Shown here: piece by piece, positions 1 through 64,000 of the stretch
Numbering within the stretch: position 1 is the first letter of the stretch
How the letters are laid out: every line of letters starts with the position of its first letter
Source of the DNA: Owenia fusiformis
Lineage: Eukaryota
Assembly (NCBI GenBank): GCA_903813345.2
Contig: CAIIXF020000001.1
Coordinates: 2,108,001 to 2,172,000 of the forward strand
DNA: 64,000 nt
Reading direction: 5' to 3'
Notes under the pieces: generated by a model
Told to the model about the DNA's origin: nothing
Databases searched by the model: none
What the model saw: the letters and a program-made list of their open reading frames with translations, nothing else
Made by a program: the position numbers and the translations under genes

Positions 1-237
1 GTGACCGGAAAAATGCTGGGGGCGGGATGGTGCATAGTGTGAAAAATTCTAGGGGGGGGGGGTAATCGGGTTGTCTCAGAAAAAAATCTGGGGTAGTGTT
101 GACTATTGGAAGGGTGTATTACATATAAACATTCCTGTTGCGTGACCATTGCATTTATATGCCTTGTACTAGGGGGTGGGGGGGGGTGTCTTATGTATAA
201 AAATTTCTTGGAGGGTCACATGTTGACCATAACATCC

Positions 238-360
238 TAGGGTGTTTCACTTTTTGACTTTCTTTCCCGATCAACATGGAGTTTTTCCCAGTTGATCTCC
301 TGGTAAAGAAAAGCAAGCACAAAAAGTTTCAGTCAAATCTGTTGACATTAGACCTTACCA
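238..360 (+). mobile_element. Orphan terminus of a DNA element related to the foldback at 15518-16764
   Basis: TAGGGTGTTTCACTTTTTG...GATCAA...CACAAAAAGTTTCAGTCAAATC is collinear with TAGGGCGTTTCATTTTTTG...GATCAA...CACAAAAAAAATTTCAGCCAAATC; no partner end found. Confidence 0.5.
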
Positions 361-1231
361 CATTTTCTGATGCCCATTTATCATAATGTTACAATAGTCT
401 GCAAATTGCAGAAAATGTCATTTTCATCATAATGACGGGGGAGGGGTGTCTTTCGAGTCTGACCCTTGAGTATATTTTTTGAGCCTTACATTTATTTTCT
501 TTTTCTCTCAAGTTCACAAAAATTGTGGCTGTGTTCACTTTGCTTGTTGAGTCAATTCAGGTAGAGATTACTGGATTAGGTTTACTCGAATATCTATTTT
601 ATACAATTGCAGAACAGTATTAGAATAAAACACAGGGATTCATGTTTAGCATAAGGTAACAAAGGACGGACATGGTATTTCAGTATAATTTGACTTTCTA
701 TTCTATTTATTCCTATTTGAGTCTCATTCTAAAGTGATTCGCCACTTCACAATGACTGAAGAGCTTCATACTCAAAGGTCTTTGAAATGCTGGTTGTTTA
801 TTGCAGCCATTGCTAGTGTTGTTGCGATTAATCGATATAGCATTATGTACATCACGAAGTTGAAGAAGTATTACATATTTGTTGCTTTCATAGTTCTAGT
901 GCATTTGTGTTTTGAATTTTAGTAGATTTTTTCTTAAACTTTCGCTCAATGTACATTGTGATATTCATCGATCTTAACTTCTGAAAAATTGCATATATTT
1001 CGATGCACAATTATGGCTCATCATTACAACACTAGAACTTTCTTCTATTTAACCAATAGGATAACATAAAATATATAAATATTTGAGAGGTAAAATTGTT
1101 TATTGTATGTATGTATAGGTTTATTGCCCTAATATAATTTAATTAGGAGATACATATTATTTATATGCAATTACAACAAATATAATAAAATTAACATATG
1201 GACAGACAACCTATTTACAAGATGTTTGTAT

Positions 1232-1415
1232 ATACAGTAGAACCTGCTAAGTGGAACATCTCCATAAGTGGAACACCTTGCAAGTGGAACACTTTTTCAA
1301 AGTCCCGTTTTAAAAATCCATTGACTAAATGTTAATTGAACCTCTGTAAGTGGAACACCTCCAAACTTGAACAGTGAACACCCATTATTAAAAAATTAAC
1401 CTGCTCAGTTGAACA
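1232..1415 (+). mobile_element. pogo/Tigger-like MITE end fragment
   Basis: TA-CAGTAGAACC terminus with repeated AAGTGGAACA motifs; related fragment at ~33223-33320. Confidence 0.55.
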
Positions 1416-2010
1416 GTCAATTTCCATAAATTTCAATATTGATACTTATGTAAACAGAATTAACCTCCTATAGTGATATCTGGGTATGAAAACAGGTAAT
1501 AACGTGATAATTGGCAAATTAGGTTTTTTAATGGATTACCATTCAACAAATTGGATTAACCTCCTGTAGAGGTCAACGCATAATGCAACCGCTAATTAAT
1601 TTGATAATCAGCAAATTAGGATTTCATAAGATCATCCTTCAGAAAATTGGATTAACCTCCTGTAGAGATGGACATGTGATGCTACCACTAATTTATACCC
1701 CTTGCTGTTTGTTTCAAACTTGATAAGTAAGATTAAGAATGTCAGTTAAAAAACAATTGTTACATTGATTTTCTACATTCCACAGGTAGAATATGCGATA
1801 AACACATATCTCTTTATAAGCATTTGTAAACGGAAGCTTTAGTATGCTCCAAAGAAATGTCAGGCTTAAAAAATCTATGTACAGATCGACAACATATTAT
1901 TTTATCATATAAAGCACAGCTAATTGTTCATGTTGATTATATACAACACACAATACAGTAAAACATAAGTAAGAGAACAATAGTCCCATGTGAATGTAAA
2001 ATTACATTGA

Positions 2011-5000
2011 TCACATGTTATCATCATTGTCAGTGTCATCATCACTGTCTGCCACTTGAAGTTTGGTCTTCAACCGTTTGGCACCATCATCATCTGGTCT
2101 TCTACAAGCATTAAATATCAAATGCAGTAACAACATGAACAATGATGTCTGCTATTTATCAAAACATGTTTTTTCAGCTGGATTTGTTACTCCTGGTGTT
2201 GCTGTGTTCGATACAAATAAAAATACGTCCAGTAAAAGAAAATACATATTTTATATCAGCCCAGAACAAGAATCTACTTGCAACTATTCATGTTATCAAT
2301 TTACTAGGGGTCATTGTTAAGGAAACATACTTACACAAAAGTCTGAGGAGCCTTTTTTCTTCCAAGTTGTTGTTTTGTTTTTGTAAATGATGGTCGCCAT
2401 TGTCTTTGGTTCCTTTGATTAGGGGCAATTTTCTGTGTTTTTATCAAAGGATCTACCTGCAAATAATGATTCATAATAAAATGGTTATTGTATACAATAT
2501 GTCTACTGCTATGTTCATATGTCACATTTTGGTTCACTTTTTTCTTACAATTGTTTCATCCTTTATAATATAACTGAATTAATTGTTGGTCTTGTGATAA
2601 AAATTACTTGTAAACTTCATGGTTGGATAATCTTACCTCATGAACTCTATCATTAACATCATTAGCACACATTGACATGATCCCCGTTATACGGGCTTTC
2701 GCCATTGACAATAAGTGAATCGGCATTTCATCCACTATTTGTTGGAGTTTTAACAAATCTTCTTTGAGAGCTTTCCTGAGAATTTTACCTATAATGAGAT
2801 GTGAAACTATTTAAGCCCTGGATTCAATGCATAATGTGTGCATAATCATTCATCTTGAAGGTGTTTTCAAAACTGTGTGACCATGCAGCCAAAATGCAAA
2901 GTTTAGGAAACAATGGCAGAGTGGAATGAATAAGCCATAGTGCATCAAGTCTTGAGTGTCTTTTGCAGTATTTTCGGACAACAAAAATGCAGTAGTTTTA
3001 TAGTAGATTTTGAAAAAAAATGGTAGTTTTTGGCAGATTTTTAAAAAAATGGTACTTTTTCAGAAGTTTTTGAAAAATGTGGTAGTTTTGGGTAGATTTT
3101 GAAAAATCTGGTAGTTTTGTGGTCGATTTTTGAAATTTAGTTTTGCGTAAGATTTTGTAAAATGCAGTAGTATGTAACTGCTCAGTTGTTTCTAGATTTT
3201 CAATTTTGTCTAAATTGTATAAATGAGAGTTTTGCACCGATTTGAGAAAAATTCTGAAGAGATCACTGCACACTGGTAGCATTAACGAGGCGTATAGCCT
3301 TTTTTTGTGAAGCCACTCAGTTAAATTATGATTTCTCTGGAACCTGATGTCCAATTAAGATCATTCAAGTATCTATGTGTACCTGACACGTTTGGGCGTC
3401 CAGGAATAACAACTTCTACCCCAAAGTTTCCTAGCGAAATTGACGTAATTCTTGACTTAAATCAGGAAGACAAAATTTGAGATTCACAAACAAAACTGCT
3501 TGGGTAGACATTGTCATTACCGGATGCCCAAACGTGTCAGGAACTCATAGATACTCGAATGATGTTGATTTAACATCAGGGTGCAGAGAAATCGTAATTT
3601 TACTGAGTAGCTTCACAAAAAAATAAGCAGCACTTTAGCCCACCTTAACATTTGTCTCATATATGTCATACAATTAATATTTGAAATGCAACTTTTATTA
3701 TGTCCCCACCACATAGTGTGGGGCCATATTGTCGGCCTAGGCGCGTCCGTCCGTCCATCCGTCCGTCTGTCTGTCTGTCTGTCTGTCTGCGATATAACTT
3801 TTGTGTATATATTCTTCAATATTTTTCTGAAAATCAGATTTGATTTTTCTAAATTTGATCATCACCTTTTTCATTTTGCAGATCCATTTTTGGAGTGAAT
3901 GTGTCTGGGGAATCTTCTGTACTGACGTGCCTGGGCTTGAGGAGCCGAAACACCTTGTGAATATGCTTACAAAGTTTTTCTTGGTTTGGACATGAGCATG
4001 TCATTATATGGTGACAGAGGCCCGGACAATCCTCACATCTAACACAGGGTTTGACACAATTGCCTGAGATGTGCGTTACTTTGTACAGGTTCTTTCCTTT
4101 CACCTCCCAGCTTGATCCATCGAGTGCCTGGAATACATTTTTTGTGTTTTATTGGATAAAAGAATAAAGGTTTGTATCTACTCTCGTACTGATACAACAT
4201 GTAGAAAATTAGTTTAACAAAAAACAGGTAAATAAATTGTATTTGAGTACATGTTATTTATAACTATCAATCTACATTCTAGTAGTTGCCAAGGGACACA
4301 GCAGCCATCACATGGCAACTCCTCCATGACCTTGACCCACAAACCTTGAGAATGACCTTGACCTTTGTAATGACAGACTGATAGATTAAAATTAGACGGT
4401 TGACTTTTAGGACTCACTTTCACATTTTCATCTGCAATTGCCATTCCCTTAATGTGTGAACTTTGGACGATCCGAACATTTTTCTTCCCATATAGCTGGT
4501 TTCTGACATCCTGAAACCAGAATGTGAATATTTACACTGTTCCACAGTTGGATTACTCAACTGCAATTAGCTTCATTCAAGATGATTGCCAAAAATCTTT
4601 CGTTTTCGATAAATCTTCAATTTCAACTAAACTATACTATACTCAAATTGAAGGAATTTCAGAGTAGATCACAACTATGGCATTGTTTTTCTGATTTCCT
4701 CCTCTGAAAATTCAAAATGTCTGACTAGAGCAGAAATTCGCCATTACTTAGAGTTATCTTAAAAGTTTGGTTACATGATAATACAATGATTTTAAATATT
4801 TATTGAAGGTAAGAGTAGATGGTAAATATTACATTGTGACTGTACAGATTGATGATTTATATAGTGTTTGTTGGGATTTGCTACTCTGTGGAGTTGCCAT
4901 TTTCTAGTTTAATAATCACACTTGCTATGTAGACATTTGAATAGTCAATTGTAAATCTCCATTCAGTTAAAGTCATCAATGGTGATTATCATGTTAGCAT

Positions 5001-8000
5001 CATCATCAACTTCAGTTAGAGTCATTCTAAGTGAAATCGTTTTCTTTAAAAATCTCCAATATCGCGGGTGTTTGAGCCACCATCTTTGGTTCTTTACAAT
5101 CTGAGCTTTATCATGTATTTGTATGGCAAAACTTTTGGGATCCAGATTCAGCTTGGTTTAGCTATATTCAGAGGTTTATCGAAAACGAAAGAATTTCGAC
5201 AACCACCTTGAATGAAGCTAACTGCAGTTAGAGTCATCCAGCTGTGGAACAGTGATTTAAGAAATTACAAAGTGTGTTGTTATTGTTATTTCAGTTGACA
5301 TCTTATTGACTCCAAACTGGAAAGGCAGATGGAAGATTCTGAGATTTCAAGTTCATTTTAACATGCGTATGTGTCCTATTAACTTTTAAAATGTTTTTAA
5401 ATAAAGTCAAAGTACCCAGTAACCGTTCTGATAGACTTCTGAAATTATGAAACACCTTAGTACCCATAGTACTATTGTTATTAGTCCAGTTTTGATTTTT
5501 TTATCTCACCTGTAGATATCGATCTTTTTCATATCTTAGTAGAACATTAAGAAGGTGGTCTACCCTTCTATTAAACTTCTTGTTTAGATAAAATGACTTT
5601 AGTATGTTGTGAAAGCTGTAAAATAAAGTATTGAAAGATATCAAGCAATGTATGATCTAACCAATGGATTCAAAAATTAATTTAGTAAACTCAATCATTC
5701 CATTAGTTAACTTTATTGTTTGCATGCTAGTATTGTTTACTTGGTCCTTACCTCTCAACATACATGTTGGTATCAGTGTTACCATGATCAAAATTGCGAT
5801 AAGCCATTGCCCACTCATCTACAATATATGATTGTATTTTAAATATAGATAGAACTGTAGAATAGTAATTTGTAAAGTTTTATGCCAGTACAATGGTCAT
5901 ACTTATAAATTTTGGCTGGTTACTTAGGATGAGAATAAATATTATGGTATTTGTTACCCCCTGGAATAGCATTATCAATTTTAGACAATAATTTGATTAC
6001 CTTTCCTCTTTAGGTAATGGGCCTTGAAGTAATCTACAAACTTCCTTTGTCTTGGAGAAAAATACGTTAGAAACCCTTGAGTTAGCTGTTGAAACTTCTC
6101 CACCGATTTTGCATCCATTATAAGCATAAGGCTTTGGTATATTTCAACTTGGTCAGTAGGATTTTTTACAAGTAAGTTGATGTGCCTCTTCCATGCTCTA
6201 CATATTTGCAAATATATTAATCAATAACACAAATAATAAATCAATTATTGTATAAGTGGTATTTAATCCAAGTGGTTAATATGCCGAATGGTTGACTAAT
6301 GTCATTTTCCAAATTCTAATTTTCTTATGACAAGAAACTTCCTATTGGATAACACGATGAAGATAATATTTCCGACATTTCATTTTGAGAACCTCGCAAG
6401 AATTAGGCAATAGGCAAATCAAATGATTAAGTAAAATTACCACTTGTACAGTATTGTCACACGATTGAAGCTCATAGGGATATAGAGATTAAAGTCATCC
6501 ATTTGTCTGTCCATCCTTTCAGACATGAATAGTTTATTCTGTGGGATTTGCTATCCTGTAGAGTTTTCTAGTTATGAATATTATTGTAAAGTTTCACTCG
6601 ATAATTTGTGATTTAGTTATATTTACCTGTTAATGTGCCATTTACAGAGAAGGTGCTTCACAGAAGGGCCATAAACTGCTTTAACAGCATTCCATCCAGC
6701 ATTGTCTGTTAAAATATGAGTTTGTTACAACTACATGCTCTAGTATATAAGCTTAATATCGAAGCACAATATCAAGCTTAATATCAAAGCACAATCATTT
6801 ACTTTAGTCTAAAAAAAACTAAAATAGATCTACGCATGGATCCAATCAAGTTGTATACATGTCCGTCCATCCAGTCAATTAAGGGTCAAATTATACATTA
6901 TATTTTGATTTAGAGAAGAACAATAATTTTTTGCAGAAAGTCCATCATACCATCATCAGTCATTACACACTTTAATTTGACATCTGGGTTCCTGTCCTGA
7001 AGAGAATGCAGAAATGCTTGGATCGTTTTCTGGTCCTCACTGTCAGCAAGCAGGAATGCTACTGGATATCCTGGAAAACAGGTATAACAATTTTATAAGT
7101 GTTATTATCATACTTATATTTTAGGTATGATATTGTTCACACATTGTGCCTAATGTTATTTTCATGTTCAAAATATAAGATATCTATTACCAATGGTCGA
7201 AAGGTTATAACATTGATGCATGAGAGTGATATTTTATATCATTTGTAAGTGTTGTACAGGGGAATGTCTTCAATGTGGGCTCAATAGATTATTTAATATT
7301 ATGGTAATTATGGAAGAAATAGATGCTTTTTAGTGAGGAGTATCAAACATCAGTAAGAAATCTGGAAATTACCTTTTCCAAATTTGTCTTGAACAACTAA
7401 AGTTATGAGTTTGAATCTGTATTCGTTCGTGTTGTGGGTGCTGTCTATACAAAGAATCTTCTCTGCATATTCTTTGAAAACAAGAGATTGTTGTTCAGTC
7501 TGTACACCCAAAATGAAGCTGGACTCATTAAAGTGGAGATCAGAAAATGTCATTGGTTTTCCTTGGGGTTTAAATAATAGGACAGGATTAAATTTCTCTT
7601 GTTCCAATTCAGAAACTAAAATACATGTTGACTGATGATCATCGGGATGTCTCCTCTCTTGATTAATAACGCAATCCTTGAGACTGTTAATGTTCTTCTT
7701 TGTAATTAAGTGTTCTTGTCTGATTTGTTGAGTACCACTTCTCTCTTCTCTATTTCCGACGTCATTCTGTATGTCTGAAAAAATATTTGTTTCGAAAATA
7801 TGTTTCTTTCACGACATTTATTCAGGGCAAGAAAATGTTGGTCAACAAATATGGCGAATTTAAAAACTGAGATATAAAAAACACAGACATGAAGTAACAC
7901 CTGCAAATCTGGCATAAAATTTGGACCAGCCAATAGGCTTTTGATTGATAGGTATATTTAAACCTGCACATCGCTCTAAAACTCAATATGGCAAATGCAT

Positions 8001-11000
8001 GTATTACTGTATTACTTGTACTTAGCTTAAAGCACATTCATTTAGTTCAAAAAACTGAAATAGATCTATGCATGGATCCGACCAGGGCCGTTCTTGTCAT
8101 AATTATCATGAGTTATTGTACAGGGGATTTGCTCCATTTGTTCACCATTGGATAATCTTTCTTTAAAGCTCAAAATCTTAAAGTTGACTCCGGAACAACC
8201 CAGGATTGCTTTCTCGAGCGATGTGTAGGTTTAATGTACTCTCTCATATTGCTTTTACCTTCTAAAATCCTATCAGCTTCTACACCTTCCACCAGCTTTT
8301 TCTTAATAATATTACGAATGTCTTGAGGTATTGGGTGATATTGGGCATCGGAGATGTTGATTTCATGGCTATGGGTTTTAATGAATTTCACAGTTACAGT
8401 GTTATCATTATTGCTTTCCCTAACACTCATACTAGATAGACAGTTGATATTTAATCTGCAGGACCCTTTATTTCTTCTCTTGTTCGTTTTATGCTTAGCT
8501 TCTCCATTTTTCCTATGAGGTCCAGTTGCAAGACCATCTCGATTGCATCTGTAGTATGTGAATATAGCTGAAATTAACATTTAGAAGTATACTCCATCAT
8601 ATCATTGACACTTCTGATATAGCATACATATGTCTGGCATGTATAGTCTACAATGATCTCATAATATCATACCTCAATTTTCTGTATGGGAACCTCAAGG
8701 TTTCATTCCTAAAAGTTCTGTATGAGAACCTCAAGGTATCATACCTCAATGATCTGTATAACATCATGGTATCATACCGCAATGTTCTGTATGAGAACCT
8801 CATGGTATCATGCCTCAATGTTCTGTTTGAGAACCTCATGGTATCATACCTCAATGTTCTCTATGATAACATCATGCTATCATACCTCAATTTTCTCTAT
8901 GATAACCTCATGGTATCATACCTCCATGTTCTCTATGATTGCCTCATGGTATCACATGTCAGTGTTCTCTATGATAACCTAGTGGTATCATACCTCAATG
9001 TTCTGTATGAGAACCTCATGGTATCATACCTCCATGTTTTTGATGATAACTTCATGGTATCATACCTCAATGTTCTGTATGATAACCTCATGGTATCATA
9101 CCTCAAAGTTCTGTTTGAGAACCTCATGGTATCATACCACAATGTTCTGTTTGAGAACCTCATGGTATCATACCTCAATGTTCTGTATGAGAACCTCATG
9201 GTATCATACCGCAATGTTCTCTATGATTGCCTCATGGTATCACATGTCAGTGTTCTCTATGATAACCTTGTGGTATCATACCTCAATGTTCTGTATGATA
9301 ACCTCATGGTATCATACCTCAAAGTTCTGTATGAGAACCTCATGGCATCATACCTCAATGTTCTGTTTGAGAACCTCATGGTATCATACCTTAGTGTTCT
9401 CTATGAGAACCTCATGGTATCATACCTCAATGTTCTGTATGAGAACCTCATGGTATCATACCTCCATGTTTTTGATGATAACTTCATGGTATCATACCTC
9501 AATGTTCTGTATGATAACCTCATGGTATCATACCTCAAAGTTCTGTTTGAGAACCTCATGGTATCATACCACAATGTTCTGTTTGAGAACCTCATGGTAT
9601 CATACCTCAATGTTCTGTATGAGAACCTCATGGTATCATACCGCAATGTTCTCTATGATAACCTCATGGTATCATACCTGAAAGTTCTGTTTGAGAACCT
9701 CATGGTATCATACCTCAATGTTCTGTTTGAGAACCTCATGGTATCATACCTCAATGTTCTGTATGATAACCTCATGGTATCATACCTCAATGTTCTGTTT
9801 GAGAACCTCATGGTATCATACCTCAAAGTTCTGTTTGAGAACCTCATGGTATCATACCTCAATGTTCTGTTTGAGAACCTCATGGTATCATACCTCAATG
9901 TTCTGTATGAGAACCTCATGGTATCATACCTCAAAGTTCTCTATGATAACCTCATGGTATCATACCTCAATTTTCTCTATGATAACCTCATGGTATCATA
10001 CCTCAATGTTCTCTATGATAACCTCATGGTATCATACCTCAATGTTCTGTATGAGAACCTCATGGTACCATACCTCCATGTTCTCTATGATTGCCTCATG
10101 GTATCACATGTCAGTGTTCTCTATGATAACCTTGTGGTATCATACCTCAATGTTCTGTATGATAACCTCATGGTATCATACCTCAAAGTTCTGTTTGAGA
10201 ACCTCATGGTATCATACCTCAATGTTCTGTTTGAGAACCTCATGGTATCATACCTCCATGTTTTTGATGATAACTTCATGGTATCATACCTCAATGTTCT
10301 GTATGATAACCTCATGGTATCATACCTCAAAGTTCTGTTTGAGAACCTCATGGTATCATACCTCAATGTTCTGTTTGAGAACCTCATGGTATCATACCTC
10401 AATGTTCTGTATGAGAACCTCATGGTATCATACCTCAAAGTTCTCTATGATAACCTCATGGTATCATACCTCAATTTTCTCTATGATAACCTCATGGTAT
10501 CATACCTCAATGTTCTCTATGATAACCTCATGGTATCATACCTCAATGTTCTGTATGAGAACCTCATGGTACCATACCTCCATGTTCTCTATGATTGCCT
10601 CATGGTATCACATGCCAGTGTTCTCTATGATAACCTTGTGGTATCATACCTCAATGTTCTGTATGATAACCTCATGGTATCATACCTCAAAGTTCTGTTT
10701 GAGAACCTCATGGTATCATACCTCAATGTTCTGTTTGAGAACCTCATGGTATCATACCTCCATGTTTTTGATGATAACTTCATGGTATCATACCTCAATG
10801 TTCTGTATGATAACCTCATGGTATCATACCTCAAAGTTCTGTTTGAGAACCTCATGGTATCATACCTCAATGTTCTGTTTGAGAACCTCATGGTATCATA
10901 CCTCAATGTTCTGTATGAGAACCTCATGGTATCATACCTCCATGTTCTCTATGATTGCCTCATGGTATCACATGTCAGTGTTCTCTATGATAACCTTGTG

Positions 11001-13338
11001 GTATCATACCTCAATGTTCTGTATGATAACCTCATGGTATCATACCTCAAAGTTCTGTATGAGAACCTCATGGCATCATACCTCAATGTTCTGTTTGAGA
11101 ACCTCATGGTATCATACCTTAGTGTTCTCTATGAGAACCTCATGGTATCATACCTCAATGTTCTGTATGATAACCTCATGGTATCATACCTCCATGTTCC
11201 CTTTGAGAACTTCATGGTACCATACCTCAATGTTCTCTATGATAAACATATGGGATCATACCTCAATTTTCTGTATAATATCCACAATTTTGGGATCATT
11301 ATGTTTTATTATCAACTACTCAGTAATGAAAATAGTGCAAATGAATGAACATATTTTATTCTATACCAGTCTTTCGTTTCTTGGGCTTGCTTTCCTGCCT
11401 AAAAAATGTGAAGGTCTCTCTCTCAACACTCTTCTTCCATTTCAGGAATTCTTGCATGTTGCCGAATGCTACATTCTCGATCTCTAAAAACATGAAATAT
11501 TGAGATTGATTAATTATTGTGTTTACAAGTGGAAACTGCACATCTGTTACTGTTACTGGTGTATTATGAAAACAATTTATGTAGTGTATAAGATTAATTA
11601 ACCTTTGCTTACCTATTGGCCTTTCATGGACACTTTGTAAATGTTCTGCCATTTTAGTTCTTTTTGAAGTTTGGAAGGAACATCCCACAACACTGCATTT
11701 CCTTTCCAGGACTTTGGTTCTAGCTTGATTCGGTGTCACTTTCGTCTTTGGGGCTGTTGGGGTTATTATTTTGTTTCTTGACAAATCATTGAGTTTTATG
11801 AGGCGTTGTGACTTCCAAGTGTTCTCTTGTTTTCTGGAAAAAATAAGTATTTTTACATAGTTTTAGTACAAAATGGGTAGTTCAAAGGGATAATAGAGAG
11901 TCTGCATGTATACTTCTATGATACTCATAATAAATATATTTCATAATATGGATTGCAGATATTCTGTTGTTATTTTTTTAGATTTGCACATCTTAGAATC
12001 CAATCTTAGAATCCATTGATGATAGTTCTATTTAAATGAAGGAATTTATTGTGTTCATTGTGATTCACCTCTCCTCTGAAGGCATAAATTTTAAGTAACA
12101 TATTAAATCATACCTCTCTTTCCTTCCATAAACATGATCTCCAGTTCTTTGTTGGCTGAGAATATCAGTTGGGGGGGTGTCCAACACAGCCTCCCAATGG
12201 CCATAAGGGTGCCAGGCAAGGTGGACTGCCTGATTCGGGGTCTGGCCCTCCCATACGTGCTGGACAGTAACAGGACTCTGTTGGACAAGAGACACTTGAA
12301 TCTCTATGTTGAGAGCACCAGCAATGGCAATAACACTCTCTTGTCCCGCCCATTCATTCGTTTTTGCCACATTACGTGCTAGCTCCTCTATATTTTCATT
12401 ATACAATGAAAATTGTTCGGGGTTATGAATAATGAATTGTGCGGCCAGTTGTCTTAGATCATTGTGATGTCCTTGGCTGCCATACAAACACATTGAAAGG
12501 GCTCGAAAAAGGCAGTTGCCATCTCCCATCGTTGGATGTCTATAGAGCATGTAAGGCGAAAGGTACTGATCAACGATCTACAAAAAAAGATTAAATTAAA
12601 ATATGTTATTTGTTTGGGATTGAATATGGGATTAGATAGTTTAATAATTATACAAAGGTCCAATAGAATATATTCAGACTGTTTAGACTGACTTCAATAT
12701 TTTTCAGAAGTTTCAAATCTGACTTTATATTTAAGATTTGATCTTCAATGACCTCTTCAAGGTCAAAAAAGGTAAAAAAGGTATATTTCAACTTGATTGA
12801 AATTGACCATTTTTTCAAAAATCATCTACAAGCTATCAGAAGTTCGAATCTGACTAGGTGGTGACATTTTGTCATGTAGATGCCTTATCTGCATATGTAA
12901 CTTACAGTCTTAAAAATTTGAAACAATTTGCATGAAAGTTTGTTCTTGCTTAGAAATCAATATAACAAACCTGTTCAATTTCAGAATAGGGCAGTTCAGA
13001 ATCTGGGAGTTGCTCAGGAAACACTTCTTCAAAAACAGCACTCGAGAGGTCGATTCCCTCAAGAACATCATTCTGCAAAATATTTTTCTTTGGTAAGTGT
13101 TTATAGTGGTTTTGTGTGAGTATAAAATTTTAATAAAGTGTATGGTGACTCAAGCACATCATTCTGCAAATATTTATCATTGGTAAATGTTTATATCGGG
13201 CCTTGTGTGAGTATAACATGTTAATTAAGTGTATGGTGACTCTCCAAAGTAAATAGTTCTACTAACCTGGAGATATGCCGGTGGTTGAACACCAAGGAGG
13301 ACATCATTTCCTACATTGTCGATATCGAAGTGATGTAA
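2011..13338 (-). CDS. OTU-domain / C2H2 / WRKY-GCM-like / MULE (Mutator) DDE transposase / SWIM fusion protein, 16 spliced exons (N-terminus supplied by an upstream exon)
   Basis: Hand-spliced exons, all GT-AG and phase-compatible, no internal stop: 13338-13267, 12577-12114, 11833-11613, 11483-11367, 8567-8259, 7774-7373, 7070-6951, 6705-6627, 6197-6001, 5818-5752, 5615-5510, 4510-4418, 4127-3866, 2788-2637, 2456-2335, 2101-2011 (TGA). Motifs: OTU GDGNCLFRA...HWEAV; C2H2 CSVVGC...HLQSVH; YYRCNRDG...NC...HSH; MULE CIDSTH (D), VMTDD (D), CKWH (CxxH), TNMYVESFH (E); SWIM CSC...LCKHI; acidic tail. Confidence 0.9.
2985..3172. repeat. Degenerate ~30-40 bp tandem repeat (AAAATGGTAGTTTT/GTAGATTTT)
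   Basis: Repeated motif; a related longer array at ~21330-21670. Confidence 0.55.
3297..3628. mobile_element. Foldback MITE
   Basis: ~125-bp imperfect inverted arms (TTTTTTGTGAAGCCACTCAG...CCTGACACGTTTGGGC vs GCCCAAACGTGTCAGG...CTGAGTAGCTTCACAAAAAA). Confidence 0.7.
3693..3815 (+). mobile_element. Helentron/DINE-like non-autonomous element 5' fragment
   Basis: T-run, short hairpin (CCCCACCAC..GTGTGGGG), then (CCGT)n/(CTGT)n microsatellite. Confidence 0.55.
4535..5254. mobile_element. Transib-like non-autonomous element
   Basis: ~100-bp TIRs starting CACTGTTCCACAG / ending CTGTGGAACAGTG; 5-bp TSD ATTTA (4530-4534, 5255-5259). Confidence 0.75.
8650..11280. repeat. 36-bp minisatellite, ~73 copies, intronic
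   Basis: Unit GAGAACCTCATGGTATCATACCTCAATGTTCTGTAT; lies wholly inside intron 8568-11366 of the transposase gene. Confidence 0.97.
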
Positions 13339-13389
13339 CTAAAAAGAAAAATGAATATTTCAATGAAAATGTAACAGTTTGTATATACA

Positions 13390-15273
13390 TATATATAAAT
13401 GCCTTGCATCTAACTTAGGGGACCCATAATCATATTTCAGGACTATGAAGCAAACCCACCAGGACCCATATTTAAAATATAAGGCTTACATCTTACTCAG
13501 GGGACCCATAATCATATACAGACTTTGTAGCATAAGCTCCAGGACCCATATTTCAGATATATACCTCGCTTCTAACTCAGGGGACACATGATTATATTTC
13601 AGGACTTTGTAGCATAACCTCTAGGACCCATATTTAGGATATATGCCTCGCATCTAACTCAGGGGACCCATAATCATATTTTAGGAGTATGTAGCAAAAC
13701 CTCCAGGACCCATATTTAGGATATATGGCTTACATTTTACTCAAAGGACCTATTACTATATTTGAGGACTCAGTTGCAAACCCACCAGGACCCATATTTA
13801 AGATATATGCCTTACATCTTACCCAAAGGACCCATAATCATATTTTAGGACTATATGATAAAACCTCCAGGACCCATATTTAGGATATATGGCTTACATC
13901 TTACTCAAAGGACCCATAATCATATTTTAGGACTATGAAGCAAAACCATCAGGACCCATATTTCAGATATATGCCTCACATCTAACTCAAAGGACCCATA
14001 ATCATGTTTTAGGACTTTGTAGCAAAACCAGCAGGACCCATATTTCAGATATATGCCTTACATCTAACTCAGGGGACCCATAATTATATTTTAGGACTAT
14101 GTAGCAAAACCATCAGGACCCATATTTCAGATATAGGGCTTACATCTTACTCAAAGGACCCATAATCATGTTTTAGGACTTTGTAGCAAAACCACCAGGA
14201 CCCATATTTCAGATATACGCTTCGCATCTAACTCAGGGGACCCAAAATCATTTTAGGACTTTGTAGTTAAACCTCCAGGACCCATATTTCAGATATATGC
14301 CTCACATCTAACTCAGGGGACCCATAATCATGTTTTAGGACTTAATAGCATAACTTCCAGGACCCATATTTCAGATATATGCCTTACATCTAACTCAGGG
14401 GACCCATAATTATATTTTAGGACTATGTAGCAAAACCATCAGGATATATGGCTTACATCTTACTCAAAGGACCCATAATCATATTTTAGGACTATATGGT
14501 AAAACCTCCAGGACCCATATTTCAGATATATGCCTCACATCTAACTCAGGGGACCCATAATCATGTTTTAGGACTTTGTAGCAAAACCTCCAGGACCCAT
14601 ATTTCAGATATATGCCTCACATATAACTCAGGGGACCCATAATCATGTTTTAGGACTTTATAGCATAACTTCCAGGACCCATATTTCAGATATATGCCTT
14701 ACATCTAACTATGTAGGACTATGTAGCAAAACCATCAGGATATATGGCTTACATCTTACCCAAAGGACCCATAATCATATTTTAGGACTATATGGTAAAA
14801 CCTCCAGGACCCATATTTCAGATATATGCCTCACATCTAACTCAGGGCACCCATACTCATATTTTAGGACTATGTAGCAAAACCAGCAGGACCCATATTT
14901 AGGATATATAGCTTACATCTTACTCAGGGGCCCATAATTATATTTTAGGACTATATGGTAAAACCTCCAGGAACCATATTTCAGATATATGCCTTGCATC
15001 TTACTAAGGGGACCCATAATCATATTTTAGGACTGTGTAGCAAAACCAGCAGGACCCATATTTAAGATATGTGGTTACATCAGGAGTCCCATAATCATAT
15101 TTTAGGACTTTGTGGCAAAGCTAGGACTATAGCCTACAGTCAAAACCTTAGGATTCATATTTAAGATATTACATCTAACCTGGGGGATTCATAGCCATAT
15201 TTTAGGACTGGAGTAAAACCTTCAGAACCCATTTTAAATTACATGACTGGCATCTAACCAAGGGGATCCATAA
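13390..15273. repeat. 82-bp tandem array (dimer of ~41-bp subunits), ~23 copies
   Basis: GGACCCATA recurs at 13952, 13992, 14034 etc. (40+42 spacing); copies degrade at both edges. Confidence 0.95.
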
Positions 15274-15517
15274 TTAAGGAATAAAGTCCCAAGATTTTAT
15301 GATTCATGGCGTAATATATGACCGAAAATTTAATTCTGTCCATTGTCAAGAGATCGAAATCACAGAGCGATTGTTTCAATTACAAATATTTTTGGCTCAT
15401 GTCATTCCTTGTCATGTCTATTTTCTAAAAATCACAAAAGTACATACTTTATTCAAGGAAAACGAAAGATTTTTACAATAATGTATTATTTTTCTATAAA
15501 AATGGTTACTAGGCCTA

Positions 15518-16764
15518 TAGGGCGTTTCATTTTTTGGAATGTTTTTTCTGATCAAGTTGCTATTCATACATTATGATCTATGGTTAGTAGGGACCGCACA
15601 AAAAAAATTTCAGCCAAATCGGACATCGTTTGCCTCACCCCCTCAAGCCATCTTTATTTGACACATTTAGCATGAATACATTAGATTCAATTATGAAACA
15701 TGTACTAAATTGAAAACGGACATATAAAATAGGTGGAGTCCTATATTCTAGTAATAAATGTATTACAATGTCAAGTGACATTTGAAGATGTTTTGATTGC
15801 ATTGATTTGCTTTCTATTGATACATGTTTCTAACTTTATGCTGCAAAAAGATAAAATTGATGATGCCCACTTTCTTATATTTTTCCAGGGGTAGGGCACT
15901 ATAAAGTCATTATAATTAGTTGTATTAAAATATCAGAAATAGCATGGAAATGATTTTAGAATCCTTTTTTGAACCGTACAAGCTGTCATCATTTGCTTGA
16001 AGCTACAAATATAAAAAAGATGAGACCATAAAAAGATGTGCAGTGGATCAAATTGACACAAAAAGTTTGATATCTCTGCATTCAGTTGTCATAAAATGAT
16101 GTATAATGGCTCTTTAGAAAGGCCTTCTTACGTATTTTATGTAAGAAGCCATAATACAACATTTTATGACAACTGAATCCAGATATATCAAAGTGTTTGT
16201 GTTAATTCTGATCCGTGACACACTTTTTTAGTCTCATCTATTTTATATTTGTAGCTTCAAGCAAAAGATGACAGCTTTTACAGCTCAAACAAGTAATCTA
16301 AAGTCATCTCGTTGCTATTTGTGATATTTTAATGCAACTATTATAAGGACTAAGTACTATTTCATATTTTTAATAATAATTTATAGTGCCCTACCCCTGG
16401 AAAAATATGAGAAAGTCAGCGTCATCAATTTTATCTTTTTGCAGCATAAAGTTAGAAACGTGTATCAATAGAAAGCAAATCAATGCAATCAAAACATCTT
16501 CAAATGTCACTTGACATTGTAATACATTTATTACTAGAATATAGGACTCAACCTATTTTATATGTCCGTTTTCAATTTAGTACATGTATCATAATTGAAT
16601 CTAATGTAATCATGCTAAATGTGTCAAATAAAGATGGCTTGAGGGGGTGAGGCAAACGATGTCCGATTTGGCTGAAAATTTTTTTGGGCGGCCCCTTCTA
16701 ACCATAGATCATAATGTATGAATAGCAACTTGATCAGAAAAAATTCCAAAAATGAAACACCCTA
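15518..16764. mobile_element. 1.25-kb foldback (near-perfect palindrome)
   Basis: TAGGGCGTTTCAT...ATGAAACACCCTA; ~600-bp arms meeting near 16110-16150 with almost no spacer. Confidence 0.9.
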
Positions 16765-17249
16765 ATGGTCAGATGGTTACCATTCTTATTATTTGGGAGA
16801 ATTTAAACATTTTTCACCCATTCTTGCACTTTGAATCATTAATAACTTAACCAATTTTTAACATATTGTTAATCTTTTGGGAGATATTGTATTTGATATT
16901 GTAAGCAATAGATTGGTAGGTCAATTATGCACATTGCTTGTAATTTTGTCACCCCCTATAGACATTCTGCCTTTAAGAAGTAAAAGTGGTCATACATACT
17001 CCAATATAGACCAGTAAATCAATTGTTCTAGCTATTGTGACGTCATGTATCATATTAAAATCATATTTATTTCATCACATGTTTGGGCAATGTCTATATT
17101 TGTGCCTTAGACACTCCTGTTGTATTGAATTGTTTTTATTTTTTCAGATCATTGTCAGGTCCATTTGAACATATGGAGAAAGGGAGATGAATAAGAGAAT
17201 TATAATAAGGGGAATGCTATGCAGTGAAGATGTCATTAAAGTCACTTAG

Positions 17250-17620
17250 AAGATCCATGTGCAGTATGGCAAGTGATTTTAGATGGTCATATCTTTCACC
17301 ATGAGTACTTCCTGGGCATAAATACAGTGGTTTTTATTAAAACAATATATTTTTCTTTCAATTTAACTATACCACATTTCAATACACATCCCCTTTTCAG
17401 AAGTTGTTAATATAGAGCAGAAGATACTTTTGGTATATATAAATTGAGAAAAACAAGATTCTCGTTTTAGAAAAAAAGCCTTACATTTTTGAAAAAGTGA
17501 CAAGGTGGAGTCCTAATCCATAGTTTTTCAGAGAGTTGGATTGCTATTTTACTATCATGGGGTACTTATGGTGAAAGATATGACTGTCTAAAATCACTTG
17601 CCATACTGCACATGGACCTT
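17250..17620. mobile_element. MITE with ~60-bp TIRs
   Basis: TCCATGTGCAGTATGGCAAGTGATTTTAGA...CATATCTTTCACCAT and its reverse complement at 17560-17617. Confidence 0.7.
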
Positions 17621-20315
17621 TTACAATGTTAGTCCTGCAACATACAAAATAAATCCAGACGTTCACTTTTGAGGGTTGTGAAGACTGAAAAGCAGGATGA
17701 GTGCTACACTATGTTCTGGGATAACTCCTTCAGGACTGCAGATGTTCAGTGCAAAAACTTTGACAAAAATATTGAAATGATGCTGTTGAATCTTATTATA
17801 TTATCCCATCGAACAAGGTTTGAGAGCGATGTAGAATGGCCACCATAAACTACCAGTTGCCAGATTTGGTTCATATTTTGTATGGTGATGCCTCACAACA
17901 TGATAGTAATTCGAACATGACTGTTTTCACGCCTTCTATAAACTGTAAACAAAGTCAACATTTCACCCGGGGCATATCGTGAAGAATTCCCCTTGTAATA
18001 CATGTAATGTGTGACGTCATAACGGTGGATCGTTGTAATGGCGGTCCATAATCATGAATATTCAAAACATTTTGGTGAGTTTTCATGTTCAAATCGTAAT
18101 ATAGACCTAAGGGGTAATATCGTCGACTACACCACTTAGGGCTGGGCAAAAAAGCTTTCGAACCCCTCACTCCCTTCCACTCGGTCGTTCGGGATACAGA
18201 AAACGTTTGTGCCTAGCCCTGCGGGGTGTATTACCCCTGCTCTGAGGTCTTTATTTCTTTATTCTCACTTATTTAACAATTTAGTAGAGCACCATGTAAC
18301 TTTAATGACTCAAATATCTTTATATTAATAAATTCATGAATAGGAAAGAAAAATCGGCTTTTTAAAGCCTTAACTTATGCTATGAAGCAAAATTTGATAT
18401 TTGAGTATGTATTACCACTAAAATTCATAAATGCAAATAGTTGTGTTTCTTGTCTCTGTTTATTATCATATAAGAATCGTAACAAAGACCTCAATTTTAT
18501 GATTTATAGGAAATATATGACCTCAAATTTTATTCTGTCCATTGCCAAATACCTCAATCGCTCTGTGACTTTGGTCTCTTGACAATGAACAGAATAAAAT
18601 TTTCGGTCATATATTACGCCATGAATCATAAAATCTTGGCCTCTATTCCTTAAGTATTTTTGTTATTTCTTAAAATGACAACCCTGTAGATGATATATTG
18701 GAATATGGCCCACAGTTGTGAAGAAATTCAATTTGGACATCTTCAAAATGGCTGCAATGTTACATGAAAAAAAATTAAATGTGATCTTTGATAACTTAAA
18801 TACTCCTTCAGTCCTTACATGCCTTAGACTTTTAGATGAGTGTTTTTATAAAATTATGTTTGATCAGATTTTTATGTCACCATCAGACTATCAAAATTAT
18901 TAATAGTCTCCACCTTTTTATGGATAGTGTTTTGCGGTTGGTGTTTGGTGGTCAGTGTCTGTAACAAATAGAGTGTGGTGACATTTTGCATGTTACTGTT
19001 ACATTTCAGGTTAGTTAAACCACAAATAAGATGTGAACTGGTTTAAATAATAGGGAATAACATCATATGCTGTGAGAGGTCTTAGATATGGGGTGTATTC
19101 TTAGTGAGATCTAGATATTTTACTATGGGCCGAGATACAATATATTCAAAACTGAGCATCACATAACTAATTTATCCTAAGACAAGCAAGGTTTCACAAG
19201 TGAAGTTTTCATATCCAGAGTGTCCTACAGTTCTACAAAGTGTTCTCATTCGCGTTATTTTCGAGAAATCCATCAACATTTTGGTCAAGAAAAAATCTAG
19301 TGTCTGTTGCATCCATTTTGACAGTTATGCTAATTGCAGGATATTCTTACAAATTGGCTTGGCCTTTTTCTACATTGAACAAAATATTTTCCCAGGAATA
19401 CTTTGGGGTGAGTTACACAGCAGCAGATATAGCGGAAGATAATAGATATACCCCAGTATATGTTGCACTCCTCCAAGATATCAATTCTTTATCCTGATGT
19501 TATGTGTCTGCTGAAACCTCACTTGTCATAGAATAAGATGATGTATCTTCTTGTAACAACAAATAAGTAAATAATAATTCACAGTTTATTTTATTATACT
19601 GAATCACTAAAATAAATTACATTTATGTCACAAAAAATAATGCTTGTATCTTTATTTATTCCATCAAAAGACTTTCAGCGATATGGCATTACAAAGCTAT
19701 TAAAGGCATTTTTATGTTTTTAAAACAATTTCAGTGTTTGTTATTGTAAGTTTCCATTTACTAGTATTAAACATAGTCTCTTGGAAAATGTAGCATGGTA
19801 CCAATGGTCTAGAAGGTGATTTGTATTTGAGTCATATCTTCTCTTTTACTTCTATATGAGCATAATTTTAGATTTTCTGAAATATTAATTTTGCCTAGCT
19901 TGTATAATTTTCTCTCAGAAAGCAATCAGTGATCAAATGTACCTCTACTTTAATATTACATTTTTATTTCATTTTCAAATTATTGATTATGGGTAATGAT
20001 TGAAGTATTCATGGATAACAGTGTTTATAAGGAGTTTTGCAACTTATTGATACTTCTAGGTAGGTACGTAGGTAGGTAGGTACACAATGTAGGTATAGGT
20101 AGAAGTATATGGAGTATACATATACTATTCCCAAGCTGTCGTCAATCCTACACAACTAGGACATCCTGTCATTGGGAAAACACGAGAAGTCAACTGAAAG
20201 AACAAGAAATAAACAAACAAATAGAAATTAAATCAAAATAATTGAATCTTCAAAGCTATATAACAAGGGAGCTATCATTTTCATTTTTTAGACAAGACTA
20301 GATGACTAGGCTTAT

Positions 20316-22419
20316 TTATCCTACACTTAGTGTACTAAATGTATAATAACATGAAAAAATAAATTTGATATTTATTGGCAAAATGAACATCCGGAGGATA
20401 TCGTTACGATATACTCCGGGCGGAGGATATCGTGACGATATACTCCGGAAAACCCAATATGCGGAGGATATTGTGACGATATACTCCGCTTGTTGATTTC
20501 CCGCCAAATTGACTCTATTAGGCATGAAATTAATTTTACAATGATATCATACATTCAGTACACACCTTGTAAGCCCAAGTAAAAAGACATGGCAATTCTC
20601 ATGTAATAATTGGTTAACTTTGGTCTAATAATTATGCATTTTGATAAAAGTTAACCTATTTGTTAAATGAGCATTAAATCAATGAAAGTTGAATGCCAAT
20701 AAATAGCTATTTATTACACCTATTTATTATTCTAACAACTATGTTATAATGCTCTTTGAATAATTGGGTAACTTTTCGTCATCCTTGCTACCCTAGGTGA
20801 TAAAAATTAGCTAATTGTTAAGATTGGACTTATAAGAAATGTGGCAGTGAGTATTAGCAAAATATTAACTTTCCCGCTCTTTTTAAACCAAAAGAAAAAT
20901 GGCTGACAAAGAATGTTCAACTGTAAAAGATTTGGGTAATTTTATGATTTTATAACAATAGTATGAAAATGACTAATCAAATATAGATTCAGAAGTTACT
21001 GACATACTTGAACATTCTGCATGTCTACTTTGTGAGAGGTAAAATGTAAGTATTGCTGTTTTATTCCAGTTTAGATGGGCAAATCTTCTTTTCTTTGTGA
21101 ATTTATACAGTCAAACTGGTCAAGCATAAATGTGTTATGTATGACCAATTGTACCATGCAGTAAAAATTATAAGGTATTTTATAAAGATTATGAAGATAA
21201 ATACTGCTGGAGGCCTAGCCTAGAGGGTCCTTCAATAACTATGAGCCTTCTGGCCTTCAGGACAATTCTGAATGGGTAAAATTATCAGTGATGTCCCATA
21301 ATAATTGCTTATATCATCTTACATACCCAGGGCCAACCTAAAATGAAAAATTTGCGTGAGATTTCCAAAAATTGTGGTACTTTTACAGGAGATTTTTCCA
21401 AAATCTGGTAGTTTTAAAAAAATTGGTAGTTTTCGCCGTAGATTTTTAAAAATCAGGAGTTTTTTAGGTGAATTTTGAAACAACTGGAGTTTTTACGGTA
21501 GATTTGAAATAAAACGGTACTTTTTTAAAAAAGCGGATTATCTCCAGTTTTTTTCTAATAAAAGCAATTGTTTTTGCGGTAAATTCTGCAAAAAGTGGTA
21601 CTTTTGTGGGAGATTTTTGACAAAATCTGTATAGTTTTTGCAAGAAATTTTGAAAAACTTTGGACTTTGCCATGAATTAATTTATACGCTTTGCATGGCC
21701 AGATTTGAATATTCACGCAAATTACATATACGTCACACATTTACTTCGAATTTGTGTGTCCCTACCCACCTAATTTAAATATTATTTAATGTTTTTGGTT
21801 CTTATAGTAGAAAATAAATTTTGTAGACCATAATGCATCTTGGGTAAGAGTAATGCAACAAATAGGTTTTAAATAGCTAATAAATAGGTAATACTCTGTT
21901 AATTCTTAGCTAACGAATACCTAAAAAATTTATCATGCAAATTAGAGAATATTACCACAATAAATATGTACAATATTTAGGTAATATTCTGTTAACATAT
22001 AGCTTATTATTGGAAGATAATCAATACATGATTATTAGATTTCTAATTTTACCTAATTATTACAATGTAATTTTCATTTAATAATCAGTCAATATTCTAC
22101 ATGAGCGTTGAATGTTAACAATACCTTATTATTAACACCTATTTATTAACGTAATTCTCTCTAATTTGCATGATAAATTTTTCAGGTATTTGTTAGCTAA
22201 GAATTAATAGAGTATTACCTATTTATTGTCAATATTTTCCCATTGACTTTTTTCACTTGGGAGTGTAGGATAATAAGAACATTCTATGATTTTTTTCAGA
22301 ATATCATTCTACTCGGTGATATTGATATATGCACTCGTTCGCTTCGCTCTCTCGTGCAGATATCAATATCACCTCGTAGATAAAAATGATATTCCTCAAA
22401 ATCATAGGATATCCTATAA
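20316..22419 (+). mobile_element. Inverted-repeat plus terminal-hairpin element, copy A (Crypton- or Helentron-like architecture; class unassigned)
   Basis: Left end TTATCCTACACT, inverted partner AGTGTAGGATAA at ~22262, followed by a ~140-bp hairpin ending CCTATAA; reverse-oriented relative at 40799-42235. Confidence 0.7.
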
Positions 22420-22919
22420 ATATCTACTCTAAGCTTATTAAAGATTCCATATTTCCATAGAGATAAAGAGCGACCCCCCCCCACAAAATTATTCTAAAAT
22501 CATGCAGTTTTTTCACAATTCTGAGCACCTTTCCATTGATTTGGACATTTTGGGGTCTAAATTGTCAAAAGTGTACCCCTCTGGAATTTTTCCAAAAGTG
22601 AACTTGCCAAATCATTGATATGGGCTGGGTCTCACCTTATCCTAGTCTATCCAATTGACCACACTTGTCCAGTTTTAAATGGAAATGATAGACCTAATGA
22701 TAGCTATAAAATCTTAATATAATCAAATGCAAGCAACAGATTTGGTAACATCATCTACTGATCTAGGGCTAATAGATCTAGTGCTAATAGATCTAGTCTA
22801 TAGCCATAGGCCTGGGGATCCAGCTAGGCATACATGTAACTTAGGCCTAAGCTTAGATTAGTGTGATGTTTACCAATTCAATTGCACAACATACGTGGCA
22901 TAACAACTTTTATTCTCAC

Positions 22920-23000
22920 CGTATCTAATACATGAGGGTAAATCTGCCCCGTAGCGGCCTCGAGAAGACATAATGTGAATAATATTTTAATGTCAAACAT
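22920..23000 (-). CDS. Candidate first coding exon (MFDIKILFTLCLLEAATGQIYPHVLDT), signal-peptide-like; probably exon 1 of the OTU-MULE gene
   Basis: ATG in AAAAATG context, 81 nt, ends at a GTGAG donor in phase 0, matching the phase-0 acceptor at 13338. Promoter-like DNA lies immediately upstream. Joining across a 9.6-kb intron is inferred. Confidence 0.6.
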
Positions 23001-23019
23001 TTTTTAGTATTTTAAACAT

Positions 23020-23310
23020 TCGCGGGAAAAATTGGCTTCCCTAGCAACTGACATGGAAACGTGGAATTTCCTTAATTAAATCTCCGATTCGTCAGGTTTC
23101 AACATATCTTTAAATTAATGGAATTGGAGGATGTATAATTTGATAGAATAAACAATTATTCTTGGTTAGAAAAACGATTTTAACGAGAAAAATAACGAAA
23201 TCCTAAGGGAATCCCTCGGAAATTCCTAAACTCCCAGCAGGCATAGCGATTGACCGGGATTCCCCAAGAATTACGTCATCGCTAGCGTTTTGGTTTTGAG
23301 ACTACAGAAA
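23020..23310. promoter_or_regulatory. Putative promoter with clustered NF-kB/Rel-like sites
   Basis: GGAATTTCC 23063-23071, GGGAATCCC 23207-23215, GGAAATTCC 23218-23226, GGGATTCCCC 23256-23265; TTACGTCA (CRE/ATF-like) 23271-23278; GCGGGAAA (E2F-like) 23022-23029; CCTAGCAAC (RFX half-site) ~23040; locally CpG-enriched. Confidence 0.55.
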
Positions 23311-23334
23311 TTGTCCCTCCCCTTTGCAAAATTG

Positions 23335-24968
23335 AAAAAGATTTTGCTACATTTATAAGCGAGCATTGATTTCTGGGCCTGTAAAAAGCACGTAGGACCT
23401 GATTACCCCATTGATTTACTGAGACCGCCAAAAATTTAATTCAATTTTTTGGTTCAAAATAATAATCTGTCAGCGGTCCCTGACACTCCTACTAGCTATC
23501 ACCAAACATTAATTGCCAATACATGTACACATATACGTGCCATACATCTACAAAGTAGCGAACTAGTGTATTAAGTACTACTTTTCCTATACGATGAGCA
23601 AAACAAATCTCAAGTAGGTTATATTGACCCTATTAGTGTCATGGTTGACTGAATATGCATTTTATTCAATATGAATTTAAAAGTTCGGGGTTTTATGAAG
23701 TGATATGTACATTTTTGCTCAAATCCCCTCAGCACTTTTGATTCTATAGGGTTCTCTTGACCCCTGGGGTCATTATATTTTGTGACAATTTATTCCAGAC
23801 TAAATGTAGTTATTTTGTCATTAAAATATCTTATTAGAGAAACGTTCAGGAAAAGTTGCGCTATCCACAAGACTTCTTGTCACTGCACTGATAAATGTAG
23901 CAAAATAGTCAAAATAATTCAGCCATGAGCATGAAATTTTTGAATTTTTGGACAAATTTTGGGCTATTTTGGGGGATTTTTGCCCATAACGATACTAATC
24001 TACTTAAAACAGCTGTTTAAAGTTGTACAAATTGCTTAAGTGATTTATATTCTCTCATAAGTAGGACTATTTGCTACTTTACTAAACTGAACATCATTGA
24101 TTTTTCGTTTTTCATGAACTTCTGATGGCTAGTTCAAGTAGCATTGTCTTTTGTGCAGGTTTACTGAATACGTCCCTTTAAAATTGGGTCTTTTGTGGGT
24201 TTAAAGGGTCAAAATGTTGGAACTTTGCACACTGTGGAACGTTTGGGGTGTGTTTCCTTTAATTTGGCAAGAACTGCATCAAATTACTTGATAAGAGAGC
24301 AGAAATGTAGCAATTTAGGCTGAAAAGTACTGTTTTCAATGAAAAAACGAAAATTGCTGACTCAGCAAAATTTAGATCGTCGTCTCCAGAATTTTAGGGG
24401 TTAATTTGCAAAACTTTAAATGGTCCCATAGAAACATATGCGAAATATGGCTAAATTCGACATATTTCTCGAAATTCACTGATAAATGTGGTTGATATTA
24501 GGTAGAAAGCAACTTACTTTTTCACCCATTGGAATACATGTAAAATTGGCAAAGTTCAAATCATAATTTCTCAAATCCCAGCCCATCGAATCCTCACATC
24601 CATTCAGATCATGTAGTCCTATTCAAAAACTTCCCGTTCGGTTATATGGTGAAAAAAATATCCCACGAACGAAAAAAGATTTTGCTACATTTATAAGCGA
24701 GCATTGATTTCTGGGCCTGTAAAAAGCACGTAGGACCTGATTACCCCATTGATTTACTGAGACCGCCAAAAATTTAATTCAATTTTTTGGTTCAAAATAA
24801 TAATCTGTCAGCGGTCCCTGACACTCCTACTAGCTATCACCAAACATTAATTGCCAATACATGTACACATATACGTGCCATACATCTACAAAGTAGCGAA
24901 CTAGTGTATTAAGTACTACTTTTCCTATACGATGAGCAAAACAAATCTCAAGTAGGTTATATTGACCC
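23335..24968. repeat. Two identical 296-bp direct repeats (23335-23630, 24673-24968) around a 1042-bp non-coding insert
   Basis: No mismatch seen on reading both copies; offset 1338. Confidence 0.9.
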
Positions 24969-25708
24969 ACAGCAGATTTTTTTAAAGAACAACATCTAAC
25001 AAGTTCAGAACAAACATATAAGGGGGTGCATATTTAAAAATACATTTGATGTGTAGGGCTAAGCTTAATTCAACAGAAAAATCAAATATCAAGAAAAGCA
25101 TAAATTGCCCATGTAGGTAGGCCTAATGGAATGTCAATGTATATAGGCAGATGTTTACTCGAGTCTCTAGGCTATAGCTTAGACGAGAGGAGATAGAAGC
25201 ATTCTCGGCCAAGGGGCATTCACGGACAAACCCTTGGTATCAGGTGAAAATCTGGGGCATTGTTAGACTTTTTACAATATGCAGCACCACATAGATAATA
25301 TGTGTCTAATATGAAGTTTCAATAAAGAAACCATATAAAACAAAGGATTATTGAAGATCGTCCGACAATGCCCCGTGTCTGAGATTACCGCTGTGTCCTC
25401 GAGAAGTCTTTGGACCTAAGTAAGCAGATCTAATCAGTAATTTCCAGTTTAGAACCTCAGTGCAGCAATTTGTTTGACAATTACCGATACACGGACAGCA
25501 TTGTCTGGATCCCTGTACCGTACTATAACTGCCACTAATGTATAGCCTGAATGTCAAATAATTTCTTCTTGATGTTCTGATTGTTCTCATATGTGTCGAT
25601 TCTGTAGAGCTACTATTTTCAATATTAACATAACATGTCATCTAGGCTAAGGCTAAAGATTTCATGAGCTCCTTTCATTACTTGTTCTTATCATATTGCT
25701 AAATACTA

Positions 25709-28615
25709 ATGAGCGATTTGTTCTCAATTCAAAAAGATTTGCTTTCAGGGTCGTTGGATCATGAAACTCCACAAGAAGATTTACTGGACAGTAAACCGTA
25801 TAGCCTCAACCTTCTGCATAAAGCTTCAGGCATTTTCACATCACTTTTCTCTGGGGAAGCAAAAACAGTGCAGGAACAGCTGTCTTGGCGAGAGCAATCT
25901 GTACTGTATTTACAAGAGACTTGGTTCATCATCATAGAATTTGGAACTTTTACTCGGAAAGCTGTATCAGAGACTGTACATTATGCCATCATTTGTAGCA
26001 GCATCAATTCTTCCAGATGTATCATATCTAAATCCTTGCTGATCTCATTGATGATATGTGCTGTCGTGTGTGATGTGTATTTCACCTGGAAAGTTTGCTT
26101 TGGTGGTAAAACACAGCACAGAAATGCAAATAAAAAAGTTAAACATGTACAAAGCATTGAAAATATATCACATAACATTAATGACACATATGATACACAA
26201 CTGAAATCAAGACCATTGAAATGGAAGACAATAGTTTTCATATGTGCTTTGATATCAGCTGCCATCAGCATTCCGTGGGAGTTTATTCGCTTGTACCAAA
26301 ATGAAGTTGCTAAGAAATCATCAGTGATGTATCAGGTAATGTCATTAAAAATACAGGGAAAACAGCAACTTCCTATTATGTAATAGCAAATTCCAACAAA
26401 CAATGCTCAAATCATCCACATTGAAAACAGTGCATCGTAAACTAAAATGTAAGTTTCCTTTTTAAGTGTTTTAATAAAGGAGGAGGGAAATTAGCGCAAC
26501 AGATTTTGGACAGTCATATGTTTGATTTTGGCCATTTCCTGGGGATTTAAACAGGTGCATATGTTAGGCCAATGCATTACCTCCAGTAAAATCACTTCTA
26601 GAGATGACACACAGTTAATCCCTTTAAAGGAATAAATGATTCCTTTTAGATAAAGTGGAAAACAATATTTCCCATGTTATTTTCCCATAGGGAAAAATCA
26701 TTGCTTTCAGCTAAGTTTGGTCACCTATAATGGGTATCTTTAAAACCCCTGAAGGAATCACTTATTCCTTTAAAGTGGTTAACTATGTCTCAAAACGCAA
26801 CATATTGATGCAAGAAAAATCAAAAAAGCAGGGATGGAAGGGGTCGAAAATTAGGAAAACATTTCAGAAAAAACATGTGGGTGGGTTGTTTTCATCTACC
26901 CTGTCTCACCCTATCTTCCCTCCTCTATATATGATATGTTTTGAACTTTATTGATTCATTATAACCCGAGAAGTCTTACTGGGACCAACAAACTCAACTC
27001 CTCTATTCAATCAAACAGTTATCTGCAAAAGGAATAAACATTTAAAGCAAAAATGGTGATATTCCTTGATTAGTAGTAGTACAGCAATATGCATAATTCC
27101 ATTTCCATATATGTTTGCAGGGCATGCCATCAGATTGTATCCCAAAAGACATGACTGTATGGCAATCTTGGAAATCATGGTGCATGTGGCAGCTTTCATG
27201 GGAGGACTCTCCTTGTGATAAATATCATCATGCTCTACTAGTCGATCCTTTCTGGGAGGTTACTCCTATGCTGGTATGTATGTATGGAATTATATTATAT
27301 AAATTGCATGGAGTTATAATGACATAAATGTATGAGAACAATAAAATTAGAAATGCTTTACCTCACAAAAATTTCTGTAAGTGACCCCAAGGCCAATGTT
27401 TTAATAGACATCAGGGATCTCGCCAGGCTTTTAGAGTCCGGCGCCCCGCCGATCTCTCTCATGTTCAGACCTGATAGCGCCAGTGTCTAATGCTAAAATG
27501 AATGCCGCCGGTCTCTAATTTTTTGGGATTTTTTTTTCAATGGCTTTTTTCATCCTCTTTAACTTCAGTTTTTGAGTTACAACTTCTCAAAACATAATAT
27601 AAAGTGTTCACTTACCGTACAGATTCTAATTTTCCAATATAAGGTCTTAAAAACAGGTGATTTTCAATTGAAATCATCGTATCATCAAGAACATTTTTGT
27701 TTCCTTCATGTGATATGAAGGGAGACATCTATTGAGAAAATAGTAGTAATTGATTCCAATAAACATACTCCCTCCGATAAAATTTGGCAATTTCCATTTT
27801 ATCATGTAGATTTAAATAATTAAATCACGGGGAGGAACCTCTTAAACGAAACAGCCACTATATTAGCTTCATTTAGGAATGTGTTTAGTGGGGGGCGCGA
27901 ATGTTGAATTTTTTCCGGGTTCTAAAAATTTTCTGGTGAGAACCCTGGACATACTGGTAACATAAATGGTACTTGGTTAATGCTATCATATACAGTAGTT
28001 TTATTCTCCAAACCTCCAAACGCAGGGCTAAAGATCCAGAATATTAAATCTTCCCTTTCTCCCATGCTATGCTAAATTGCTAATCAATTTAAAATATCAC
28101 CTTGCAGTCTTGTACCTGTTTTAACAACTTGAAACAGTCTATAGAACTCTGGATCTTGGAGCACTATGATTGGAAGATGAGTGTCAGTTGGTCAAATGTA
28201 AACAGAATTTGTATTTCTTTTTCAGGTGCTATCCTCAGCATTCACCAGGTGTATCACCAAGCCATTTGAAATAATATGTAGTGCAATAGGACGCTGTTTC
28301 AAACTCATCTTCAGTGAAATACCATCACCATGGCAACCAGTTGTTATGCTCATCATCACCTTAGTAACAATGATATCAGTTGCGATGGTTTGTAAATATC
28401 GAATACATTTTCCATTGCTTTTAAAAATTGAACCAACAAGGACTCCTATAATGTCAAGGTCATATTCGACATTATCAAGACGGACTATAGGGAGTAAAAC
28501 GGGAACATCATGCAAACAGTGTTCTCATGACACAAATAGCTTGGGTGATTATGAAGTAATACCTCTGCATCAAAACAAACAGCTTCTTGATTCTTCTTTA
28601 GAATTGAGTTTTTGA
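25709..28615 (+). CDS. Chloride channel CLIC-like 1 (CLCC1/MCLC family)-like membrane protein, ~389 aa, 3 coding exons
   Basis: Exons 25709-26335, 27121-27273, 28226-28615, all phase 0 GT-AG. SIPWEFIRLYQ...DC...SPCDKYHHALLVDPFWEVTP...FTRCITKPF...IFSEIP follows the CLCC1 core pattern with three hydrophobic segments. The true start or an upstream exon is uncertain. Confidence 0.8.
26605..26790. mobile_element. Small MITE
   Basis: AGTTAATCCCTTTAAAGGAATAAATGATTCCTT vs AAGGAATCACTTATTCCTTTAAAGTGGTTAACT. Confidence 0.55.
27412..27947. mobile_element. hAT-like MITE with 5-bp TSD (hAT5-type)
   Basis: TIR CAGGGATCTCGCCAG / CTGGTGAGAACCCTG; GACAT immediately on both sides. Confidence 0.7.
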
Positions 28616-29073
28616 AGGATGTATTCTGTTCAAATTCAGTGCCAAGTAAAAACTGAATCATCATAACAGGTAATTTTATGACTACAGGACTATAGTTGTA
28701 AAATTGTGTTTACAACATCTAGTTCATTCATGATTTAAAACATGTAATTATAAACTATTTTTTTAAATATATTTATTGTTGTTTGTTTTTCTTGACCTAC
28801 TCAGAGGAGTTTGTTTCATGTGTTTCTCTATTTCAATGAAGATACTGAATTCTCCAGATTTTTTACCATTTTTCCATAGACTATATGTTTTCGAAGCAAG
28901 GTGTGCTGTTGTTGTACCCATTATGAAAGTTTGGTTTAATTAAGTTGGTCTTTAAACACTTGTTACATATTTAAGCCAACACTTGTAATACCCACTATTC
29001 CTTCATGATGACCAGAGTTCTTTATCTGAAAGAAATGGGCCTGATAATTTATTATTATTATATACTCTAGGAC

Positions 29074-30630
29074 AATTCCCAAAGATGACCTTTGTATTGG
29101 CACGTCCGATAACCAATTTTATGAACATGCCTCATTCATATTTGCCATTGAAATGGATGTCACAATATTCGGTATTTTTTATGAGTATTCTCTACAAGTT
29201 TGGATCGAGTAACTTCAATAGTATTACCATAGTTTTGAAATGATGATATTGAACTGATGTTTAAATAATAAACGCCATTTCCACGATTTCAAATTTTACT
29301 TTGTGAATGTGCAGCACAGAGAGCTCAGGATTGTTCAGAAATAGTGACTGCCACATTTTCTGGAAATAGTGTAAAAATTTTCCCATTGGGAATGTCCTGT
29401 CCACTGACATATCAATGGCAGTCACTATTTGTATACCATTCAACAACATTAAGCGATGACAAGAACTTTGTTAAACAATTATTTTATTTTTTTATATAAT
29501 ATTGCACATATTCAAAATGTCAATACAAACAAAAAAATATTAAATATACTAGTATATTACAAACAAGTCACCTGTAAAATGGGTCAGTAATAATACTCCC
29601 TTAATAAAAAATATCATTTGGAACAAGCTTTAACTTGTGCCATTATTACAATAAAAACTTATTTTCTGTAAATATTGCAGTTTGATAGAAATGCAATATT
29701 CAGAAATAACAATTGTTAAGAAATATGTGCATGCACCTTTCTGAATTTAGAACTTGTCTCCTACGAGGTGAGCTGTAAAATTATATTACTGTAAAACGGG
29801 TAATTTTGACACCGGGAAATTTTAGCGATTTTTCAATTTCAGGGGGTTTTAGCGTGGGAAATTTTAGCGAAATGAAGATTAATCTTTAAAAAATCAAATT
29901 AGCGAAATGCATTAGAAATTTTATCATTTATGGCAGAAGAATGAATAACGGACATGACAGAGGAATTATCAAAATGTAAGACTTCTAACGCACATGGTAT
30001 TGGTCCAAACTACTGTAATCTCATCTGACTAATCACAAAATCACGGTAGCATTTAAAGTCGTTGATTTTTCGGTCCAAACTAATCTCAAATTTTAGCGCC
30101 CGGTTTATTTTAACCCTGGTTTATTTTAGCGAATTGAATTTTTAGCGAAACTATAGCGATCGCTAACAATCGCTAACAATTACCCCTCGCTAACAATACG
30201 CGTTTTACAGTAATTTAATTCTATTATATTCATTTAAGGTCAGAAATAGGGTAGTTTAGAGAATACAACACCAAGAAAATGCATGCTGGTGGCTCCCAGA
30301 GGGTATACACATTTTTCACCAAGTGCTTTTTTCATCTCCAATCAAATTGCAGGATTCGATCACGTGAACAATCATGGGCACATGCTCTCTCAGTGCTGCG
30401 CATGCGCAGAGTTAAATTTGAAATCGTGGGAATGGCGTTTACATCAGTTCAACATCGTCATTTCAAACCTACGGTAATACTATTGAAGTTACTCGATCCA
30501 TACTTGTAAAGAATACTCATAAAACTACAGTGAAAATTTGGAGATCCATTTCAACGGCAAATTGAGGCCTGTTTATAAAATTTGTTTTCGAACGTGCTAA
30601 TATGATAGGGCATCTTTGTCTTTGGGGAAT
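29074..30630. mobile_element. Element with ~250-bp inverted arms
   Basis: 29074-29325 is the reverse complement of 30383-30630 (e.g. GGATCGAGTAACTTCAATAGTATTACC / GGTAATACTATTGAAGTTACTCGATCC). Confidence 0.7.
29789..30210. mobile_element. Tc1/pogo-like MITE nested in the previous element
   Basis: TA-CTGTAAAACG...CGTTTTACAG-TA; subterminal TTAGCGA repeats. Confidence 0.8.
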
Positions 30631-30915
30631 CTCCCCCCTGGCCAACACGGTAAAATACCGAATGGCGAAAAAAGCGAACGCATTCCGTTCGGTCTTTGCA
30701 CGCGATTGCCGTTTATGTCACGCATTTGGTGCAAAATATGTGTATATATCACTCATTCATGATTTGTTTCGAAAATATTCACATCTACTATATATATTTT
30801 GCAAGTGGATCCAAGAGACCAAGTGGGCAAGTCAATTATTTTGCAGGGGTGGCATGATACAGATTTCAATTTTGTATATAGTGAATTCCCAGTGATTGAT
30901 TTCAGTACAGCAGTA

Positions 30916-31726
30916 CTGTCAACCCCCAAAGATTTTCTCGCGGGACAGATTTTTTAGACCCAGTGCCAAAAATTCGCGGGATTTTGCGGGACATCCACCT
31001 AAATTCGCGGGACATTTAAGGGATTCGCGTGATTGCGCTAAATAGGTCAAATTTTGATCAAATTAGCGGGATTTCGCGGGACCATTCGAAAGACAAGCAC
31101 GCTAATTACGGAACAGTTAACAGGGTAACCACCAAAGACTTCATAGAGGGACAGATTTTCAAAGACAAAGTGCCCTAAATTCGCGGGATTTTGCGGGACA
31201 TCCACCTAAATTTGCGGGATGCCGCAGGACATTCAAGGGATTTGCGTGATTGGGGCTTAATGTAAAAGTACTCGCGTAGTAAAAAGGCCAACGTTGGAAC
31301 TATTCGTGACAAACATCCCAATTTTCGTAATTAAAATGAAAATGCACTCTCTTCCTCTTTATTTTGATACCAAATAACGGCATACTAGGTACTTGATAAG
31401 CCAACTATGGTGTTATTTGGATCAAAATCACAGTTTTATGTATGCCCTTTCCAAAAGCAGTCTTCGATGATCGACGCACTAGGAGTTTTGCAGCACTTTT
31501 CATATTAGGTAAACTTTACTCCTCAAAAGCGAAAAAACTTAGCTTCTTATATCACAAGATAGTCACAATTATTTAGCCTCGGGGATTGTTACAATTTTGA
31601 AAATTCGCGGAGGTTAAAGCCGACATTTGCGGGACTTCGCGGGACATTGCGGGACACGCGAATTAGCCAAATTTTGATCAAATTCGCGGGAAAATCCCGC
31701 CATTCGCGGGACACTTGACAGCTCTG
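30916..31726. mobile_element. hAT-like MITE with subterminal TTCGCGGGA repeats
   Basis: CTGTCAA...TTGACAGCTCTG ends; many GCGGGA motifs; related end at ~42500 (CAGGCCTGTCAACTGTCCCGC). Confidence 0.5.
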
Positions 31727-32085
31727 GTACAGTAAAACTGTCATAGTGAACAACTCTTTAGTGAAGATCTGTGCCCAGTGACATGCCTCTACTCTATTGA
31801 ACACCTGTGTAGTATTATAGTGAACACCGATTCCGTCCCAGCCAGTGAGTTCAGTACAGTAAAAATATCCTAATGAACACCTCTTTAGTGAAGATCTGTG
31901 CCCAGTGAAAACATGCGTCTACTCTATTGAACACCTGTGTATAGTGAACACCAATTCCCAGTACAGTAAAACTGTCATAATGAACATCTCTTTAGTGAAA
32001 TACTGTGCCCAGCGAACATATGAGTATACTCTATTGAACACCTGTGTGTAAGCGAACACCAATTCCCAGCCAGTGATTTCAGTAA
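31727..32085. repeat. Three tandem ~105-128 bp copies of a pogo-like terminus
   Basis: TACAGTAAAA...TGAACA..TCTTTAGTGAA...ACTCTATTGAACACCTGTGT repeated three times. Confidence 0.7.
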
Positions 32086-32107
32086 CTTTTAGAGGGGATT
32101 GTACCTA

Positions 32108-32563
32108 CAGTAAAATCTGTCTAATCCAAGGGACCAGCTCAGAGCGTTCGGATTAGGAGGTATTCACATTTTGAGGTTTTGCATTTGCAAGATTTGGGTT
32201 TTTGAAGAAATAGAAACAAATTCTCAATAAATATTATAGTTCTTTTGACTACTTAGCTTTGGCATTAGAGTGACATGAAAATCTGATTCAAATGAATTTA
32301 GTCATCCTAGAAAGCCCCACCATGAGTGAGATCGTTCAAGTTTTTTTCAAATATTTGATTAATTTATGGAACATGTGATATTTTATGTGTTCAGATTAGA
32401 TAGGTTAATTTTCAAACATGACTGTTCACTGTCAAAATTGGGAGATGTTCATATTTCAAGTTTTTTAAACATTTGAGTCAATGGGAGAAAAAACGGGACC
32501 AAAAAATGTTCAAATTGGGAGGTGTTCGGATTAGCCAAGTGTTCAGATATACAGGTTTTACTG
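32108..32563. mobile_element. pogo/Tigger-like MITE
   Basis: TA-CAGTAAAATCTGT...ACAGGTTTTACTG-TA; a shorter relative at ~62593-62743. Confidence 0.7.
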
Positions 32564-35500
32564 TACTACAATTGTTTTCAATCTTTTGGAGGAAAGTGTA
32601 CATCATTCCAGAGAAATGACAGATGCACTGTATATACAGTGATCGCCTACTATTAAAAGTGCGTGATCAAAGACTCGACAAGATGCGCAAAATTCAAATA
32701 TTTTGTAACGGTTACTTTTAAAAGATTTATTTGTGTTTATATTACAGGCTACTGGTGATTCAATTAGGTTTTGTAGGCACAAGAACACCCATATGCTTTG
32801 AGAAATATATATTAGTTTGACCATTTTTCGTATATGTTATTGATTTTACAATTTAAAGATATAAATGCAATACAATATGTGTTATTTTATTTAAAAAGCT
32901 TGAAAATATCAAAAACAATAGAACATTTTTACTCTCTTTAATTTTTTATACTTAGGTAGGGTCTTGGACTTCCATTTGACCATGATGAAATTCACGTTTC
33001 CCCTTCAATAACATGGAATAAATATTTTAACACAGAAACGAATGGATCAGCCAATAGCGTGAGTTTCAGCAAACCATACACCCATATCTATATGCTTTTC
33101 AAGAGAAGAAAATGGGGATCTCGCAAAATGTATGTCCAAACTGATTCAGTCAATTAAATGGTCACTGTGTGTGTGTTCATTGTTTTTCTGCCTACATTTG
33201 AATACATTACCATTAAATGATATACACTGAACCTCTAGAACCTGCTAAGTGAAACACCTCTTGAAGCGTAACACCTTACAAGTGGAACCGTTTTTTAAGT
33301 TCCATTTTAGTCCATTTATTTTACGCCTCTGATCCCAAGGTATGAGAACTATACACCTTGGCATCCAAGATGATTGTCGAATTGTAATGTAATTGTAATT
33401 GTAATAAAATATAAAATCTGAATTGTACATTATCTATTTCATTGGGGAGTTAAATCATTCTTTTGCAGCAAGGTATCAATAAGTAATGTAATGACGTAAT
33501 AACCTTCAGTAGATGCCAGTAGTCAGTTCCCAGTTTCACCACGAGGTGGCTAACTTGGGTCATATATAAATGACAGGTATAAGGGAAAACTCATCTAAGG
33601 TATTCAATATTCAGTAGATTTATTGATCAATTTTCAACTAAGGTCTATAAGTGATTAGCTTGAGAATTTTAGAATTGTATGTAATCGAATGCAAAATAAA
33701 CGACCAGTGAGCGTTTTTAGAGAAACTCTACAAAATGTGAAATAAATACCATGCTATTATCTCTAATGACAGAGTTATGTGGATCGATGGGACCGAGTAA
33801 AAGTTCCAGTTTAGGCTTTGCTCAGAGGGGTATCATCTCAGATTAACTGGTGGACACTATTGGAGAATGAGAGTCTATTGTAATTTCAGAATCATTTATT
33901 GTCATTTCATTACTAATTGATATTCTCGTTCTATTGCAATTTTATGTGATTTTGTAGCAGTTGTTGAATCAGAGATTCTGAATGATTTCATTCGATTATT
34001 GTCAATCACTGAAATTGTCATGAATTCATCACTTTCTACAAGTATGTGTTTATTTATTGATTTCACTTCATTTGGTATTATTCCAGAGAAATTTCTTGTT
34101 ATCATTCTAGATTTGCCTCTATTTTCAGTAATCTTTCTCATCTTCATCTCTTCTTCTTCATGATGTTCTACAAGGTGGTTTATAATGATTTGAAATTTAG
34201 GAGTTCGTAATGAAGGACAGTAAAATCATGTAAACCAAACCACTCTGAAATGCAAAGAACATATCATTAGAATCCACATGGTAAAATCACCCACTTGGCT
34301 GATCATAAATTGTTTTCATAACATCCTTCTTACTCGATACTGAAGGGGAGTTGGAACGTCTGATATGCATGTAATGTTAAGTATTATGTATATTAACCAT
34401 AAGCATGTTGGTTTTGTGGTTTTTGTAATCTAAAAACAGAAAATTTGGTGAAATATACATTTTCATTCGGCGGGTTTTTTGATTTTGCTTCATTTATTAA
34501 CTCAGTTCAGGTATTTCGGTTGAACCAATCACCGAATCCTGTTACCAAATGAATCTTTAGTCTCTTATACAGCATATGGAATACCATCTGTAGGTAAAAT
34601 GTCATTAAGGTGGTAAAGAAAAGAGAAACAAACATACCTTTCCTCCGACATTTCGAATTTTGCGCATCTTGTCGAGTCTTTGATCACGCACTTTTAATAG
34701 TAGGCGATCACTGTACATACAGTGAGGTGACACACTGTTATGGGAACTGGTCATATCAGATGTTCCCACGCTTTTCGTCCAGAAGAGGTCATTTCCCAGG
34801 ATTATAGATGAACCCTTGGCCAATCAATGATATAGTTTACATAAGAGAAGTATGACTGTATGAATTCTGGGATATTCCTGTTTTGTTGAGACAGGTTAGA
34901 ATAAAATTAACCCTTTGCAAATTTGATCAATACTGCCTCCAATCATCCAATACTTGGCTCAGTTAAAATAGTTGATTTATATTTGAATTCGATAATAGCA
35001 TTTAAAAATTAAATGTGTAGTAGTAATACTTTAGTACCTCTTATTAATTAATGTATAATATTACAACATACATAATGATGTAGGCAATTTGTTTCATAAA
35101 AATCTAAAAGTAAAATTCATAATTTAAATTTACCCTCTGGGAGCCCCAAAATTTTAGAAAATGCATTTTCTTGGTGATGTATTTTCTAAACTACCCAGAA
35201 ATAGACACTGAAGCACTTCAATATAATTTCAGGCAAAATTAAAGTAACAAAATTAAATCTACTTATTCAAGCATGTCTTAAAGCAGCAGGTTGAAGGTAG
35301 CTTTTCAAAATATTGTCACATTTCACATTTTGGACATTCTTGTCACACAACATCCTCCTAAGCAGGTGTCCAGAATCCGTACCTCCTTCTTCCCCCTGCT
35401 ATAAGCAGTTAACATTTCCCCGATTAAGAACTCGCAATTTGATTCGCTGTCGCAACGCTGCGACAGCAATCATGTATACGTCATCGGCGCATCATTAGAT

Positions 35501-36564
35501 CACGTGATTCCGTTGAATCGGGCGCTTCCAACTTGGTTATAGCAGGGGGTAAAAAGAAAGAAGATATTCTGAATTTTGAAGCCCTGTGATCGGAGGATGG
35601 TCACACAAATTCTCTAAACAGTAGTATTTCTCATTTTAATTCATGAGAATGCTTTTAATTTGAAGATTTTTTGCAGAATTATTATGAAAAAGTAGACATC
35701 AATCATTTCATTTTTTAAGTACATGTACATGTATTTGGAAATTTCTGTATCTTAAATCCTCAAATCTTCTTTTATTAGATAATATTAAAACCCTAAGAGA
35801 TTTTGGCATGTTATTAAAATATTGCACTCTTTATTTCTGCTGCCACTTAAATGACAAAATAACCAATATACACTGGCATGTAGCGATTATAGCGGTCCTG
35901 TCTTGGCTTATTGAATTGTTACGAAGTTACGTATGCGGTGCGGAAGTTAGAGAGCAAATGACCATCATTTCAATGTAATAGTTTATGCAGGAAAATTGAG
36001 ATTAGGCCATTGGAGTATTTGTTTCATGCATTTGTAAAACATTACCCACTCATAGGTCATACTTATCGTTAAACCAATAACTCAAATATATGCCCTTGTA
36101 CACCGATCACCTGTTGAAATTAATACAGGCCGATTTCAACAAATGTAAAGGGCGATATATTTAAAATCGTATTCAAGCATGACCACGTCCCAACTTCTTT
36201 TGTTTTCTTTACAACTAAGCTATGACTGCAGTCTATTCAGTGTTGCGTATCGAACCTTGTTTATTATAAAAATAGTGCAACAACAAGCAGAATTCACACA
36301 TTTACCTTATACTTATTCTCAACTGAAGACATTGAATTTATCTCTTAGGTTTTACATTATAAATATCTTAACATGCAGAATACGAAAATAAAGGCTTAGG
36401 CCCAACTTTGTATGAATTTTATGAGAATAATCTGATTTTAGAGAAATGAAAAGAAAAATGTCCACACCCTACACAAAATATTTATGGTTCCCCGGGAATA
36501 CGTATGTGCTGCTTGTATATTAGAATCGTATTCCAGTTACAGAAAGAAGTACATATCATGCTAA

Positions 36565-38612
36565 ACTATATACAACAGTTATGCACTTGGAGGTTTTGGA
36601 TACAGGGAATATCCCGAGGGATATATAATTCATCTTCCCTTGGTCCCTTCGGTCCCTCGGGAAGATATATTGTATATCCCTCGGGATATTCCCTGTATCC
36701 ATAACCCCTATATATTGGCCAAGGGATAATCCCAATATCCTGAACCGCGACTATAGGATAATATGTTTATCCCATACCAATCTTGGTCATCTGGTTCACA
36801 TTGTTAAATCGTGGGCGGATTTTCATGTTCTCTCAAATATTCCCATATTTATTTTCTCGAATTTTTTATTGATTAAGTGGATGCTCTTTCCCCTTTTTTA
36901 ACTATCAAACAGACCCTGATTGTCTGTGTTTTCTCCATTGCCGTTTACAGTCATTCCGCGAACGTTACAAATTATGAACAAACATGCAAGCGGCGATTAT
37001 GACGTAGCGCAGATATACTATATCTGCCCGCTTGGAGCGGGACGTAAAGCTTTATCCCATGGTTGCAAGGAGGATATAGATCGAATATCACATGATGATA
37101 TATTTGATATGTGGATCAAGATATCATATTTTGGCAAACAATTTACAAACCATCGAATATCACTTTTAAACTATCGAATATCACATCTTAAATAGAGGAT
37201 ATCCTATGGTTTATGAGTGATATGATTTTTATCCACGAGTGGATATGATATCTGCACGAGTGAGCGTAGCGAGAGAGTAAGTGGATTAAAATCATATCAC
37301 GAGTAAATCATAGGATGTTCTTTATATTCCATAGTTAAAGTCATCATCAGAATCGTCGGGAATTAAGTGATTTAAAACGAATTTTCCAAACGATACGGCG
37401 ATATTGACACTTAGCCTCGTTTTGAGTCTGAAGTAGCAAAAATCCATAAACCATGGCATACGGCGCCGTATGTCATGGCTAAAAGCCCCCCCCCCCCCTA
37501 AAACACCGTATGCTATGGTTAAGTGAAAATTTGCCAAAAATATCATATTTTACCACTGATTTCAAAAATACCGTTTTTATTTTGACATGTTATCCTATGG
37601 ATATCATGCTAACTATGGAATAATATAGGAATATCCTATGGCTCTGAAAAAATATCACTTATATCCATGAGTGGATATTGATATCTTCGCCAGTGAGCGC
37701 AGCGAATGAGTGAAGATACTGATATCCATGAGTGGATATAAGTGATATTTTTGAAAAAACATAGGATTGTCCGTTTATCCCATTGGGAATTATTATCCAG
37801 CGAACATTGAATAGTCAGATAAATTGCAATGGAAATTCCATTTGGTCTGACATTTTGATTGCGATAATTCAACGAACGTCATATACGTGACGTAACAGAG
37901 TGGTTTGTATTTAATGCGAACGCCGTAAAAACAAGATCCCAAAAAATAAAAATATATAATAAAAATATAAACAATCGTTTTGCTGAATTAATAAAAAATT
38001 GAAAAAATCAAAACCATCGAATATCACTTTTGAAACCATCGAATATCACTTTTGAAACCATCGAATATCACCTTTCAAAAAGTGACATTCGATGGTTTCA
38101 AAAGTGATATTCGATGATTTGGGAATTGTTTGCTAAAATATGATCTTCATCCACGTATCAATTATATCTTCACGTGATATTCGATCTATATCCTTGTAAC
38201 CATGGGATAAATAAGGGTTATGTACTGGGGGTTTTTGGATATGAGGTTTTTCCAGAGGGAGATATGCATATCTACCTGAGGGACCGTAGGGACAGAAAGT
38301 AGATGTGCATATCTCACGAGGGATGAACCCAATATCCAAACCGACCGTACATAACTGCTTTATCCTATACCAAGTAGAGTTTTCAGTAGTACAAGGTGTA
38401 AAAAATAAACAAATCATTCATATGCAAAGTCATTTTATTGCATTTCCACTTTTTTTGGAAGCGGGAAGATACGCCCCGAAGGGGGAAGATATGCACCGAA
38501 GCGGGAGATATGACGGGAGATATGGAGGTTCTTGATATGGAAACCTCAAAATCAGGATACGGGATATATCTTACCAATTTATCTCCCTAAAACCCTACTT
38601 GGCATAGGATAA
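36565..38612. mobile_element. Nest of hairpin/inverted-repeat elements
   Basis: Hairpins at ~36595-36702, 37196-37318, 37630-37768, 38215-38357; inverted pairs 37052-37170/38100-38212 and 38360/38612; tandem AAACCATCGAATATCACTTTTG at 38012-38120. Confidence 0.75.
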
Positions 38613-39546
38613 ATCAAGATAATTTCTACTCGCATCTAGTCTATTCCACATATTTGGGAAAAGTGTACAGGAAAATCTCCATGTTCAATTGATGTATGAT
38701 CAATATATACGAATCGAATGTATTCTCGTGTGCATTACAATATCCACATTGAAACATTTTTGGCCTGCAATGGACGTATAATAAATTAGAATATGAGGCC
38801 GTGTTATCATTCTAATGTAAAGTCATGGTATTTACTGTGGTATTGGGTTGCAAGCTAATATCAGATTCAATGCAAATTAATCATCTAATATCAGATGCGC
38901 GATCAGTCCAATAATCTAATTTCAGGTCATCAGTTCGATATCTAGCACTTGTTCTAACGACACGGTATTACTAGGCTATCATATTATAAATACACACACA
39001 TATAAAACAATCAAACTGGTACACGATATAAGCACGACTGCTCTTTCAATTGAGTATAAATGTTGATAAACTTACCCGGAAGCCAAGACATACACGTTTA
39101 GACGATGCTATTTTCAGTTCAGTGTAAGAGTAAATGCCCGGATATCGAGGCTTTTTCGTGTAAAGTTTTAACCAAGCATCTAAAATCGGGTTATATTGCG
39201 TGTAGAATTTATCGATATCAGGGCCGCTACATGCCAGTGAATATACAGTGTTTGACTTCTTAATGACCTCTCCAGAGTTTGACATGGTATAAGTTTAACA
39301 ATAAAGGGGAATATTTTTTCACCCATGTAGAAGTCTATAATTATATTAACCTACATCAGAAAAAATATAAAGTAGCGCTAACTTTCTCCTAATTCCATAA
39401 TAACAGTATTCATCATTTCCCATGAATATTTCTCTGATTCATTTGAAGTATTTATCAGCAATACAATGTATCACCAATATCCAAACTATTATAACCATTC
39501 TTTGACCAATAAGAATCAAGTACTTGAACTGAGGTACAAACAATAA

Positions 39547-40760
39547 TAACCAGAACAACGGCAACGCCAAAGCGTAGCGAATCACATCGAACAGAAATGG
39601 CTGGCATTTTTACAAACAAAATATATAGCAAATATCATAAAACAACACACCAGAAAGGCCACCATTTTCAAAATGGTTAGCCAAGTTGTCATCAGAAGAA
39701 ATAATATGCTTTTAGTAGCCACCTATAAAATTTTTGAAAAATCGCACACATGTACTTGTGAAATAAGTAAAAAATGTAAAAATGACAGCCATTTTTTAAA
39801 ATGGCCGCCTACTATCCGAAGTGTCATGAGACAGTGTGCAAGGCTCGTGAGTATTCACATATCAAATATGAACAAAATCGCTGAACTACTTTTCAAGTTA
39901 TAGTAAAAACGTAAAAATGGTGGTCATTTTTCAAAATGGCCGCCTACTACCCAAAGTGTCATTAGACAGTGTGCCAAGCTTATAGTATTCACATATAAGA
40001 TATGAAACATACCAAATATGAACAAAATCGCTGAACTACTTTTCGAGTTATAGTAAAATACGTTAAAATGGCAGCCATTTTGAAAAATGGCCACCTTCTA
40101 CCAAAAGTGTCATTAGACAATGTGACATGCTTATAGTATTCACATACCAAATATGAACAAAATTGCTTCACTACTTTCCGAGTTATTGTAAAATACGTTA
40201 AAATGGCGGCCATTTTTCAAAATTTTTTCAAAATGGCTGCCTTCTACCAAAAGTGTCATAGGACAGTGTGCCATGCTTATAGTATTCACATACCAAATAT
40301 GAACAAAATTGCTTCCCTACTTTTCGAGTTATAGTGAAATACGTTAAAATGGCGGCCATTTTTCAAAATGGCCACCTTCTACCAAAAGTGTCATAGGACA
40401 GTGTGCCATGCTTATAGTATTCACATACCAAATATGAACAAAATCGCTCCACTACTTTTCGAGTTATAGTAAAATATGTTAAAATGGCGGCCATTTTTCA
40501 AAAATTTTTTCAAAATGGCCGCCTTCTACCAAAAGTGTCATAGGACAGTGTGCCATGCTTATAGTATTCACATACCAAATATGAACAAAATCGCTCCACT
40601 ACTTTTTGAGTTATAGTTAAATATGTTAAAATGGCGGCCATTTTTCAAAATTTTTTTCAAAATGGCCGCCTTCTACCAAAAGTGTCATAGGACAGTGTGC
40701 CATGCTTATAGTATTCACATACCAAATATGAACAAAATCGCTCGGCTACTTTTTTTTTTT
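39547..40760 (-). mobile_element. Helentron/HINE-type element with 135-147 bp internal tandem repeats (5'-truncated)
   Basis: Reverse-complement copy of the 3' part of 53100-54453; units carry AAAATGGCGGCCATTTT. Confidence 0.8.
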
Positions 40761-42235
40761 AATGTTATTATACATTTAGTACACTAAGTGTAGGATAATT
40801 ATAGGATATCCTATGATTTTGAGGAATATCATTTTTATCTACGAGTTGATATTGATATCTGCGCGAGAGAGCAAAGCGAACGAGTGCATGTATCAATGTC
40901 ACCTGAGGCCATCATAAATTTTATGTTAGTCTCAGATGTCACCGAGTAGATTAAAATGATATTCTGAAAAAAATCATAGGATGTTCTTATTATTCTACAC
41001 TTACCCACACAAAAATCATTTCATAATCATTAGCTAATGATTATTGAATCCTTCAGGAATTAATCAGAAAACCTGAAGAATTTAAAAGCAACGTCTGATT
41101 AGTTTCTGAATAATTAACTCAATTGTTTCTGAATGATTAATAATCTGAATAGTTACTGAATAATTAAAGATTTGTTTCTGAATGATTAACTTGGAATTCT
41201 TTATTCCGAATTGTTACTGAGTGATTAACGATTTGTTTCTGAATGATTACCTAAAAGTCCATGATTTAGAATGAGAAACCCCACATTGGCAGACGTTAAA
41301 ATTTGGTTAAGATGTGAGAGAATTATTTGTCTAATAAAAGTGAGCATAAACAACCTGAAGGGTGGCTAGACTATCTTGAAACTTGATCAACATAATCATA
41401 AAGGTATGTAGAACATGTTTAGATTGAAACTTATTCATATTTATCTCTACTATTCTAATGAATTTGAATTCAAGATATTTTTTTTGAATTTGATCAATTT
41501 TGGGTTGTTCCCCATACATGATTAGGCACAAACACTCATTTTAGCCCTAGGTTTCTGAGCAGATAAATATAAATTAATTTGGAGTATATGTCACCTCTAT
41601 ATGAGCATGTAATAGTCAGAATAATACAAGACAGCTCCAGGAGAGGCAACAGGGTCTTGATAAAGAAGAAAATGAGTCAGATAACCTGAATAATTACTGA
41701 ATAATTACCGATTTGTTTCTGAATAATTAACGGTTTCTTTCTGAATAATTACCGATTTGTTTCTGAATAATTATTGATTTGTTTCTGAATAATTAACTAT
41801 TTGTTTCTGAATAATTACTGAATGATTACTGAATGATTAACGAAGAAAGAAATCAGTGTTTCATTAAATTCACAATCATTAGCTAATGATTACCCTGAAT
41901 GATTATCTCATTTGCATGTCAAATTGCTATACTATTTGTTACCTATTTGTTTCATAATCATTAGCTAATGATTACCCTGAATATGTATGCTATTATTTTG
42001 ACCTGGGTACAAGGAGTGTACTAAATGTATAATATCATTGCATAATGAATTTCATGCCAAATAGAGTCAATTTGGCAGGAACTCAAGCATATTTGGTTTT
42101 TCGGAGTATATCGTCACGATATCCTCCGCATATTGGTTTTCCGGAGTATATTGTGCCGATATCCTCTGGTTATTCATTTTGCCAATAGATATCAAATTTA
42201 TTTTTTAATGTTATTACACATTCAGCACACAAAGT
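40761..42235 (-). mobile_element. Inverted-repeat plus terminal-hairpin element, copy B, with internal TGAATAATTA minisatellite
   Basis: Ends are reverse complements of 20316-20560 and 22262-22419; preceded by an extra left-end fragment at 40761-40798. Confidence 0.75.
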
Positions 42236-43124
42236 CATATCTTCATCACAATATGATGTTGGGATCGTTGCCTTGATAATTTGTCATATTAGGTAATAAT
42301 GGCAGACTTTTGGACACTTGACAGGTCGAACTTCGGTCCATAGAACGAATGGCTCCAGCGACTTCGTGGGGGCGCTTCGTAAAAAACACCCCCCCCCCTT
42401 ACCTAAACATGATCAAAAAACAAGTGCAAGTGTAAAATGTCATAAAAGGAAAGGGAATGGTTATTCAATCTATTTACAATACATAATACATCATTATTGC
42501 AGGCCTGTCAACTGTCCCGCAATTTGCGTATTTGTCACGCATTTGCTGAAGAATTTGAAGTCACGCCAGTTTTTTTTGCGTGACAGAAAATGTCACGCAA
42601 AATACGCATTTTACCTTGCAATTGTCAAGCAAAAATATTTCTGTAGAAATTTTTTCGAAATATGTTTACGATACGGTAAAAATACGAACGTCGGAAAAAA
42701 CCGATCGCAATTTGTTCGGATTTGTCACGCGAATCCCGTATGTGTCACGCATGTCCACTGGAAATTTTTCGTACCTGTTATGCCCGAGCTCATGTGGATC
42801 AGTATTTAGTAACTTCGCTGTAGGAAGTAGTGTTGATTGAAGTCCACATGAATTATAAAACACAGAAAACTTTGACTGGAATACTTACGCTGCAACTTTT
42901 TGTTTCAACTTTTAGTCTGAAAGGATGAAAGTTGAGACTGGTTGGTTTTCTAATGTAGGTCAAATATGACAGTAACAAACATCCTGAATTAAAGCTAATG
43001 CAGCAGTCTATACATTCATTTATGAGTTGATATTATGTGTTAAATGTTGGAAATTCAAAATCACATCCTTATCAGTAAAATTAAGTTCACATATCGTTAT
43101 ATTCAGGATTCAAAGATCTACAAT

Positions 43125-43176
43125 TTTCAAATTTTGCGCCAAATAAACACAGCCGGGAAATTTCAACATGGCGTCC
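43125..43176 (+). promoter_or_regulatory. SMCHD1 proximal promoter/start region
   Basis: TTTGCGCCAAA and GCCGGGAAA (E2F-like) just upstream of a YY1-like CAACATGGCG that overlaps the ATG. Confidence 0.4.
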
Positions 43177-46100
43177 TCTCTGCGAAAAGGGGAATCAAAA
43201 ATTGAGTCAAATGATGGAGAAGAAGACTCGTTTGTGTTTGTCTACGATCGAAGAAGTGGTGACAATCCCGAGACAAAGATACATACTGGAGGCCTGTTTA
43301 GTTTTAATGATTTCAAAGGCCGTGTTAGAGAGGTAAAAGCTACATTAGACAAAAACACATTGAAAAATTATTTGTTTTTATTTTTCTTTCTGCAAAGGTC
43401 ACGGACACAATGTAATTTTTAGAAGTAAATTACTCCATCTTCCCACGGATAGTGGGAAGTCCTCCATATATTACTTATATTATTTCTCAGGTAACGCAGC
43501 TTCCATCCAAAATAAAAAAAATATGTATTTTTAAAATAAATTATTTGTCTAGTTTTCGTTAACAAATATCCTGAGACACATAGGGCCAGTAGAAAACACT
43601 AAACAGAAAAATAAAAAAAATATTCATACCTCCAAATCTGCTTTATTGGTCAGATAATGCACCAAATCATAATGGTTGTTCAAAATAAAAATTTAAGGGG
43701 ACGGAGCGCCGTATCTCGCGAGAATAAAGCAAATCACGCACCATCTCGCGAGAATAAAGCAAATCACGCAAATGCGCGTGATTTTTTCGACCAATCAAAT
43801 AGCTTGAAATTTACCAAACCATTTCGTCCAGTGTTTCACACATGCGCAATAGAAATTGTCAATTTACTGAGCGGACCCTTCAATGGCTTGGAGAAATTTT
43901 ACTCACGATAATTGATGATTACTGAACACATATAGGCATAAGAGGTTGTATAAATGTTTCAAGAATAGCATGATATCAAATAATCTGTACATTATGCTAC
44001 GATTCATTCAAAAATTGAATCTAGAGGACAGGTGACCATATTTTTTTCATATTTTTTTAATTTTTACTTGCATTACCTGGTGTATATATACCTCCTAGAT
44101 GGAGGACTTCCCACTATCCGTGCATCTTCCACAAACAACGTCATTGTTGTTGTTGCTTCTTTTGCTCTTCATGTATGTCACTTAACAATTTATTGTATCC
44201 ATATCGTTATTTTTTGTTTGTATCCTTTTATGCGCTATAATGCCCCTAAATGGTCTTGTGTTGCTTGTTTTTCACCTGTGCTTACACTTGTGCTTCTCAC
44301 TTGTGCTTATATTTGCATAAAGTCTTCTGGTTTGCCTTATGTAGCTACAAAAGGCATTTAGTTTCCTGTTTGACGATTCTGACAGGTTCGTGTTTACTGT
44401 AGTCCGCACAGGGTGTGTTGATCAAGGGTTTGTGTTTTCCCCAAGGAATTGGCAGCTTTTTGGTTGCACTCTCGTGCAAAATTTCCCCACTAACCACCCT
44501 AATTTCCTGATTTTGAGAGTACTGTATATGTTTGAGAAATGATAAAAGGCCAGTGAGGCAAAATATTAGGTGGTGTCAAATTACTACAGAAGTTGATTTT
44601 GAACTGTGAAGTGCAGACATGACTTCAATATCACCGAAAAGTAGAGTGACATTCTACGTTTCCTCCAAGCTTAGGCACACAATGCACCTGTCTTCTGGGC
44701 CTTTATTTATATATCGGAGATTTGTCACTGGCCCAGAGGCGCATCACCAACCATAGTAAATTTCAAAATGTTGAAAGTCTGAAAAACTCCAAATCTGGAG
44801 CTTTTTCTTTTTCTTGGAGCTCCTTACCTTATCTAATTCTTGTACCAGTATATTGCAACACTGCTTGGCTTCAGAATGGTACTTGGTTTGCTGGGGTAAA
44901 TCAATAATATTTTCATTGAATTATTCTATTGATTTTTTGAAGTGATCTTCAAACTTTGCAAATTATTCACTGAACATATTAGATTCCATTGGGATAACAT
45001 ATCACTCATAATCAGTAGGCATTTGATTATGAAAAATCAACTCCAAAGTAGCATTACTGCGCTAGGTTCAAAATATTTATATTTTTTCAAATTTGCAAAA
45101 AGTTATACACTTCAAACCACGCAACTGGTGACACTTTTAAAACTCGAAGAGTCAAAGTCACTAGGAGTGGGGCAGCCCCGCCTAATTGGTCACATGTTGC
45201 TGTTAATTTACCTGTGTTTGCTCTTGATGCTTATTCACTTGTGAATGGTCTCTCTGTACTGATTTTCATTCGGTTGCTATGGTTCTACTGTATATTTCAA
45301 TGTTTTACTTTTGTCAGTCAACTTGAATAAATACAATAAGCTAATGGATGGGACTGTCTCTTACTGTCAGTGTCCCTTTGATGAAATTTCATGACTGATG
45401 TGCTATTGTCAGATAAACATAACTCATTTCACACATAGAGTGCATCTTTCATTTTTGCACAAAAGGTAAATTTAGTGTACCTAGATTATTAATTGATTGG
45501 GTTAATAATTCTTTAGAATGTATGAATAACTCGAATATTGGTCTACTTTTCATGTCAACCTTACATTCTAGGATTTAGTAAATACTCTCAAATGAACCCA
45601 CAACAGCTATGTTTTGTTTATTAAGAAGCACAAGCACATTATCTTCATTGTCAGTTTATCAAAATAATGATATAATAATGATGAGCTGGAAATGATTATG
45701 ATTAAACACTTTCAATCCTCAGTTATCTCTAAAGCTAGAAAGATCTTTTTTAACCATGATTTTTTAGCTGTGATACAGCAAGGAAGATGATGGTATTATA
45801 GGGCCTTGTATTTGTATGATACGAAAATGATGTTATGGATGCAACTAATTCACCGTAAACGTTGAACACTTACTTCTACAATTAACCTTATATTTTTATT
45901 AGGCCCTTGGTATTGGTGCTTCAGAAAAGTTTGTGATTGCAACAACCAACAGAGAAGAAATACATGATGATGAGACTTGGGGTAGGTTAATGGCATTTAC
46001 TGTTCATTGTCAAAATTTAGCAATATATAGTCTATATAGAGAAATGTTCCATTTTTATTATTATGTGACATACTGTTATAGTCTCCAATTTTTTTGAGGA

Positions 46101-49100
46101 TGGTTATTGGTGTTTGGCGTTTGATATCTGTAACAAATGGCAGGTGGTGACATTTTGCAAGCTAATGCCTTGTATCAAAACATATCACACAAACATTATT
46201 TTATGTCCCATAACTCAAGACTGAAACCTCCACAACCTTTTATGAATATAACAAGATAAGATATTATTAAGATATTTGTATTTGAATTTTAGATCAAGTT
46301 GACAATGAGTTCACCCTGTATGTTCTACATGATGTCAACCAGGAACTCACTGCACCTGCGGAGGAGAGGGTCAGCTACTTACCTCATTATGATACTATTG
46401 TCAAGGGAGGGATGTATGAATACTATGCCTCAGAGGGTCAAAACCCACTACGTAAGTTTAAAAATACTCTTTAACTCTTGGTATAAAGGTCTACAACTCT
46501 ATTGTTCAGCCCGTGTCTTAGAGGAATGATTTATTGTATAACGTAATGATTTTTTGTATAAAGTATTGAGTATAAATGGATTTGCATTCTTCCTATATCT
46601 TGTTCCAGCCTATGCATTTGCTGAGCTCATAGACAACGCACTTGCTGCTACTGCGGACAATGTAGGGAGCAGAAACATTGAGATAAGACTGGTATGATGT
46701 ATTATGTATTAATTTATGTGATATCAAACCTGAGCATTTGTAAACCATCAATAATGAAGCAGCCAATGATCCACCAGTTTGAAAGTTTCAAATATACCTT
46801 GAACCCATCTGAAATTATTTTGCATCCCATTCATGATTGAGATATAAGTAAAGACAGGTATTTAAGATTGACCACTTGGACCATCTGGTATTTTTTATAA
46901 AATGTCACTTTAATTACCAAAGTGTAAAGAATCTGAGGAGACTATTATTATACGTGTACTTTATAAACTAATAAATTACTTTGATTTTTAGCATTTTGAT
47001 GATGCCAATCCATCCAAAAATTATGTATTTGTGATAGACAATGGAAAAGGGATGACATCTAAACAGCTGAATAACTGGGCTATATACAGACTTTCAAAGT
47101 TCAGGAGGGACAAATATGGAAAATTGTGAGTTGGTTTCTTATATTTTGCTTACAATCTCATTTGCCACAAATGAAAAGTATGTATTTGAAACTTCAGCCT
47201 GTGCAAATGACCATGGGAATGTGCATCCTTTGACATTTAAATCAAGGTCAATCTATTCAACCTTTTATACCAAACACTTTTGGGCTGGCTATATATCAGT
47301 ATTCACAGTTGTAAAAACTTACAAAAGTTGCTTAATTTCTTGATTTATCAAATATTTCCTATTAAATTTTGATATTTATTACTGTTTGTCTGGTGAAAGA
47401 AGGTGCCATGTTGATGTTACCTAATAGTTGATCATTTACAGAGTAAACAGAGAGGACGACGATGATAAGAGATCAGATCCTGGTATGGAGAATGCCCCTA
47501 GATCCCTAAACAGTGATATATCATACTTTGGTGTAGGAGGAAAACAAGCCATATTCTTCATAGGCAATTCTAGCAGGGTATGGATTTATCATTGTCTAGT
47601 TTTATACAGTTATTTGTTGTTTTTTGTTTAGAGGTACCAAATTAAACAAAGGATCCAGGTCACTCAATGCATTGAAATAAAAAGATGTTCTGAGGTACCT
47701 CCTCAAATATTTTGTATCCACATACATTTGATGCAAAAATCTTAAGATTCCAGGATCACTGCTTATTTTTGGACTTGAAATTGACTAGATGTGACAGCAC
47801 ACTAATGCAAACATCAGATGTAATGGGTAAAGCCGGATATTTATCAAAATGTACCTTTGGTTTTCAGATGATCTCCAAGGCCAAAGGATCCAATGATGTC
47901 CATGAATTGAACATATCTAAAGAGGAATTTGAAAGGAAAGAGAAAAACAGAGAATCAATATATTCAGGCTTTATAAGGAACAGAGTCGTGAGTCATTATT
48001 ATTACTTGTACTTTATTTTTTCAATAGGATTTTTTTAAAATCACTAAGCACTCTTGTTCTGCCTTTGGGTAATACATTTTGAAATTATATAAAGATGAGC
48101 AAAATCCAAAGTGTATTAAAGTACAAAATCTGAATGCACTGTGTGTTGAAACAACCCCCGAGTACAATAATGCTATGTTGTATTTTAAGCCTGGTGATGT
48201 GTCACACATCTCTGCAGATGATGAGAATGTTCGTCGGCTTGTGGCTGAAGAGAAAGACAAAGATAGTTTCACAGCAGTAGTTGTAAATGGAGTGAACCCA
48301 GAACATATTCCATACCTCAAGATCGGTGTCAAAAGCTGGACCAGACAGTTAGCGTAAGTAAATTGTATTATTCTGAAATTATTTGAACAAATGGGTTTCA
48401 AAATGGTCAACACTTGTGAGCACAGTACCCATGGTACTATTTAAAAGCAAATTCTTTGAAGAAGTTACCACTGATTAAACAAATTAAAGTTTAGAGCTAT
48501 TTAGCTTTCTTGGACTTTTCAATATTCTCTGAGGAAGAGACATCCACAATACAAGCCATACCAGAGATTAAGAGAGTACGATCATTCATGCAAAGATTAA
48601 AGCACCCATTGTCCATTCAAAATATATTTTTTGAATTCAATATCAAGAATATTATATACGCATATGTCAATGTTGCAGTCACATATATCACTACTACATC
48701 CATGGTCCAAATGGCAACACAGGGGATGGCATTGATTCAAGGAGCAGCCCTTTCAAAAACATAGACATACAGGTGAGTGTCATGTAACTTTGATTTAAAG
48801 AAAGCATAATATGCTACATCATGAGTTATTGTTGGTTTTATTTCGCTCAATGCTATCAATCTTTAGGAAAAGTTGGCGAAAACAAAATTTGTATTCCTAA
48901 ACCTGTATAAATTGGAGGATGGCAGAATCTTTCTCAAGAATGGTCTGTGAATTTTAAAATTCTGATAAAGGATATATGAGATATAAAAAAAAATTAAATA
49001 AAAACAAAGAAAATCATATGCCATCAGTGAATCATGATTTTGAATATATTGTGGATGTGACTTGAGTTACTAATTTCAGGTGAAAATGTACTTTAAAGGC

Positions 49101-52100
49101 CAAAGTCAACCTAAAGTTATAAACCTTAGAGATATAGATGATGATATGCAGACCCAGTTTATTAAAACAGCAGCCAGTAGTTTTGAGTTCAAAGCTAAAG
49201 TGGAAGGCACTGGTATGGTAGAAGGGGTCCTAAGATACCATCCATTTCTTTATGATAAAGAAACCTATCCTTCAGATGCCAATGACCCAAGAGGTGAGTG
49301 AGAAAATGACAGACTCAAGACTACCTAAAATAACTGTATTGTTTAGAGCTTCACCCAAACAAAGTATAGAATATTGCCTAACTTTGAGAAGTCTCTATTA
49401 TGGCAATGAGCAGATAGTCATCAGAAAAATCTGAGGAGTTACTGCACATGAGAGTGGGGGTGCTACGAAATGATGTGATATACGACAAATTCTCGCTTAG
49501 AACCAAAATATGTGGATTGCTCTAGCTAAGTGGTCTAAAGCTTGTATTGAAGCATTGTATGTACATGTGTGTTACTTTTAAACTGACAAGAATGAATAAA
49601 TAATTGTGATTTATTTCCCACAGTTGAACCAGATCCTGAAGAGGACCACATGTATGCTATGCAAGACACAAGGCCAGCTAGAGGCAAAAGGGCAATATTT
49701 GAGTGTTACTGGAATGGACGCCTTATCCCATATACACTCATAGATGAGTAAGTTTTCTATTACCTTTAATCATTTATACACAATATAATTTTTGTTAAGC
49801 ATTCCCACTTATGTCTTACATTAAGCTCTATTACATATTTTAAAGAATCACAATGAACTACAAATCTTAAGCTTATGGAATTTGCGACTTTCTTTGTTTC
49901 TTTATATTGACTTCAAACTAGTGGTGTCAATTAACCGCTTGAGAATTAACCGGTTAACCGGGGGTTTTTACCGGTTAAAGTCGGTTAACCGGCGGGAAAT
50001 TTGAACTGATAATTTCAAATGAAATCTTCATCTTCGATCTTGAAAGTTGAAAAAAATTGGAAAAATGATATCGGCGTTTAATTTTTACGTTCGTCAAGCT
50101 TTACTCTATTCTATGTAAGTAAGCGCGGGAAAGCAATGTGGCAGGGATTAAAGTTGCTGATTGGATGTTTGTAAGGAATTATCGGACCTATCACATGTAT
50201 GAGTAGCTCACATGAAACTGACGCTTGAAAAACAAACAGATTAAAATGCTAAGTAAGCGCGGGAAAGCAATGTGGCAGGGATTAAAGTTGCTGATTGGAT
50301 GTTTGTAAGGAGTTATGGGACTTATGACATGTATGAGTAGCTTACGTGAAACTGACACCATAAAACCAAACGGATTAGCATGCAAAATAAGCGCGGGAAA
50401 TAACAGAATTATACACGGTCAACTAACCGCCCATAAAAACACAGACCGGTCAAGGCATTATCGGCGGTTAACCGGTTAACCGGTTAATACTTGACACCTC
50501 TACTTCAAACAATATGTCGGACCATTATAGACTTCTATTTCTGGCTAATGTTTAACCACTATTTTCTTGTTAGTTTTGACTGGTGTGCTACTCCAAAGAA
50601 ACAGCGCAACATTCCTCTTGAGTGTTACAACAGAACATCGGGAGTGTTATGGACAAACGATAAGTTCCAAGTCAGTACAAATAAACTGACATTTATAGAT
50701 CTGGAGATGAGACTTCGTGACAAACAGACTGTGTTCAGCCGCGTCATATCAGGACATGTAAGTAGTACTCTGTGGAGTAGAAGTACAATTGAATTCAAAT
50801 ATATTTTGTATCTAGTTGTGTAGCTAAGATCACTAACTCATTCTTATTAAAGTCCCAGTCATTATTAATTGAAGTTCACATATGTTGTGTAAGTATCAGA
50901 AGTGTCCTGTTCTATGTTCTAGGAAAAACGTACAGCAATAGACAAAGAGCTTATAGCCTGGCTGAAAGAATGCCATGAACTAACTGACAAACAGATCAAG
51001 TTTACGGGCTTTGGGGGAACTACAACACGTCATGATTTACCACGTTCTAAACAGTCCCCCTGGTCAGTGTTCAGTTCCATTGAATGGGCTGGGAAAACAT
51101 ACAAGAAAGGCCAAATAGTAAGCATTTATTCATACCATAAATTAATAGAAAATAGGCCTTACCTTGTAATTTTCTTTGATGAACGCGTAATGTAAATATT
51201 GACTTTATTTGAAGAAATCACAATTTAGAATTTTGTGATATCCATGGTTCAACTTATAATTTTTTGGTACTTTTTGAGCTTGACTTTAGAGGTAGAGAAC
51301 AAGCTGTCTCAGTCATCATTCTTGATTATTATATACCCAATATGTAACACTAATCCTGATTGGTCAATACCTAGTCACGTGTTCCGAAATAGATTTACTA
51401 TTTCCCTCGAAAAGTTATATTCCCTCAAATGTGACGTCAGTGGGAATATACATTTGAACTATTGCCCGCTGACGTCACAATTGCAAGTTCTATTACCCTT
51501 GGAAACGTCTGCGCATCATCACTGCACAGACGAAAAACAGAAAAATGGAGGCTGAGCACAAACGCAAATCAACTCCGTTCACCATGACAGACGTGCGTGA
51601 ACGATACAGTATAAGCAACGTGTATAAAGTTCCCTAAGCTCAATTCGTCTGTGTAATTTCAAGTGTTATGATAATCTATTCCGCGTGTTAAACGCGATTG
51701 AATTGATGATTTGCGATCACCGAATGGATTCTATCTTTTAGTGACGTCACAATTAGGCCACCCAGCTCTAGATGTTTTTGTTTGAGGGATTATCTTCTAT
51801 ATTTCGTGCTTTATTGATTTATTTTTCATGAAAACGTTCGATTTGACTAAATCAAGATCCATGCTAAGCACATACCAAGTCTAAGATCTTACTGACATGA
51901 TTTAGATAGCGGTTAAGCGCCCCCCGATTTTGACAAATACGGGGGGCGCTTATAGGCATCGATGTTTAGTATGAATTTCACCAAAACTTCGCACATATAT
52001 AGAAATAATCATGATCTTAGTCAAATCGGCATATCTGGTAAATATCCGACCCATGGTTTTCACAAAAGAAACGACAATATTTTTTGCTCAAAACTGCAAG

Positions 52101-55100
52101 TGTCCGCCATTTCGTGATTCCATCATGTCTAATATCATTTCTATATGACGTCACACCAATAAGACGAAATACATGACAACAGTATCCATAAACAAAATTC
52201 CTGAATTCTGATCGCAAAAGGTCAATTTGTCAAGTGAGAGTCTCAAAAGGCAAAAATTTCTGTTGAGCATCTGATGACGTCACAGCTTATAATGCTAACA
52301 ATGGACCCGGGGAGGGGGCTTTCTAAGCCTTTTTGGCCTTCGCAGAGGAAACGGGACAAGAGTCAGTATAGGGTATATAATAAAACAAATAGTGACTGCC
52401 TAATTTCGAGCAATAGTGTAAATGATTTCCCCTTGGGAATATCCTCTACAATGTACTATTCCCTCAGCCTGCGGCTTCGGGAATAGTACATTGTAGAGGA
52501 TATTCCCTCGGGGAAATAATTTACACTATTGCCCTCAATGGCAGTCACTATTTGTATAATAATAAAGAAAATATTTTATTCAATTTCAGATCAAGTTGTC
52601 TAGAACACTACCTGTTGTTTATGGTACAATTAAGAAGTTTATGTTATATGGAGACCATGAAGGAGATGTGTATGCAACTGGTGGTGATATTGAAGTAACT
52701 CAGGTAGGAATATACAGTATAAGTTAATACCTCAAATGAAACCTTCCGTGCACTCCTCTAACTATTATAAATTATTTTAAATGATTTTAGCTATTTGCAT
52801 ATATGAAAGGATGTGCGAGCATTGCATTGTTTTCTTGAAGCTTCATAAGATTAGAGAAATTGTGTCTATTTCAGGAACCTGCCTCACTATATGATGAAGT
52901 GAAGGTCTTCCCCCTTACCAAACTAGACAGAACAATAAGTCCACAACTCATTAGGAAATACATAGAAGAGGAAGAATCAAAGTAAGAAATGCACATTGAG
53001 TAGTGTCATGGGTTATATGGTTGCCCTGTTACCTTTAGAAATGGAAAAAAGTGCAAATAATCCATCATTATCACTTTTAGATTGGTATCATATTTTGTAT
53101 TTTTATCCCATCGAACGAAGTACGTCCGTCCATCCGTCCGGGCAATAACTCAAATACCGTTGGCCCGATTTTGTTCATATTTTGTACACATATACCCTAT
53201 TAGTAGAAGTTCTGCTCGAAAGCCGATTTTCAAAATGCTCGCTCATTTCAAAATGGCGGCCATTTTAGTGCCGATTTTACAGTAATTTAGGTGCAATATG
53301 TAAAACTGTAATAGCAATATGTTTTAAATGTAAAAAAATTATAAAGGACATTAATAAAGCTACAAATGTAGATATTAAAAAAGCACATGGCAGCCATGTT
53401 GAAAAATGGCGGCCTTTACTCGTTATTTTACGATTTTTGCTGTAACTCGAAAAGTAGTGGAGCGATTTTGCTCATATTTGGTATGTGAATACTATAAACA
53501 TTGCACACTGTCTAAAGACACTTTTGGTAGAAGGCGGCCATTTTTCAAAATGGCCGCCATTTTAACGTTTTTTACTATAACTCGAAAAGTAGTGGAGCGA
53601 TTTTGTTAATATTTGGTATGTGAATACTATAAGCATGGCACACTGTCTTATGACACTTTTGAAAAATGGCCGCCATTTTAACATATTTTACTATAACTCG
53701 AAAAGTAGTGACGCGATTTTGTTCATATTTGGTATGTGAATACTATAAGCATGGCACACTGTCTAAAGACACTTTTGGTAGAAGGTGGCCATTTTGAAAA
53801 ATGGCCGCCATTTTAACGTATTTTACTATAACTCGAAAAGTAGTGGAGCGATTTTGTTTATATTTGGTATGTGAATACTAAAAGCATGGCACACTGTCTA
53901 ATGACACTTTTGGTAGAAGGTGGCCATTTTTAAAAATGGCCCCATTTTAACGTAATTTACTATAACTTGAAAAGTAGTGAAGCGATTTTGTTCATATTTG
54001 ATTTGTGAATACTCATGAGCCTTGCACACTGTCTCATGACACTTCGGATAGTAGGCGGCCATTTTAAAAAATGGCTGTCATTTTACATTTTTTACTATAA
54101 CTTGAAAAGTAGTGGAGAGATTTTGTTCATATTTGATATGTGAATACTCTAAGCATGGCACATTGTCTAATAAGACTTTGGGGAGTAGTTGGCCATTTTG
54201 AAAAATGGCCACCATTTTTATGTGTGTTATTTTACAAGTACATGTGTGCGATTTTTCAAAAATTTTATAGGTGGCTTCTTAAAAGCATATTATTTCTTCT
54301 GATGACAACTTGGCTAGTGAGCAACCATTTTGAAAATGGTGGCCTTTCTGGTGTGTTGTTTTATGATATTTGCTATATATTTCGTTTGTAAAAATGCCAG
54401 CCATTTCTGTTCAATGGGATTCGCTACGCTTTGGCGTTGCCGTTGTTCTGGTTAAATCAAGAAACCAAATTAAAAAGTGTTATTATGATAATATTATGGT
54501 AATATTAATGTTTAAGAGATCGAGTCTCCTAAAAACACAATTGGAGTAACCCCCTGATTTTTTCATGTTATTTGATGTAAAACAAGTTTGTTTATCAACT
54601 TATCAATTCTGAGGCTTGAATTAATTCGTCAACAGTATCAATTGGATGATTGTTCCTAGCCATGAATTTCCACTTACATCAATAGAAATTAAAATTGAAA
54701 TTTAAAAAGCCCGCTCAAATTTGTTCCAGTCTGATTGGCTTTTTCCTTCAGATTATTTTGGCTTAGAGAAGCCATATTTATTACTTCTAAGGGGTTACAA
54801 TATAGATAAATCCCCCAAGAACATTGTATTCTGTTTTCGACTTATTGCGTTCAATTCTGACAGTTGGTTGTTCTTTTGGTTGTCCTGTTGATATCCTCAA
54901 TATATTATCGATATCGTGCTTATGATTTTGTCTCAAGATATGTCTAAGGTATATGTGATGTATATGAGCAATTATATTAGGACATTACTGATTGTCCAGA
55001 AAAGAAATTTGGATGACTCGATCTCTTTTATAATGTTACTATGACATCTTTTCAGATTACCGTCCAAACTGTTAGTTACTTGGCCAGAGGGCAATGAAGT

Positions 55101-58100
55101 TAAACATGGGGAGAAACGTGCAGCAGGTCGTACAGTTGGTGACATCAAGGTAGAGATAGCCAATAGGAAGGGAGAGTTGATCAGTAAGCTACCAGGCACT
55201 GCTGGACAGGCCAAGCGTCTTCTGATGGAGCTCAAAGTCATATGGCACTGTAGGTTCTGTTCTTTGGTAACATTTGATATGTTGGTTGGTAAATGAATCA
55301 CTTGGCAAACAGACATCCATTTGCATCTATGTAATAACAGATTATGAAATAAACTGGTTGCCCCACATGGTTTATATTATACCTTGTTGGCCTTTGTGGG
55401 TGACTCAGAATAGTTAAACAAATTAACTTTTATTTTATTTATTAGAGAGACAAATGTGATAAATTTGTCTTGCTTGTGGTTTGTCTTGCCTAATACACCC
55501 CTATCACATTTTATTGTCATTCCTTGTAGTTATAACATGTATTGTTGTTGCCCATCTAATTTTGAAATTAATGTTTTGTGCTAATAGTGCAGGCTACCTA
55601 TGAGCCAAATATCAACTTGACCCCCGCACCCAGTATAACAAGTCGTCATGGGTATCAAATTGTTCGTCTTGTTGAGTACATTACAAAAACCAATTTTGAC
55701 AGATTGAAATATGGGTCAGATTCGATAAATATGACATAATGTTATGTAATCTATTATTATGACATAGCATTTTTTGTAAAGCATTTTTAGAGGAAATGAT
55801 AAAAAGAAATCATGAGCTAAGCAAATATTAATTGTGTATATACTTTAAAATAAATTTTTATAATTATCAAAAATAGTTTGGACTTAGAATTATGTAATTA
55901 TTACATAATTTCCATTGTTTTATGAGTAAAATTACAATTTGAATTGCTTTCGATAACAGAATTTTTGTTCTAAATGATATAAACCTCGTGTGCTAAACTA
56001 ATTCAAGCAATAATATCTTATTATGAGTACAAACCTTCATAAAAAGACTTAATCTTATTGTAAACATTATATGTCATGCATATGTAGCAGCAAATAACAT
56101 TGTGTATTAAGACACAATGATAATATCATTAAACATTTATTCAGATACTAGTATACTTATCCAAATATTCATGCATATAAAAATCAGGTAACTGTTATGA
56201 TAATTTTAAACATGATAAATATCAAGTTTTTACATATAAGGACTTACATCTTTCAATAGAATCATTATATAATATGAAGATGTGATTATTTCATACATCT
56301 TTATTCTAAACATCTGGATATGGTTTTTCCTCCACCATCATTGTGTTTTGGCAATTACCCACCTCACAGGAACAGATAGACATGCACAATAATCCTGAAA
56401 AAAAGGCATCTACAAGCCTGATTAGTGCGAAATCCATCTTTACAATAGATTTTGGTAAGATCCCTTAATTCAATAGGGGCAGATGCTCTCAAAATCATCT
56501 TAGGAACCAGACTTCCATCAAAAAAGTAGCATTCGGTGCCTTCTGGTTTCCAAAGTTTGGGCTTTGCTATGTGAGCACTATGTCCAGATTTGACATTGGG
56601 GATGTGCTCCATATACTCTGCACTGTAAGAGCCAGTTGCTGTTATGGTCATTAGCCTTCTTCTTTGAAAACTTCCAGCTAAGATGATTGATTCATCACTT
56701 TTTATTTTTTGTCGCATTTTGCACCGCCGACTTGCACATTTTGTTAGAAATGAGCAAGATTTGCCCTATTTTACCATTCCTTAGAAATCAACTATAATTT
56801 GGGCCTACAAGACTACATATCTTGAGCACATCATCTTCATCCTTTTCGTCTTGCTTTGGTTGGCATTCTTCATGAGGTTTTTGAGTTGTGTTGAATGTAC
56901 AAATTTCTAACAGATTCTGCATAGTCACTGGCGATGTGACAATGTGACTTTACCACCTCCCTGGTTGGTTGAATAGAATCTTTTGTGCTTTGTTGTACAG
57001 GGTGGTCAAAAAATGGAAACCCTGCATTTTCCTTATATCTTTGTCATTTTAAAATATTACTCCCTCATATTTCACACATTTGTACATCATTCACTATTAT
57101 ACGACCCTACCATATTTCATGACCATCAGACCAATAGTCACAATTTTACAGCACTTTAAACAACATGCTTCAGGTTTGGGCATTATCACGCTGTAGTCAA
57201 ACCTGCACAATTGTCAATGATCCGAATGCATTCTTCAGCAGATATGGCCTGAATGACACGAATGATCTCACTTTTGAGGTCTGCAATTGTCCTAAGGTCA
57301 TTCTAATACACTCTATCTTTGCCGTATCCCCCCCACAAGTAGGGACATTTTGGACTACATGTGCAGGTTTGCTGAAAGCACAATAGTGGCCACTGGGGTA
57401 TGTTCTTTAAAGTGCTGTAACATTGTGACTATCAATCTGGTGGTCATGAAATATAGTAGGCTGGTAGAAAATTGAATTACTGTATGTACAAATGTGTAAA
57501 ATATCAGTTCTTAAAATGACAAAGATATGAGGAAAATGGCGTAAGTTTTTTTTACCACCCTGTAAATGGCCTTTTTGGGCCTTCTGATTGTCTCATATGC
57601 CTCACAAGTCTCCACATTAGGTCAGATTTGATTGTACTGTGGTAAAAACTGGAGGTTGTCATCATTTCTATATTTTCTTTTGATGAAATGGGATTCGGTG
57701 TTGGTGTCACTTTTGGTTTAACTCAACAACCTTTGGTTTTTATAGTTACATATCTGTGTCTTCCAGAGAAGTCATGTTTGTTTTTCTCTTCGGCACCTTG
57801 TTATCATTATTATTTTCTGATCATTTATACAAGACCATGGCCATAGAATGTGTTGATCCCTTCCCATCAATAGTGTCTTCGTTTTTGATCAAAGTTATTG
57901 ATTGCAGCATCCACTAATAAAACCAATATTTCCAGGTTTCTCAATACCACTGAGATTTTTTGTATTTTTACAAAAAAAGGTGGCCATTTTAAATTGAGGA
58001 GTCATATTGATAATTCCTTCTCCAGCAGAGGTCCTACACCCATAAGGCATAAGCCTATAAAATTTGAATCAAATATGTCAATCGGTATTTAAGTAATCCC

Positions 58101-61100
58101 TAATAAAAAATTCAACCTTGAAATTCTGAATTTAAACCGTTTCTATCAATCATTGAATACTGATTGTTTCAACTACTAAAGATCAAAGGAAAAACCATTG
58201 TACAATGATAAGCAATCATTGTCCAACCATTGCGTTCAACCAAGTGAAGTCAACTCTTTTTCAACGACTGCGCAACCGTTTCTTTACAATCATTGTAATC
58301 TACAACCATTGTAAACTGCAACCATTTTACATTGAAATGTAAATGGTTGCAATATGTTTTGTTCAATGATTACAGAGTTCAACCCCTGCAACCATCCTGA
58401 ATTAGTATCGTTCCAAAAATTTTTCATTTTACCTGAATTAAAATTATATTTTAGTAATTATTTGAATTTACCTCTATTCAACAACAGTATATTAGGATAT
58501 TTTTTCTGAAAACATACATGCATGTTTATTATGGTAAATTACTAAATTTAGTTTACTATGATACGTTTCTTTCTCCAGTACGGATTTAGGAATGCGATAC
58601 CAGACTAGTTTTCCACTCAATGGCATATGATAATGGTGTATCTTTAATGTAAATTGAGAAAAGAATCGAGCAAAATTCCAATTTGGATTGACCAAGTAAA
58701 ATCTTTAAACTTAACAAAATCACATGATTCACCTAAACACACTTACGGACGGATGAGTGGCTTTTCTATATTCCTCAAACTCCGTTTGGTGGGATAACAA
58801 AGTATTAAATAAACTAGCTACAAATAACCTTTTGTTGAATGCATTCAGCAAGACCATCCTATCTGGATGGCCATAAGTTCTGCATAGTGACTCTGATAAA
58901 ACGGTTACTGTATGTCAAATAGATGCTGAAAATCTATAAGTCTGTATATATTACATAATATTATATCCTCATATTATATTAATTATGTTTACAAATTGTG
59001 AAAATAAAATTGTGCTATTACATCCTTTTATACATTTTTTTTTGTATTTGTTGAAGTTAAACCAGTTTATTGCATTAAAGCATGTCTTGCAACGTCTAAT
59101 TTCACTTTTTTAACATTATTACATAATAATTACATAATTATGATTAATATTGATTATAAATTTCTTTTAAATTTTGTCATCAATTTTTTCTGAAAGCATT
59201 ACCACCATTATCTGTTGTTATACTTTGATAAGTACCTAACCATAGCTGTTTTAAACCTTGAAAATATAAAACATAGAAAACAATAAATTATGTAACATTA
59301 TGCTAATTATCTGGAACCCGACCCATATTTGAAAATGTCAAAATTGGTTTCTGAAAACTTCACATCATACCGAACAAAATGGTACCACATACGTCTTGTT
59401 ATACCGGGTGCGGGGGTATGTCATAGAAAGAGGCCTCACTGGAATGTACCTAGCCTGTACTATAAGGTTTATCAGATATTGTAGCCAAATAAGAAAATGA
59501 GAACATTTGTATCAGTGTTTATTGAACATGCTTTTTTGTCTCCCAATCACATTTAAAATTGTTGTTACATGCTAATGATTATATTGTAATATTGTAGCCA
59601 ACAATGGGGATGAGCAGATTGTGCAGCACATAAGCCAGCATGGCAAGACTTGGCCCTATTGGTTCAGGAAAATGGGTAAGAATAGGCAGATAACTCGAAT
59701 CATAGATAAGAATAATTAATTCCCACTCAGGGTGCATCATAAGAATTTATAACCTGAGGTCAGAGTCTTGGATCAATGGCACTAAACCTGCCTTATACAT
59801 TGTATATTGTAATCTTTGCATGTTATGTATTCATTCATTGTTGTTCTATTAGATTTACATTAAAACCTGTATATCTGATCACCTTTCTAAGTCTGAACAC
59901 CTCATGCTTTCAGCATGTCCCAGTTGTGTTTCATTAGATAGATTTTACTGTATATACTCCATTGATACTTGTAGAGAATGTGAAGAACTTGGGTAGCCAC
60001 ACTTTAATACTGCAGGCAGTGTTAAATGAGAGTGGAGCTAACATGTTTGCAGGAAGAGAACTGCCGTCACACAGGATAAAGTTCTCAGTCACTGGTAAGC
60101 TTCTGTTGCGTATGGTTTGAACCTTTACACGTACTGCATTTCTAAATGCTTTGCTAGACCACAGACCTTCCCTTATGGACTTTCAAAATCTCTATTTTAA
60201 GTTTAGGCAATATGTAAACCTTGAAATAAATTTATTGGCCTTAGTTGTACTCTATAAAAAAAGTACCGCTCAAATAGAGAGTCTTATCTGATTTAGTTAT
60301 CTGCTTATACTTGTACTTACAGAGGCAGAGCCTGAGAAGTTTGTAGTTGGACTCCTGGATGGCCCATTTAGGATAGGCTCTCCCTTCCAAATCCCTTTAG
60401 AGTTTCAAGATGAGTTTAACAATGCCACAAAACCAAGTACAAAGTTTAAACCAGAACTAGAGGCTAGGTATGATAAAACTCATATACAGAGTGTTCATAA
60501 AGTTCTTGCAAAAGTCATCTAATATTTTAGTTTCTCGGTCAATCTGACTGAAATTTTTTCAGTTTCTCGGTCAAACTGACTGAAATTTTTATCGCACCCT
60601 AAGGTGCTATATTGTAATCAGTTTGCCGGGCGGGCGGGCATCCCGAATAATCTTGTCTACAGGTTTCCAGCCAAACTGTTGAGGGATTCATTTGAAATTC
60701 TCAGGGATGTTTCTACCTATGAAAGTTTAGAACTGATTAGTTTTTCGGCATTCTGGGTAAATGTTAAGGCGGCCATTTTGGATTTTTCCGTCCTAAAATC
60801 TTGTCTGTCAAGGCTTGTCTAAAGGTTTCCAGCCAAACCGTTTGAGGGATTCATTTGAAATTCTCAGGGATGTTTCTACCTATGAAAGTTTAGAACTGAT
60901 TAGTTTTTCGGCATTCTGGGTAAATGTTAATCTACAGGTTTCCAGCCAAACCGTTTGAGGGATTCATTTGAAATTCTCAGGGATGTTTCTACCTATCAAA
61001 GTTTAGAACTGGTTAGTTTTTCGGCATTCTGGGTAAATGTTAAGGCGGCCATTTTGGATTTTCCATCCTAAAATCTTGTCTGTCAAGGCTTGTCTACAGG

Positions 61101-63088
61101 TTTCCAGCCAAACTGTTTGAGGGATTCATTTGAAATTCTCAGGGATGTTGCTACCTATGAAAGTTTAGAACTGATTAGTTTTTCGGCATTCTGGGTAAAT
61201 GTTAAGGCAGCCATTTTGGATTTTCCGTCCTAAAATCTTTGTCTGTCAAGGCTTGTCTACAGGTTTCCAGCCAAACCGTTTGAGGGATTCATTTGAAATT
61301 CTCAGGGATGTTTCTACCTATGAAAGTTTAGAACTGATTAGTTTTTCGTCATTCTGGGTAAATGTTAAGGCAGTCATTTTGGATTTTCCGTCCTAAAATC
61401 TTGTCTGTCAAGGCTTGTCTACAGGTTTCAAGCCAAACCGTTTGAGGGATTCATTTGAAATGCTCAGGGATGTTTCTACCTCTGAAAGTTTAGAACTGAT
61501 TAGTTTTTCGGCATTCTGGGTAAATGATAAGGCAGCCATTTTGGATTTTCCGTCCTAAAATCTTGTCTGTCAAGGCTTGTCTACAGGTTTCCAGCCAAAC
61601 TGTTTGAAGGATTCATTTGATATTCTCAGGGATGTTTCTCTCAGGGATGTTTCTACCTATGAAAGTTTAGAACTGATTAGTTTTTCTACATTCTGGATAA
61701 ATGTTAAGACGGCCATTTCTGTTCAAGGGTGCGATATTGTTCACCGTGTGTTTTATTTTAGTTTCTCGGTCAATCTGACTGAAATTTTTCCGACCGAGAA
61801 ACAAAAATGTTTGAGTACTTTTGCAAGAACTTTATGAACGCCATGTATATATTGTTGTTTTGTGCCTTTATGTACAGGTTGTATTTATTTCACATTCAAA
61901 CTTCCTTGAAATGCAATTACAGCTATATTTTGGGTCATTAAGCTCTTGACATTAAAACTATTAATTTGTCTATTCTAGTCGGAGTGTGTTTATCATTTCT
62001 AGTCTCTGAGCCTCAGTTTCAACTAGACTTACGTCTGGCCAAGGTGAAATTATCCAATGATTGTTAAAATCAGTATCATTATGGACTTAAAACAGTAACT
62101 ACATAACAGAACAACAAACAGTATGTTTTTTTCAGAGTATTCCATTTCTTTATTATTTTCAAAATTCCACATAATGTTGTAAACAAAGGCAATTATTTAG
62201 TTTGTACAATCGATTTTGAATAGGTATATATATATGCTATTAATTAATTATAAAAAGCATCGGGCAATCCCACTAGGCACACATTAAAAATAAAGTGTCT
62301 AATAATGGAATGATTTCATGTGTTTTTTTATTAATCATATTCTGTGGCTTTGTATTTTGACATCAGAAGCCAGGATTTACCATTAAAATACATATGGTGA
62401 AATACTCAAGAAAGAAACAACAATAACATATTACTATTTCCCATTGACTCATTGTCTTTTTCTCTTGTTTGTAGTGGTCTTGAACTAAACTATGAGAGCT
62501 GTGCAATGAAAGGCAACAACCTGGTGCTCAAAGGCATTGTGGCAATAGGCAGTGTACCAACTAACACTGGCAAGGTAAGACTTTATGTATTACAGTAAAA
62601 TCTCTAATCTGATCAAATGTGAACACTTTCTTTGGTCCCAATTTATTACCCTCTATTGATTTACAAATTAAGAAACTTGGATATGTGAAAACCTGCTAAT
62701 CTGAATGTTTAACAGCCATTTTGGAATTGAACAGGTTTTACGGTACATCACATTGAACATAATAGCATATGGCATTATCGTATTATTACATGGTGTCACT
62801 AAATTGAAGTTTCTAAGCATGATCAAAGAACAAAAATCATAACATTATTATTATTGAATATAATGAATCACAGGTTGATTATTATTGAATGATATGATAA
62901 CTCTAGTATCAGTCAGGTATTCCCTCTTAAAAATAAGAAATAAAAAAGGTCATAAATGAATAAATTAACTCAGTTTCTCAAATTCTGATTCTACTTTACC
63001 AATAACCTGTTGTAGAATTTCACACTAGAAGTAAAGATTGCTGGACTAGAGTTCCCCACCCAGACATTGAAGATCAGAATGTTACCTG
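43168..63088 (+). CDS. SMCHD1: Structural maintenance of chromosomes flexible hinge domain-containing protein 1, 5' part (GHKL ATPase, transducer, start of linker); continues beyond window
   Basis: Exons 43168-43332, 45903-45981, 46293-46451, 46609-46691, 46992-47125, 47442-47577, 47868-47987, 48190-48353, 48679-48772, 49080-49293, 49624-49747, 50574-50757, 50923-51117, 52590-52703, 52875-52981, 55056-55249, 59598-59675, 59975-60094, 60323-60467, 62475-62574, 63016-63088. Hallmark motifs [85 protein letters not shown]. Confidence 0.95.
43446..44121. repeat. Inverted repeat pair in SMCHD1 intron 1
   Basis: CACGGATAGTGGGAAGTCCTCCAT vs ATGGAGGACTTCCCACTATCCGTG. Confidence 0.55.
49919..50502. 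mobile_element. hAT MITE
   Basis: TIR TAGTGGTGTCAA / TTGACACCTCTA; perfect 8-bp TSD CTTCAAAC; subterminal TTAACCGGTTAA; internal ~130-bp tandem duplication. Confidence 0.9.
51325..52560 (+). mobile_element. Inverted-repeat plus terminal-hairpin element (second family)
   Basis: TTATTATATACCC at left, GGGTATATAATAA at ~52371, then a ~170-bp hairpin ACAAATAGTGACTGCC...GGCAGTCACTATTTGT; a related hairpin remnant at ~29340-29434. Confidence 0.75.
53100..54453 (+). mobile_element. Helentron/HINE-type element with ~135-bp tandem repeats
   Basis: TTTTTATCCCATCGAAC subterminal IR, (CCGT)n microsatellite, repeat array, inverted GTTCAATGGGAT and short hairpin at 3' end, T-rich insertion site. Confidence 0.8.
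55585..59462 (-). mobile_element. Decayed Academ-like transposon
   Basis: Long imperfect TIRs TAGTGCAGGCTA... / ...TAGCCTGTACTA, 3-bp TSD TAA; frameshifted minus-strand remnant [27 protein letters not shown] (~57825-57915) and ORF remnant 56364-56717. Confidence 0.75.
56998..57562. mobile_element. Tc1/mariner-like MITE nested in the Academ relic
   Basis: TA-CAGGGTGGTCAAAA...TTTTACCACCCTG-TA with ~170-bp degenerate arms. Confidence 0.8.
60487..61845. mobile_element. Tc1/mariner-like MITE interrupted by a Helentron-type element
   Basis: TA-CAGAGTGTTCATAAAGTTCTTGCAAAAGT / ACTTTTGCAAGAACTTTATGAACGCCATG-TA. Confidence 0.7.
60586..61755 (+). mobile_element. Helentron/HINE-type element with ~162-bp tandem repeats (~7 units)
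   Basis: Subterminal IR ATCGCACCCT / AGGGTGCGAT, (GGGC)n microsatellite, unit starts at ~60656, 60818, 60931, 61093, 61256, 61418, 61580. Confidence 0.8.
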
Positions 63089-64000
63089 GTAAGTAAAATT
63101 TTACTTTTGAGTTTAATAATAAATGTTACCTAGGAGGTTTAATAGAAAATGTGACCTGGTGAGATCAATAATAATGTAACCTGGTAAGTAAATTTTACCT
63201 GATCATTTTGATAATAAAAAGTGCTTGTCGCTTTTTTATTTACCTACTTTTGAGAAATATTCCTCTATCAATTATTAGTTGCATAACTTTTATCCTTTTA
63301 TCGATTTGTAATCTCAAATCATCAATCTTTGATTCAATATTGCACAATCTTATGCTCGAGAAGGAATTTTCAATATGGCTGCTCAGTTCCAAAAGGCTGC
63401 CATTTTTCATAAAAGATGTAATCTTTGATAACTCAAATATCAGTTGATGGATGTGACTCGTATTTTACATGTCGGTACCTAGAGACAAAAGAGCCATGCC
63501 CAAGAAGAAATTTTCAAGATGGCTCCTGAATTTCAAAATAGCTGCCATTTTTGTAAAAATTGTAATCTTTGATAACTCAACTTCAGCAGAAGGATTTTTA
63601 TGATGCCTACAGACTAGGGACAAAGGAAGTCAAGAAGAATTTTTCAAGATGGCTACTGCCTTTCAAAATGTTTCATAAATAATTTTGATATTTTGGTTCA
63701 AATTTTATATACTGATGCCTGAGGGTCATATAAACTCTATTTACAAAGTAATTTTCAAGATGACCATTCAATTCAAAATGACAGCCATATTTCATAAAAA
63801 GATAAAATCTTTGGTACCCTGATTTGACGAATTTGATTCAAATTTTCATAAAAAAACCCAGCTTTGAATACCAGTTAAAGGATTAGGTGCAATTTAATGC
63901 TTCATGGTTATTAGACCTTTGCTGAAGAATGAATTTGATACATGGCTTCCCATCATGTCATGAGTGTAGAATTTGCCAAAAGGAGACAATATTGCTCATT

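Follow-up and report, generated by a model that had tools for sequence, protein, structure and literature searches.

The locus examined here lies within a 64,000-nucleotide stretch of the Owenia fusiformis genome (contig CAIIXF020000001.1, positions 2,108,001 to 2,172,000; hereafter the window) and raises the question of whether an OTU protease domain is joined to a Mutator-type (MULE) transposase in a single gene, and what kind of gene this would be. We built an exon model, independent of the earlier note on this DNA, by enumerating splice sites with tblastn matches of relatives as a guide. The model has 14 exons, all on the minus strand (12577 to 2011; Table 1), which join into one open frame of 2931 nt and 976 codons, with zero internal stops. 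All 13 introns are of the GT...AG type, and 26 of 26 splice dinucleotides are intact. The earlier note had described 16 exons and a protein of 984 amino acids including a first exon. Its unbroken, in-phase frame was reproduced, but the exon count was not, as our model, which starts at the OTU exon, has 14 exons (15 including an upstream candidate) and gives 976 amino acids, or 1000 with exon 13338-13267. The junction that it regarded as critical, 12114/11833 between the OTU and C2H2 exons, was in phase upon enumeration (GAG/GTATGA ... TTTTTTCCAG/A). An alternative donor at 12069 is also in phase, with a splice score similar to that of 12114; phase by itself is therefore weak evidence. The spliced product is nonetheless beyond chance, because its residues 3-957 align end to end with the 1117-aa Saccostrea cucullata protein XP_062604065.1 (P0165) at 32% identity (E 3.7e-145). 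This confirmed the locus as a real, unbroken Mutator-type transposase gene with an N-terminal OTU protease domain, followed by one C2H2 finger, a putative WRKY-GCM1/FAR1-type DNA-binding domain, the MULE core, a SWIM-type motif and a basic tail conserved in the family.

Table 1. Features of the locus in window coordinates, in the order of transcription.
Feature	Position	Strand	Basis or detail
Candidate upstream exon, 72 nt, phase 0 to 0	13267..13338	-	Sequence only, uncertain
Interspersed high-copy repeat	12640..13135	.	Word depth of hundreds to thousands, run X1
Exon 1, OTU domain	12114..12577	-	Acceptor tttttttgtag/ATC at 12577; Pfam PF02338
Exon 2, linker, C2H2 finger, degenerate second finger, start of WRKY-GCM1/FAR1-type domain	11367..11833	-	In-phase junction and family alignment
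Minisatellite, 36-bp unit x 72.8 copies	8658..11276	.	Tandem Repeats Finder
Exon 3, remainder of WRKY-GCM1/FAR1-type domain	8259..8567	-	YRCNRDG...KGSCRLNINC...KFIKTHSHE; colinear with relatives
Exon 4, start of MULE/RNase H-like core, first catalytic Asp (LCIDSTH)	7373..7774	-	Pfam PF21056, tblastn
Exon 5, MULE core (GYPVAFLLAD...VMTDD)	6951..7070	-	tblastn and family alignment
Exon 6, MULE core, DNAGW and CxxH motif (LCKWH)	6627..6705	-	tblastn and family alignment
Exon 7, helical insertion region of MULE core	6001..6197	-	tblastn and family alignment
Exon 8, catalytic Glu (TDTNMYVE/S/FHN)	5752..5818	-	tblastn and family alignment
Exon 9, conserved helix past catalytic Glu (NRRVDHLLNVLL)	5510..5615	-	tblastn and family alignment
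Exon 10, linker preceding SWIM motif	4418..4510	-	Family alignment
Exon 11, SWIM-type zinc motif (CVRCEDCPGLCHHIMTCSC...LCKHIHKV)	3866..4127	-	Cys/His columns kept in family alignment
Exon 12, C-terminal helical region	2637..2788	-	Family alignment
Exon 13, conserved basic tail (Q..P.F..T....GRKK)	2335..2456	-	Fits family pattern Q-PRF-T-GRKK
Exon 14, acidic tail, stop codon 2013-2011	2011..2101	-	Spliced model

The OTU exon matched Pfam PF02338 (E 5.5e-12, 46.7 bits; cut-off 23.3), the OTU cysteine protease family (MEROPS C85). The Cys box (GDGNCLFRA) places the catalytic Cys at codon 22 and the His box (GHWE) places the His at codon 127; D19, G20 and C22 never vary among 47 aligned OTU domains, and H127 is almost invariant. 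Trp follows the catalytic His, in place of the Tyr found there in at least 90% of the aligned OTUs. Human OTUD1 (4bop) was the best phmmer match in the PDB (E 4.5e-15). AlphaFold2 modelled the domain with a pLDDT of 92.1, and Foldseek on the predicted fold again ranked 4bop first (E 3.1e-13, TM 0.78, rmsd 2.0) among 102 PDB matches at E <= 0.001; all among the matches listed were OTU domains. The OTU call thus held up at the level of profile, sequence-to-PDB and structure comparison. The Cys and His boxes of 4bop align with those of the window OTU. By contrast, overall identity is ~29%, the third triad position is Glu rather than the Asp of OTUD1, and the window protein does not have OTUD1's flanking regions. 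The domain is a predicted OTUD1-like cysteine deubiquitinase, fused in frame at the N-terminus. No close ortholog was identified; the best OTU relative of the domain shows 52% identity over 95 residues, and the domain is closest to OTUs that are themselves fused to MULE (40% to P0005).

The exon carrying the first catalytic Asp matched PF21056 (ZSWIM1-3_RNaseH-like; E 1.2e-9, 38.7 bits; cut-off 27.2) and was also matched by P0005 in tblastn (E 3e-24). The best E value for PF10551 on single exons was only 0.011, because the MULE domain is split over four exons. All catalytic motifs, D (CIDSTH), D (MTDDD), CKWH and E (YVESFHN), fall in invariant columns of the family alignment, with the second Asp cluster straddling the junction of exon 5 with the next exon. 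The complete D-D-(CxxH)-E core that the earlier note had recognised is thereby upheld. Across the alignment, 53 of the 60 invariant columns and 50 of the 61 near-invariant ones are conserved in the window protein. The FAR1 model PF03101 scored below its cut-off of 28.1 on exon 3 (E 1e-4, 23.4 bits), with the Cys/His pattern present. There is a single C2H2 finger (CSVVGCSFQ...HLQSVH); a second, present in relatives, is degenerate. The SWIM and C2H2 exons gave no Pfam match at E <= 0.05, and both calls come from motif and alignment. The SWIM motif (CSC...CKH) sits in near-invariant family columns, and on these two counts the SWIM finger of the earlier note is a candidate. The gene is split by at least 13 spliceosomal introns and keeps every catalytic motif.

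Own Pfam scans identified OTU and MULE domains together in eight proteins (P0005, P0028, P0163, P0164, P0165, P0166, P0170 and P0213), and the precomputed Pfam column listed PF02338, PF10551 and PF21056 in 5 of 12 other proteins from the P0028 search. Because the eight relatives have the domains in the same order in continuous proteins, the OTU-transposase fusion is not a gene-model accident, and the in-frame N-terminal OTU joined to a C2H2-MULE-SWIM transposase, as first proposed for this locus, is sound. In sister proteins, the protease is either a C-terminal Ulp1 or absent; the scans detected Ulp1 with MULE in P0218, P0220 and P0173. The 90% cluster of P0213 comprises three Crassostrea gigas LOC entries, one Magallana gigas and one Crassostrea angulata entry, and includes an OTU-bearing member of 1008 aa; these several entries fit a multi-copy mobile family. 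The predicted OTU-MULE fusion is a property of a whole little-studied family, found in oysters and further assemblies. Judged by its domain content, the window gene belongs to a kind already on record and is no isolated invention; judged by the alignments, it is a deeply divergent member, ~32% identical to the rest. A tree of 17 rows put the window protein on a long branch (1.69), joined weakly (81/69) to the Ulp1-bearing group and outside the clade (100/99) that contains the seven other OTU-bearing rows. The tree thus lends no support to a single origin of the OTU fusion.

The oyster OTU-MULEs (XP_062604065.1; XP_061184345.1, P0170, from Saccostrea echinata; and the P0213 cluster) share the domain order of the window protein, at only ~32-34% identity. 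They have two C2H2 fingers where the window protein has one working-looking finger, and are annotated in NCBI only as 'uncharacterized protein'. Dupeyron et al. (2019, Mob DNA 10:12; PMC6446971) list in their Table 1 an animal Mutator element, MuDR-6_HM of Hydra (Repbase), with 'Ovarian Tumour Gene'; the entry gives it a single ORF and notes no TIRs. Babu et al. (2006; PMC1702500) report MULE transposases of Medicago that are fused to a protease of the OTU superfamily. With the oyster proteins and these two records, the arrangement, which the earlier note did not recognise, proves to have precedents. Bao et al. (2010; PMC2836005) refer to Ulp1 in plant KI-MULEs and in hydra and lancelet Mutator elements. 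These and the Ulp1-carrying P0218 (Sanderia malayensis), P0220 and P0173 share with the window protein the transposase clade and a cysteine protease passenger for ubiquitin-like modifiers, but their Ulp1 (Peptidase_C48) is C-terminal, whereas the OTU of the window protein is N-terminal. OTU domains in Ginger1 transposases and Helentrons are described by Bao et al. (PMC2836005) and by Arkhipova and Yushenova (2019; PMC6431247). Ginger1 and animal Helentron proteins resemble the window protein in having an OTU fused to a transposition protein, with a proposed link to the ubiquitin pathway; their enzymes, a Gypsy-type integrase and a Rep/helicase, respectively, are unrelated to MULE, and the Ginger1 OTU is C-terminal. 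The MULE-derived vertebrate proteins ZSWIM1 and ZSWIM3 have a layout of FAR1-type domain, RNase H-like core and SWIM motif like that predicted for the window protein, and their model, PF21056, is the best Pfam model for the window core. Neither is known to have an OTU domain.

No terminal inverted repeats were detected in a repeat search of positions 1-22000 or by blastn of 1-2300 against 12500-24000, with a left flank of only 2 kb; the sole match between these flanks was 37 nt long at 81%. No target-site duplication of about 8-10 bp was definable, and tblastn found no second copy of the gene within the window. In run X1, word depth was 6.7-10 on two exons and 6 in unique flank, which hints at a single copy, word depth not being equal to copy number. 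The minisatellite lies in the intron between exons 2 and 3, which interrupts the DNA-binding domain. MITE-like palindromes also occur within introns (3300-3623 and 4559-5229). Should the candidate upstream exon prove real, the high-copy repeat would lie in the intron that precedes the OTU exon. Within 11290-13390, RNA-seq reads fell on this repeat alone, and they come from other copies, as they are 95-99% alike with loose ends.

Both splice sites of the candidate upstream exon are good (acceptor ttttcttttt ag/, donor CAG/gttagt), and its phase fits that of the OTU exon. The candidate has no in-frame ATG, homology support or RNA reads, and the sole ATG-led reading of its DNA is out of phase with OTU. 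An 82-bp satellite starts ~60 bp upstream of it. The model has no in-frame ATG before codon 10 in the OTU exon, and a search up to 22000 for an ATG-bearing upstream exon gave no convincing case and nine weak candidates. Within the OTU exon, no ATG in any frame precedes the in-frame one at codon 10; combined with a 5'-UTR exon, it would yield a 967-aa protein that retains the Cys box. Three RNA-seq runs gave zero reads on the two exons tested (OTU exon and 11367..11833), and hence no read joining OTU to the transposase. The RNA data thus speak neither for nor against this junction.

We lean, with modest confidence, towards a full-length MULE transposase of an animal clade related to ZSWIM1/3, belonging to an old low-copy or immobilised element that has not been recently active. 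In such an element, the zinc-finger and WRKY modules would bind the element ends and the DDE core would cut and paste, while the OTU domain may deubiquitinate the transposase itself, or else chromatin or DNA-damage-response proteins at the cut site. Ubiquitin removal could then make the enzyme more stable or dampen the reaction of the host. The earlier note had proposed an anti-silencing device or a domesticated host function. It is highly improbable that the OTU exon instead comes from a separate neighbouring gene and is in phase only by appearance. Although no RNA read joins the exons and both donors are in phase, the eight continuous relatives and the similarity of the window OTU to fused OTUs speak against such an artefact, and the OTU exon is unable to stand alone, because it carries an acceptor of its own and lacks a continuation free of stops. 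We also regard as improbable, if less strongly so, a decaying or 5'-truncated copy whose frame is open by recent origin and luck, with start and promoter lost and no protein made. The lack of an in-frame ATG before codon 10, the weak upstream candidates, the nearby 82-bp satellite, the zero reads on tested exons and the degeneration of one of the family's two C2H2 fingers are consistent with decay, but the 14 exons contain no stop or frameshift, every splice dinucleotide is intact, and the codon-10 ATG would still give a protein with its Cys box.

A domesticated host gene is possible rather than probable. Here, an immobilised former OTU-MULE transposase would have been kept by selection as a cellular protein that uses its C2H2 and WRKY domains to target a deubiquitinase to particular places on the DNA. 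FHY3/FAR1, MUSTANG and ZSWIM1/3 arose from MULEs in a comparable way. The missing TIRs, the run X1 depth close to unique flank, the separate long branch and the retention of most invariant family residues at only ~32% identity all argue for this explanation, as does the best Pfam match of the core, a model built on domesticated genes. Moreover, at least 13 introns hold the 2.6-kb minisatellite and MITE-like palindromes, yet the frame is unbroken, so that a long-resident selected gene fits as well as a transposon. By contrast, the catalytic D, D and E and the CxxH motif are all kept, as expected of a working transposase, the tested exons are without RNA-seq reads, and the Magallana/Crassostrea relatives look multi-copy. 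Slightly more doubtful still is a specific form of domestication, in which the protein descended from an OTU-MULE transposase would bind specific DNA sequences and so carry an OTUD1-like deubiquitinase, and possibly a DDE nuclease that is still active, to defined chromatin sites. If true, this would be the first domesticated MULE whose working part is a retained ubiquitin protease.

The gene lies in AT-rich DNA (GC 0.31–0.40) and has a eukaryotic structure: on the minus strand, from 12577 to 2011, stop-free segments are recognisable as parts of an OTU protease, of zinc fingers, of a MULE core and of a SWIM motif. For the splice model, all in-frame GT (or GC) donors and AG acceptors between neighbouring homologous blocks were enumerated and ordered by consensus, and the pair that extended the alignment with relatives was chosen. 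The resulting exons form a spliced frame of 2931 nt, comprising 976 codons with a single terminal stop, and all 13 introns are of the GT–AG type. Conserved motifs are rebuilt across the junctions (GK/G/YPVAF, MTDD/D/NAGW, WHIN/R/AW and YVE/S/FHN, slashes at the junctions), so the splice sites are not chance ones. Good splice sites flank the junction 12114/11833, which preserves the phase; an alternative donor at 12069 is likewise in phase and would lengthen the linker by 15 residues. An earlier note on this DNA had described 16 exons spliced in phase into an uninterrupted ORF of 984 aa. The one open frame stands, the exon count becomes 14–15 and the length is 976–1000 aa in our independent model.

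Exons of the OTU–MULE transposase gene in window coordinates
Feature	Coordinates	Strand	Source
Exon 1 of 14 (OTU)	12577-12114	-	splice model
Exon 2 of 14 (C2H2)	11833-11367	-	splice model
Exon 3 of 14	8567-8259	-	splice model
Exon 4 of 14	7774-7373	-	splice model
Exon 5 of 14	7070-6951	-	splice model
Exon 6 of 14	6705-6627	-	splice model
Exon 7 of 14	6197-6001	-	splice model
Exon 8 of 14	5818-5752	-	splice model
Exon 9 of 14	5615-5510	-	splice model
Exon 10 of 14	4510-4418	-	splice model
Exon 11 of 14	4127-3866	-	splice model
Exon 12 of 14	2788-2637	-	splice model
Exon 13 of 14	2456-2335	-	splice model
Exon 14 of 14	2101-2011	-	splice model

The OTU exon starts directly after a strong acceptor (tttttttgtag/ATC). 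Its earliest in-frame ATG, also the earliest in all frames, is codon 10, seven codons ahead of the GDGNC box. The upstream candidate exon that had been counted into the 984-aa ORF is readable as 13338–13267, in phase and with a good acceptor and donor, but no start codon was found in it: it contains no in-frame ATG, and its ATG-ATG reading is out of phase with the OTU exon. Searching up to 22000 for an ATG-led first exon gave only nine weak ATG-plus-donor candidates, and none at a stricter threshold. With no start codon found, the description of the protein as intact holds for its body, the start excepted.

Pfam scans of single exons identified the OTU domain (PF02338, E = 5.5e-12; 46.7 bits, cut-off 23.3) and ZSWIM1-3_RNaseH-like (PF21056, E = 1.2e-9, over its cut-off); the FAR1 DNA-binding domain scored under its cut-off (E = 1e-4), and the C2H2 and SWIM exons had no Pfam match at E ≤ 0.05. 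Word-index protein searches ('longer' lengths) with the OTU exon and the first MULE exon returned zero matches. Exhaustive HMMER searching with the OTU exon returned 1684 proteins at E ≤ 0.001 (top E = 1.6e-21). The top solved relative is the OTU domain of human OTUD1 (E = 4.5e-15), aligned from the N-terminal helix to GHYDAV, the counterpart of GHWEAV in the window protein. An AlphaFold2 model built from 47 aligned sequences had a mean pLDDT of 92.1, and its top Foldseek match was OTUD1 (4bop; E = 3.1e-13, TM 0.78, rmsd 2.0), followed by further OTU domains (OTUD3, OTUD5, viral and yeast). The 47-sequence alignment shows no variation at D19, G20 and C22 and hardly any at H127; Trp follows the His in the window protein, and Tyr in at least 90% of the aligned OTUs. 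By three tests, the HMMER search, the OTUD1 match and the predicted fold, the OTU domain is real, and the earlier call also passes the profile check. The top-scoring OTU relatives, the database proteins P0001 (577 aa) and P0002 (608 aa), each have two tandem OTU domains and no transposase domain.

Of the long database proteins that the OTU exon matched, two carry a MULE core too: P0005, of 597 aa, and P0028, of 1026 aa. P0015 (606 aa) shows C2H2- and FAR1-like stretches downstream of its OTU by eye and by tblastn, and was left out of the eight OTU–MULE relatives because Pfam calls OTU alone. With P0028 as the query, 12 more proteins came up. Five of them (P0163, P0164, P0165, P0166 and P0170) combine OTU, MULE and ZSWIM1-3 domains; five have the MULE core only, one has Ulp1 with MULE and one Ulp1 alone. 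Our own Pfam scans agreed and added P0213 (OTU and MULE) as well as P0218 and P0220 (MULE with a C-terminal Ulp1). Among the OTU–MULE members, XP_062604065.1 is named as a protein of Saccostrea cucullata and XP_061184345.1 as one of Saccostrea echinata, and the 90% cluster of P0213 holds five named oyster entries, including three separate Crassostrea gigas LOC entries; the jellyfish Sanderia malayensis has the Ulp1 form. Some relatives lie on contigs of 3.3–5.4 kb, which may be cDNA or intronless DNA.

Residues 3–957 of the spliced window protein align with the S. cucullata protein (32% identity, E = 3.7e-145). Of the family columns, 53 of the 60 invariant and 50 of the 61 near-invariant ones are kept; the near-invariant losses include three Cys/His residues of the second C2H2 finger, degenerate here. 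This end-to-end match and the eight relatives sharing OTU and MULE indicate, at the level of sequence comparison, that the in-frame OTU–transposase fusion is genuine. The arrangement, unrecognised in the earlier note, is of a recorded kind with public, uncharacterised relatives. ESM Atlas look-alikes of the S. cucullata protein fall nearest to large clusters of MULE/ZSWIM1-3 proteins from arthropods, for which no OTU is given; this serves as a lead only. A scan of metagenome contigs with the family alignment gave 18 loci, none a family member and all left out of the analysis: 14 were at 24–25% identity over about 140–270 residues and the remainder were short segments (27–45%), at least some of the 18 coming from plant or bioreactor metagenomes.

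From three raw RNA-seq runs with the same species label, 1.66–1.92 thousand million letters each (about 6–12% of each run) were searched over 11290–13390. Zero reads fell on the OTU exon and the next exon, so the 12114/11833 junction is neither shown nor refuted by RNA; indexed RNA likewise gave no match to 11356–12577. All reads in the region were confined to 12640–13135, a high-copy interspersed repeat transcribed somewhere in the genome, and were 95–99% alike with loose ends, strongly favouring one strand (first mates mainly minus). Contigs from run X1 span 11420–11874 and 12102–12587; they extend beyond the exon ends into introns and behave as genomic DNA.

Most of the 2.8-kb intron splitting the WRKY/FAR1 domain is occupied by a 36-bp minisatellite (8658–11276, 72.8 copies, 88% matches), the only array found by a direct-repeat search of the entire window. 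Its plus strand has two stop-free frames (926 and 601 codons) that mimic a long ORF. Other introns hold MITE-like inverted repeats at 3300–3623 and 4559–5229 (122-nt arms at 85%; 74-nt arms at 81%). Upstream, an 82-bp satellite array (13395–15111, higher-order periods of 164 and 246 bp) adjoins the gene; Foldback-like termini were rejected because the satellite lies on one strand only (17/17 matches on plus). Beyond it is a nested palindrome (15289–16743 and 18555–18639) with 364-nt arms at 97% (15542–15905 and 16380–16743) around further inverted pairs, and an 85-nt inverted pair at 94% spans 15289–18639; the whole resembles a foldback or MITE-like element. Stop-free plus-strand stretches at 25703–26383 (226 codons) and 28202–28615 (137 codons) contain hydrophobic segments and could belong, as exons, to an adjacent gene for a membrane protein; neither had a Pfam match at E ≤ 0.05.

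We know of no transposon-captured ubiquitin/SUMO cysteine protease whose function has been demonstrated. Unrelated transposons have captured such proteases repeatedly: Ulp1 occurs in MULEs as well as Ginger1, and OTU in Helentrons as well as Ginger1. Bao et al. 2010 (PMC2836005) and Arkhipova and Yushenova 2019 (PMC6431247) document the OTU of Ginger1 and Helentrons and the Ulp1 of Mutator elements. Babu et al. 2006 (PMC1702500) place two classical zinc fingers ahead of the WRKY-GCM1 domain in animal MULE transposases and remark on a C-terminal OTU-superfamily protease fused to Medicago MULEs. A table in Dupeyron et al. 2019 (PMC6446971) lists Hydra MuDR-6_HM with "Ovarian Tumour Gene" among MULE groups, beside a Crassostrea group. 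Full-text literature searches, which did not extend to subscription journals, Repbase Reports or supplements, gave no description of an N-terminal OTU-C2H2-WRKY-MULE-SWIM animal family; this row and the Medicago remark came nearest.

The locus may be a transposon copy, given its intact DDE and CxxH core, relatives that appear to occupy several loci of one oyster genome and near-identical relatives in clusters of 34–60 members. It is possibly instead a long-resident gene, perhaps domesticated: no terminal inverted repeats lie within reach, at least 13 introns have gathered the minisatellite and MITE-like palindromes with the frame still open, and word depth in run X1 over the exons is about that of unique flank, a depth that, by the tool's warning, is not copy number. 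The 17-row tree also bears on long residence, placing the window protein on a long, separate branch of 1.69 substitutions per site, weakly tied (81/69) to the Ulp1 group and outside the clade of other OTU-bearing rows, with a program warning of possible long-branch attraction. The gene adds a divergent member, with unusually many introns, to a recorded kind of fusion.

In such a protein, the C2H2 and WRKY modules would bind DNA, the DDE core would cut and join it, and the OTUD1-like domain would strip ubiquitin off the transposase, or off chromatin or repair factors at the break. Self-processing was proposed for protease-bearing MULE proteins (Babu et al., PMC1702500) and a repair-response role for the Ginger1 OTU and Ulp1 (Bao et al., PMC2836005). 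Closely related MULE cores bear an OTU at the N-terminus in some proteins and a Ulp1 at the C-terminus in others, which suggests that the activity common to both, removal of a ubiquitin-like modifier of whichever sort, would be what matters and what the element needs. OTUD1-like and Ulp1 domains at opposite ends of closely related MULE transposases amount to a natural swap experiment, and this intact copy with all catalytic motifs offers a concrete protein for studying the role of a transposon-borne deubiquitinase. If domesticated, it would represent DNA-targeted deubiquitination tied to a transposase scaffold.
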